From an uncultured Methanobacteriaceae archaeon (GTDB taxonomy: Archaea; Methanobacteriota; Methanobacteria; Methanobacteriales; Methanobacteriaceae), in assembly GCA_963771995.1 (NCBI GenBank), contig CAVYVR010000006.1, positions 570,344 to 602,343 on the forward strand: 32,000 nucleotides of DNA. Reading direction: 5' to 3'. Below are positions 1 through 32,000 of this stretch, in pieces. Under the pieces are notes generated by a model. It made no database searches and had not been told where the DNA came from. It saw only the letters and a list, made by a program, of their open reading frames with translations. The position numbers and the translations under genes are program-made. The number at the start of each line of letters is the position of its first letter. Position 1 is the first letter of the stretch.

Positions 1-826
1 CTCCTTCACCCTTTGAAATGTCACCTGCAGCCCTCACAAGACCTCCAAGATCTCTTAATTTAAGGGTTAGAGTATCTTTTTTGCCGGCCCTTCTCTGTGC
101 TTCACGGATAATTTCTGCAACAGCTTCTCTACTGAAGTGTGGTATTCTACCATCTTTTTTAACTTCTTGAGCAATGAACTGTACTAGTTTGTCTCGATTT
201 TCTGGTGTGTCCTGCATGGAATCCTTCATGAATACTTCATAACCATAACCTCTAATCCTTGAACGAAGCGCAATGTGCATTCCCTCAAGCACTTGTAGGT
301 TTCCAGAGGCTACCAAAACAAAGTCACATGGTACTTCCTGAGAACGTACCATTGCACCACTGCTTGTTTCACTCTGTCCCGTTATTGAGTATTTCTTCTC
401 TTGCATGGCTGTTAACAGTTCTTGCTGTGTTTTCATCTGCATGGTGCCTATCTCGTCAACATATAGAACTCCTTTGTTTGAACGGTGTATCATACCTGCT
501 TCAACACGTTCATGTGCAGGCGTGCCAAGTCCACCTGACTGATAAGGATCGTGCCTTACATCACCAAGAAGTGCACCTGCATGGGAACCGGTAGCATCGA
601 TGAAAGGTGCCGTGTTTTTGCTTTCATTGTTAACTAACAGTTTTGGAACCATAACGGTACTTCTGGGTTTCATCTGCATTATAACCAGCAAAACTATTCC
701 GGCTGCAATTATAGCTGCTAAATACTGTTGCAATAAAAATCCAACGACCAGTATAAATCCGATTACGATCATCATGAACATATTCTTCTTCTCTTCCTGT
801 CCCTTGGCCTTAACTTTGTAATTCAT
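1..826 (-). CDS. lon: Archaeal LonB-type ATP-dependent protease, downstream portion (membrane insert and remainder of the AAA+ module); runs off the window at position 1 and is out of frame with its N-terminal fragment
   Basis: Manual reverse-strand translation from ATG 826-824 gives [53 protein letters not shown] (two hydrophobic helices). It continues ...[54 protein letters not shown] (Walker B region) ...[25 protein letters not shown] membrane insert between Walker A and Walker B is the LonB layout. The ORF is absent from the track because it has no stop inside the window. Confidence 0.85.
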
Positions 827-1161
827 TACAACCTTTTTCCCTCACCCGCGGGCATTGCTCCAATAAGTGGATTGTGATTGTCTTCCATGTTAGGGTACAC
901 TAATATGTCTTGAAGTTCTTCAGGCGGCAGAAGCTCTGCCATTCCTTTAGCAAGCATTGATTTACCGATACCTGGCTCTCCAATTAAAAGGACATTTCTC
1001 CTTTGTCTTGCAGCCTTAATTACGGTTTCAACAGCCTCTTCCTGACCTATGATCTGGTCTATTATCCTATCTGGGACGTCTATATCTCCAGAAGATTTAT
1101 AACTTCTGAAATCAAGCTTTTCTTTGAATGAACCGTTAGAATTTAAATTTGAACTTGCCAT
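826..1161 (-). CDS. lon: LonB protease N-terminal fragment (Walker A), ended by TAA after an apparent 1-nt frame disruption
   Basis: The 111-aa ORF contains [42 protein letters not shown] (P-loop GEPGIGKS). It ends ...PAGEGKRL-stop immediately after an A5 run (T5 on the + strand, 834-838). With A6 the reading would be ...[14 protein letters not shown]..., joining the downstream Lon frame. Confidence 0.8.
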
Positions 1162-1296
1162 ACTCTATGACAGCCTCCTGAATTTTGCATATACAAAAAT
1201 CAACGTGTTTTTTATGCTATACTGTTAATAATATATTATATGATCTTGTATATTAGATTTGTCTTTTGAATTTTCTAGTATTGATCTTCATATAAT

Positions 1297-1320
1297 TTAT
1301 ACTTTATTTTATACTTTATT
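1297..1320. repeat. Perfect tandem direct repeat, 2 x 12 nt (TTATACTTTATT), in the lon/cobQ divergent intergenic region
   Basis: Read directly: TTATACTTTATT at 1297-1308 and again at 1309-1320. Function is unknown and it may be AT-rich low complexity. Confidence 0.5.
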
Positions 1321-1723
1321 CTTGATTTTTGGATTGCATTTTTATTTAATGTTTAAGTATTTTTTTTTATTTTAGTAACTTCAGGTATATAAAAGCATTG
1401 GTTCTTTGTAAAAAAAAATTTATGATGATTTTATTGTTAAAATCATATTTTTGGAAATAAAAATGGATATTAATCGAAAAAAGGCCCATATAAGTTATAT
1501 AAAGTTTTTAACTCACATATTACCCTTATAAAAGTTTTAATTATTATTAATACGGTTATAACCTAATGATTAACTAAATTGTTCTTCCAAATCAAGATTA
1601 ATAAACATTATATAAAACCTTAAAATTAGAATGTTTCTAAGGTAAAATAATATAATTATTATATCCACTTGAGAGTCAATTATATGATATCATATCTTAA
1701 TTTATCACATCGGAGGCTTAATT

Positions 1724-3271
1724 TTGCATCCAGAAAACGGGAAAACGTTCATTATGGTACAGGGTACCTCATCAAACGCAGGTAAAAGTGTTGTAGTCGC
1801 AGCGCTATGCAGAATATTTGCAAAAAGGGGTTATAGAGTTGCTCCATTTAAATCACAAAATATGTCCCTTAACTCCTACACAACCAATGAAAACGCTGAA
1901 ATTGCCATGGCCCAAGTACTCCAAGCAGAGGCAGCAGGAGTTGAACCATCATACAATATGAACCCAATACTTCTTAAACCAAAGGAAGACTTCATATCCC
2001 AAGTTATTGTTCATGGAAAACCAGCAGGAGATATGAACTTCTATCATTACCAAAACAACTTCAGAAAAGAAGCCCTTAAAGCAATTGAAAGCTCTCTTGC
2101 AGCATTAAAAAAAGATTATGACATAATTGTTATTGAAGGTGCTGGTTCTCCTGCAGAAATTAATATGCTCGACAAAGACCTTGCCAACATGCAGATCGCT
2201 CGGATGGCAGATGCAGATGTGATTCTGGTTGCAGATATTGATCGTGGGGGAGTTTTTGCATCCATTGCAGGCACATTCTCACTTCTACCCGAAAAAGACA
2301 GAGATAGGATCAAGGGAATTATAATTAACAAATTCAGAGGAAACTTAGATATTTTAATGCCGGGAATAAGTCAGATCGAAGAAATTGTAGGAGTTCCAGT
2401 TCTAGGGGTACTCCCATATGATGAGAGTCTTAAACTTCCTGAAGAAGATTCAGCATCTTTATCAGAACACAATTATAGTAAAGACGGTCCAATAAAGATT
2501 GGTGTGCTTCGTCTTCCAAGAATATCCAACTTTACAGACATAGATCCATTGGAATATGAACCTGATGTATCGATAAAATTGATTGAAATGGGTGATAAAA
2601 TTGGAGATATAGATGCACTGATTATTCCTGGAACTAGAAACTGTATAAGCGACCTTGTAGCCCTAAAGGAATCTGGACATGCAGATGATATTATTCGTTT
2701 ATCAAAAAAAATACCCATCTTCGGAATTTGCGGGGGATACCAGATATTAGGTAAGGAGATAATTGACGATAACTTTCAAGAGTCTAAATATGGAACTGTT
2801 ACAGGTTTAGGGCTTCTTGAGGTCAAGACTCGATTTGGAGATGTGAATAAAATAGTAACACAAAGCACTGGAGAAATCTTAGGCAATGGGATCTTTGAAG
2901 GTCTTAAAGGAGACTATGTAGATGGTTATGAACTTCACGAAGGGCTAACTTTCCTTGGAAATTCAGAACCACTTTTAAAGATGTTTCATGGTTGTGGTAA
3001 CAACAGTGAATCAGGTTTTGATGGAGCTGTTAATGGTTTGATATCTGGTACTTACTTCCATGGTATATTCCACAACTTCCACTTCAGAAGGTTTTTCACA
3101 GATTATTTAAGAGCTTCAAAAGGTCTTGATAAACTCGGTTTTGTTAACGATGATTTCGAAGAAATGAAAAGGTTTTCAATTGATAGATTAGCAGAAATAA
3201 TAAGCGAAAATATTGATATGGATTTTTTAGATGAAAAAATTATAAAAAAAGACTATCAGACTAAAAAGTGA
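1724..3271 (+). CDS. cobQ: Cobyric acid synthase (CobQ/CbiP)
   Basis: N-terminal P-loop-like MVQGTSSNAGKSVVVAALCRIF, then IVIEGAGSPAEINM. The C-terminal glutamine amidotransferase domain shows PIFGICGGYQILG and YELHEG. GGAGG at 1711-1715 lies 8 nt before TTG 1724. ATG 1754 (MVQGTSS) is an alternative start. Confidence 0.9.
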   Translation: MHPENGKTFIMVQGTSSNAGKSVVVAALCRIFAKRGYRVAPFKSQNMSLNSYTTNENAEIAMAQVLQAEAAGVEPSYNMNPILLKPKEDFISQVIVHGKPAGDMNFYHYQNNFRKEALKAIESSLAALKKDYDIIVIEGAGSPAEINMLDKDLANMQIARMADADVILVADIDRGGVFASIAGTFSLLPEKDRDRIKGIIINKFRGNLDILMPGISQIEEIVGVPVLGVLPYDESLKLPEEDSASLSEHNYSKDGPIKIGVLRLPRISNFTDIDPLEYEPDVSIKLIEMGDKIGDIDALIIPGTRNCISDLVALKESGHADDIIRLSKKIPIFGICGGYQILGKEIIDDNFQESKYGTVTGLGLLEVKTRFGDVNKIVTQSTGEILGNGIFEGLKGDYVDGYELHEGLTFLGNSEPLLKMFHGCGNNSESGFDGAVNGLISGTYFHGIFHNFHFRRFFTDYLRASKGLDKLGFVNDDFEEMKRFSIDRLAEIISENIDMDFLDEKIIKKDYQTKK

Positions 3272-3293
3272 ATATATTGATGTTTAAAAATTT

Positions 3294-3944
3294 TTAACGT
3301 GTAAATTTCTTGGTAACAGCTTTAATTGCAGGTGTTTTTACTAAAATTGATATTCTATCTCCTTTTTTAAGCATCATACCATCTTTTGGTATCTTTATTT
3401 CACCATTTTTATGGATCGCAGCAATAATATAATCATCTGTTGGACTTATTTCTCCAATTTTTTTTCCAAATATCTTTGTGTTTTCTACACTTAGTTCAAG
3501 TAGCTCTGCGTTACCTCTTCCAATAACTATCAGGTCTGCAATCTTAGGACGGGTTATGAGCTTTTCTAAGTAGCCTGCAGCAGTTAACTCCGGGCTCACA
3601 ACCACATCTATTCCAACTTTCCGAAATGCATCATCATGATCAGGGTTGCTAACACGTGCAATTACCTTTGGAATGTTGAAATCCTTTACAAGGATGCATG
3701 ATAGTAGATTAGCCTCATCATTGCCTGTTGCGGCTACAAACACGTCAGCATCTCCAATATTTGCCTCTGAAAGAGTTTTTATATCGGTACCATTCCCACA
3801 AATTACAAGTGCATCTAATTCACTAGCAGCATTGCTGCATAATTCTGAATCATTTTCAATTAAAGTTACATCATGCCCTACTGCAACTAAAGAAGTAGCA
3901 AGACGAAACCCAACTCTTCCTCCACCCATTATAACTATGTACAC
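3294..3944 (-). CDS. trkA: TrkA-family K+ transport regulatory protein (TrkA-N NAD-binding plus TrkA-C domains)
   Basis: [19 protein letters not shown] is a Rossmann GxGxxG motif. The 216-aa length and a C-terminal RCK_C-like segment (GDRISILV) fit the family. Confidence 0.85.
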
Positions 3945-4329
3945 ATTACCACCAGTTTATATAATTATTTTCAATTGTAACAATTATTTAAGTTTAAATT
4001 TAGGATTTTTAAATAAATTATTAAATCTTTTCACTCTTTAACATAGCTCACATATAAAGTATTAGTTTAAAATTGTTTCCTAATCTAAATCGCCTATTAA
4101 GTGGAATATCAGATTAATTCTTATTAATAACCCTATCCAAGTATAATAAAACCAGAATACTCAAATAATTTGAAATTAATTTAGTGTATTATTATTTTAA
4201 AAAATGTCTCGTTTAAATTAAATTATTTCATCTACACTGTTATCGTAATATATGTTGTTGTGTTTATTAGTATTAATTCTTGAATTCAAAGATAATCTGA
4301 TTTGTAGTGTCAGAGATAGAACCTAAAAA

Positions 4330-4337
4330 CTTATATA
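4330..4337 (+). promoter_or_regulatory. Candidate archaeal TATA box (box A) for the tRNA-Gly pair
   Basis: CTTATATA lies 43-50 nt upstream of the first tRNA. A transcription start about 25 nt downstream would give a leader of roughly 20 nt. This is a motif-only call. Confidence 0.35.
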
Positions 4338-4379
4338 CAATAAACCCAAAACCATGGTATGTTGTCAAATATATTCTAT

Positions 4380-4529
<150 letters not shown>

Positions 4530-4593
4530 TTTATTTTCATATACTATTCTAGTTTTAAACTCTTATTTTGATAATATAGTATCTTAATGGATG

Positions 4594-4610
4594 TTTTTTG
4601 ACTCAAAAAA
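4594..4610. terminator. Symmetric T6/A6 element, a candidate bidirectional oligo-T terminator between the tRNA pair and the convergent CBS gene
   Basis: TTTTTTGA-C-TCAAAAAA has arms that are exact reverse complements. It presents a T6 run on both strands. Archaeal termination typically uses oligo-T tracts. Confidence 0.35.
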
Positions 4611-4849
4611 GATATTTCTATCTTTAATTAATTTTTAAAATTATCTGCTTAAATTTACTAATTTTTTTATTTATAGCTAAATAGATTCTAATGAATTATC
4701 GAGATAATAATATTTAGTTAACGATAATACTAACATACTAATTCATAATAAAAAAATTATTTACAACTTTAATAACTCCTAATTTTGAGTAGAAATATTT
4801 TACAATCTTTCAATTCGAAAAAATAAAATTTGTATTGATTAATAAATGA

Positions 4850-5251
4850 TTAGATGGGTACTAATAATTCTGCAGCCACCATTCTGCATATATCGGTTTT
4901 AGTGATTACTCCAACAGGCTTTTCATTTTCTAGAACCAGAAGGCCAGATACATCTGCCCTAACCATCAAATTTGCCGCATCCTCAATTCCATTGTCAGAA
5001 TCTATAGTCATTACATCCTCAGACATAATATCAGATATTTTGAGGGTTTCAATTTCTTTGTTGGTAGGCCTTAAACTTCCCAGAACTCCGATGAGATCCG
5101 AATAGGATACAACACCTTTAGGGTTTCCATCAACATCTAAAACAAATAATCTTCGTACTCCTTCCTTGTACATCTTTTCGAATGCCTCTAATGGTCTTAT
5201 TTCCGGGTTTACAGTTATTACACCCGGATTCATGGCTTCTTTAACTTCCAT
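4850..5251 (-). CDS. CBS-domain pair protein (small regulatory/ligand-binding protein)
   Basis: The 133-aa product holds two CBS-like units: MNPGVITVNPEIRPLEAFEKMYKEGVRRLFVLD and IMSEDVMTIDSDNGIEDAANLMVRADVSGLLVLE...GVITKTDI. Confidence 0.85.
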   Translation of the reverse strand: MEVKEAMNPGVITVNPEIRPLEAFEKMYKEGVRRLFVLDVDGNPKGVVSYSDLIGVLGSLRPTNKEIETLKISDIMSEDVMTIDSDNGIEDAANLMVRADVSGLLVLENEKPVGVITKTDICRMVAAELLVPI

Positions 5252-5575
5252 TTCACCCCTCCGGATAATTATAAATAAATTATCGGTATTCTAAATAATG
5301 TATTATTGTGGATATAACTAATAATTATTCCTAAATTTTACTTCAAGCTATTTAAAAAAAACCTTAATTTTTAAAATTTTTCTTATTTTTTTAACATGTT
5401 GAACAATAATCCTATAAGCTCACATAAATTTCAATTAATTTTAATATTTGTGTAGTGAGAATAAGAGTAAAAAGTATTAAGTATTAATAATATATATCAT
5501 GAATGTGAATTCATCAAAATTATAAGGGGAGGGTATGTTGTTTTAAAAGATTAATAATACTTATTAAGCATAAGG

Positions 5576-5583
5576 TTTAAATA
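5576..5583 (+). promoter_or_regulatory. Candidate TATA box for nikR
   Basis: TTTAAATA lies about 50 nt upstream of ATG 5632. The predicted transcription start falls just before the GGGAGGG Shine-Dalgarno at 5617-5623. Confidence 0.3.
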
Positions 5584-5631
5584 GTGCCAAATTTAGTATT
5601 ATGGTATTATAATTTGGGAGGGAATATTGTG

Positions 5632-6042
5632 ATGAGAATAAGCATGTCATTACCTAAAAAGTTGCTAAATGAATTTGACGAAGTTCTAAAAGACAGAGGA
5701 TATCAATCAAGGTCTAAGGGAATAAGAGACGCTTTAAAAGATTATATAGTTAGATATCAATGGATGAATGAGATGGAAGGCGAAAGAATAGGAATACTCG
5801 CTGTTATATACGATCATCATTACACTGGAGTCATGGAAGATCTTACAGATATTCAACACGATTACAGGGATTATATTAATGCAGTTATGCATGTCCACAT
5901 GACAGAAAAATACTGTTTAGAGGTTGTTGTAGTTAAAGGAGACGTTAAGTACATCAGAGATTTAACAGAAAAGATTATGAGATTAAAAGGCGTTGAACAC
6001 GTAAAACTCACAAGCACGGCAAGTGGCGAAAAAATAGAATAA
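5632..6042 (+). CDS. nikR: Nickel-responsive transcriptional regulator NikR (ribbon-helix-helix plus nickel-binding domain)
   Basis: MRISMSLPKKLLNEFDEVLKDRGYQSRSKGIRDALKDYI is an RHH/CopG N-terminus. HVHMTEKYCLEVVVVKGD matches the NikR high-affinity site pattern HxH...C. GGGAGGG sits 8 nt before ATG 5632. The track ORF extends to GTG 5584, which is probably upstream of the true start. Confidence 0.88.
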   Translation: MRISMSLPKKLLNEFDEVLKDRGYQSRSKGIRDALKDYIVRYQWMNEMEGERIGILAVIYDHHYTGVMEDLTDIQHDYRDYINAVMHVHMTEKYCLEVVVVKGDVKYIRDLTEKIMRLKGVEHVKLTSTASGEKIE

Positions 6043-6199
6043 TTCTTTTATTTGTATAGATTAATATTTTGTACTTACAAAAAGCTTGAATAATAATATT
6101 TTATTATTATTCACGCTAAATTATCAAGAATTAATTCTATTAATAACATGAGGTGTAGAAATTTCCTATCACCACAACCTCATATCTGACACTGCAAGA

Positions 6200-6922
6200 T
6201 TGGCAGGATTTTATGAGGCAATATCAAAAAAAACTAAAGGTATTGTATACGATTTAGGCGCAGGTTCAGGAATTCTTTCTATGTGGGCTGCTTCCCATGC
6301 AGACCATGTTTACTCTGTTGAAATAAATAGATCTACAGCAGAAATCACACGAGCAAATCTTAAAGATCTTGAGAATGTTGAAGTGATAAATGCCGATGCA
6401 AGTAAATTCTCTTTTTCAAAGAAAGCAGATGTTATCATCTGTGAAATGCTGGATACAGCACTGATAGACGAAGAACAAATACCAGTTCTTAACTCTGTCA
6501 GGAAATATTTGAAACATAATGGAATAATTATTCCCTTTGGAATAATAAATTGTATTGAACCTGTGCAAGTTGAAACAGAACATATCTGTTATGAAGAAGA
6601 TGGACATCCTAAAAATCTAGTTTTAGGAGAACCTTTATTCTACAGTAGTATAAATTTTAAGAATTTTACAAAACAAACCTTTAAAGAATCTCTTGAAATT
6701 AAAATAAAAACATCTGGAACTGTTTCAGGAGTCAAAATCACTACATTCACTTTAATAACTGAAGATATCATCTGTGGCCCCACACCAATGTTAAACCCTC
6801 CATTGATAATTCCAGTAGAAAAAAATAAGGTTCATACTGGCAATGTATTGCAATTAGATCTAAGTTATGAGATGGGCGGAGGATTAGAAAGTGTTAATGC
6901 AAGAATTGAGAAAATCCACTGA
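6200..6922 (+). CDS. Class I SAM-dependent methyltransferase, PRMT-like; the coordinates use the first canonical start (TTG), but the coding frame probably begins upstream
   Basis: GIVYDLGAGSGILSMWAA is SAM motif I, followed by VYSVEIN and VIICEMLD. The same frame stays open back to 6152 and encodes ISYHHNLISDTARL, the conserved PRMT-type N-terminal helix pattern (YH..ML.D..R...Y..AI). Confidence 0.8.
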   Translation: MAGFYEAISKKTKGIVYDLGAGSGILSMWAASHADHVYSVEINRSTAEITRANLKDLENVEVINADASKFSFSKKADVIICEMLDTALIDEEQIPVLNSVRKYLKHNGIIIPFGIINCIEPVQVETEHICYEEDGHPKNLVLGEPLFYSSINFKNFTKQTFKESLEIKIKTSGTVSGVKITTFTLITEDIICGPTPMLNPPLIIPVEKNKVHTGNVLQLDLSYEMGGGLESVNARIEKIH

Positions 6923-7373
6923 AGATCACGAACTTATCTTATTTTTATGCATAGGAAATGATATGCGGGGAGATGATGCCATAGGCCCCATGATAGCTGA
7001 AAACTTGAAAAAAATATTTGGAAACCAACCTGATATTAAGATCATAAATGCTGAAACTGTACCTGAAAACTATACAGGATTAATAAGAAGAGAAAATCCA
7101 TCCCATATAATCTTCATAGACGCTGTTGAAATGAAATCATTACCAGGACATATTAAACTGGTAAGAAGTAATGAAATTGCTGACTACAGTATCTCAACAC
7201 ATGCAATGCCCCTTTCATTCATGATCAAATATCTGAAATCATTTACAGATGCTAAAATGTTGTTAATTGGTATTCAACCAAAAAATTTAGAAATGTCAAA
7301 ATCTGTTTCGAAAGAAGTTCAAGAGAGTGCAGAAAAGCTCACCGAATTATTAAGGAGTGCATTCAAAGCCTAG
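6891..7373 (+). CDS. Hydrogenase maturation endopeptidase (HycI/HyaD/FrhD family)
   Basis: LILFLCIGNDMRGDDAIGPMIAENL is the family signature GNxxxxDDxxG, and STHAMPLS follows later. The product is about 160 aa. The gene overlaps the methyltransferase by 32 nt. The start is GTG 6891 or ATG 6897. Confidence 0.85.
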   Translation: MLMQELRKSTEDHELILFLCIGNDMRGDDAIGPMIAENLKKIFGNQPDIKIINAETVPENYTGLIRRENPSHIIFIDAVEMKSLPGHIKLVRSNEIADYSISTHAMPLSFMIKYLKSFTDAKMLLIGIQPKNLEMSKSVSKEVQESAEKLTELLRSAFKA

Positions 7374-7564
7374 ATATTTAAAATTATTATTTTTAATAAA
7401 TGTTACCTAAACCCATTTTATTTGTTAAAATTGTACAATTAGAACTGTATAAACCGCCATGTGAAATATATTAATTAGAGTTACAATGATTAGAATATTG
7501 TAATATAACTTAAATCATTGAAAACTAAATCTAGTTTATTAAATTTTATATAATCTGTGATAAA

Positions 7565-8008
7565 ATGAAGATACTTTTTATAGGGGCACGTTTATTTGAG
7601 GATGTAGCACTCTACACGAAAAAAAATTCGATTACAAGCATTATTACAGAGTCTAATTCAGAATCTCCCAACTTGAAACTCGCTGATTCACATTACATTG
7701 TTTCAAGGGGAATGGATGAACCAATGAAAATTGCCATTCAAGAGAATGTTGATGGTGTTGTACCATTAATAGGAATTGACGGGCCACTGATCGAAGTAGC
7801 AATTATGAAAGAGAAACTCAAAGAAGACCATGGAATTCCAGTTGTATCATCTGGAGTTTTTACCGCATCCATATGTGTTGATAAATGTAAAACCAAGGAA
7901 TTTTTTGTTAAAAATAAAATTAACACTCCTAAATTCTTTAAAATTTCTAAAAACCATTATAAAAGTGTATTACCTATAATCGAATCAAAACCATCCCATG
8001 GTTCTTAA
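7565..8008 (+). CDS. CarB-like ATP-grasp enzyme, N-terminal fragment (pre-ATP-grasp domain); the frame is interrupted
   Basis: MKILFIGARL...VDGVVPLIGIDGPLIEVAIMKEKL..GIPVVSSG..ASICVDKCKTKEFF resembles the CarB N-subdomain. The fragment stops just before the expected glycine-rich ATP loop. Confidence 0.75.
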   Translation: MKILFIGARLFEDVALYTKKNSITSIITESNSESPNLKLADSHYIVSRGMDEPMKIAIQENVDGVVPLIGIDGPLIEVAIMKEKLKEDHGIPVVSSGVFTASICVDKCKTKEFFVKNKINTPKFFKISKNHYKSVLPIIESKPSHGS

Positions 8009-8702
8009 ACAGCCCCAAGGCCAAGGAGGATCTGGGATACAAATAACATCATCAATTAAAGAAGTGAGTGAATATTTCAGTAAATATGAAAATGCCGTTG
8101 CTGAAAAATTCTTAGATGGATTTGAAGTTTCCATTGAAGTCCTTAGATGGCAAGGTAAATCTGTGCCGTTAGTCCCTGTTTATAAAGGAAAAACCACAGT
8201 AGAAGGCATTCATCCACTTAAAAAGATTAAAAAAGCCCCTTTAAATATAGATGGAATTGATAATCTTAAAAATAACCAAAAAATCATGGAAATTGCAGTT
8301 GATATTGCAGATAGCATGGATCTAGAAGGAACAGCAGATATAGACATCATTTTTGACAATCAATCCAAGGAACTTAATGTAATTGAAGTCAATGCAAGAC
8401 CCAGCGGTACAAGATACATCACAAATGCCGCATCAGATATTAATATCATGCAAGAACTAATTGAAATGGCATCTGGTAATTGGAACCCTTTAAAACTTAA
8501 AAATAGAATTAAGAATTATTCCTCAATTGAAATACCAGTAGGTAATTATCTAACCAATAAAAACAACTATAAATTCCGCGAATTTTTAAAAAATAATTCA
8601 TGGATAATTCACGGCCCTAAAAACTATGAACGTATAACAATTCGCGGCGAAACTATTGCAGATGCTGTTAAAACAGCTGAAAACCTAAAAATTTTGGATT
8701 AA
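7998..8702 (+). CDS. CarB-like ATP-grasp enzyme, C-terminal fragment (ATP-binding domains); it overlaps the N-terminal fragment by 11 nt in the +1 frame
   Basis: MVLKQPQGQGGSGIQI is the ATP-grasp glycine-rich loop. ADIDIIFDNQSKELNVIEVNARPSGTRY can be compared with CarB in this window ([27 protein letters not shown]). Confidence 0.8.
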   Translation: MVLKQPQGQGGSGIQITSSIKEVSEYFSKYENAVAEKFLDGFEVSIEVLRWQGKSVPLVPVYKGKTTVEGIHPLKKIKKAPLNIDGIDNLKNNQKIMEIAVDIADSMDLEGTADIDIIFDNQSKELNVIEVNARPSGTRYITNAASDINIMQELIEMASGNWNPLKLKNRIKNYSSIEIPVGNYLTNKNNYKFREFLKNNSWIIHGPKNYERITIRGETIADAVKTAENLKILD

Positions 8703-8807
8703 AAAAAAATCATAAACATTTACTTATAATATTAATTATAAAATTAAAGAAATTGATTTATTAAATATTAATTAAATCACATTTGTGATAAAAATAATTT
8801 TATATGA

Positions 8808-8832
8808 TTGCATTTAAAATTCGTAAATGCAA
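8808..8832. promoter_or_regulatory. 9-bp inverted repeat (TTGCATTTA-N7-TAAATGCAA) between a TATA-like box (TTTATAT, 8798-8804) and the RBS of the MraY-like gene
   Basis: Both arms were read directly and are exact reverse complements. AAGGTGG (8855-8861) and TTG start 8866 follow. Confidence 0.35.
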
Positions 8833-8865
8833 TACTTTCCAATAAAAGAATTATAAGGTGGTATT

Positions 8866-9939
8866 TTGAGCAATATTCAGTTAGAAATTTTCATATTCTT
8901 ACTCGCGTTCATATCAACAGCACTTTTTACCCTTTTTATAAAAAAGGCTTTGAAATATGCAGATATTAAAGATAAACCAATAGTAACAGAACACAGCCAT
9001 AAAGCAGGCACACCTACAATGGGAGGATTAGCAATACTTATGGGAGTTCTTCTTATTGCATGTGTTTACTATACAGATAAAAATCTTATTCTAACCGTCA
9101 TGATTATGATGACCGCTGGAATCGTGGGATTGATGGACGATCTCATAGGACTTAAAACCAAGGAAATTCAGAAGGTAATAAAAAACATCAGCCCAAAACC
9201 TGTTGAAATTGGAAGGTTGAAACTAAAGACTGGCGAAAATGCCAGGGTAACTACTCCTAAAGCCAAAAAAGACCTTGAATATCTCCTGAAAAATAATCTA
9301 GTCGAGATAACCGGTGAAGCACCCATAAAAAGTGAGATTAAAGAAAATGAGAAAATTTTGGCCCAGATCCTAGTTTCTTTGTTTCTTGTAGCTTCAGGAG
9401 CTGTTGGTGCTTCTGTACTAGGATTTAACATTGGACTGTTAACAATTCCCCTAGTGATATGCGGGATAGTTGGGGCTATTAATTCTGTAAATCTTATAGA
9501 TGGAATGGATGGCCTTGCTGCAGGAATAATAGCTATAGCCTCGATTGCATCGGCTATATTTGCAATATCCACTGGAAACACCAATGGAGCAATACCTTTT
9601 ATTGTAATTGCTGGAGCATGTGTAGGATTTCTTGTATATAACAAGTATCCTGCAAGTATTTTTATGGGCGATACAGGTGCATTTGCCCTTGGAGCGGGTT
9701 ACATAACAGCAGCATTTTTAGGGGATGTAATCTACTTTGCAGTAATAGCAATAGCAGTTCCAATAATATCAGTTGTTGTTAGCCTTCTTCATAGAGCACA
9801 TTTCATAAAACTTCCTGTAGAACCCCTCCATCACACTCTTAACTACAAAGGATTGTCCGAGAAGAAAATTGTCTTAATTTATTGGGCGGCGACTTTAATA
9901 GTTTGTTTGGGTGCATTGTATGGATACCACGCACTTTAA
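8866..9939 (+). CDS. MraY/WecA-family (GT4) polyprenyl-phosphate phospho-sugar transferase, MraY-like, with a long hydrophilic insert
   Basis: The product is a multi-pass membrane protein. Motifs seen are PTMGGLAILMG, GLMDDLIGLK, NLIDGMDGLAAG, NKYPASIFMGDTGAFALGA and HH near the C-terminus. An insert of roughly 70 aa (KEIQKVIKNISPKP...IKENEKI) follows the DD motif. RBS AAGGTGG precedes the TTG start. Confidence 0.9.
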   Translation: MSNIQLEIFIFLLAFISTALFTLFIKKALKYADIKDKPIVTEHSHKAGTPTMGGLAILMGVLLIACVYYTDKNLILTVMIMMTAGIVGLMDDLIGLKTKEIQKVIKNISPKPVEIGRLKLKTGENARVTTPKAKKDLEYLLKNNLVEITGEAPIKSEIKENEKILAQILVSLFLVASGAVGASVLGFNIGLLTIPLVICGIVGAINSVNLIDGMDGLAAGIIAIASIASAIFAISTGNTNGAIPFIVIAGACVGFLVYNKYPASIFMGDTGAFALGAGYITAAFLGDVIYFAVIAIAVPIISVVVSLLHRAHFIKLPVEPLHHTLNYKGLSEKKIVLIYWAATLIVCLGALYGYHAL

Positions 9940-9971
9940 TCATAAAATCAATCAACCTAAGGAAAAATAAA

Positions 9972-11471
9972 ATGAATAATATCACAACATCTTACTTGGC
10001 CAAAAAGGTGAATGGAAAGTTAATAGGGGATCGAAAACCTATAAACGGGATTTTCACCTTTTTAAACAGTGCACAATCTGGTGATGTGGTAGTGAGGCAT
10101 TGGATTGATGAACATGGAGTGGAAATAGCTGCCCAAAAAAATGTATCGTGCATTGTAACTCAAAATCCAAGAGGAAAAACCGAAGAAATTGCCCATAAAC
10201 TCGGAATACCCCTTATAATTACGTCTAAAATTGAATTTGCTAATGCATTCGCAATAAAATGGGCAATTAAAAATTTTGCCAAAGACTCCCTTCGTGTAGT
10301 TGTAACTGGAACTAATGGAAAATCTACCACAGCCCATATGATATATACAATCCTAAAAAATTCAGGTTATATTACTTACACAAATACAGATGCAAAATCT
10401 GAATTTAACACCCTGATCGACCCAATTGTTGCAAAACAGATCGCAGAATTCGAAACTCTTAACAATAAAAAAATTCAGGCCATGGTTGTTGAGGTTTCAG
10501 AGGTTCAAGGATGGTTAGATAAACTAATGAAAGATCATGCACAAATCATGACTTCAGCAGTAGATCCAGATGTTTTGGTTATCACCAACATAAGCCTCGA
10601 TCACATAGGTCTTGTAAATTCTATTGAAGAAACATTTGATGAGATCTATGGATCATTAAAAGCTATTTCCAATAAATCCTCAAAGGATGGTTCAGCTGAA
10701 GGGATCATCAAAAATGACAAGTATGCTGTTTTAAATTCAGATGACCCTCTTTTATGGAAAATGGGACAACTTGTAGAAAATCATGAAATTAAACTTTTAT
10801 TCTATGGAAGCAACCCTGAGGGATCTATCCCTCCAAATATAACCATGAGATCTGATGGAATTTATATGGGCAATGATCTATTTTTAAAAACAGAGAAACT
10901 TCCATTTCAAAGCAAACACTTCCTACAAAACACCATGGCAGCGATAAGTGCATGTATAGCTTTGGATATCAATATAGAATCTATTAAAACGTCAATTTCA
11001 TCATATAAACCCCTTAATAGAAGATTCACAGTTCTTGGCACTGAACCCACTGTTATTGATGATTTTGCCCACAACCCTGAGGGTATAATAGCTACGATAC
11101 AAAGCACGGCGAAAATGTGTAATGGGGTTTTGTATGTTGTATTTGCAATTAGAGGTTCCAGAGGAGAATCAATTAATATTTTAAACACAGAAGCAGTTAT
11201 AAAAGGCCTTGAAGGAATTAATCATTGTCTAATTATTACAAGCAGTGAAGAAGTAGTCGATGATGCAAACACTGTAACAGCACATGAAAAAGATATGGTG
11301 ATCGAAACTCTAGAAAAGTATGGTGAAAAATATATATTTCAAAAAAAATTATATCCTTCACTTGAGCACAGTGTAAAGTCAGCAAAAGCAAATGATACCA
11401 TCTTACTCATTGGTGCTCAGGGAATGGACCCTGCAAGTGAAATATTGAAAAAAATTTATATGGATATATAA
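9972..11471 (+). CDS. Mur ligase family protein, MurE/MurF-like (pseudomurein-type peptide ligase candidate)
   Basis: The N-domain GKLIGD...GDVVVRHWIDEHGVEIAAQKNVSCIVTQ is MurF-like. The central domain shows VVVTGTNGKSTTAHMIY, VVEVSEVQG, VITNISLDHIG and NSDDP. The C-domain shows PLNRRFTVLG and VIDDFAHNPEG. ATG 9972 (MNNITTSY) was chosen over the track start 9882, which overlaps the upstream gene. Confidence 0.9.
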   Translation: MNNITTSYLAKKVNGKLIGDRKPINGIFTFLNSAQSGDVVVRHWIDEHGVEIAAQKNVSCIVTQNPRGKTEEIAHKLGIPLIITSKIEFANAFAIKWAIKNFAKDSLRVVVTGTNGKSTTAHMIYTILKNSGYITYTNTDAKSEFNTLIDPIVAKQIAEFETLNNKKIQAMVVEVSEVQGWLDKLMKDHAQIMTSAVDPDVLVITNISLDHIGLVNSIEETFDEIYGSLKAISNKSSKDGSAEGIIKNDKYAVLNSDDPLLWKMGQLVENHEIKLLFYGSNPEGSIPPNITMRSDGIYMGNDLFLKTEKLPFQSKHFLQNTMAAISACIALDINIESIKTSISSYKPLNRRFTVLGTEPTVIDDFAHNPEGIIATIQSTAKMCNGVLYVVFAIRGSRGESINILNTEAVIKGLEGINHCLIITSSEEVVDDANTVTAHEKDMVIETLEKYGEKYIFQKKLYPSLEHSVKSAKANDTILLIGAQGMDPASEILKKIYMDI

Positions 11472-11528
11472 TTGAAGAATTTTTTAGAACTTAAGAAAAT
11501 ACAAAATTTATTGATTAAATATTAATTA

Positions 11529-11550
11529 TTTTTTTTTAAAGATTTTTTTT
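11529..11550 (+). terminator. Double oligo-T tract (T9 then T8) downstream of the MurE/F-like ligase
   Basis: T9 lies at 11529-11537 and T8 at 11543-11550, with a T6 at 11480-11485. The tracts sit in the 246-nt gap before the next ligase gene and suggest a transcription-unit boundary. Confidence 0.4.
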
Positions 11551-11717
11551 ACTATCCTATACAGAAAATTTAATTTACAATGTAGTGAATATCCATGTAA
11601 TCCAATATAGAAGATAAAATAAATGAGAAATTGAGGTAAATATTAAATAAACTGACCATATTAAAGTAATTTCATAAGTTTACAAGAATTTATTAAAAAA
11701 ATTCATGAGAAATTGTT

Positions 11718-13127
11718 ATGAACTGTATAATAATTGGAGCAGGCAATGCAGGACGTCCTGCAGCTAGGATCTTGAACCACGTAGGTAACAAGGTCATATT
11801 AACTGACAGAAAACTCCTCGAAGAATTTCCAGAAATGGTGCAAAAAACCCTTAAAGTAATGGAAAAGGAGGGGATAGAACTTCTTCTAGGTTTTGATCCA
11901 TCTACAAAAATTAAAAACGTTGATTGTGCCTATGTATCTCCTACAGTGCCTGAGAATTCGCCAATAAAAAAATTGTTGAAAGAAAATGAAATTGGAATAT
12001 TAAGCAACGAATACATTTCAAAAGTTATAAACGATTTATTAAAGCTAGATGTTATTGGAATAACTGGAACCCTTGGAAAAACAAGCACCACCCATATCCT
12101 TTCGGAGATATTCAAAGAAGCGGGTTATAAAGTGTGGACATGTTCATCCCGCATGGGTAACCTTTTAAGCGAGGTTATAGTGGAGGGTATTGTTGAGGGA
12201 CTCAACATCAAAAACAACATTGCTGTACTTGAACTTCCACACGGGACTTCCAGACTCATGTCGCAAGTTGATCTTAAAGTTGGAGTAATTACCAACATAT
12301 ACCCAGACCATCTAGATGAATTTGACTATTCAATGGAGAAATATGTTGCACGAAAATTGTTTATTGCAAATTCCAGTAATATTCTAGTTTCCGGATTACA
12401 GTGCAAGGAATATATAGAAGCCATTAGAGACGATACAATATATTATTGTCCAGAAAATAACAATATTTGTCATGTTATGGGGAAATTAGAAGATGGAATT
12501 TTGAATATAACTTTTGATATTCCTCAAATAGAAATCAAAGGCTGCTTTGAAACAGCCTTCAAATTGTTAGGATACTACTTTGAAAACTCCATCGCAGCTT
12601 CTGCCGCTGCAATTGCATACGGACTAGATGAAAAGTTTATAATAGCTGGTTTAAAAAGTTTCAAAGGAATTGCAGGACATATGGAGTATATTGGAAATTT
12701 CAATGGGAGAGAAGTACATTTTGATGCCGCTTTTGTGCCCGAAGGACTAATTAATACCCTCGAAAGTTTCCATGATCAGGAATTAATCGTTTTAATAGAC
12801 AACCCTGACAGTACCAATCCCAGGGACAAGTTCAAAGTGGGTGAAGTGGTTGGAAAATATGCAAAGGTAATAATCTGTAGTGGATTCAATGAAACAACCA
12901 AAAAACCAGATATTGAAGCAGCGAACGAAGTTATAATTGGTGCTGGGAAATCTAAAGCCCTGAAGATCCCTGTTGAAGATATGATTACAGCTGGAAAATT
13001 ATCTATTAAACATTCCACACCAGGATGTACCATTTTGCACGTTGGTCCTGGAGCTATAACCAATTATGATGATGTTAAGTTCAAGATGATATCAGGCATC
13101 AAGATAGGATGTAAAAAATATGAATAG
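11718..13127 (+). CDS. Mur ligase family protein, MurD-like N-terminal Rossmann domain, divergent C-domain
   Basis: [30 protein letters not shown] is a MurD-like N-domain. [24 protein letters not shown] and [13 protein letters not shown] follow. The C-domain reads [10 protein letters not shown] and [10 protein letters not shown] where Mur ligases usually show GR.E and D.AHNP. Confidence 0.88.
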
Positions 13128-14673
13128 TACAGCTAAAACTGATGGAAACCAAGATCGTCGGGAGGATTCTTATGTTTACGGGGTTATAGGAATATGTGGT
13201 GTTGTTTCGAATCTCATTGCAAGGATATTAATGGATCATGGTTTTGAAGTAATTGGAACAGATATTCATACAAAGGAAGAGTGTAAATACATCTACACAT
13301 TCGAAAAGTACAAATTAACCCTTTTACTATCAGAACATCCTGAATCATTTTTTGAAAAATCAACTTGTATAATTCCTCCTCCAAGTCTTCCTGAAAGTTC
13401 TGTACTCTTTAAGAAATTAAAAGAATTTGGCAATATATTAACTGTTGAAGATTTTCTGAAAATTTTCAAACCTGAAAAACCTGTAGTCTGTATATCAGGA
13501 ACTAACGGAAAAACCACTACTACCACTCTTCTAAAGCATATATGTAGAAATTCGGGTCTCGAACCAACAGAACATGGATTTAAAAATTTACAGGGGAATA
13601 TCGATTATATTCCCCCTTTACAGGCTAGACTCAATGGAGATGTCGCTGTTCTTGAGACGGGAACGTTTGGAAAACCAGGAGATCTAAAAATTATGGTTGA
13701 ACGATGCGAACCAGACTGCGGAATTGTAACTAACATCAATCCAGACCATCTCAATGAAAACCTTGATTTCATGGATTATGCAAGTATTAAGGGTGAATTT
13801 ATAACATATTTCAAAGATAAAGCTTTGATAGTGAATTCTGATGATCCCACAGTTTATGGTTTAGTTGATGATGATGAACAGGATGTTGTTACGTTTGGTG
13901 TTGATTCAGCTAGATCTGGAATCGGTTACAAAAAATGCTGGTGTGGAAGAGAAATTAGAGTTGATGAAACAATTACAGGTTCGGGGTTGTACAGTTGTGA
14001 ATGTGGATTAAAGAGGCCAGAACCAGACTATCTTGCAATGGATTTAGATGAATCGAATGGAAAATTCACTCTTAAAACTCCTGATGAGGTTTTGGATATA
14101 CAGATGAAATTAATTGGACTCCACAACGTGTACAATACTCTAGGAGCATTTATTGCTGCAAAAGAATTCTTTAAAATACCCAGTAATGAGATTATAAATG
14201 CAATTGAAAGTTTTGAAGGTGTTCCTGGTAGGATTGAATACTTGTATAGTTATAATGAAATTGATGTTTTAATCGACTACGGCCATAACCCCGCAGGTAT
14301 CGAAACTGTTCTAAGAGAGCTTAAAAAGGTTTATAATAAAATTACGGTGGTTATTACTGTTTCTTCAGAATCCGGAGATTCAGGAGATTTAGAGATACTC
14401 GAAAGAGCCTTAGAAAATGGGGATTTCGTGGTGCCTGCATCCTTTGCATCCAGAAAAGCCGCAGAAAAAAAAGAAGAAAATATTTCTTCCAATAAGATCG
14501 TGTATACGGATTTGTACCCAGTAAATTTTAAAAATGGAACTCTTGGGGCAAATTCTGACCAAGTGTTAGAAGGGCTTAAAAAAGGATTGGAATGTGAAAC
14601 AAACGCATTAGTATGTCTTGGGGAAGCAGCATTTAAATATAAAGAAAATATTCTCAAATGGAAAAATTTGTAA
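13120..14673 (+). CDS. Mur ligase family protein, MurC-like N-domain, with a Cys4 zinc-ribbon-like insertion in the central domain
   Basis: [30 protein letters not shown] is MurC-like. [63 protein letters not shown] and [10 protein letters not shown] follow. The insertion is [34 protein letters not shown]. The start overlaps the previous stop (ATGAATAG), which implies translational coupling. Confidence 0.9.
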
Positions 14674-14812
14674 AATTTTGAAATTTGTTTATATGCTTCT
14701 TATAAAGGTAATACTTTGCATACTATTATATCAATAAAGATTAAATCAAATAAGATAAGATCAAATAAATTTTATAAAGTGCATATTATCAATGCACAAA
14801 ATAGGTGAAAGA

Positions 14813-15262
14813 ATGTTCATAAAAATTAGGAGAGATACGTTAATCATCTTATTACTGGCCTTCATGCTCATTGTATCAGGGAGGGTCATGACTTACATGT
14901 CTTATGCATCATCCACCGATGTGGGTGATCAGGGCGTTCAAATATCCGGAATAATGGTAAAGGGGAATGATATAGTCCCATCAGATTCCATAAAAAGTAG
15001 TTTAGCTGATGTTGGATTTAGATCAGGAAGTTATATAGCAGGAGATACCCTTGTTACTAGTAAACGTAAGGTTCCATTGAATGAAGCAATAGACAATGCC
15101 AAACAGGCAGTCATGTTAACAACAATACCGGGTACACAGATTACACCGATTGTTGCAGCAGATGTCCAAGTAAACAAGGATACTGGAACTGTAACAGTAA
15201 ATGTTATTGAAGACTTCTCAAACATTCACATTAGTGGACAGGGAATTAATGGAACCTACTAG
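14813..15262 (+). CDS. Bitopic membrane protein of unknown function: N-terminal TM anchor plus an extracytoplasmic domain with a POTRA/FtsQ-like sequence pattern
   Basis: The anchor is MFIKIRRDTLIILLLAFMLIVSG. The domain is VQISGIMVKGNDIVPSDSIKSSLADVGFRSGSYIAGD...AIDNAKQAVMLT...VAADVQVNKDTGTVTVNVIE. GGTGA at 14804-14808 precedes ATG 14813, and ATG 14792 is an alternative start. The POTRA assignment is by eye only. Confidence 0.8.
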   Translation: MFIKIRRDTLIILLLAFMLIVSGRVMTYMSYASSTDVGDQGVQISGIMVKGNDIVPSDSIKSSLADVGFRSGSYIAGDTLVTSKRKVPLNEAIDNAKQAVMLTTIPGTQITPIVAADVQVNKDTGTVTVNVIEDFSNIHISGQGINGTY

Positions 15263-15272
15263 GGGTTAGATC

Positions 15273-16535
15273 ATGGTAAAATTAAATATTATGAAGTTAG
15301 CAATACTTGTAATAACTATTACAATGGTTGTTGGCACATCAGCAGCTACAATGAATGTTGTGGTTATAACAGACCCCACAGGACAGGATCCGAATGGGGC
15401 CGCAGCCGGAAGTCAATCATGGGCGGCAAATATGTTTCAGTCAACATTTATACTGTCTAAAACTAATCACTTTGCTGTACTATCTGGTGGTGAGGGTAAT
15501 GCTACGCCTAGACTTGCTGCAATTGTTTCTGCCTTAAACGTTATGGAAAGCGGAGGCACTCCAGCCCAAGCAGCAACATTAGCTAATCAATTTTCCGGTA
15601 TACGAGTCATGGTAGGATCAGCCACACAAGGGGCGGCTGTTGGCGGTTATTTCGATGCCTATGTTGTAATAGTATCACCTAACGGTACAATAACAATAAC
15701 CCCCTACAAAAGTGGTTTGGCTGTACTTCCAGCGGGCGATAAAGGAGCAATAATACATCTTTTAAATACTCCAGGTAACCCTCAGTACGGTTCTGCCGAT
15801 GCTGTGCGGCTGCAAACAGCAGAACTGATGGGACAAATGATAAGAGACGGTTATCCTGCCACAGATGTTTTAGGGGCAGCGTTTAAGAATGTTGCTGTAA
15901 ATGCTGGTGAAAAACACGGTGGAGGGGCTGTAAATCTTGTTTCAGAAATAACGACTGGGGACATGTTCACCCCAACAGCACTTAACACAACAGGATTTCC
16001 AATGGATTCACCGTACAGTAAAACAAGTCCAAATGGATGGAGTATTGCATATCCTGAAGCTGATAACTACCAAACAAGTCCTATTGATGGTACCAACCTT
16101 ACAACCGTTTATGCATATGATGCATTAAAAAATGCTATTACGGTAACAGGAAATTCCACAGCAGTATCCGTCTATGGAACAGATGCTCCGGGAGTTTCAG
16201 AAACTACCCAAGAAATAGTGGATGCTTCTGTGGCAAAACATGGATTCAGCAATACACTAATTGCTTCTGATATCAACAAAGCAATAGCCAGCGGACTAAT
16301 AATTGGTGTTAACGACGTGGAAGCTAAAGATATAAACCTAAACCCCACTCAAAATGCAGTTGGAGTATATTTTACTCCACTACCGAACGACAGAACTGCT
16401 CCAGCATGGAATATACCAATAAGCTCATCAATTTTGAACATATTAGGGAACATGCAGACAGCGATAGGCTTGATATTGATTATTTTAGTCCTCTTTAGAA
16501 GTACTTTAATATCCTCTTTCATAAGGAAAAAATAA
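15273..16535 (+). CDS. Exported protein of unknown function: signal peptide, Ala/Gly/Thr-rich ectodomain of about 370 aa, C-terminal TM anchor with a basic tail
   Basis: The signal-like N-terminus is MVKLNIMKLAILVITITMVVGTSAA|TMNVVV. The C-terminus is AIGLILIILVLFRSTLISSFIRKK. Five N-x-S/T sequons are present (NAT, NGT, NTT, NLT, NST). A GGGG RBS lies 6 nt before the ATG, 10 nt after the upstream stop. The gene is visibly richer in GCN/GGN codons than its neighbours. Confidence 0.88.
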   Translation: MVKLNIMKLAILVITITMVVGTSAATMNVVVITDPTGQDPNGAAAGSQSWAANMFQSTFILSKTNHFAVLSGGEGNATPRLAAIVSALNVMESGGTPAQAATLANQFSGIRVMVGSATQGAAVGGYFDAYVVIVSPNGTITITPYKSGLAVLPAGDKGAIIHLLNTPGNPQYGSADAVRLQTAELMGQMIRDGYPATDVLGAAFKNVAVNAGEKHGGGAVNLVSEITTGDMFTPTALNTTGFPMDSPYSKTSPNGWSIAYPEADNYQTSPIDGTNLTTVYAYDALKNAITVTGNSTAVSVYGTDAPGVSETTQEIVDASVAKHGFSNTLIASDINKAIASGLIIGVNDVEAKDINLNPTQNAVGVYFTPLPNDRTAPAWNIPISSSILNILGNMQTAIGLILIILVLFRSTLISSFIRKK

Positions 16536-16668
16536 TTCATAAATATTTTGGAGCTAAAAATTATCTTAAAAAAAAGGATGAGATGAAATCATCTTAATTC
16601 CTTAAAATTTATTTTATAACTTATTTTATAGATTTATTCTATTTAATAACTAGAAGGAGTAAAAAAAT

Positions 16669-17022
16669 ATGGCCTTAATTTTAATACGTGCTGAGGATCA
16701 GGGAAAACTTTTAAACACCCTTGCAGACATCGAAAGACATGCTGGACTGAAAGTAGCCGGGAAACCTAGAATAATAGACCCCAAAAAAGCTGATGAAATT
16801 GCAGGAAAAATATTAAAACAACAATTACGTTCAAAATCAGATATAGCAGTCCTTGTTCGCGTTGAAGATGACACAACTAAAAGTATTGTTCAGATAAGAA
16901 AAATTCATCCACCAGCACATGTAATAGTGATCAGCGAGGAGTATGGTGAATTCAAAAAATTAGAAGAAGCATTTCATGGATTAACATATCTGAAAGGATA
17001 TTACTCCCATAAAAACAAGTAA
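16669..17022 (+). CDS. Small cytoplasmic hypothetical protein (117 aa)
   Basis: A clean ORF with AAGGAG at 16654-16659 before the ATG. TATA-like repeats lie upstream (TTATTTTATA twice, 16609-16631). I recognise no motif in the product. Confidence 0.7.
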   Translation: MALILIRAEDQGKLLNTLADIERHAGLKVAGKPRIIDPKKADEIAGKILKQQLRSKSDIAVLVRVEDDTTKSIVQIRKIHPPAHVIVISEEYGEFKKLEEAFHGLTYLKGYYSHKNK

Positions 17023-17082
17023 TTCAAGAAAATTTTAGTTCTTGAATATATAATAAAATATCATAATAATTGGAATAAATAA

Positions 17083-17102
17083 TGATTGAATGATTTCAAT
17101 CA
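17083..17102. terminator. 8-bp stem / 4-nt loop hairpin (TGATTGAA-TGAT-TTCAATCA) between convergent genes
   Basis: The arms are exact reverse complements. The hairpin lies between the stop of 16669..17022 (+) and the stop of the MBF1 gene (-). Its role as a terminator is inferred from position only. Confidence 0.3.
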
Positions 17103-17116
17103 AATATTATATTCAA

Positions 17117-17593
17117 TTAATTCTTTTTAATTCGAGCAATATCTCCAATCGTAGCTCCTCTAATTTTTGAATGGCCTATTTCATCTGCACTTACATCATC
17201 ATTTTTTTCAACTAACACAACATTCATCAATTTCTCGATCTTCCTAGCTAACTTCAGATCAGGAACCATTTTACCAGACTCAATTCGAGTAACAACAGAC
17301 GCCTTTTCATAGATCTTCTCTCCTAGTTCTTCACGAGACCATCCCTTCTTCTCCCTCGCTTCTCTAACAATGTCTTTAACATTTTCAACGACTTCTTCGG
17401 CAGGTTCTCTAGGCCTTTGAATTCTTCGAGTAGCACCTTTACTTCGAGATACTCCGGGCCGTTTAGGTTTAGGAGGTTCTCTTTGAATTTTACCAAATTT
17501 TGAGCATTCTTTGCACGTTATCATGATTGAACCATCTAGTTTAATTTTCAATGGTTCTTCTACTAGTTTTTTTCCACATATCTCGCATCTCAT
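17117..17593 (-). CDS. Archaeal multiprotein-bridging factor 1 (aMBF1): N-terminal zinc ribbon plus C-terminal XRE-type HTH
   Basis: The ribbon is MRCEICGKK...ITCKECSKFG (CxxC...CxxC). The HTH is REKKGWSREELGEKIYEKASVVTRIESGKMVPDLKLARKIEKLMNV. Confidence 0.88.
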   Translation of the reverse strand: MRCEICGKKLVEEPLKIKLDGSIMITCKECSKFGKIQREPPKPKRPGVSRSKGATRRIQRPREPAEEVVENVKDIVREAREKKGWSREELGEKIYEKASVVTRIESGKMVPDLKLARKIEKLMNVVLVEKNDDVSADEIGHSKIRGATIGDIARIKKN

Positions 17594-18274
17594 GGCTATC
17601 CCTTTACACTTGTAATCATTATATAATCTATATCCCTATATTATAAATATTAATAAATCTTTTTAGAGGTTACTTAGCGCCTTTTTTTTCTCACTTTTTA
17701 GATATAAGTTCATAATATTTTATATATGTTTATTTTGACTATGGATACCATTTTTTAGATCTAATTTTTTGAGGCTATTCCCATCTGACCTCTATCCAAT
17801 ATGGAAATAATTACAGATTCATTGTTCACGTTATGATAGGAATGTCACGTTAGGAGGTTTGAGTATAATTGACTGGAAAAAGATGAGATTATTTTTTATA
17901 ATTTGGGTTACTTTGAGTAACATTATTTTTAACTGTTTATAGTTATCTAGGTCTTTTTTTATTCTATAAATAATATTCTCCTATAGTTTTCAATTGATTT
18001 TTGAATATTTATTCATTACAATTATAAAGTTCCCTTGTTGCATCATTCAGATCATTTTTTTCAAACCAATAGTTATGTATATCTCTTTGACTGATTTCAT
18101 ATCTTATCCCAGAACTTATATTTTTTTAATTTAAATATCTATCTAATGTGAGAGTAAGTTGAAAAGTTCATCTCCACGAAACTTTAAATATTATTAAGGA
18201 CAATAAATTCAGTAAATAATATTAAGTCTTAGAGTATTATTTTTTTTTATAAAAGTTAGGAGTGAGCGAGGATC

Positions 18275-19507
18275 ATGGAAAACATGTCCCCAAATGTAGT
18301 AAAAAAGATTGAAGACCTCAAAACGGAGATAAAAATCCTAAAAGAGGATAACACTAAAACCAAACGTAACCTAATGTGGAAGGTTAGGAAGCTCGAGAAG
18401 GATAAAGTCCTGATTGAAAATGAAAAAATGAGGCTGGATAGAGAAGTCAAATCTCTTAGAGGAGAAATTGAAAGATTCAGATCGCCCCCACTAGTAATTG
18501 CTACGGTAACTGAAGTTTTAGACGATGGTAGGGTAGTTGTAAAAAGCAGCACAGGCCCTAATTTTGTAATTGGATATTCACGATTCTTAGATGAAAAGTC
18601 ACTTGAACCCGGTGTTCGTGTGGCACTTAACCAGCAGACATTCAGTATAGTGCATGTTCTGCCATCAGAAAAAGATCCTATTGTAACAGGTATGGAAGTC
18701 GAGGAAAAACCTGACGTTGCTTATGAACAGATAGGAGGATTAGAAGATCAAGTAGTAGAGATAAAGGAAACTGTTGAACTACCACTTAAAAAACCAGAAC
18801 TATTTGTCAACATTGGTATAGAACCTCCTAAGGGAGTCCTATTATACGGACCGCCTGGAACAGGGAAAACCCTGCTTGCAAAAGCAGTAGCACATGAAAC
18901 CAATGCAACATTTATTAAGATTGTGGCTTCTGAATTCGTTAAAAAGTACATTGGAGAAGGTGCTAGACTTGTTAGAGGTGTTTTCGAACTTGCAAAGGAG
19001 AAATCCCCAAGCATAATCTTCATTGACGAAATCGATGCAATAGCTGCTAAAAGACTTAAAAGTTCCACCAGTGGAGACAGGGAAGTTCAGAGAACCCTTA
19101 TGCAGTTACTAGCTGAAATGGATGGTTTCGAAGGTAGGGGAGATGTTGGAATTGTGGCTGCTACTAACAGACCTGACATTCTTGACCCTGCACTCTTAAG
19201 ACCTGGACGTTTTGATAGATTTATCGAGGTACCAATTCCAAATGAAGACGGCAGAAATGAAATATTGAAGATCCACACTAAGAAAATGACATTGGATGAA
19301 GATGTGGATATTAGACATATTGCATCACTTTCAGAAGGTGCTTCGGGTGCCGACCTTAAAGCTATTTGTACAGAATCGGGTATGTTTGCAATAAGGGAAG
19401 AACGGTCAACAGTTACAATGAACGATTTCATGGACGCTGTAGATAAGATTGTTGGTATGGAACATGATGAAGAAATGAGAAAAGAAGCAGGAGTGATGTT
19501 TGGATAA
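18275..19507 (+). CDS. pan: Proteasome-activating nucleotidase (PAN), AAA+ ATPase
   Basis: An N-terminal coiled coil ([15 protein letters not shown]...[12 protein letters not shown]) is followed by an OB region. Motifs are Walker [16 protein letters not shown], Walker [10 protein letters not shown], and [20 protein letters not shown]. Confidence 0.95.
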
Positions 19508-19531
19508 TATCCACTACATCCTATTCTATTC

Positions 19532-19537
19532 TTTTTT
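19532..19537 (+). terminator. Oligo-T tract (T6) 25 nt after the PAN stop codon
   Basis: CTTTTTTACA was read directly. This is a position-only inference. Confidence 0.3.
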
Positions 19538-19559
19538 ACAATGAATTTCTAATTTTCTT

Positions 19560-19615
19560 GCCTGTGATGAACCCTATGAGCTCTGATACATGATGACTGA
19601 TGGGCGATCTGAGGC
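19560..19615 (+). ncRNA. Archaeal C/D box sRNA (2'-O-methylation guide) with a full C, D', C', D box set
   Basis: C box GTGATGA is at 19564-19570. A 12-nt guide ACCCTATGAGCT follows, then D' CTGA at 19583-19586. A 3-4 nt linker leads to C' (A)TGATGA at 19590-19596. A 12-nt guide CTGATGGGCGAT follows, then D CTGA at 19609-19612. Flanking GCC (19560-19562) and GGC (19613-19615) can form the terminal stem. The spacing matches the canonical archaeal architecture, and the element lies in the intergenic gap between PAN and cbiJ. Confidence 0.8.
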
Positions 19616-19671
19616 TAACTAATTTATATTAAATACTTTTTTTATTTATTCACTTTCTATAAAAAATTAGA

Positions 19672-20478
19672 TTATTCCATTTTGTATTCAGTTCTTTTTA
19701 TTTGTATGATATTTCTTACAAGTAGATCTAAATCGGTAAATATAATCTCATTTTCCAGTTCAGGGATTACTGGTCTTTTAACTATGATTATTGGAATTTC
19801 AAGTTCAATTGCTGCTTTAATCTTGGAAAGTGTACCTCCTGTTTCTCCACTTTCCTTGGTTACTACTACTACAACGGCATATTCCTTCATTAAAGCCTTA
19901 TTGAAGTCTTTAGAAAAATTTCCCTGCATTGCTACTATGTTCACTGCAGGAATGCCAATTTCAATGCACTTTTTTATCGAGTAAATCACTGGAAGTACTC
20001 TAACAACGATCAAGTTAGGATTTATAACGTTGATCATGTGATGGAGAGTAGATACTCCGGCAAGATGCATCATCTTTCCTTGATTATTGTCTATTATTTC
20101 CATTGACATATCTGCAGCTTCTTGAAATGATGAAACTTGAATAACTCGATCATGGTCTGGAATTTTTGTTGATGGCCTTTCATAACGAATGTAGGTTTTC
20201 CCAGATTTATTTGCCGATTTTATGGCATTTAAGCTTGCTTCCGATGCGAATGGGTGTGTAGCATCCACTAGGAGATCAATTTCGTTGACTTCTAACAGAT
20301 CTGTGATTTCCTTCACCCCCAGACGACCTATTATAATCTCATCAGCACCTGCAGATAATGCAAGATCTCCCCCATATCTTGTGGTTGTAGTAGCGATCAC
20401 TTCAAGATCTTCGTATTCAGCTAGTTTACCAATGATGCCAACTGCATCAGATGTACCAGCCATGACCATAACCCTCAT
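19672..20478 (-). CDS. cbiJ: Cobalt-precorrin-6A (precorrin-6x) reductase CbiJ/CobK
   Basis: MRVMVMAGTSDAVGIIGKL, ...LLVDATHPFA... and ...TKESGETGG... match CbiJ/CobK motifs. The product is about 268 aa. Its ATG overlaps the stop of the upstream ATPase (ATGA). Confidence 0.85.
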   Translation of the reverse strand: MRVMVMAGTSDAVGIIGKLAEYEDLEVIATTTTRYGGDLALSAGADEIIIGRLGVKEITDLLEVNEIDLLVDATHPFASEASLNAIKSANKSGKTYIRYERPSTKIPDHDRVIQVSSFQEAADMSMEIIDNNQGKMMHLAGVSTLHHMINVINPNLIVVRVLPVIYSIKKCIEIGIPAVNIVAMQGNFSKDFNKALMKEYAVVVVVTKESGETGGTLSKIKAAIELEIPIIIVKRPVIPELENEIIFTDLDLLVRNIIQIKRTEYKME

Positions 20479-22988
20479 TTTATCACCTTCTCACTTATGA
20501 ATTCGCTTAAAAATATAGTAGACGCTACAATCAGAATAAGAACCCAATCCATGATGGAAATTGAAGTTGTTCTGAATACATGCTGTAGGTAAGGCAGGTA
20601 AATAACACCCAGCTGGAGCAGGAATGATGCAACTACTGCGATTATCAATGTTTTATTAGGGATCATACCTTTTGCCTTACAGTTGAATACATTGAATATT
20701 TGATACATTACAAAAACTGTGAATGCAACAGTCATTGCAGTTATGGTAGTTGCTCCGTGGGTTAATTCATAATAGTACAGTGTCAGCGTGCCAATACTCA
20801 TTACAATACCTGCAATTCCAATTCTAATCAGGTTTCTTCTGGGTATGATATTTCCCTTGCTTGGTGGTCGCTCCATCACGTTAGGCTCTGATGGTTCAAC
20901 ACCGAGTGACTGTGCAGGAGGACCGTCCATTATTATGTTTATCCATAATATCTGGATTGGATTGAATGGTATAGGCAGGCTCAGGAGGGATGCTGCAGTT
21001 ATGGTTAAGATTGCTCCAATATTGGTTGAAAGCTGAAATTTAACAAACCTTTTTATATTATCAAAAATTGTACGTCCCTCTTTAACTGCTTCAACAATAG
21101 TTGCAAAGTTATCGTCCTGGAGGAGCATATCAGATGATTCTTTGGCAACATCAGTGCCAGATCCCATTGCAACACCAATAGCTGCTTTTTTAAGTGCAGG
21201 AGCATCGTTCACTCCATCTCCAGTCATAGCAACAACTTGTCCAAGTGATTTAAGGGCCTCTACAATTCGAACCTTCTGTTCTGGGAAAACTCTTGCATAA
21301 ACGCTCACATCTTTAACTATTTTTTTAAAATTATAATCATCAATTTTATCAAGATCTGACCCACTCAATACATTTCCATCCTTCAAAATACCAATTTCAG
21401 ATGCTATTGCAGAAGCTGTATCTTTGTTATCTCCAGTGATCATTACTACTTTGATACCAGCTTTTTCACAGAGTTCAACAGCTCCTGCGGCTTCTTTTCT
21501 CGGTGGATCCATCATCCCCACCAGTCCAACAAATATCAAATTACTTTCCAATGCATCTCTATCTTCATATCCTTCTCCAGGCTCCATCTTCCTGTATGCT
21601 AATGCAAGCACTCTCAATGCTTCAGAGGTCATGCCTTTAAGATCGTCGAGTATTTCTATTCTATTATCTTCGGATATTTCAACGTACTCTTCATCCTCTA
21701 AAACCATACTACAACGTTCTATAACAATTTCTGGAGCACCTTTGGTGAGTATGTATCTTTCTCCATCAAATTGGTTTATTGTGGTCATTCTCTTTCTTTC
21801 ACTATCCAGTGGAATTTCAAAAATTCTTTTATGTTGCTTTTCCAACTCTTCTCTTTTGTAACCATTCTCTCCGGCATAGACAAGCATTGCACCGTCTGTT
21901 GGATCACCTATAACCTTTCCTTCCGAAATACTCGAGTTATTACACAGTGCTGAGATTTTAAATGCCATTTCAGGGTCAATAATCCTGGTTTGGCGGACTG
22001 TCATCTTATTTTCTGTTAACGTTCCTGTTTTATCTGTACATATAGTTGTGCAAGAACCTAATGTCTCAACTGCAAGTAATTTACGAACCACTGCATTGTT
22101 TTTAGCCATTCTCTGCATTCCAAGTGCCAAGGTTAATGTCATTATAGTAGGTAATCCCTCGGGAACAGCTGCGACTGCAAGGGAAACTGCAGTCATGAAG
22201 TTTGTAACAATTGGAACGCCTTTGAAAAATTGCAGAGTAAAGATACTTGTACAAACTACCAAGGCAATCAAACCCATGAGTTTACCAAGACCATGAATCC
22301 TTTCTTGAAGTGGTGTTTTCTGCTCTTCCCCCTGTATCATTTCTGCAATTTTACCTATTGCAGTTTTCATCCCTATCTCAACAACTACACCCCTTGCTCT
22401 TCCTTTCGATACATAGGTATCCATAAATGCAAGATTGGTAGTTTCGTCTTCAGAAAGTCGATTTTCATCCTTTTTGGAAGGTTTTGATTCACCAGTGAGT
22501 GCTGATTCATCTATCATGAGATCATAGCATTTGAGTAGTCTGAGATCTGCAGGCACATTGTCCCCCTCTTCAAGAACAACCACATCACCTATTGTAATTT
22601 CGCTTGCAGCTACCTTAGTTGTTTCACCATCACGAATAACAACCGTTTCCACTGAACTCATGCTTTTGAGCTTTTCCATGGCATTTTCTGCACGATTTTC
22701 TTGTATAAATCCTACAACAGCATTTAAAATGACAATAAGAATAATAACCGCCGCATCAGTTTTATCACCTACAAGTGCTGCAGCAGCAGCAGCTATTATC
22801 AAAAGTATAATAAGAAAATCTTTAAACTGAGCAATAAACTTCGTTACAGCACCAGGTTTTTTTTCCTCTACCAATTCGTTTTTACCATAATTTATCAATC
22901 TTTTCTGTACTTCATAACTATCTAATCCATCATAATCAGATTTTAATAGCTTTAAAGTATCATCTAAGCTTTTATTCTGCCATTTCAT
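20475..22988 (-). CDS. P-type cation-transporting ATPase (type II, Ca2+-ATPase-like)
   Basis: An N-terminal cation-ATPase-N pattern is present (LDSYEVQKRLINYGKNEL). Other motifs are TGES, the phosphorylation site ICTDKTGTLTENKM, MITGDN, and the hinge GDGVNDAPALKKAAIGVAMG. There are about 10 TM segments. Confidence 0.92.
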   Translation of the reverse strand: MKWQNKSLDDTLKLLKSDYDGLDSYEVQKRLINYGKNELVEEKKPGAVTKFIAQFKDFLIILLIIAAAAAALVGDKTDAAVIILIVILNAVVGFIQENRAENAMEKLKSMSSVETVVIRDGETTKVAASEITIGDVVVLEEGDNVPADLRLLKCYDLMIDESALTGESKPSKKDENRLSEDETTNLAFMDTYVSKGRARGVVVEIGMKTAIGKIAEMIQGEEQKTPLQERIHGLGKLMGLIALVVCTSIFTLQFFKGVPIVTNFMTAVSLAVAAVPEGLPTIMTLTLALGMQRMAKNNAVVRKLLAVETLGSCTTICTDKTGTLTENKMTVRQTRIIDPEMAFKISALCNNSSISEGKVIGDPTDGAMLVYAGENGYKREELEKQHKRIFEIPLDSERKRMTTINQFDGERYILTKGAPEIVIERCSMVLEDEEYVEISEDNRIEILDDLKGMTSEALRVLALAYRKMEPGEGYEDRDALESNLIFVGLVGMMDPPRKEAAGAVELCEKAGIKVVMITGDNKDTASAIASEIGILKDGNVLSGSDLDKIDDYNFKKIVKDVSVYARVFPEQKVRIVEALKSLGQVVAMTGDGVNDAPALKKAAIGVAMGSGTDVAKESSDMLLQDDNFATIVEAVKEGRTIFDNIKRFVKFQLSTNIGAILTITAASLLSLPIPFNPIQILWINIIMDGPPAQSLGVEPSEPNVMERPPSKGNIIPRRNLIRIGIAGIVMSIGTLTLYYYELTHGATTITAMTVAFTVFVMYQIFNVFNCKAKGMIPNKTLIIAVVASFLLQLGVIYLPYLQHVFRTTSISIMDWVLILIVASTIFLSEFISEKVIK

Positions 22989-23383
22989 TTATCACACATC
23001 TTGTAAAATATTGCCTTCTTATAGTTGATAAGCTTCATACATTTATCAGGTTTTATAAATTCTGTTGAAAGTGGTTTTATAATTAAATCCGCACCAACAT
23101 CTTTGGCAACCCTCATTATATGCTTTTGTAGTTCCTCAGGAGGACGTATAGAATAAATCAATGATGCACCCCTATATATATTTAAGTCCGGTTTGGTGAT
23201 ATCATCCACAACAACGTTTCCATGGGAAGGTTTAATATCTGTCATGATTATATCCATGTTAAGATGTTCTTGCAGTGTGAGGGCAACTAGGGGAAAACCC
23301 CCTACACCAACCTCAACTATGTATGAAGCATTCTTATAATGAGTTATAATAAACTCTGAAAAATCTTTCCACATTTTTACCAC
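22985..23383 (-). CDS. UPF0146-family small methyltransferase-fold protein
   Basis: IVEVGVGGFPLVALTL, ...MTDI..., ...LIYSIRPPEEL... and ...GADLIIKPL match my recollection of UPF0146. The start is GTG 23383 or ATG 23374. The stop overlaps the ATPase ATG (ATGA). Confidence 0.75.
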   Translation of the reverse strand: MVKMWKDFSEFIITHYKNASYIVEVGVGGFPLVALTLQEHLNMDIIMTDIKPSHGNVVVDDITKPDLNIYRGASLIYSIRPPEELQKHIMRVAKDVGADLIIKPLSTEFIKPDKCMKLINYKKAIFYKMCDK

Positions 23384-23400
23384 TTTTACTGGAGAAATTA

Positions 23401-23832
23401 ATGATAATAAGAGAATTTAAACGCCCGGACGTTAAAAGAGTCCTTGAAATAGAGATGGCGTCCTTCGATGATCCATACCCCGCTAACATCCTTGTTGATA
23501 TTTACAATTTGGGTGCAGGATTTCTTGTTGCCCAGGAAAATAATAGGGTAGTAGGCTATATTATATTTTGGATCAAGTTCGAAGATGAAGGCCACATTAT
23601 ATCTATTGCAGTCGATAAAAATTACAGAAGGCTTGATGTTGGGTCTAAATTAGTAGAAAGCAGCCTAGAAATCTTTAAGAAGTTTGAAGTAAAATTTATC
23701 AAACTCGAAGTAAGAGTCGGAAATAAAGGTGCAAGAAAATTCTACAGTAAAATGGGATTTAAAGAAGAAAACATCGTTGAAAAATATTACGAAGACCTCG
23801 AAGATGCTGTTATTATGTCCAAAGAAATGTAA
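23401..23832 (+). CDS. rimI: GNAT N-acetyltransferase, RimI-type (ribosomal-protein-alanine / N-terminal acetyltransferase)
   Basis: IREFKRPDVKRVLEIEMASF, ...HIISIAVDKNYRRLDVGSKL..., ...LEVRVGNKGARKFYSKMGF. GGAG lies 6 nt before the ATG. Confidence 0.85.
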   Translation: MIIREFKRPDVKRVLEIEMASFDDPYPANILVDIYNLGAGFLVAQENNRVVGYIIFWIKFEDEGHIISIAVDKNYRRLDVGSKLVESSLEIFKKFEVKFIKLEVRVGNKGARKFYSKMGFKEENIVEKYYEDLEDAVIMSKEM

Positions 23833-24051
23833 CAAGTTTAAGGAAAAAATTGAATTTGATCAAATCAATATTAGAATACTGCTTAAATAATCTAATTAAT
23901 AAACAAAGTAGAATAAACTAACTGAGATCATGAAACTATCTAATAAAAAATCTAATTAAAGATCAGTTATAAATTTAGGATGAACATAGGGTTTTTAAAT
24001 CAAATGATCATAATCAAATTTTGAATTTACAATTATTTAACCGGTGATTAA

Positions 24052-25134
24052 ATGCTAAAAGAGGCTAAATTAGCTTTAGAAGATGGAACTATACTTAAAG
24101 GAGAAGGATTCGGTTTTGAAACCATTAAAACAGGAGAAGTGGTTTTTGCAACAGGAATGACCGGATACGTAGAATCGCTTACTGATCCATCTTACAAAGG
24201 TCAAATTCTCATGTCAACCTATCCATTACAGGGTAATTATGGAATTTCCAAGGATTGGTTCCAGTCAGATGGAATTAAAGCAGAAGGATTTATAGTTAGG
24301 GAACAAAACACTCATCCATCACACAGACTCTCAAAAGAGAATTTAACCGATTTCTTAGAAGAGTATAAAATACCAGGCATCAGTGGAATTGACACTAGAT
24401 TTTTAACACTTAAAATTAGACGTCACGGGACAATGAAAGGCTCAATTTCAACAGAAGAAATTGAAGACCATGAACTTTTGAAGCTTGCCATTGAACAGGA
24501 AAATATAGAGGACATGAACTTGGTAAATCAGGTTTCAGTGAAAAAACCTCAAATAATAGGAGAAAACTGTAAATACAGAGCTGTTATAATTGACTGCGGT
24601 ATTAAACAGAACAGCATAGATGCATTACTAAAAAGGGATATAGGTGTCGTGGTTTTACCTTACAAAACAAGTTATAAGGAAATATTAAACTACGACCCTG
24701 AATCTGTCCTTGTATCCAGCGGGCCCGGAGACCCGACAAGAGTTACAGAAGCAGCTAATGCAGTCAAAAATCTCTCAGAGAAACTTCCAATCTTTGGAAT
24801 ATGTCTAGGTCAACAGATCATATCCCTAGCATTCGGTGCCAAAATATACAAAATGAAATTCGGACACAGGGGAATAAATCAGCCTGTAAAAGATCTTAAA
24901 ACCGGTAAGGTTTCTATAACCTCCCAGAATCATGGCTTCACCATAGATTCAGATTCTTGTAAAGATTTACCAATTAATATAACGCAAATAAACCTTAACG
25001 ACGGTACTCCTGAAGGATTGGAACACGAAGAACTTCCAATTTCTAGTGTACAATACCATCCTGAAGCAGGTCCTGGACCACACGACTCGGACCATTACTT
25101 CGACAATTTCCTTAAAACATTGAAGAATTATTGA
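24052..25134 (+). CDS. carA: Carbamoyl-phosphate synthase small (glutaminase) subunit
   Basis: [40 protein letters not shown], the triad region [11 protein letters not shown], and [11 protein letters not shown]. Confidence 0.95.
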
Positions 25135-25291
25135 TCATTATAACTTAAATAATTAAAAGGTACAATTTTAGATGATAACTCAAAATTCAAGCATTAGTAA
25201 CAATTTTTTGCTCTATAGCTTCGTTAATCAGAATAAATGAAAAAAAATGTATTGAAAATTTATGTGATTTATTAAAGGTAGAGGATCGTAA

Positions 25292-28200
25292 ATGCCAAGG
25301 GACAAAGATATAAAAAAAGTTCTTATTATTGGTTCAGGACCCATACAAATTGGACAGGCCGCTGAATTTGATTATTCGGGTTCTCAAGCGTGTAAATCCC
25401 TCATGGATGAGGGTATTGAAACAGTTCTTGTGAATAGCAACCCTGCAACTATACAGACAGATATAGATATGGCAGATAGAGTGTATGTGGAACCCTTGAC
25501 ACCTGAAATCGTAGCAAAGATCATAGAAAAAGAAAAACCAGATGCCATATTACCCACTATGGGTGGACAAACAGGTTTAAATGTTGCAACTGGTCTTGAA
25601 AAGATAGGTGCCCTGGAGGGAATCAAGGTTATTGGTTCTACAGTTCAAACCATAAGGAATGTTGAAGACCGAGACTTATTTGGAAACTTCATGACGGAAC
25701 TAGAAGAACCTATACCACACTGCAGAGCAGTTACTTCGATTGAAGATGCTATTGAAGCAGTATCTGAAATAGGTTACCCTGTAATAGTGAGACCTGCCTT
25801 CACACTGGGTGGTACTGGTGGTGGTGTTGCGCACAATCAAGAAGAACTCATTGAAGTTGCCACAAGAGGTATTGATATGAGCTTTATTAACCAAGTGCTC
25901 ATTGATGAATCTGTTATCGGTTGGAAAGAGTTTGAATACGAAGTAATGAGAGACAAGAATGATACTTGTATAATTGTTTGTAACATGGAGAACATGGATC
26001 CCATGGGAATACACACAGGTGAAAGTATTGTTGTAGCTCCTTCTCAGACACTTTCAGATGTCGACAATCAGAGGCTTAGAAACGCTTCCATCAAGATAAT
26101 TAGGGCCCTGCACATACAGGGCGGTTGTAATATCCAATTTGCATTTAACTCTGAAACTGGAGAATATAAAGTTATAGAAGTTAATCCTAGGGTTAGTAGA
26201 AGCAGTGCACTAGCATCTAAGGCTACAGGATATCCAATCGCCAAAATATCAGCCAAAATAGCTGTTGGAATGACACTCGATGAAATTCAAAATGATATAA
26301 CAAAGGAAACACCCGCATCCTTTGAGCCATCCCTTGACTATGTGGTTGCAAAAATCCCAAGATGGCCATTCGACAAGTTTAAAGGTGTTAAAAGAGAAAT
26401 AGGAGTCCAGATGCAGTCTACTGGTGAGGTCATGGCCATAGGGAGAACTATAGAAGAATCTCTCCACAAGGCAATAAGAAGCCTCGACATTGGAAAGTTT
26501 GGATTTGAAGAAATACCATACACCGATGAACTTCTTAAAAATGCCACAGATGAAAGAATTTTCCATCTGTATACCGCACTCAAATCTGGAAGGGAAATAG
26601 ATGATATTCACAATATCACACAAATAGACCGCTTCTTCCTCTATAAAATACAAAATATAATTGATTTTGAAACATATTTAAGGAGTTTAGAACGTGAAAA
26701 GGTCCTTAAACCAGAAATTCTTATAAAAGCTAAAAGAATGGGATTTTCCGATGCTATTCTATCGCAGATCACAGGATATGATGAGAGAAAAATAAGGAAT
26801 CACAGGCGGGAAATTGGGGTCATTCCTACTTATAAAATGGTTGACACTTGTGCCGCAGAATTTGAAGCTAAAACCCCATATTATTATAGTACCTACGAAG
26901 GAGAAGACGAAGTAACTGTTTCAGATAATAAAAAGGTTGTAATTATAGGTGCTGGCCCTATAAGAATTGGACAGGGGATAGAATTTGATTATTGTTGTGT
27001 TCACGCATCCATGGCCTTGAAAGATGAAGGCATAGAGACTATAATCATTAACAACAATCCAGAAACAGTTAGTACAGATTATGATATATCAAACAAGCTC
27101 TATTTCGAACCTTTAACCCTAGAAGATGTGATGAGTATAATGGACAAAGAAAAACCAGATGGAGTCGTTGTCCAATTTGGAGGTCAAACTTCAATAAACT
27201 TAGCAGTTCCCCTTGCTGAAGAGGGTATTCAAATACTTGGAACTGCACATGAAAGTATAGATCGTGTAGAGGATCGTGAACGTTTTACAGAAGTTTTAAA
27301 TCTTCTTGATATACCACAAGCAGAATACGGTATTGCTTACTCCTTTGAAGACGCACGATTGGTTGCAGAGCGGATAGGATTCCCTGTTCTTGTAAGACCT
27401 TCCTATGTATTAGGTGGACGGGCAATGGAAATCGTATACGATGACACTGAGCTCAAGACTTACATGAAAGAAGCTGTTAAGATCTCTCCAGAACATCCCA
27501 TTCTTGTTGATAAGTTTCTTGAAGATGCCATTGAAATAGACGTTGATGCACTATCAGACGGAGAAGAAGTCTTCATTGGAGGCATAATGGAACATATAGA
27601 GGAAGCTGGAGTCCATTCAGGAGATTCTGCTTGCGTAATGCCCCCTCAGAGTATCTCGAAGGATGTTTTGAAAACCATAAAAGAGTACACAACTAAACTG
27701 GCACTTGAACTCGACGTTGTAGGGCTCATTAATATACAATACGCAGTAAAAACAGATTCTGAAAGCAAAGTTTACATCATTGAGGCAAACCCACGTGCAA
27801 GTAGAACAGTTCCATTTGTTAGCAAAGCCGTAGGAGTACCTCTTGCAAAAATAGCTGCCATGTTAATGGTTGGACACAAACTTAAAGACTTAGGATTACA
27901 TGATGAAATTAAAATTAAACACGTCGCTGTTAAAGAATCAATCTTCCCCTTCATAAAGCTCCCCGCCGCTGACTCAATACTAGGACCTGAAATGAAATCT
28001 ACTGGAGAAAGTATGGGAATAGATGAGAACTTCGGTGTTTCATATTACAAGGCACAGCTTTCAGCAGGAATGAAACTACCTAAAAAAGGAAGACTGTTCA
28101 TAAGTGTGAGGAACTCTGATAAGAATAGCATAAGAGATATTGTTGAAAAGGCAGAAAGTCTTGGATTTGAACTGTTAGCAACAGCAGGAACTGCAAAAGC

Positions 28201-28483
28201 TATTGAAAAATATGTTGCCTTAAATACCATCAGAAAAGTTAGTCAGGGATCACCAAATATTCGTGATGCAGTCGTTAATGGGAAAATAGACTTGATAATC
28301 AACACGCCATCAGGAAAACAGTCCGCAGACGACGGTTTTTATATAAGAAGAATGGCTGTAGAATTAGGAATACCCTACGTCACAACACTAGCAGGTGCCC
28401 GTGCAGTACTAAACGCGATTGAACATGTTAAAGAGGGAGACATAAGTGTTAAATCACTTAACGAATATCATGACTTACTTTAA
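25292..28483 (+). CDS. carB: Carbamoyl-phosphate synthase large subunit (two ATP-grasp halves plus an MGS-like allosteric domain)
   Basis: [23 protein letters not shown] and its internal repeat [21 protein letters not shown] are both present. [23 protein letters not shown] and [23 protein letters not shown] follow. The product is 1063 aa. Confidence 0.97.
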   Translation: [1063 protein letters not shown]

Positions 28484-28660
28484 TTATTTTTTCATTAGTA
28501 TTTGATAATTACTTTGGAATAAAATATTAAATCTTTTAACCAGATTTTTCAACATAAATTTTTCTGATCAAAGATTTTAATAAATCCATATTTTTTTTGT
28601 TATTTAACTCTTAAAAAATACTATAACTAATAAATACTACAATTAAAATACTTTAAACTA

Positions 28661-29815
28661 ATGCTCACAATCAAGAATGCCCGTGTACTATACGGGGAAA
28701 ATATGGAAGTTCGAAGAACCAATATAGTTATTGAAGACCGAGAAATAACAGAAATATCAGATAGGGTCAAGAAAGGGAAATTAATAGATGGAAATGGTTG
28801 TATTGCCGCCCCCTCGCTAATAAATTCCCATGTTCACATAGGAGATTCAGTTGCAAAGGATATGGGTGATGGAAAACCTATAGACAAGATAGTGAAACCT
28901 CCTAATGGAATTAAACATCGTATATTATCTGAAACATCTCCATCGGATATGGTTAAAGCTATTAAAAGTTCATTACATGATATGTTAAAAACTGGGACAA
29001 CCACCTTTGTAGATTTCCGCGAAGGAGGTCTTAGAGGTATTGATATTCTTAATAAGGCATCAAATGATATTCCAATAAAAAAGATTGTACTTGGCAGGCA
29101 TGAGTCCTTCTTCAACCAGGATAAGAAATTATCAGAACAAGAAAATGCAGCAGAAAAGATCTTAATGTCATGTGATGGCATTGGTTTAAGTGGATTTGGT
29201 GAAATTGAAGATAATTTAGCCGCAATCATCACCCAAACGTGCAGAAAACATAAAAAGTTATCTGCTATTCATGTTGCAGAATATGAGCAACTTCAGAGAA
29301 CTTCCATTAAATTAACTGGCAAAACCGAAGTTGAAAGAGCATTGAAGGCTGGTTTCAATCTTTTAATACATGTCACAGCACCGTTAAAAGATGATCTGAG
29401 ACTTATTGGGGAAATAGGCACTCCAGTTGTTGCTTGTCCCAGGTCCAATGGTTCATTAGGTGTTGGAATTCCCCCGTTAAAGGATATGTTGGATAGAGGC
29501 ATAAATGTAATTCTTGGAACCGACAATGTGATGTTCAACTCTCCCAACATGTTCAGGGAGATGGAGTACACTCTTAAGGTAACAAGGGGATTCTATAAAA
29601 CATACATTCCCCCTAAGGAAGTTTTTAAAATGGCCACAATTAATCCTGCTATGGCGCTGGGGCTGAATGTAGGTTCAATTGAAGAGGGGAAGATAGCAGA
29701 TATTATGCTTGTTAAAGGAATGTCTGGAGATCCAATTCTTTCACTAATTAATAGAACTGAATCGCAAAACATAAAGGCTTTAATTAAAGAGGGTAATACT
29801 GTATTTGAAAGATAA
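28661..29815 (+). CDS. Metal-dependent amidohydrolase-superfamily protein (chlorohydrolase/deaminase-like); substrate unknown
   Basis: [14 protein letters not shown] is the HxH metal motif. ...AIHVAE..., ...LIHV... and ...LGTDN... follow. The N-terminal beta-sandwich start is [12 protein letters not shown]...IVIEDREI. Confidence 0.8.
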
Positions 29816-29935
29816 TTTTGCTATAATATTATATTTTTTGACAACATTAAATTATGTGAATAATAAATTTATTAGGTTGAATGAATTGATAAATAAGTTA
29901 ACAATTTGATAAAAAAGAATTATAACGATGATAAC

Positions 29936-31216
29936 ATGTTAGATATTAAACTCTTCAGGCAAAAGCCGGATTTAATCCGTGAATCAGAAAAAAAACGTTT
30001 TAGAAGTACGGATAACGTTGAAAAAGTCATTGAATACGACATTAAATGGAGAAACGGGCTTAAAAAATTGAATGAACTGCGTGCTGAAAGAAACAAACTT
30101 TCAAAGTCATTTAACGAAGCACGAAAGCAGGGCAAAGAGGAGTTAAAGAATCTCCAACTCAAAGCAAAGGACATATCAGTTGAAATTACTAGATTAGAAC
30201 CTAGAATAGGTGAATTTATCGAAAAACGGGACGAATACCGCTACAAAGTTGGAAATATCATCGATGACGATGTTCCGGTATCTGATAATGAAGAGGATAA
30301 TCTATTAATTTCACAGGAAGGTGAAATTCCCTCTTTTAACTTTGAACCATCAAATCATGTGGATCTGATCGAAGGCATTGACGGGGCAGAGTTCAAACGT
30401 GCATCAGAAATTGCAGGTTCCAGATTTTATTATTTAAAAGCAGATATGGTCTACCTTAATATGGCTCTTTTGAAGTTTGCTATCGACTTACTATCCGAAA
30501 AGGGTTTCATCCCATTTCAAACACCATTTTTCATTAAACACGATGTTATTAAAGAAACAGCAGAGCTTGCTGATTTCGAGGAAACTTTGTATAAAATTGA
30601 GAACGAAGATCTTTATATGATTGCAACTTCAGAACAAACTCTTGCCGCACTCCATAGGGGAGAAATAATAGACGAAAAAACTTTACCACGAAAATATTGT
30701 GGTATTTCATCTTGTTTCAGAAGAGAAGCTGGATCACATGGCCGAGATACTCTAGGAATATTTAGAGTTCATCAGTTCGAAAAGATAGAACAATTCGTAT
30801 TCTGTAGTGAGGAATCAGCACAGGATATCCACCGTGAACTGTTGGAAAATGCTGAAATTATTTACAAAAAACTTGGACTTCCCTACAGGATTGTTTCAAT
30901 AGTTTCTTCAGAATTAAACGACAATGCCGCAAAAAAATATGATTTAGAGGGTTGGTTCCCAGGTTCGGATGCCTACAGAGAACTTGTGTCATGTACCAAC
31001 TGTAAAGACTATCAAGCACGTAAATTAAATGTCCGTTATGGAATTCACGGAGATTCTGATTCTTTAAAAATGTGTAATACATTAAACAGTACAGCCATTG
31101 CAACAGAAAGGACAATATGTTGTATTTTAGAAAATTATCAACAAGAAGATGGTACAATACTTGTCCCTGAAGTATTAATTCCATACATGAATGGAAAGAC
31201 AGTTATTGGAGATTAA
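29936..31216 (+). CDS. serS: Seryl-tRNA synthetase, canonical (bacterial-like) type
   Basis: MLDIKLFRQKPDLIRE begins the N-terminal coiled-coil arm. Motif 2 is CFRREAGSHGRDTLGIFRVHQFEKIEQF. Motif 3 is NSTAIATERTICCILENYQQEDG. ATG 29936 is preferred over the track's TTG 29906. Confidence 0.92.
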   Translation: MLDIKLFRQKPDLIRESEKKRFRSTDNVEKVIEYDIKWRNGLKKLNELRAERNKLSKSFNEARKQGKEELKNLQLKAKDISVEITRLEPRIGEFIEKRDEYRYKVGNIIDDDVPVSDNEEDNLLISQEGEIPSFNFEPSNHVDLIEGIDGAEFKRASEIAGSRFYYLKADMVYLNMALLKFAIDLLSEKGFIPFQTPFFIKHDVIKETAELADFEETLYKIENEDLYMIATSEQTLAALHRGEIIDEKTLPRKYCGISSCFRREAGSHGRDTLGIFRVHQFEKIEQFVFCSEESAQDIHRELLENAEIIYKKLGLPYRIVSIVSSELNDNAAKKYDLEGWFPGSDAYRELVSCTNCKDYQARKLNVRYGIHGDSDSLKMCNTLNSTAIATERTICCILENYQQEDGTILVPEVLIPYMNGKTVIGD

Positions 31217-31426
31217 ATCTGCTACAGAATGATTAACACCATCAAATAATATATTTTTCACTTCTTCTTTTTTTCATCACAAAAAATATTATACACCTTT
31301 GAGAGATATTGTATTAACAATCTATTCCTAATCTTTACATTACTATTCAATAATAAAAAAATAATATTTTGGGAGGGCTTAAAGATCTTAGATTCAAAAA
31401 TTTTAATTGTCGAAGATGAGATCATT

Positions 31427-31834
31427 GTGGCTGCAGATTTAAAGATCAGATTGGAAAGTTTGGGATATTCTATAGTTGGTATTGCAGTTACTGGTAAAGA
31501 TGCCATTAAAAAAACCCAAGAAACAAAACCCGATATGGTCTTGATGGATATAATTCTAAAAGGGGATATGGATGGGATAGATGCAGCCCAAATAATTCGT
31601 GACCGTTTTGATATTCCATTCATATATTTAACAGCGTACTTTGACAATGCAATATTGGAAAGAGCTAAGATTACTCAACCATTTGGTTACATATTAAAAC
31701 CATTCGAGGACAACGGGATACAAAGCACCATAGAAATAGCTGTTTATAAGTACCAAATGGAACAAAAGCTAAAAAATAGTGCAAGGATAATGGAATTCTC
31801 AATTGAAATGCTTCAAGAAATGAACAATCCCTAA
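31427..31834 (+). CDS. Stand-alone response regulator receiver (CheY-like) protein; the coordinates use the first canonical start (GTG), and the coding frame almost certainly begins upstream
   Basis: PDMVLMDIILKGDMDGIDAA holds the phospho-acceptor Asp. IPFIYLTAY holds the Thr and ILKPF the Lys. The same frame upstream encodes KILIVEDEIIV, which is beta-1 plus the acidic pair, preceded by GGGAGGG at 31371-31377. Confidence 0.85.
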   Translation: MAADLKIRLESLGYSIVGIAVTGKDAIKKTQETKPDMVLMDIILKGDMDGIDAAQIIRDRFDIPFIYLTAYFDNAILERAKITQPFGYILKPFEDNGIQSTIEIAVYKYQMEQKLKNSARIMEFSIEMLQEMNNP

Positions 31835-31888
31835 AGATACCAAAACCGATTTTCTATTATTTAAAATTTATATAAAATTAAACTCAAA

Positions 31889-31898
31889 TTTTTTTTTT
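31889..31898 (+). terminator. T10 tract about 55 nt after the response-regulator stop
   Basis: CTCAAATTTTTTTTTTGAG was read directly, and the flanks CTCAAA/TTTGAG are complementary. An oligo-T run is the usual archaeal termination signal. Confidence 0.4.
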
Positions 31899-32000
31899 GA
31901 GAGTTAATATTTTAAAAGCTACCATAAATTGATCCGATATGTATTCTAAAAATAAATATGATTGTACTCGTAACAAACTGAATATTTTACAAAGGGATCG

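What the first reader, a model, noticed from the sequence alone, without database searches (positions are those of the whole stretch)
7565..16535. dcw-like archaeal cell-wall module: ATP-grasp, MraY-like transferase, MurE/F-, MurD- and MurC-like ligases, then two exported unknowns
Seen in sequence: seven same-strand genes lie close together. The MraY-like gene and ligase 1 are 30 nt apart. Ligases 2 and 3 overlap by 8 nt (ATGAATAG). The two exported genes are 10 nt apart. One internal gap of 246 nt is rich in T tracts (11472-11717). All three ligases carry Mur central-domain motifs: a GT(N/L)GK(S/T)T P-loop, TNI..DH, and NSDDP in two of them. The transferase carries the MraY/WecA motifs DDxxG, NLIDGxDGLA and FMGDTG.
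Established knowledge: in bacteria these families build the lipid-linked murein precursor and sit in the dcw cluster. Methanobacteriales and Methanopyrus make pseudomurein with an all-L peptide containing gamma-Glu and epsilon-Lys bonds. Comparative genomics has already proposed Mur-ligase, MraY and CarB-like homologues as that pathway. To my knowledge, substrate assignments for most steps and the extracellular polymerising and cross-linking enzymes remain unestablished.
Inference: the order ATP-grasp (Ddl analogue), mraY-like, murE/F-like, murD-like, murC-like, ftsQ-like echoes the bacterial dcw order. That extends the proposed common ancestry beyond the cytoplasmic steps. Ligase 2 has diverged C-domain motifs (GHME for [11 protein letters not shown] for D.AHNP), which suggests an altered acceptor site.
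Basis: partly seen in the sequence, partly recalled or inferred. Interest (0 to 1): 0.7.

Follow-up and report, generated by a model that had tools for sequence, protein, structure and literature searches.

The report
Known pseudomurein cell-wall gene cluster
This is the already-described gene cluster that Methanobacterium-type methanogens use to build their pseudomurein cell wall, so the finding itself is ordinary. The only new leads are fold predictions for its two unknown exported proteins.

Summary
Window 7565-16535 is pseudomurein 'Gene Cluster 2' (Subedi 2021), also called 'cluster A' (Lupo 2025), in an uncultured Methanobacterium. All seven genes match curated NCBIfam equivalog models: Ddl_archaea, MraY_archaea, pMurE, pMurD1, pMurC, Mfer763_fam and Mfer764_fam.

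The ATP-grasp gene is split by a 1-nt insertion (C7991/7992). This is probably an assembly error: 64 of 64 related loci are in frame, and lonB in the same window carries a homopolymer frameshift.

The 'dcw order echo' is not supported. pMurD1 and pMurC are present or absent between pMurE and Mfer763 depending on lineage. Published phylogenies do not make the archaeal genes orthologues of the bacterial genes whose names they carry.

Two additions concern the exported pair:
- Mfer763 is a single N-terminal membrane helix followed by a POTRA-like domain. This gives weak support to 'FtsQ-like architecture' but none to FtsQ orthology.
- Mfer764 models as an Ntn-hydrolase-like αββα sandwich. An invariant Thr sits directly after a canonical signal-peptidase site, and the protein ends in a C-terminal membrane anchor. 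That makes it a testable candidate for the missing extracellular pseudomurein peptidase or transpeptidase.

Verdict: already known, low overall interest, one worthwhile hypothesis.

The parts
7565..8702 (+). Ddl-like/CarB-like ATP-grasp gene (Ddl_archaea, Mfer760 orthologue). In this sequence it is split into ORFs 7565-8008 and 7998-8702 by a 1-nt insertion.
   Evidence: NCBIfam NF053643 scores 219.7 bits (model 1-133) and 334.1 bits (model 142-367). Pfam finds PylC-like_N, ATPgrasp_Ter and CPSase_L_D2. The gene is an intact 378-aa ORF in L001.
7991..7992 (+). Frameshift site: one extra C in TCAAAACCATCCC, where the relative has TCAAAA-CATCC.
   Evidence: Alignment to L001. The N and C halves are in the same frame in 64 of 64 other loci.
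8797..8832 (+). TATA-like box (ATTTTATATGA) followed by the palindrome TTGCATTTA-N7-TAAATGCAA, upstream of the MraY-like gene. It may be a promoter plus operator, or a 5'-UTR hairpin.
   Evidence: Read from the sequence. Partly conserved in the closest relatives L001, L007 and L025. Function is inferred only.
8866..9939 (+). MraY-like phospho-sugar-peptide transferase (Mfer761 orthologue), with a TTG start and GGTGG ribosome-binding site.
   Evidence: NF053644 MraY_archaea scores 559 bits against a cut-off of 450. PF00953 scores 95 bits and MraY_sig1 25.7 bits. The TTG start and ribosome-binding site are conserved in relatives.
9972..11471 (+). pMurE (Murδ, Mfer762 orthologue), a Mur-type peptide ligase.
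   Evidence: NF053648 scores 701 bits against a cut-off of 600. Pfam finds Mur_ligase_M and Mur_ligase_C. Lysine addition was shown for the M. ruminantium orthologue in PMC12996149.
11472..11717 (+). AT-rich spacer with T9 and T8 runs. It is a likely archaeal terminator plus promoter, and it marks the junction where the pMurD1-pMurC block is inserted in this lineage.
   Evidence: Sequence. The downstream block varies in presence between loci. The transcriptional role is inferred.
11718..13127 (+). pMurD1 peptide ligase.
   Evidence: NF053646 scores 737 bits against a cut-off of 610. Pfam finds Mur_ligase_M only. GHME and DAAFVPEG are clade traits. The substrate is not established (PMC12996149).
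13120..14673 (+). pMurC peptide ligase, overlapping pMurD1 by 8 nt.
   Evidence: NF053645 scores 759 bits against a cut-off of 560. The overlap is shown. Addition of Ala or Thr to UDP-Glu was shown for an orthologue (PMC12996149).
14813..15262 (+). Mfer763-family protein (the ORF opens at 14792): an N-terminal membrane helix or signal anchor followed by a POTRA-like ectodomain.
   Evidence: NF053641 scores 228.5 bits against a cut-off of 170. The AF2 model has pLDDT 75.6, with a helix at 14-39 and a β-α-β3-α-β-β unit at 53-140. Most of the Foldseek PDB top 50 are BamA/TamA/Omp85/TpsB POTRA domains, at E 0.05-1. The family profile hits H. influenzae BamA POTRA2 at E 3.4e-4, the only PDB hit.
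15273..16535 (+). Mfer764-family protein. It has a signal peptide (aa 1-25), an invariant Thr26, an Ntn-hydrolase-like αββα domain (about 26-230), a second domain carrying a degenerate Zn-ribbon-like element (248-274), and a C-terminal membrane anchor (about 394-417).
   Evidence: NF053642 scores 643 bits against a cut-off of 560. The AF2 model has pLDDT 76.4, mostly 80-97 over residues 30-230. The Foldseek top 8 hits are circularly permuted human Taspase-1, E 9e-6 to 3e-5, probability 1.0; the GlmS Ntn domain and Anbu also appear. The A|T-x-N junction is found in 84 of 84 loci and in the Methanopyrus-like L086. The invariant residues are listed.
16669..17022 (+). DUF356 gene, a conserved downstream neighbour of the cluster. 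It is not known to belong to the pathway.
   Evidence: PF04009 at E 2e-39. It lies directly downstream of Mfer764 in 63 of 65 complete loci.

Best explanation
The region is the pseudomurein biosynthesis cluster ('Gene Cluster 2' or 'cluster A') of an uncultured Methanobacterium.

Cytoplasmic steps:
- Mur-type ATP-dependent ligases extend a UDP-activated glutamate. pMurC adds Ala, and pMurE adds Lys through its ε-amino group. Both activities were shown for orthologues.
- pMurD1, together with pMurD2 encoded elsewhere, is inferred to add the remaining Ala and Glu.
- The small ATP-grasp protein is inferred to phosphorylate or activate glutamate.
- The MraY-like membrane enzyme is inferred to transfer the phospho-disaccharide-peptide to undecaprenyl phosphate.

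Extracellular pair (my inference from predicted folds):
- The two last genes are always adjacent and are among the best-conserved genes of the cluster.
- Mfer763 is a membrane-anchored POTRA-like scaffold.
- Mfer764 is a C-terminally anchored Ntn-hydrolase-like enzyme. Removal of the signal peptide would expose its nucleophile, Thr26. It would act on the pseudomurein peptide, either hydrolysing it or transpeptidating through a Thr-ester acyl-enzyme.

The frameshift in the ATP-grasp gene is most likely an assembly error.

Confidence by part: about 0.95 that this is the known cluster, about 0.7 that Mfer763 has a POTRA-like fold, about 0.55 that Mfer764 has an Ntn-type fold with a Thr26 nucleophile, and about 0.2 that it is specifically the cross-linking transpeptidase. 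The single confidence value given (0.9) refers to the cluster identity and the cytoplasmic pathway assignment.
For: - All seven genes hit pseudomurein-specific NCBIfam equivalogs above their cut-offs. For the ATP-grasp gene the two halves sum to 554 bits against a cut-off of 500.
- Pfam domains agree.
- The same order, flanked by the same MTase-HycI genes upstream and DUF356 downstream, recurs in 65 loci from different Methanobacteriaceae species and one Methanopyrus-like contig.
- The Mfer764 family has only 63 representatives, mostly fragments, among 1.84 billion proteins. None lies outside the family.
- Published identification: PMC10117817 and PMC11915815. Published enzyme assays: PMC12996149.
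- Frameshift as error: a relative with 95% Mfer764 identity has an intact gene. The two halves are in frame in 64 of 64 other loci. lonB in the same window has an A5-for-A6 homopolymer frameshift. Related MAG loci, several from long contigs, show similar splits in other genes.
- Mfer763.
- Mfer764. Mfer763 and Mfer764 are among the best-conserved genes of the cluster and more conserved than the ligases: 96% and 95% against 80-89% in L001, and 59% and 56% against 41-46% in L085.
Against: - No experiment here or in the literature addresses Mfer763, Mfer764, pMurD1 or the ATP-grasp step. PMC12996149 failed to detect a pMurD product.
- The fold evidence for Mfer764 rests on one AF2 model built from a shallow alignment (at least 64% identity). 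TM-scores are only 0.3-0.4. No sequence-level link to any Ntn family was found.
- PP2C phosphatases, another αββα sandwich, are weaker but real Foldseek hits, at E 2e-3 to 4e-2.
- A proteasome-like Lys equivalent is not conserved: K63 is present in only 67% of sequences.
- Lupo et al. report no signal peptide for the Mfer764 orthogroup. I suspect, but did not test, that truncated gene calls explain this. P0001 and P0244 are called short.
- Without reads, a genuine frameshift in this strain cannot be excluded.
Confidence: 0.9

Rival explanations
1. The block is collinear with the bacterial dcw cluster (ddl, mraY, murE/F, murD, murC, ftsQ). Common ancestry with murein synthesis would then extend to an FtsQ homologue and the extracellular steps.
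For: - Mfer763 has the FtsQ/DivIB-type architecture: a short N-terminus, one membrane helix, then a POTRA-like domain.
- Lupo et al. infer a bacterial origin for the Mur ligases (PMC11915815).
- The hhalign alignment to E. coli FtsQ is collinear, from the end of the membrane helix into β1-α1, although it is not significant.
Against: - pMurD1 and pMurC are variably present at this position: both in 33 loci, pMurC alone in 10, neither in 22. The core order is Ddl-MraY-pMurE-Mfer763-Mfer764, so the order is not ancestral.
- E. coli dcw runs murE-murF-mraY-murD-ftsW-murG-murC-ddlB-ftsQ (textbook knowledge). Here ddl is at the opposite end, and ftsW, murG, ftsI and murF are absent.
- Subedi et al. 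found no FtsQ orthologue and state that the order differs largely from dcw.
- hhalign against FtsQ gives probability 0.1 and E 0.52. No FtsQ chain is in the Foldseek top 50. The FtsQ β-domain is absent.
- In the Lupo et al. trees the Ddl-like and MraY-like genes are not specifically related to bacterial Ddl and MraY.
Confidence: 0.1
2. The ATP-grasp gene is a genuine pseudogene, or a genuinely split two-polypeptide enzyme, in this organism. The pathway here would then run without it or with two subunits.
For: - The sequence as given carries the frameshift.
- The second ORF starts at an ATG (7998) that encodes a Met also present in the intact L001 gene.
- It overlaps the first ORF's stop, which would permit coupled translation.
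Against: - The halves are in frame in 64 of 64 other loci.
- No ribosome-binding site precedes the ATG at 7998.
- A second frameshift, in lonB at a homopolymer, lies in the same 32 kb.
- The protein family is otherwise universally conserved in pseudomurein methanogens (PMC10117817).
Confidence: 0.1
3. Mfer764 is not an Ntn enzyme. It could be a PP2C-like metal-dependent phosphatase, for example acting on lipid-pyrophosphate or a phosphorylated wall intermediate. It could also be a non-catalytic wall-binding or structural protein that shares only the αββα architecture.
For: - Foldseek hits to RsbU, SpoIIE and RsbX PP2C domains at E 2e-3 to 4e-2, with TM normalised to the target up to 0.42. That equals the best Taspase value.
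- Several acidic residues are invariant: D34, D192 and E213.
- No sequence-level Ntn signature was found.
Against: - Ntn hits are about 100-fold better in E-value and cover about 265 columns, against 170-197 for PP2C.
- The best hits are specifically the circularly permuted Taspase construct, which by my recollection of that construct (not checked here) begins at the nucleophile Thr.
- Thr at +1 of an AxA-type cleavage site is invariant in 84 of 84 loci and in the Methanopyrus-like member, while the hydrophobic core before it varies freely.
- The positions that should hold the PP2C motifs DGxGG, SDG and DN (recalled from memory) carry other residues: NTPGNP, and GGGAVN without the Asp. This is by eye, not a structural superposition.
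Confidence: 0.2
4. The extracellular cross-link is made by transglutaminase-like proteins encoded elsewhere, as proposed by Leahy 2010 and Lupo 2025. Mfer763 and Mfer764 would then serve another step, such as glycan polymerisation, export or trimming.
For: Literature proposal (PMC10117817, PMC11915815). Transglutaminase-fold proteins are abundant in these genomes according to those papers.
Against: - Those genes are not linked to either pseudomurein cluster (PMC11915815).
- None of them has been tested.
- Mfer763 and Mfer764 are strictly linked and highly conserved.
- This rival concerns only the specific role. It is compatible with Mfer764 being an Ntn hydrolase.
Confidence: 0.35

Closest known systems
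Pseudomurein 'Gene Cluster 2' (Subedi et al. 2021, M. fervidus Mfer760-764), also called 'cluster A' (Lupo et al. 2025)
   Same: The gene families and order match: Ddl-like ATP-grasp, MraY-like, pMurE, Mfer763, Mfer764. pMurD1 and pMurC are inserted after pMurE, which is one of the published cluster types. The taxon is Methanobacteriales.
   Different: Nothing essential differs. It is another species (an uncultured Methanobacterium) and carries an apparent frameshift in the ATP-grasp gene.
Bacterial dcw cluster (mraY, murC-F, ddl, ftsQ)
   Same: It shares the protein superfamilies: Mur ligases, the MraY-like GT4 transferase and an ATP-grasp enzyme. Genes are tightly packed on one strand. A bitopic POTRA-like protein follows the ligases.
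   Different: - The order differs, and ftsW, murG, ftsI, ftsL, murF, ftsA and ftsZ are absent.
- The ligase block is variably present.
- Bacterial equivalog models are not met: mraY scores 119 bits against a cut-off of 192, and murC, murD and murE all score below their cut-offs.
- The substrates are L-amino acids on UDP-Glu rather than UDP-MurNAc.
POTRA-domain proteins (BamA/Omp85, TpsB, FtsQ/DivIB)
   Same: The Mfer763 ectodomain has a β-α-…-α-β-β unit and the motif I-x-G-V-x-V-x-G-N-x-I-V-P-x-x-x-I. It matches BamA POTRA domains by fold and, weakly, by sequence. A single N-terminal membrane helix followed by POTRA resembles FtsQ.
   Different: There is only one domain. An extra β-hairpin sits between the two helices. 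There is no β-barrel and no FtsQ β-domain. The host is an archaeon. The match is not significant against FtsQ itself, and there is no Pfam POTRA hit.
Ntn-hydrolase superfamily (Taspase-1 and type-2 asparaginases, proteasome β/HslV/Anbu, GlmS N-domain, γ-glutamyltranspeptidase, archaeal Connectase)
   Same: The model is a four-layer αββα sandwich with secondary structure in the order β4-α2-β6-α2-β. The first strand begins at a strictly conserved Thr. Members of this superfamily such as GGT and Connectase carry out transpeptidation through an acyl-enzyme.
   Different: - No detectable sequence similarity to any Ntn family.
- The nucleophile would be exposed by signal peptidase rather than by autoproteolysis.
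- The protein is extracellular, membrane-anchored at its C-terminus, and carries an extra C-terminal domain.
- The catalytic residues do not map onto the proteasome or asparaginase sets.

Membership tests
Pseudomurein gene cluster 2/A | Co-linear genes for a Ddl-like ATP-grasp, MraY-like transferase, pMurE, Mfer763 and Mfer764 | tested here: met
   NCBIfam equivalogs, in this order. The same order occurs in 65 loci.
Pseudomurein gene cluster 2/A | Restricted to Methanobacteriales and Methanopyrales | tested here: met
   The scan of 185,579 species genomes with the Mfer764 profile gave 207 relatives. The 80 kept are mostly labelled Methanobacterium, Methanobacteriaceae or related genera, a few carry only broad labels (Methanobacteriota, Euryarchaeota archaeon), and one Methanomicrobiales label is probably wrong. 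The profile search of 1.84 billion proteins found no relatives outside the family. A Methanopyrus-like contig, L086, carries the core cluster. Limit: 127 of the 207 relatives were not listed.
Mur ligase family (pMurE, pMurD1, pMurC) | Score above the curated equivalog cut-off, with a Mur_ligase_M domain and P-loop | tested here: met
   Scores of 701, 737 and 759 bits against cut-offs of 600, 610 and 560. PF08245 is present in all three. The GTxGK[ST]T motif is present in all three.
Mur ligase family (pMurE, pMurD1, pMurC) | Recognisable Mur_ligase_C domain | tested here: inconclusive
   Found in pMurE (49.7 bits) and pMurC (30.7 bits). Not detected in pMurD1, although the full-length pMurD1 model matches end to end.
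Bacterial MurC/MurD/MurE/MurF equivalogs | Score above the bacterial equivalog cut-off | tested here: not met
   The best bacterial scores are 82-127 bits, against cut-offs of 212-373.
MraY (bacterial) and MraY_archaea | GT4 domain, MraY signature and equivalog cut-off | tested here: met
   MraY_archaea scores 559 bits against a cut-off of 450. PF00953 and MraY_sig1 pass their cut-offs. Bacterial TIGR00445 scores 119 bits against 192, so the bacterial equivalog is not met.
Ddl_archaea ATP-grasp | One intact ORF of about 367-378 aa that passes the cut-off | tested here: not met
   The gene is split into 147-aa and 234-aa ORFs by a 1-nt insertion. Each half is below the 500-bit cut-off, at 219.7 and 334.1 bits. 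This is probably a sequence error.
Bacterial dcw cluster | Conserved order including murD-ftsW-murG, with ftsQ-ftsA-ftsZ at the end | tested here: not met
   No such genes occur in the cluster or elsewhere in the window. The ligase block is variable.
FtsQ/DivIB | POTRA (α) domain following a single membrane helix | tested here: inconclusive
   A POTRA-like fold is supported through BamA hits. hhalign against E. coli FtsQ gives E 0.52. No FtsQ chain is in the Foldseek top 50.
FtsQ/DivIB | C-terminal β-domain (FtsQ_DivIB_C) | tested here: not met
   The protein ends about 15 residues after the POTRA-like unit. There are no Pfam hits.
Ntn-hydrolase superfamily (Mfer764) | Four-layer αββα fold | tested here: met
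   Foldseek gives probability 1.0 and E about 1e-5 to circularly permuted Taspase-1, plus hits to GlmS and Anbu. Caveats: this is a predicted model, the TM-scores are 0.3-0.4, and PP2C is a weaker alternative.
Ntn-hydrolase superfamily (Mfer764) | Ser, Thr or Cys nucleophile at the mature N-terminus, at the start of the first β-strand | tested here: inconclusive
   Thr26 is invariant and directly follows an [SAV]-x-A site in 84 of 84 loci and in L086. The first strand of the model spans residues 25-32. Actual cleavage is not testable here.
Ntn-hydrolase superfamily (Mfer764) | Amidase or acyl-transfer activity dependent on the N-terminal nucleophile | not testable with these tools
   Requires biochemistry.
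PP2C phosphatases (Mfer764 rival) | Binuclear metal site formed by conserved Asp residues (DGxGG, DG, DN motifs) | tested here: inconclusive
   The motifs are not seen at the expected secondary-structure positions by eye. No coordinates were available for a superposition.

The most novel reading that the evidence does not exclude
Mfer764 founds a new, pseudomurein-specific family of Thr-Ntn enzymes. Signal-peptide cleavage, rather than autoproteolysis, unmasks the nucleophile Thr26. Tethered to the membrane by its C-terminal helix and partnered with the POTRA-like Mfer763, it would be the long-sought extracellular pseudomurein transpeptidase. It would cleave the terminal Lys-Ala bond of one stem peptide through a Thr-ester acyl-enzyme and pass the acyl group to the amino group of the γ-linked Glu on a neighbouring stem. 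This would be a functional analogue of penicillin-binding proteins built on an unrelated fold.
Probability: 0.2. Interest if true: 0.8.

Novelty: already known. Interest (0 to 1): 0.3.

Why it matters
The cluster itself adds nothing new. It is published, and all seven genes have curated annotation models.

What could matter is the exported pair. The enzymes that polymerise and cross-link pseudomurein outside the cell have never been identified. They are the obvious targets for methanogen-specific inhibitors, which are relevant to rumen methane and to Methanobrevibacter in the gut.

A concrete, cheaply testable proposal now exists. It names a Thr26 nucleophile, a predicted cleavage site, invariant Arg, His and Ser residues, and an always-adjacent POTRA-like partner. 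That gives experimenters a specific starting point. A POTRA-like domain in an archaeon would also bear on the debate over how much of pseudomurein synthesis was imported from bacteria.

Tried and rejected
- 'pMurE evolves much faster than its neighbours'. This was my own error: I translated from 9970 instead of 9972, so tblastn compared out-of-frame products. With the correct frame, pMurE is 81% identical to L001, in line with its neighbours.
- Pfam at E ≤ 10 on all members of both unknown families gave nothing relevant.
- The PDB sequence-profile search for Mfer764 gave no hit.
- An exact-pattern scan of metagenome contigs around the frameshift, allowing 0 or 1 extra base, gave no match. No independent copy of this strain was found.
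- The look-up of the 100%-identical protein P0001 returned 'not on record'.
- hhalign of the Mfer763 profile against E. coli FtsQ was not significant. The FtsQ sequence I supplied was verified as identical to PDB 8HHF chain Q.
- A proteasome-type Lys33 equivalent in Mfer764 was rejected. K63 is only 67% conserved.
- The apparent numerical coincidence of D34, D192 and D230 with PP2C metal ligands was rejected. These residues do not sit at the equivalent secondary-structure elements.
- The bacterial σ70 promoter and terminator scan was not used, because it does not apply to archaea.

Full report
**What is there**

ORF listing and translation show a same-strand run of genes from 7565 to 16535. 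Scanning the products against NCBIfam gives a curated pseudomurein-specific 'equivalog' model as the best hit for each one:

| Window coordinates | NCBIfam model | Score (bits) |
|---|---|---|
| 7565-8008 and 7998-8702 (two ORFs) | Ddl_archaea NF053643 | 219.7 + 334.1 |
| 8866-9939 | MraY_archaea NF053644 | 559 |
| 9972-11471 | pMurE NF053648 | 701 |
| 11718-13127 | pMurD1 NF053646 | 737 |
| 13120-14673 | pMurC NF053645 | 759 |
| 14792/14813-15262 | Mfer763_fam NF053641 | 228.5 |
| 15273-16535 | Mfer764_fam NF053642 | 643 |

Every intact gene is above its curated cut-off. Bacterial MurC, MurD, MurE, MurF and MraY models score far below theirs. Pfam agrees: Mur_ligase_M in all three ligases, Glycos_transf_4 plus MraY_sig1, and ATP-grasp families. 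It finds nothing for the last two proteins.

The flanks are ordinary methanogen housekeeping genes. They include cobQ, trkA, nikR, a methyltransferase, hycI, DUF356, aMBF1, PAN, cbiJ, a P-type ATPase, rimI, carA/carB, serS and lonB. The closest database proteins are from Methanobacterium MAGs. A 100%-identical Mfer764 sits on an 831-kb contig.

These points are all correct:
- the 8-nt ATGAATAG overlap
- the 10-nt spacing between the exported genes
- the 246-nt T-rich spacer
- every quoted motif

Three corrections are needed.

1. The ATP-grasp 'gene' is two overlapping ORFs. Alignment with a close relative shows one extra C at 7991/7992. That relative is L001, an ENA metagenome contig with 95% Mfer764 identity, where the gene is an intact 378-aa ORF. 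In 64 of 64 other loci the two halves are in one frame. The same window also has lonB broken at an A5 run that should be A6. Related MAG loci, several from long contigs, show comparable splits in pMurC and pMurD1. I therefore read the frameshift as an assembly indel. This cannot be proven without reads.
2. The MraY-pMurE spacer is 32 nt, not 30.
3. Mfer763 most likely starts at 14813. This is supported by the homologue alignment and a GGTGA ribosome-binding site.

**Is it already known?**

Yes.
- Subedi et al. [quoted passage not shown] - Lupo et al. 2025 (PMC11915815) recover the same 'cluster A' by pangenomics.
- Cha et al. 2026 (PMC12996149) show in vitro that pMurC adds Ala or Thr to UDP-Glu and that pMurE adds Lys. 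The pMurD product was not detected.

**Phyletic and synteny test**

A profile of Mfer764 homologues was scanned against one genome per 185,579 species. It gave 207 confirmed relatives. The 80 that were kept are mostly labelled Methanobacterium, Methanobacteriaceae or related genera; a few carry only broad labels, and one is labelled Methanomicrobiales. That one is near-identical to a Methanobacteriaceae MAG at the junction region, so the label is probably wrong.

A filter-free profile search of 1.84 billion representative proteins found only 63 hits. Most are fragments, and none lies outside the family. One full-length outlier lies on a GC-rich, Methanopyrus-like contig that carries the core cluster.

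Among 65 loci that span the whole region:
- 33 have the window's arrangement
- 10 have pMurC only
- 22 have neither ligase between pMurE and Mfer763

The variable ligase block does, however, undercut the 'dcw order echo'. So do two published results: the order 'differs largely' from dcw and there is no FtsQ orthologue, and the tree positions of the Ddl-like gene, the MraY-like gene and the four archaeal ligases do not match their names.

The divergent GHME and DAAFVPEG motifs of pMurD1 are real. They are a clade trait, and more distant orthologues keep GRME/GRLE.

**The two unknowns**

I built alignments, predicted structures and searched the PDB with Foldseek.

*Mfer763.* The model has pLDDT 75.6. 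It shows a membrane helix at 14-39 followed by a β-α-β3-α-β-β unit at 53-140. Most of the top 50 Foldseek matches are POTRA domains of BamA, TamA, Omp85 or TpsB proteins, though at weak E-values of 0.05-1. Independently, the family profile has exactly one sequence hit in the whole PDB. It is the start of POTRA2 of H. influenzae BamA, at E 3.4e-4: ISDVKIKGNSIIPTEALKQNL aligned to ISGVIVKGNDIVPTDSIKSSL.

A profile comparison with E. coli FtsQ is collinear but not significant, at E 0.52. The FtsQ sequence used was verified against PDB 8HHF. The FtsQ β-domain is absent. So 'POTRA-like, with FtsQ-like architecture' is reasonable, but 'FtsQ homologue' is not shown. Neither pseudomurein paper mentions POTRA.

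*Mfer764.* The model has pLDDT 76.4, mostly 80-97 over residues 30-230. The eight best Foldseek hits are circularly permuted human Taspase-1, at E 9e-6 to 3e-5, probability 1.0, about 265 aligned columns and TM 0.3-0.4. By my recollection (not checked here), that engineered Thr-Ntn hydrolase begins at the nucleophile. Other Ntn folds appear lower in the list (GlmS N-domain, Anbu). PP2C phosphatases, a different αββα sandwich, appear at E 2e-3 to 4e-2.

The sequence fits an Ntn reading:
- The N-terminus is a canonical signal peptide, MVKLNIMK-LAILVITITMVVG-TSAA|T.
- In 84 of 84 related loci the hydrophobic core varies freely, but position -1 is always Ala, -3 is almost always a small residue (Ser, Ala or Val; one locus has Phe), +1 is always Thr and +3 is always Asn. 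The regular expression used for that search did not constrain these positions.
- The Methanopyrus-like member has ASA|TFN upstream of its miscalled start.
- The first β-strand of the model starts there, at residues 25-32.

Further invariant polar residues are S47, S49, S71-G72-G73, R80, R111, H162, N169, R179, R191-D192, E213, G216-218, N221 and K250. They suggest an enzyme with carboxylate-binding arginines rather than a structural protein.

Mfer763 and Mfer764 are always adjacent. They are among the best-conserved genes of the cluster and more conserved than the ligases.

No paper in the library links pseudomurein with Ntn hydrolases. The literature candidate for cross-linking is an unlinked transglutaminase.

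**Mechanism proposed**

Three levels of support apply:
- Shown for orthologues: the pMurC and pMurE ligase steps.
- Inferred from family membership: the ATP-grasp activation of Glu, the MraY-like lipid-carrier transfer, and a role for pMurD1 in adding one of the last two residues.
- Inferred from predicted folds only: signal peptidase exposes Thr26 of Mfer764. The enzyme is held at the membrane surface by its C-terminal helix and perhaps organised by the POTRA-like Mfer763. It would attack a peptide bond of the exported stem peptide. The resulting acyl-enzyme would be resolved either by water (trimming or autolysis) or by the amino group of a neighbouring stem (cross-linking). γ-Glutamyltranspeptidase and archaeal Connectase do the latter on the same fold class.

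I put about 0.55 on the Ntn reading and about 0.2 on the specific transpeptidase role.

**Verdict**

The finding is a correct recognition of a known, curated system. Its evolutionary extension (dcw collinearity) is not supported, and it missed a frameshift.

Novelty is 'already known' and overall interest is low, at 0.3. The interest that remains lies in the testable hypothesis for Mfer764 and Mfer763.

Noticed in passing
window 826-1161 (-), frameshift at the A5 run 834-838: lonB is broken. The N-terminal 111 aa match LonB model positions 3-93. The reading frame then continues in another frame to the window edge. GGAAAAAGG should read GGAAAAAAGG. This is a second homopolymer frameshift in the same 32 kb, which points to assembly indel errors.
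   Followed up: partly
window 16014-16094 (Mfer764 aa 248-274); loci L006-L087: A Zn-ribbon-like element, C-P-x-C-G-W…Y-P…C-P-x-C, sits in the second domain of Mfer764. It has 4 Cys in the Methanopyrus-like member and a few others, 3 or 2 Cys (with Asp replacing the rest) in many Methanobacteriaceae, and 0 Cys (T/S-S-P-N…T-S-P-I-D) in the window's clade. This looks like progressive loss of a metal or disulfide site.
   Followed up: partly
window 8797-8868: The MraY-like gene uses a TTG start with a GGTGG ribosome-binding site, and both are conserved across relatives. Upstream lie a TATA-like box and a 9-bp-arm palindrome, TTGCATTTA-N7-TAAATGCAA, partly conserved in the closest species. It may be an operator or a 5'-UTR hairpin. 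Lupo et al. report that footprinting for a regulon failed.
   Followed up: partly
window 16669-17022; loci L001-L085: A DUF356 gene (PF04009) lies immediately downstream of Mfer764 in 63 of 65 complete loci. A methyltransferase-hycI pair lies upstream in most loci. Synteny therefore extends beyond the published five-gene core. Whether DUF356 has any role in the wall is unknown.
   Followed up: partly
window 24052-28483: Bona fide carA and carB lie 7.5 kb downstream. CarB is 1063 aa and scores 1608 bits against the CPS large-subunit model. The genome therefore has a normal carbamoyl-phosphate synthase. This fits Lupo et al.'s doubt that the small cluster ATP-grasp, reported as the 'smallest CPS', is the housekeeping CPS.
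   Followed up: partly
L086 4357-4467 (Methanopyrus-like contig): The conserved signal-peptide coding region of Mfer764 (…IRALIPLIALLALVSGASA|TFN) is in frame upstream of the annotated ATG. No ATG, GTG or TTG lies between the preceding in-frame stop and that ATG. This suggests a non-canonical start codon or a sequence error. A second contig carries the same protein.
   Followed up: no
P0001 (403 aa), P0244 (396 aa), compared with window 15273: Public gene calls for Mfer764 homologues are often N-terminally truncated. They start inside or after the signal peptide. I suspect, but did not test, that this explains why Lupo et al. list this orthogroup as lacking a signal peptide.
   Followed up: partly
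L007, L015, L021, L026, L028, L082 (related loci): In several related MAGs, pMurC, pMurD1 or the methyltransferase are split into two or three tblastn pieces in different frames. These are probable assembly frameshifts in public MAGs that would be annotated as pseudogenes.
   Followed up: no
L040 (JBNGDB010000017.1): A MAG labelled 'Methanomicrobiales archaeon' carries the full pseudomurein cluster. It is nearly identical at the Mfer764 junction to a Methanobacteriaceae MAG, L039. The taxonomic label or the binning is probably wrong.
   Followed up: no

Follow-up and report, generated by a model that had tools for sequence, protein, structure and literature searches.

A predicted POTRA-like protein and its predicted Ntn-fold partner in the pseudomurein gene cluster of methanogenic archaea

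Introduction

Among archaeal wall polymers, pseudomurein alone, to our knowledge, shares the building plan of bacterial peptidoglycan. The cytoplasmic part of its synthesis (pMur ligases, MraY) is currently being elucidated. We know of no penicillin-binding proteins or SEDS proteins in pseudomurein archaea, and for this reason the enzymes that polymerize and cross-link the polymer outside the cell are unknown. The extracellular pseudomurein enzymes are listed as unknown in the literature (PMC10117817). The stretch of DNA analyzed here (the window; 32,000 nucleotides of contig CAVYVR010000006.1 from an uncultured Methanobacteriaceae archaeon) carries the following genes of the pathway:

8866-9939, + strand: MraY_archaea (NCBIfam equivalog NF053644)
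9882-11471, + strand: pMurE (NCBIfam equivalog NF053648)
11718-13127, + strand: pMurD1 (NCBIfam equivalog NF053646)
13120-14673, + strand: pMurC (NCBIfam equivalog NF053645)

A short open reading frame follows pMurC. An initial annotation, made by eye, took its product for a bitopic protein with a POTRA-type ectodomain. The locus raises two questions: what kind of protein this gene encodes, and what the protein could do on the outer side of the membrane.

Results

Gene, start codon and family

The ORF (14792..15262, + strand, 156 aa) is a real gene. Its coordinates and translation agree with those first reported, it has 473 homologues in a large protein collection, and it matches all of the NCBIfam equivalog model NF053641, "Mfer763 family" (profile positions 1-137 of 137, 228.5 bits, E=2.5e-68, with a curated cutoff of 170 bits). 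The start at 14792 has to be revised: the second ATG, at 14813, is the more likely one and would yield a protein of 149 aa. It is favored by the N-terminus MFIK of most homologues, by the profile match, which starts at residue 8 of the 156-aa ORF, and by a GGTGA box conserved across all 15 aligned loci, its GGTG part being invariant. The features around the gene are:

14674..14803, + strand: AT-rich spacer 3' of pMurC with the TATA-like elements TTTTATAAA (14770-14778) and ATATTAT (14783-14789), read in the sequence
14804..14808, + strand: Shine-Dalgarno-like GGTGA, 4 nt 5' of the ATG at 14813, read in the sequence
14813..15262, + strand: Mfer763-family gene, 149 aa, start moved from 14792 (NF053641, E=2.5e-68; MFIK starts; conserved Shine-Dalgarno box)
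15262..15266, + strand: GGGGT, Shine-Dalgarno-like box overlapping the Mfer763 stop codon, 6 nt 5' of the Mfer764 ATG, read in the sequence
15273..16535, + strand: Mfer764-family gene, 420 aa (NF053642, E=1.7e-193; AlphaFold2; Foldseek)

The spacer between pMurC and the ORF starting at 14813 measures 139 nt. A AATATTATAAG-like box in it is partly conserved in the alignment of loci, and the region 14674..14803 may contain a promoter for the Mfer763-Mfer764 gene pair.

The Mfer763 family is small: an exhaustive representative search covering 1.84 billion proteins found 28 representatives (50% identity) and no credible member from bacteria or any other outside group. All homologues with a named source belong to Methanobacteriales or Methanopyrus (the Methanopyrus orthologue also exceeds the NF053641 cutoff, with 172.8 bits), and none was found in archaea without pseudomurein; the family is confined to the pseudomurein-bearing Methanobacteriales and Methanopyrales. 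One locus labelled Methanomicrobiales (L037) carries the complete cluster, and its taxonomic label is probably wrong. Two non-archaeal matches, P0146 (876 aa) and P0148 (394 aa), were rejected as relatives: both contain repeats, and their scores result from several stretches added together. In P0133, a candidate domain fusion, the C-terminal half of the family is preceded by an unrelated N-terminal part that resembles a methyltransferase; it was taken as a chimeric or frameshifted gene call.

The gene is not new, contrary to the initial annotation. The family corresponds to OG0001162 of Lupo et al. 2025 (PMC11915815) and to 'Con Pro' of Gene Cluster 2 of Subedi et al. 2021 (PMC10117817); it has been described as restricted to methanogens with pseudomurein and as "devoid of known domains", and such proteins were suggested to represent 'de novo archaeal evolutionary solutions' (PMC10117817). 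The window protein shares with the known family its length, its taxonomic range and its location within the MraY/pMur cluster, 5' of an Mfer764-family gene; the protein itself does not differ. The family had thus been named and described without a fold or a function. The POTRA-like assignment is the new part; no link between POTRA and this family was found in the searchable literature.

The constant neighbor

In the window, the gene does lie immediately downstream of a MurC-like ligase gene, as first noted. This placement is not general: elsewhere the upstream neighbor is pMurE or an unrelated gene, and the link to a Mur ligase is lost in at least six loci. The invariant partner, overlooked at first, is Mfer764, which lies directly 3' of Mfer763 on the same strand in 80/80 loci. 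Methanopyrus keeps the same order, with proteins 39-41% identical to those of the window. The constant neighbor of Mfer763 is therefore Mfer764 and not pMurC.

The two genes are separated by 10 nt in the window and by 0-30 nt in other loci, or overlap (L030, L048). Given the 10-nt gap and the Shine-Dalgarno-like box that overlaps the Mfer763 stop codon, translational coupling with Mfer764 is likely. A third partner was also considered. DUF356 follows Mfer764 in nearly all Methanobacteriales loci; it is not found 3' of Mfer764 in Methanopyrus and was left out of the module for that reason. The gene at this position in Methanopyrus encodes a 369-aa polytopic protein without a Pfam or NCBIfam match. 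Gene adjacency alone does not prove a complex of the Mfer763 and Mfer764 proteins.

The ectodomain has a predicted POTRA-like fold

Three features lie in the part of the protein that follows the N-terminal helix:

14933..15217, + strand: POTRA-like ectodomain, residues 41-135 (AlphaFold2; Foldseek; profile matches to BamA POTRA)
15128..15151, + strand: family-specific, fully or nearly invariant motif P-G-T-x-x-x-P-I, located in the loop that joins helix 2 to strand 2 (alignment)
15248..15256, + strand: glycosylation sequon N-G-T, part of the variable tail at the C-terminus (sequence)

The ectodomain motifs picked out by eye are present and conserved from Methanobacterium through Methanopyrus. 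AlphaFold2 places a strand at residues 46-50, a helix at 57-67, a hairpin at 73-81 with a strand at 86-88, a helix at 89-101 and strands at 113-121 and 126-133. This is the strand, helix, helix, strand, strand order of POTRA domains, with an extra hairpin and a short strand inserted between helix 1 and helix 2. All five models concur (mean pLDDT 78.8-80.1) and the ectodomain reaches pLDDT 87-93, from a shallow alignment of 40 sequences (Neff about 2). In a Foldseek search against the PDB, the first match is FtsQ (8hhf_Q), over 121 columns, long enough to span a helix and the POTRA domain; it is followed by the POTRA domains of BamA (five species), TamA, CdiB, Omp85 and Sam50, over 89-100 columns with an rmsd of 2.8-4.5 A.

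Sequence profiles point in the same direction. Among 177,635 PDB sequences, BamA POTRA accounts for four of the five matches of the full-length family profile at E<=10 (best E=2.4e-4) and for all three matches of the ectodomain-only profile (best E=1.1e-4); both values are of borderline significance. The family and BamA have the pattern IsGv.vkGN.iiPt..i...l...G...G in common. The Pfam POTRA models remained silent: the window protein has no match at E<=1, and among 40 relatives a single one matches PF07244, at E=0.25, which is no usable match. By fold prediction and profile matches together, the ectodomain is assigned a predicted POTRA-like fold, in line with the by-eye call at the level of fold.

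Could the resemblance be due to convergence on a widespread small alpha/beta arrangement or be an artifact of the shallow alignment, the family being a lineage-specific invention with an unrelated function? Several observations agree with this reading. The Foldseek significance is weak (best E 3.9e-3, none at or below 1e-3), and the TM-scores are modest (TMq 0.3-0.4 across the whole chain). In the best BamA match, significance is limited to about 40 residues, and Pfam gives no support. Both the conserved hairpin insertion and the PGT..PI motif, in which P106, G107, T108 and P112 are invariant, are absent from the aligned BamA POTRA sequences. However, two independent lines agree, a profile compared with PDB sequences and a predicted structure compared with PDB structures, and at E<=10 the profile search yields hardly anything else. 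POTRA proteins, belonging to six or more families, make up about 45 of the top 50 Foldseek matches, and the few non-POTRA matches have a probability of 0.14 or less; a weaker alignment with A. baumannii BamA covers nearly the whole domain in the same order. Resemblance without homology is thus considered unlikely.

An N-x-S/T sequon follows the V.ED[FY] motif in 52/83 orthologues. This weakly supports a location outside the cell.

Anchor or signal peptide

The segment preceding the ectodomain could serve either as a membrane anchor or as a Sec signal peptide:

14831..14914, + strand: N-terminal helix, residues 7-34, anchor or Sec signal peptide (AlphaFold2; conservation; published SignalP 5 calls)

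It consists of an RR-containing n-region and an uncharged, Arg-flanked hydrophobic core of 15 residues (residues 9-23). AlphaFold2 predicts a single helix across residues 7-34 and disorder at residues 32-38; G23-R24, Y28 and A32 are invariant.

In the main alternative, the fold would be the same but a Sec signal peptide would be cut after A32, releasing a soluble exported POTRA-like protein of ~117 aa into the wall space, where it would perhaps be bound to Mfer764 or to pseudomurein. Published SignalP 5.0 calls in archaeal mode speak for cleavage: four Mfer763 orthologues are classified as SP(Sec/SPI) with 0 TM, and the Methanopyrus orthologue as Tat/SPI (PMC11915815, Table S1). The shortness of the hydrophobic core is in agreement with this, and so are the disorder that begins at the proposed cleavage site and the motif (S/A)-(Y/F/W)-A at residues 30-32, which fits the -3/-1 rule of signal peptidase and ends in the invariant A32. 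Export by Tat was rejected: the RR pair is conserved, but the RRDTLI of the window protein fits the Tat motif poorly. Moreover, we know of no Tat components in methanogens of the Methanobacteriales and Methanopyrus type.

Conservation argues against a discarded leader. Column identity in the N-terminal 32 residues (0.71-0.76) resembles that of a folded domain and compares with 0.66 in the ectodomain, whereas in the adjacent Mfer764, which provides an internal control, it is 0.35 in the signal peptide against 0.70 in the mature part. Together with the C-terminal transmembrane segment of Mfer764 (0.83), the N-terminus of Mfer763 is among the best-conserved segments. A cleaved leader would not need the invariant G23-R24 and Y28, and a c-region of nine residues starting with Arg would be unusual. 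Subedi et al. also described the protein as containing a transmembrane domain (PMC10117817). Most likely, the hydrophobic helix is retained as an N-in/C-out membrane anchor, and cleavage is a possible but less probable outcome. The original description as bitopic is thus favored by the predicted helix and by conservation, and is at odds with the published SignalP 5 calls.

The partner protein Mfer764

The Mfer764 protein exceeds the cutoff of NF053642. It carries a typical signal peptide at residues 1-25, with a likely cleavage site (...SAA|T) directly before the invariant Thr26 (codon at 15348-15350), and has a highly conserved C-terminal TM helix at about 16455-16523. A25, T26 and N28 are invariant, and Methanopyrus has ASA|T in the same position. 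In the AlphaFold2 model, computed from a shallow alignment of 35 sequences, the mean pLDDT is moderate (74), the core is above 90, and Thr26 opens a strand at residues 25-32. Foldseek retrieves permuted Taspase-1 (E=1.6e-4, probability 1.00) and DUF1028 (2imh; probability 1.00, TMt 0.51), and further choloylglycine hydrolase and the glutaminase domain of GlmS/GFAT. The core thus has a predicted Ntn-hydrolase fold, a four-layer alpha-beta-beta-alpha sandwich, like the enzymes of the Taspase-1/asparaginase type, DUF1028, choloylglycine hydrolase and GlmS glutaminase. Ntn-hydrolases have a nucleophilic Thr, Ser or Cys at the head of the mature chain. Thr26 opens the first strand and, as residue 1 of mature Mfer764, would be a candidate for this nucleophile.

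Mfer764 has no sequence similarity to any Pfam family (scans of 35 relatives gave only noise), and its profile found nothing among the PDB sequences. Unlike in those proteins, it would be signal peptidase, not autoproteolysis, that exposes the putative nucleophile; Mfer764 is also longer by about 200 residues and has a membrane anchor at its C-terminus.

Relation to FtsQ and to Omp85/TpsB proteins

Published surveys place POTRA domains only in FtsQ and in the Omp85/TpsB proteins of bacteria and organelles, and Omp85/TpsB proteins were not detected in archaea (PMC4104836). The latter group (BamA, TamA, Sam50, FhaC/CdiB; PF07244, PF08479) is the sole one with a signal at sequence level. Residues 77-118 of the H. 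influenzae BamA chain, by position its second repeat, match Mfer763 at E=1.1e-4 with the pattern I..v.i.GN..iP...i...l...G...G, and the order of secondary structures is identical. Unlike the Omp85/TpsB proteins, Mfer763 has a single domain in 149 aa, neither a tandem array nor a C-terminal 16-stranded beta-barrel, and occurs in organisms without an outer membrane.

With FtsQ/DivIB (PF08478 and PF03799), Mfer763 shares a single N-terminal helix directly before a POTRA-type domain outside the membrane, the best structural match, a gene 3' of a murC-type ligase gene, and the expected lack of catalytic residues. The initial annotation went further and proposed an archaeal FtsQ-like scaffold, i.e., a bitopic divisome protein that would tie pseudomurein synthesis to FtsZ/SepF-driven division. 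The 121 columns of the FtsQ match could include the helix before POTRA, the gene order recalls that of E. coli, where ftsQ comes after murC-ddlB, and FtsQ is itself an interaction hub with no enzymatic function (PMC6134095). However, the part of FtsQ that binds FtsB is its beta domain (PMC6134095), and Mfer763 ends 14 residues past the POTRA-like domain, with no further secondary structure or Pfam match in this tail, so that this FtsB/FtsL-binding domain is missing. The cytoplasmic tail would comprise about eight residues, the sequence signal is that of BamA POTRA rather than FtsQ, and the conserved partner is Mfer764 rather than a Mur ligase. No FtsQ/DivIB chain appears among the PDB sequence matches of the family profiles at E<=10. 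An hhalign comparison of the family profile with E. coli FtsQ gave nothing (probability 0.1), which is weak negative evidence with a single-sequence template. The PSI-BLAST searches of Subedi et al. found no FtsQ orthologue, and no FtsB/FtsL orthologues are reported in pseudomurein archaea (PMC10117817). A tblastn search (E<=1e-3) of the window plus 81 loci, together 1.13 Mb, detected no homologue of FtsZ, FtsA or FtsQ. The beta-hairpin between the helices, the Ntn-fold partner and the archaeal host set the protein further apart. Mfer763 is not, by its sequence, a member of the FtsQ family, and a role as the FtsQ equivalent of a divisome is very unlikely.

Discussion

Proposed role of the pair

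What we infer from the data above is that the anchor is retained, that the two proteins form a physical complex, that Thr26 acts as nucleophile and that the pair takes part in wall assembly. In the preferred model, Mfer763 would consist of an N-in/C-out helix anchor and one extracytoplasmic POTRA-like domain of ~95 residues with an extra beta-hairpin, and would be co-transcribed, and probably translationally coupled, with Mfer764. Mfer764 would be exported and held at the membrane by its C-terminal helix, and removal of its signal peptide would expose the invariant Thr26 as the first residue. The two proteins would then form a membrane-tethered complex outside the cell. The non-catalytic POTRA-like domain could dock a partner protein or peptide via strand pairing, as in FtsQ and BamA; in this way it might keep Mfer764 in place, set its orientation or regulate it, or else offer it the pseudomurein stem peptide. 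The task of Mfer764 in late wall assembly would be to form or cleave amide bonds, be it for cross-linking, trimming or remodelling.

Ntn-fold proteins act on amide bonds, and some of them, such as gamma-glutamyl transpeptidase, carry out transpeptidation. Connectase, an Ntn-fold enzyme of methanogens, is described as catalyzing transpeptidation (PMC7980362). Transglutaminases are the published candidates for cross-linking; the proposal is only a guess, and it counts against such a role of Mfer764. On balance, the idea that a POTRA adaptor acts together with an exported candidate amidase or transpeptidase late in pseudomurein assembly could as easily prove right as wrong.

A bolder reading combines two claims: that the pair is the missing extracellular cross-linking machine, and that the Mfer763 gene is a stripped-down ftsQ relic. 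Mfer764 would act as a Thr-Ntn transpeptidase, its nucleophile being uncovered by signal peptidase, with the POTRA adaptor positioning or gating the enzyme and the two membrane helices pairing; the helix-plus-POTRA gene 3' of pMurC would derive from a bacterial dcw-type cluster (murC-ddl-ftsQ). The combination is improbable. If the relic part were true, it would provide new evidence on the relation between murein and pseudomurein synthesis.

Significance for pseudomurein archaea

Within the pseudomurein cluster, conservation of Mfer763 and Mfer764 is strict; both proteins are predicted to face outward and had previously been left without annotation. With a predicted POTRA-like docking domain and an Ntn-fold partner carrying a putative exposed Thr, they constitute concrete candidates for the outer steps of wall synthesis. 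A POTRA-like protein encoded beside Mur ligase genes in archaea would also bear on shared ancestry of, or gene exchange between, the murein and pseudomurein pathways. Finally, the pair may offer a surface target found only in methanogens, of interest for inhibiting those of the rumen and the gut.

The Mfer763 gene and its distribution

The open reading frame at 14792..15262 (+ strand, 156 aa), recognized in the initial annotation, is present in the window translation and is a real gene. Its product matches the NCBIfam model NF053641, "Mfer763 family protein" (E=2.5e-68, 228.5 bits, cutoff 170), and has 473 homologues in a collection of 5.8 billion proteins. The start codon needs revision: ATG 14813, yielding a 149-aa protein, is more likely than 14792, because most homologues begin with MFIK, the GGTGA box upstream of this ATG (14804-14808) is invariant in 15/15 aligned loci, and the NF053641 alignment starts only at residue 8 of the 156-aa frame. 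The family is already named in the literature: Mfer763 and Mfer764 were reported as highly conserved, with transmembrane domains, and always located downstream of pMurE (Subedi et al. 2021, PMC10117817). In Table S1 of Lupo et al. 2025 (PMC11915815), the M. fervidus accession numbers are consecutive, which allows OG0001162 to be equated with Mfer763 and OG0001472 with Mfer764.

The family is small and narrow in range. When 1.84 billion representatives were searched exhaustively with HMMER, 28 clusters emerged, mostly fragments; the Methanopyrus representative (P0130) shows 39% identity. The only matches from other taxa in this search, two repeat proteins scoring by summed stretches, were rejected. 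A scan of 185,579 species genomes yielded 156 relatives, and the best 80 of these are all from Methanobacteriales except for one bin. This bin (L037, JBNGDB010000017.1), labelled 'Methanomicrobiales archaeon', carries a complete MraY-pMurE-pMurD1-pMurC-Mfer763-Mfer764-DUF356 cluster with 52-67% identity to the window, and probably represents a Methanobacteriales contig that was binned or labelled wrongly. Homologues were accordingly found in Methanobacteriales and Methanopyrus, not widely in archaea lacking pseudomurein.

Gene neighbourhood

NCBIfam equivalog matches show that the window contains the pseudomurein "Gene Cluster 2"; the remaining window genes are housekeeping, and neither ftsZ nor sepF was found in the window.

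Features around the Mfer763 gene
7565-8008 and 7998-8702: two ORFs, Ddl_archaea, ATP-grasp (NCBIfam equivalog)
8866-9939: MraY_archaea (NCBIfam equivalog)
9882-11471: pMurE (NCBIfam equivalog)
11718-13127: pMurD1 (NCBIfam equivalog)
13120-14673: pMurC (NCBIfam equivalog)
15273-16535, same strand as Mfer763: Mfer764-family gene (NF053642, E=1.7e-193)
16669-17022: DUF356 gene (Pfam PF04009)

The overlapping Ddl_archaea ORFs cover positions 1-133 and 142-367, respectively, of NF053643 (367 profile positions), a break suggestive of a frameshift near 8000, whether genuine or introduced during assembly.

The position behind a MurC-like ligase, noted initially, holds in the window but is not constant: the upstream gene may be pMurC, pMurE or unrelated, and at least six Methanobrevibacter-type loci, each with at least 5.7 kb of upstream sequence, have no Mur ligase or MraY gene before Mfer763. 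An Mfer764 homologue, in turn, is the next same-strand gene in 80/80 loci. The two genes are 10 nt apart in the window, with a GGGGT box overlapping the Mfer763 stop codon, and overlap in some loci. In Methanopyrus sp. SNP6 the Mfer763 start overlaps the pMurE stop, and the order is pMurE, Mfer763, Mfer764 (41% identity) and an unannotated polytopic protein. Such tight, deeply conserved coupling is the pattern usual for subunits of one complex, as Mfer763 and Mfer764 may be.

The polytopic protein (369 aa, locus L082, 9728-10837), without a Pfam or NCBIfam match, probably corresponds to OG0000796 in Lupo et al.; it could act in a further extracytoplasmic or membrane step, e.g., as a polymerase or flippase. 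In nearly all Methanobacteriales loci, but not in Methanopyrus, the gene after Mfer764 is DUF356, whose product has no membrane segment.

Membrane anchor or signal peptide

Mfer763 might be a soluble secreted protein. SignalP 5 assigned its orthologues to Sec/SPI with 0 TM segments (PMC11915815 Table S1), and a signal peptide would also fit the hydrophobic core of 15 residues and the (S/A)-(Y/F/W)-A motif (residues 30-32). Conservation counts against cleavage: residues 1-32 equal the folded domain in conservation (column identity 0.71-0.76 vs 0.66), unlike in Mfer764, where the signal peptide reaches 0.35 and the mature part 0.70. Within Mfer764, conservation peaks in the C-terminal membrane helix (0.83). 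Taken together, these values favour a retained Mfer763 helix that would pair with that of Mfer764, cleavage being the less probable course.

These methanogens are not known to have a Tat system. A twin-arginine pair in the n-region (R6-R7, 14831-14836) is conserved in all Mfer763 orthologues, and SignalP 5 assigned the Methanopyrus protein to Tat/SPI (PMC11915815 Table S1). An N-x-S/T sequon in the variable C-terminal tail of 52/83 orthologues (NGT at 15248-15256 in the window) would fit an extracellular, possibly N-glycosylated tail.

The predicted POTRA-like fold

The POTRA domain proposed by eye in the initial annotation is supported at the level of fold, not by Pfam: no Pfam POTRA model matched the window protein at E<=1, and only one of 40 relatives gave a match (E=0.25). 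The full-length family profile, run on the complete set of 177,635 distinct PDB sequences, produced five matches at E<=10, four of them BamA POTRA constructs (best: H. influenzae BamA 6j09_A, E=2.4e-4). Three matches, all BamA (best E=1.1e-4), came from a profile restricted to the ectodomain and built on a more diverse set of 30 sequences, among them Methanobrevibacter, Methanosphaera, Methanothermobacter, and Methanopyrus. The aligned stretch, isGvivkGNdivPtdsiranvaasGlrsgs against ISDVKIKGNSIIPTEALKQNLDANGFKVGD, corresponds to the strand 1 and helix 1 signature on which the proposal had been based; a weaker A. baumannii BamA alignment spans nearly the whole domain with order preserved.

The AlphaFold2 model, built on a 40-sequence alignment, has a mean pLDDT of 80 (87-93 for residues 41-135), with five concordant models. 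It comprises helix 7-34, strand 46-50, helix 57-67, hairpin 73-76/79-81, strand 86-88, helix 89-101, and strands 113-121 and 126-133. The top Foldseek match in the PDB is FtsQ of the FtsBLQ complex (8hhf_Q, E=3.9e-3, probability 1.00, 121 columns). Among the 49 matches that follow, about 45 are POTRA domains, from BamA (five species), TamA, CdiB, Anabaena Omp85, and yeast Sam50. They typically align over 89-100 columns at rmsd 2.8-4.5 A, and non-POTRA matches are few, with a probability <=0.14.

The likeness could reflect fold convergence, and each number is individually not strong, with no Foldseek E-value as low as 1e-3 and profile E-values near 1e-4. Since two independent methods nevertheless single out the same domain family and almost nothing else, we conclude from model and profiles that the ectodomain is POTRA-like. 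Family-specific additions are a conserved hairpin, G-S-x-I-x-G-x-T-L-x-T, between the helices and an invariant P-G-T...P-I loop ahead of strand 2. No paper linking POTRA with pseudomurein or these methanogens was found in the searchable literature; this assignment and that of an Ntn fold to the partner appear new.

The further suggestion of an FtsQ-like divisome scaffold is not supported, the resemblance being one of outline only. In the bitopic FtsQ, the membrane helix is followed by the POTRA (alpha) domain and an FtsB-binding beta domain (PMC6134095), whereas the window protein ends 14 residues past the POTRA-like domain, and its cytoplasmic part would be about 8 residues. An hhalign comparison with E. 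coli FtsQ gave no match, and the PDB sequence matches of the family profiles included neither FtsQ nor DivIB chains. No FtsZ, FtsA or FtsQ homologue turned up in 1.13 Mb of sequence, covering the window and 81 related loci to a distance of about 8 kb from the gene. The parallel between E. coli murC-ddlB-ftsQ and pMurC-Mfer763 of the window remains a curiosity only.

The Mfer764 partner and a proposed role

Mfer764, to which the literature assigns no known domain, is predicted to adopt an Ntn-hydrolase fold. Its AlphaFold2 model (mean pLDDT 74, core residues 80-165 above 90) matches circularly permuted Taspase-1 in Foldseek (E=1.6e-4, probability 1.00), as well as the DUF1028 protein 2imh (TMt 0.51), choloylglycine hydrolase, and the GlmS/GFAT glutaminase domain; Pfam scans and a profile search of PDB sequences gave no match. 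Ntn-fold enzymes cut amide bonds, and some, such as gamma-glutamyl transpeptidase, pass the acyl group to an amine; they need the nucleophile as residue 1, normally exposed by self-cleavage. At its N-terminus Mfer764 carries a typical signal peptide, which closes with SAA (with ASA in Methanopyrus) and directly precedes the invariant Thr26, the residue that opens the first strand of the model; cleavage by signal peptidase would thus put Thr at residue 1.

Connectase of methanogens is an Ntn-fold enzyme performing acyl transfer to an amine (PMC7980362). For the cross-linking of pseudomurein outside the cell, transglutaminases are the sole enzymes suggested in the literature (PMC10117817). Given its predicted fold and the position of Thr26 directly behind a signal-peptidase-type site, Mfer764 is a candidate for an exported enzyme, amidase or transpeptidase, that acts on pseudomurein.

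Methanopyrus Mfer764 (L082 8476-9726) contains CPKC...CPVC, with weak zinc-ribbon Pfam matches. At residues about 250-275 (window about 16020-16100), the Methanobacterium consensus is C..DG...C..DG, one Cys per half, and in the window protein both of these positions are Ser (TSPNG...TSPIDG); the segment looks like a zinc-ribbon knuckle being lost.

Mfer763 would be a small non-catalytic POTRA adaptor, membrane-tethered or membrane-held, that may dock Mfer764, or the stem peptide, via strand pairing. Together with Mfer764, the putative Thr-nucleophile enzyme, it would take part in pseudomurein assembly at a late step outside the cell.

Follow-up and report, generated by a model that had tools for sequence, protein, structure and literature searches.

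The Mfer764 family (NF053642) is already catalogued and has no known function; it was named and highlighted before as an unknown of the pseudomurein cluster, the name being derived from Mfer_0764 of Methanothermus fervidus (Subedi et al. 2021). It belongs to the universal core of the pseudomurein biosynthetic cluster (PMC10117817) and occurs in single copy, with one sequence per organism (Table S2, PMC11915815). No enzyme is known for the part of pseudomurein assembly that takes place outside the cell; PBP homologues are absent, and a transglutaminase proposal is untested (PMC2812497, PMC10117817, PMC11915815). Pseudomurein archaea have no homologues of either PBP or YkuD transpeptidases (PMC10117817, PMC2812497), and exported transglutaminase-like proteins are favored for cross-linking in the literature (PMC2812497, PMC11915815). 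Here a family member is described from a stretch of 32,000 nucleotides of an uncultured Methanobacteriaceae archaeon (GCA_963771995.1, contig CAVYVR010000006.1), which is called the window below. Confident structure models, matches to Ntn-like folds, an invariant Thr26 after an AxA site and the absence of Cys are new here.

Ntn enzymes are usually activated by autoproteolysis, and most of them are hydrolases, not transferases. Gamma-glutamyltranspeptidase (GGT) is a periplasmic or extracellular Thr-Ntn enzyme with gamma-glutamyl isopeptide chemistry, in which the acyl-enzyme is resolved by transfer to an amine. The PBP and YkuD transpeptidases are membrane-tethered, extracellular and encoded with mraY and mur genes, and form cross-links via an acyl-enzyme while releasing the terminal residue. 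DUF1028 (PF06267; SPO2555, 2imh) is an uncharacterised single-chain family with the Ntn-hydrolase fold. Natural enzymes of peptidase family T2, to which taspase-1 and the type 2 asparaginases belong, are soluble and intracellular and are made as self-cleaving alpha-then-beta precursors. Thr-Ntn enzymes include transferases (PMC11947121).

Gene, family and genomic neighborhood

The open reading frame at 15273..16535 (+) starts with ATG and encodes 420 amino acids, as the first-pass annotation of this DNA had described. Its product is a member of the Mfer764 family, matching NF053642 with 642.9 bits (E 1.7e-193; curated equivalog cutoff 560); protein residues 25-416 align with model positions 1-393 of 393, so that the model starts at A25/T26. 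The family corresponds to OG0001472 of Lupo 2025 (Table S1 and accession match). In its full-length match, its position next to Mfer763, pMur and MraY genes and its taxonomic range the protein agrees with the described family, and no difference was noted.

The gene order in the window is MraY (MraY_archaea), pMurE, pMurD1, pMurC, Mfer763 and Mfer764. The partner gene (14792..15262, +) matches NCBIfam NF053641 with 228.5 bits (cutoff 170) and encodes a small protein with a hydrophobic segment at its N-terminus and a single POTRA-like domain. Mfer763 orthologues start with MFIKIRRD, and the conserved start in the window is probably the ATG at 14813. A profile built from eight Mfer763 orthologues matched BamA POTRA domains in the PDB (6j09_A, E 2.6e-4; also 2v9h), this one profile search being the basis of the POTRA assignment; a Pfam POTRA match was not obtained. 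Mfer763 would thus be a membrane protein whose architecture, with its POTRA-like domain, resembles that of FtsQ.

The stop codon of the partner gene ends at 15262, leaving a gap of 10 nt, and a Shine-Dalgarno-like GGGGT (15262..15266, +) overlaps the last base of that stop, with GGGG (15262-15265) lying 8-11 nt upstream of the ATG at 15273. Both the gap and the ribosome-binding site had been recorded before and are present in the sequence. The short gap suggests co-transcription of the two genes and possibly translational coupling. Downstream, a hairpin followed by an A/T-rich run (16574..16603, +; centroid RNA fold) lies in the 133-nt spacer that separates Mfer764 from a DUF356 gene. The operon may end here, although the evidence is weak, with an RNA-fold z-score of only -1.36 for the whole spacer.

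The gene had been described as more GC-rich than its neighbors, with much Ala, Gly and Thr in the encoded ectodomain, and its GC content is indeed 0.414 vs 0.348 in the window. The excess is found at codon positions 1 (0.499) and 2 (0.466), whereas GC3 (0.278) is similar to that of the neighboring genes, and the ectodomain contains 12.7% Ala, 10.3% Gly and 9.5% Thr. The cause is therefore amino-acid composition, and a foreign origin is ruled out.

Mfer763 lies directly upstream of Mfer764 in seven of eight distinct related loci, the exception being a solo copy (locus L005). MraY and the pMur ligases usually precede the pair. Gaps between the two genes are 9-19 nt in Methanopyrus kandleri, Methanosphaera, Methanobacterium and one metagenomic lineage. 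In the metagenomic lineage the pair is parted from MraY and pMurE but still adjacent.

Family searches yielded 628 matches in 5.8 billion protein clusters and 55 matches in 1.84 billion representatives. All named matches were from Methanobacteriales or Methanopyrales (Methanobacterium, Methanobrevibacter, Methanosphaera, Methanobacteriaceae and Methanopyrus), and this confinement to the pseudomurein-containing orders agrees with the literature (PMC10117817, PMC11915815). Orthologues from Methanopyrus and Methanobacteriales share about 40% identity. No other families were found among the 1.84 billion representatives except for one match judged spurious (P0172, 1100 aa, E 5e-4), in which residues 108-162 were aligned with a beta-hairpin domain that is repeated in a surface protein of bacterial origin. 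The distribution given here comes from the protein searches and published work; a scan of genome contigs with the single protein recovered six close relatives only.

Topology of the protein

The protein begins with the hydrophobic segment KLAILVITITMVVGTSAA, for which Kyte-Doolittle values (19-residue windows) exceed 1.6 over residues 1-32, in line with the signal-like N-terminus noted in the first reading. The predicted signal peptide (residues 1-25; 15273..15347, +) is composed of an n-region with K3 and K8, the h-region LAILVITITMVV and the c-region GTSAA, and was modeled by AlphaFold as a helix (residues 2-19) followed by a low-confidence linker. Family conservation fits this assignment, with Ala at position -1 in 233 of 236 members, V, A or S at position -3 in 234 of 236, and presequences of mostly 23-27 residues. 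Judged from these sequence features, signal peptidase would cleave at A25|T26. Published SignalP results for OG0001472 called Sec/SPI in two of four genomes, the misses in the other two orthologues probably being due to truncated start-codon calls.

At the other end, a hydrophobic helix of about residues 386-417 is followed by RKK, again as noted earlier; AlphaFold places the helix at residues 385-418, and the published TMHMM result for OG0001472 is one transmembrane segment. The anchor (residues 385-417; 16425..16523, +) is unusually conserved in sequence (GNxQTAIGLILxxLVLFRSTLIxSF, with R409 invariant). The RKK tail, assigned to the cytoplasm, and the stop codon occupy 16524..16535 (+), and the C-termini of aligned orthologues are likewise basic. 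The C-terminus, ...PLPNDRTAPAWNIPISSSILNILGNMQTAIGLILIILVLFRSTLISSFIRKK, contains neither an LPXTG nor a PGF motif and gave no NCBIfam CTERM match, so that a sortase or archaeosortase substrate is ruled out.

Between the Ntn-like domain described below and the anchor lie a C-terminal ectodomain and a membrane-proximal linker (residues 237-384; 15981..16424, +), with pLDDT values of 53-90 per 10-residue block (65-90 up to residue 380) and no convincing PDB match in a Foldseek search with the full-length model. K250 and W256 are invariant in the family alignment. Residues 247-280 (16011..16112, +) align with a zinc-ribbon-like knuckle that is degenerate in this protein, the four Cys of many orthologues being S, N, S and D here. 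The CxxC...CxxC pattern occurs in 82 of 219 full-length orthologues, whereas 41 of the 219 lack Cys altogether; weak Pfam zinc-ribbon matches (per-member searches, E <= 10) were restricted to Cys-containing orthologues, and the annotation of the M. kandleri orthologue reads 'Zn-ribbon domain containing'.

The five N-x-S/T sequons counted in the first reading are present (N76, N137, N238, N275 and N294), but as a signal they do not stand: shuffled ectodomains contain 4.45 +/- 1.9 sequons, with at least five in 48% of the shuffles, and enrichment over chance is thus ruled out. The only conserved one is N238-T-T (15984-15992), present as N238-x-T in 93 of 97 orthologues.

Predicted fold and conserved residues

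AlphaFold models reached a pLDDT of 82.6 for the full-length protein and of 90.7 for the domain (pTM 0.90). In the domain model, residues 26-236 (15348..15980, +) form a four-layer alpha-beta-beta-alpha sandwich. The top Foldseek matches in the PDB were circularly permuted taspase-1 structures (probability 1.0, E 5e-6 to 7e-5, TM 0.52-0.59), and the DUF1028 entry 2imh was matched over nearly its whole length (probability 1.0, TM 0.51-0.55, rmsd 4.1-4.7 A); further matches were Anbu, 20S proteasome subunits, choloylglycine hydrolase and, with the full-length model, HslV. Starting from Thr26, the order of elements in the model is four strands, two helices, six strands, two helices and one strand, which we take to be the proteasome/HslV pattern. 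The models suggest an Ntn-hydrolase-like fold for residues 26-236, an assignment made from Foldseek scores, to which the best PP2C phosphatase values (TM 0.44-0.46) come close.

Searches at the sequence level gave no homology to any Ntn family: no Pfam domain was found at E <= 1, or at E <= 10 in searches with each family member (except for the weak zinc-ribbon), and a profile search of PDB sequences had no matches at E <= 10. Foldseek against viral structures (BFVD) returned nothing meaningful, and no link was established between Mfer764 and the 'NTN-hydrolase' of MSTV1-like Methanobrevibacter viruses (PMC11375127).

The first-pass annotation had compared the mature N-terminus with DUF1028. 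By eye, the likeness is there (T-x-x-I/V-hydrophobic...DP.TG...GAAA, here 'T-MNVVVITDPTG...GAAAGSQS'), and it extends to a size of about 210 residues, a fold match over nearly the whole chain, the absence of cleavage into alpha and beta subunits and a Thr as predicted first residue of the processed chain. At the sequence level it is not significant: hhalign against a real alignment of 117 DUF1028 sequences gave probabilities of 0.4-0.65% (E 0.09-0.17), Smith-Waterman shuffle tests were marginal (p = 0.01-0.15) and Pfam had no match at E <= 10, so that sequence homology to DUF1028 was dropped as evidence. The two families also differ in how the Thr would be exposed. In DUF1028 it follows the initiator Met, whose removal would expose it, and the collected sequences have no export signal, whereas in Mfer764 a signal peptide would do so and an additional ectodomain and a transmembrane anchor are present.

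Taspase-1 and the type 2 asparaginases have their Thr nucleophile at the start of a central strand, the place proposed for Thr26 in Mfer764, but only the engineered circular permutant, with its beta-then-alpha order, was matched. The chain of this permutant begins with its nucleophile, Thr234 (bioRxiv 10.1101/2020.11.26.400622). The rmsd is 6-7 A, there is no sequence similarity, and Pfam Asparaginase_2 did not match, so the protein is not assigned to T2. Proteasome beta subunits, HslV and Anbu (T1) resemble the domain in consisting of one alpha-beta-beta-alpha chain, in having a Thr (Thr1) where strand 1 begins and in their order of elements; their scores are weaker (probability 0.5-0.94), their Lys33/Asp17 motif is not recognizable in Mfer764, and the latter differs in its predicted extracellular location and shows no sign of ring formation. 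GGT, self-cleaving and two-subunit, is a functional analogue only, with no sequence match in Pfam and no fold match among the top 50 in Foldseek. The same applies to the PBP D,D- and YkuD L,D-transpeptidases, which have unrelated folds and a Ser or Cys nucleophile; neither a Pfam Transpeptidase nor an NCBIfam match to PBPs was obtained, and none were among the Foldseek matches.

The Thr26 codon lies at 15348..15350 (+). Thr is found at this position in all 236 family members whose sequence includes the N-terminus, directly after the AxA-type signal-peptidase site and directly before the strand of residues 27-32, and residues 1-10 of the domain model have a pLDDT of 96. Thr26 is thus predicted, from sequence and model, to be the first mature residue at the start of a central strand, and it may serve as the N-terminal nucleophile. 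In an alignment of 97 sequences 58 residues are invariant, most of them within residues 26-236, including D34, P35, N41, G42, S47, S49, N53, M54, F55, G72, G73, R80, R111, H162, N165, G168, N169, P170, R179, R191, D192, E213, G216-218 and N221. S47, S49, G72-G73, R111, H162, N165 and E213 are located at the ends of secondary-structure elements and, going by strand and helix directions in the model, would cluster around Thr26.

The protein from the window contains no Cys, which excludes the mechanisms of transglutaminases and L,D-transpeptidases; the catalytic Cys required by Transglutaminase-like/Pei endoisopeptidases and by YkuD L,D-transpeptidases is not present.

The Ntn-like fold had been offered in the first-pass annotation as a weak guess. 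The guess held up, since the AlphaFold and Foldseek results include no repeat, adhesin or S-layer fold, the orthologue distribution tracks pseudomurein and the N-terminal Thr is conserved among orthologues. Taken as a whole, that earlier reading was partly supported: it was borne out in predicted fold, with PP2C-type phosphatases as a real rival at that level, and in Thr conservation and distribution, lost its DUF1028 sequence link and its sequon signal, and retains its catalytic and cross-linking role as a proposal.

Proposed activity and alternative explanations

In the mechanism that we propose, the Mfer764 protein would be exported by the Sec pathway, and signal peptidase would cut after S-A-A25 in place of autoproteolysis, freeing the N-terminus of Thr26. 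Given the Sec-like presequence, activation is likely to be by signal peptidase; the same product would arise by autoproteolysis at A25|T26. The small second ectodomain and the conserved transmembrane helix would then keep the enzyme on the outside of the membrane, next to Mfer763, whose gene is its constant neighbor (the solo copy apart) and with which it may interact physically. There Thr26 would attack an amide of a pseudomurein stem peptide to form an acyl-enzyme ester. In the favored course the amine of a neighboring stem would resolve the ester, giving a cross-link with release of the terminal residue (transpeptidation); alternatively, water would resolve it, making the protein a trimming or lytic amidase. 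That Mfer764 is an enzyme of the Thr-Ntn type with pseudomurein peptides as its substrate we consider an evenly balanced proposition. The narrower reading as a transpeptidase, in which substrate and transfer rather than hydrolysis are both conjectural, is tentative, and so, slightly more so, is the full statement of a Thr Ntn pseudomurein transpeptidase activated by signal peptidase and working with a POTRA-like partner.

The same fold and the same Thr nucleophile would equally serve an enzyme that only hydrolyzes, i.e., a pseudomurein carboxypeptidase, endopeptidase, autolysin or precursor-maturing amidase that trims terminal residues or opens the wall for insertion or cell separation and makes no cross-links. 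This possibility, also doubtful on its own, draws on the same structural and conservation evidence as the transpeptidase reading; the characterised enzymes that it most resembles in fold (taspase, HslV, proteasome and choloylglycine hydrolase) are all hydrolases, and membrane tethering fits a spatially restricted hydrolase as well. In bacterial dcw clusters, however, the corresponding place is taken by a synthase, FtsI, and not by hydrolases, which by analogy would argue for a synthetic role. Hydrolysis is also not what would be expected of a universal single-copy core gene that lies among MraY and the ligases in a biosynthetic operon (PMC10117817, PMC11915815), and many Pei/transglutaminase-like candidate hydrolases already exist in these organisms (PMC10117817). 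A different chemistry, that of a divergent, extracellular PP2C-like metal-dependent phosphoesterase acting on a phosphate ester such as an undecaprenyl-pyrophosphate-linked precursor or the released carrier lipid, is improbable. PP2C, SpoIIE and RsbX proteins are four-layer alpha-beta-beta-alpha structures of similar size, and with the domain-only model PP2C structures come next after taspase (3pu9, E 6e-4, probability 0.99, the highest in this group), RsbX 3w40 (TM 0.44-0.46), SpoIIE, SiaA and tPphA being matched as well; the invariant polar or acidic residues D34, D39, N41, D192, E213 and N221 could in principle bind metal. Yet the TM values of 0.36-0.46 fall below the same-fold rule of thumb of 0.5 and the rmsd of 6.5-10 A is worse than for DUF1028 and permuted taspase, Pfam PP2C and SpoIIE did not match even at E <= 10, and the Asp metal-ligand motifs are not recognizable, their positions being occupied by S71-G-G, H162/N165 and E213 when mapped by secondary-structure order, not by superposition. 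A phosphoesterase also gives no reason for an invariant Thr at the +1 position of a signal-peptidase site, and PP2C enzymes are, to our knowledge, cytoplasmic.

Two further explanations dispense with catalysis. Mfer764 could be a scaffold that, together with Mfer763, organizes or regulates wall steps at the membrane in a divisome-like role, its Ntn-like domain being an inactive relic comparable to the proteasome alpha subunits. The strict coupling to a POTRA-like, FtsQ-like partner speaks for such a scaffold, as does the very high conservation of the transmembrane helix, which suggests protein contacts within the membrane, and catalytic activity is itself only a proposal; nevertheless we consider a scaffold unlikely, because about 60 invariant residues, many of them polar or loop Gly, kept across the divergence of Methanopyrus and Methanobacteriales, and the absolute conservation of Thr26 are more typical of an active site. 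Least probable by far is a glycosylated, adhesin- or S-layer-like structural protein of the surface without a role in wall chemistry: the signal peptide, the C-terminal anchor, the Ala/Gly/Thr-rich ectodomain and the several sequons would suit it, but the sequon count is at chance level, repeats are absent, the compact enzyme-like sandwich largely refutes it, and a single-copy, highly conserved core gene of an operon contrasts with fast-evolving adhesin-like proteins.

A universally conserved surface protein that is specific to the pseudomurein-walled lineage and combines an Ntn-like fold with an invariant Thr makes the question of cross-linking experimentally approachable. If the transpeptidase reading is true, Mfer764 would represent a third independent chemistry for the cross-linking of cell walls, after the Ser-based PBPs and the Cys-based L,D-transpeptidases, and the position of Mfer763 after pMurC would parallel the bacterial dcw order murC-(ddl)-ftsQ. 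Covalent inhibitor classes for Thr-nucleophile enzymes (boronates, epoxyketones and vinyl sulfones) are well developed, and, if it is an enzyme, an extracellular protein absent from bacteria and animals for which such classes exist would be an attractive target in rumen and gut methanogens. The archaeal wall pathway would then consist of bacterial-type cytoplasmic ligases joined to an unrelated extracellular solution.

Gene, protein and family

The Mfer764 gene (15273..16535, + strand) encodes a protein of 420 aa with a hydrophobic segment at the N-terminus, a hydrophobic helix followed by RKK at the C-terminus and an ectodomain rich in Ala, Gly and Thr. It starts 10 nt past the upstream gene, with GGGG located 8-11 nt 5' of the ATG. 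All of these features had been described in the first-pass annotation and are present. The five N-x-S/T sequons listed there are also found but carry little weight, as their number corresponds to chance expectation (4.45 ± 1.9 in shuffled sequences). Conservation is seen only for N238-T-T (15984-15992), which 93 of 97 orthologues share and which could mark either a genuine N-glycosylation site or a structural motif where the two domains meet; the other four are not kept. The elevated GC content of the gene (0.414 vs. 0.348 in the window) deserves less weight than it was originally given: the excess is confined to codon positions 1 and 2, whereas GC3 (0.278) equals that of the neighbors, so that it reflects amino-acid composition rather than a foreign origin. 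The window protein contains no Cys.

No Pfam match to the protein was found. NCBIfam places it in NF053642 ('Mfer764 family'; 642.9 bits, cutoff 560), with the model starting at A25/T26. Mfer763 and Mfer764 were named by Subedi et al. 2021, and the family was also described by Lupo et al. (PMC11915815), whose OG0001472 and OG0001162 correspond to Mfer764 and Mfer763, respectively (accession match WP_088335890.1 = P0396, a protein from the family searches). Published work already covers the gene family, the operon in which it lies and its confinement to pseudomurein-containing archaea. Mfer764 proteins are annotated in public records as 'hypothetical' or, in M. kandleri, as 'Zn-ribbon domain containing', and no fold or function assigned to them was found in the literature searched.

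Presequence and predicted fold

Orthologues spanning Methanopyrus to Methanobacterium are 40-75% identical, and about 60 residues are invariant among them (58 in a 97-sequence alignment). The presequence (15273-15347 in the window) is mostly 23-27 residues long, and the first residue past it is Thr in all 236 members with an N-terminus. Of these, 233 carry Ala at position -1 and 234 carry V, A or S at position -3. Judged from these patterns, the presequence ends in a canonical signal-peptidase I site with an invariant Thr directly after it, and the conservation of the proposed N-terminal nucleophile (Thr26) is confirmed. In published SignalP 5 runs only two of four OG0001472 orthologues were scored as Sec/SPI and two as 'OTHER' (Table S1, PMC11915815). 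Many database entries for the family begin at an internal Met and have thereby lost the hydrophobic core of the signal peptide, e.g., P0001 (the NCBI/ENA call of the exact window protein, 403 aa), P0190, P0205, P0273 and others, including Methanobrevibacter entries of 402-407 aa; such gene calls probably explain the 'OTHER' results.

The AlphaFold model of the full-length protein reached a pLDDT of 82.6 (>90 over most of residues 30-230), and residues 26-236 alone a pLDDT of 90.7 and a pTM of 0.90. From Thr26 onward, four strands, two helices, six strands, two helices and one strand follow each other. Among PDB structures, Foldseek ranked circularly permuted human taspase-1 highest with the domain model (top eight; E 5e-6 to 7e-5, probability 1.0, TMq 0.52-0.59, rmsd 6-7 Å); further matches were HslV, Anbu, 20S proteasome subunits and choloylglycine hydrolase. 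At the level of a predicted structure, this supports the Ntn-hydrolase-like fold suggested earlier. An 'NTN-hydrolase'-annotated gene occurs in MSTV1-like viruses of Methanobrevibacter smithii (PMC11375127); when the Mfer764 model was searched against the viral folds in BFVD, no related protein was found.

The likeness to DUF1028 that had been proposed from the N-terminal residues is one of fold only. The DUF1028 protein SPO2555 (2imh) was matched over nearly its entire chain (E about 7e-3, probability 0.99-1.0, TM 0.48-0.52, rmsd 4.2-5.3 Å; with the full-length model, TM 0.52-0.55 on the target and rmsd 4.1-4.7 Å), but sequence similarity was not significant. The Mfer764 alignment was compared with the 2imh sequence plus 117 DUF1028 proteins, for which hhalign gave a probability below 1%; under permissive settings T/T, DP/DP, GAAAG/GAAATG, GNP/GNM and GEKxGG/GgDfRG were collinear, again not significantly, and Smith-Waterman scores against shuffles gave p = 0.014-0.15. 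Membership in DUF1028 was rejected on these grounds.

Residues 237-384 form a second, less confidently modeled ectodomain, for which Foldseek found no convincing structural match in the PDB. A CxxC...CxxC knuckle is present in this region in 82 of 219 orthologues, among them those of Methanopyrus and many of Methanobrevibacter and Methanobacterium, while 41 have no Cys at all. In the window lineage S, N, S and D stand in place of the four Cys of this zinc-ribbon-like knuckle (16011-16112). Because these Cys have been substituted here and 41 orthologues lack Cys altogether, the metal site is dispensable; a losable extracellular Cys4 site is unusual. The transmembrane helix is unusually conserved, R409 included, which hints at contacts within the membrane.

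Gene neighborhood, partner gene and distribution

Upstream of Mfer764 the window holds, in this order, a split archaeal ATP-grasp gene, MraY_archaea, pMurE, pMurD1, pMurC and Mfer763 (NF053641). The ATP-grasp gene (Ddl_archaea, NF053643, 367 model positions; 7565-8702) consists of two ORFs in different frames, 7565-8008 (model positions 1-133) and 7998-8702 (142-367), with no long homopolymer at their junction; a frameshift, a pseudogene or an assembly error could account for the split. The pMurE ORF as called (9882-11471) has a TTG start and a 58-nt overlap with mraY. The NCBIfam pMurE model covers the product from residue 39 onward only, so translation probably begins at Met30 (MNNITTSY).

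The constant upstream partner, Mfer763 (14792-15262), comprises a membrane segment and one POTRA-like domain. Pfam did not detect the latter; a profile of eight orthologues matched BamA POTRA domains in the PDB (6j09_A, E 2.6e-4; also 2v9h). Its start is probably 14813, not 14792, because orthologues begin at MFIKIRRD. A membrane segment plus one POTRA domain is the architecture of FtsQ/DivIB, which Mfer763 would resemble, and its position directly after pMurC may parallel the murC-(ddl)-ftsQ order of bacterial dcw clusters.

The family yielded 628 matches in 5.8 billion protein clusters and 55 in 1.84 billion 50%-identity representatives. All of the latter appear to be family members or fragments except P0172, a repeat protein and spurious match. 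Named sources were Methanobacterium, Methanobacteriaceae, Methanobrevibacter, Methanosphaera and Methanopyrus only, a distribution that tracks pseudomurein, as the earlier proposal had implied. The family is compact, and synteny is kept across two orders: M. kandleri has, in succession, genes for a Mur ligase, ATP-grasp, MraY, a Mur ligase, Mfer763, Mfer764 and a 369-aa protein, and Mfer763 and Mfer764 are 9-19 nt apart at every locus examined. The 369-aa gene (L007/L008, 9253-10362) follows Mfer764 after 1 nt (stop 9251, start 9253), has no Pfam match and is absent at the matching position in the window; it probably corresponds to OG0000796, described in PMC11915815 as a polytopic membrane protein.

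In one metagenomic lineage the pair stays together yet is separated from the MraY/pMurE cluster. The genes 3' of the pair, DUF356, aMBF1 (HTH_3) and a PAN AAA ATPase, are shared by the window (16669-19507) and this lineage (L009, 9762-12554), so that the pair's 3' boundary is older than the ligase link there. A second Mfer764 copy in the metagenome-assembled genome of Methanobacterium sp. UBA410 (L005, DAHH01000004.1, 7989-9152), whose canonical copy lies at L004, retains SSA|T-TNMIIITDP and has neither an upstream Mfer763 nor pMur genes among the neighboring ORFs listed; it represents either a solo paralogue or contamination of the bin.

Proposed role in the pseudomurein wall

Mfer764 would be exported via Sec and cut after SAA25, freeing Thr26, while the C-terminal anchor would keep the Ntn-like domain near the membrane, beside Mfer763. 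Thr26 would attack an amide bond of a pseudomurein stem peptide to form an ester acyl-enzyme, resolved either by the amine of a neighboring stem, yielding a cross-link, or by water, trimming the peptide. We give about even chances to Mfer764 being a Thr-Ntn-type enzyme acting on pseudomurein peptides. Within that reading a cross-linking transpeptidase, as first proposed, is a tentative suggestion. A synthetic role is favored by the place of Mfer764 as a universal core member of the biosynthetic operon, by the existence of transferases among Thr-Ntn enzymes (PMC11947121) and by the lack of Cys, which excludes for Mfer764 the chemistry of transglutaminase type that is commonly put forward. Against it count the predominance of hydrolases among Ntn enzymes and the preference of the literature for exported transglutaminase-like proteins (PMC11915815).

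That Mfer764 is solely a hydrolase is possible, if rather doubtful. A PP2C-like phosphoesterase is improbable: PP2C-type phosphatases (3pu9, RsbX, SpoIIE, SiaA, tPphA) were matched by the domain model in Foldseek with E from 6e-4 and probability up to 0.99, but with a TM of only 0.36-0.46 and an rmsd of 6.5-10 Å. A non-catalytic scaffold seems just as unlikely, and a structural surface protein is very hard to credit.

Relative to searchable sources, the confident Ntn-hydrolase-like fold in the model, the invariant Thr at position +1 of the putative signal-peptidase site, the exclusion of Cys chemistry and the POTRA-like nature of Mfer763 appear to be new. The position of the Thr predicts activation by signal peptidase rather than by autoproteolysis. 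This reading of Mfer764 bears on a long-standing question about the pseudomurein wall and is directly testable.
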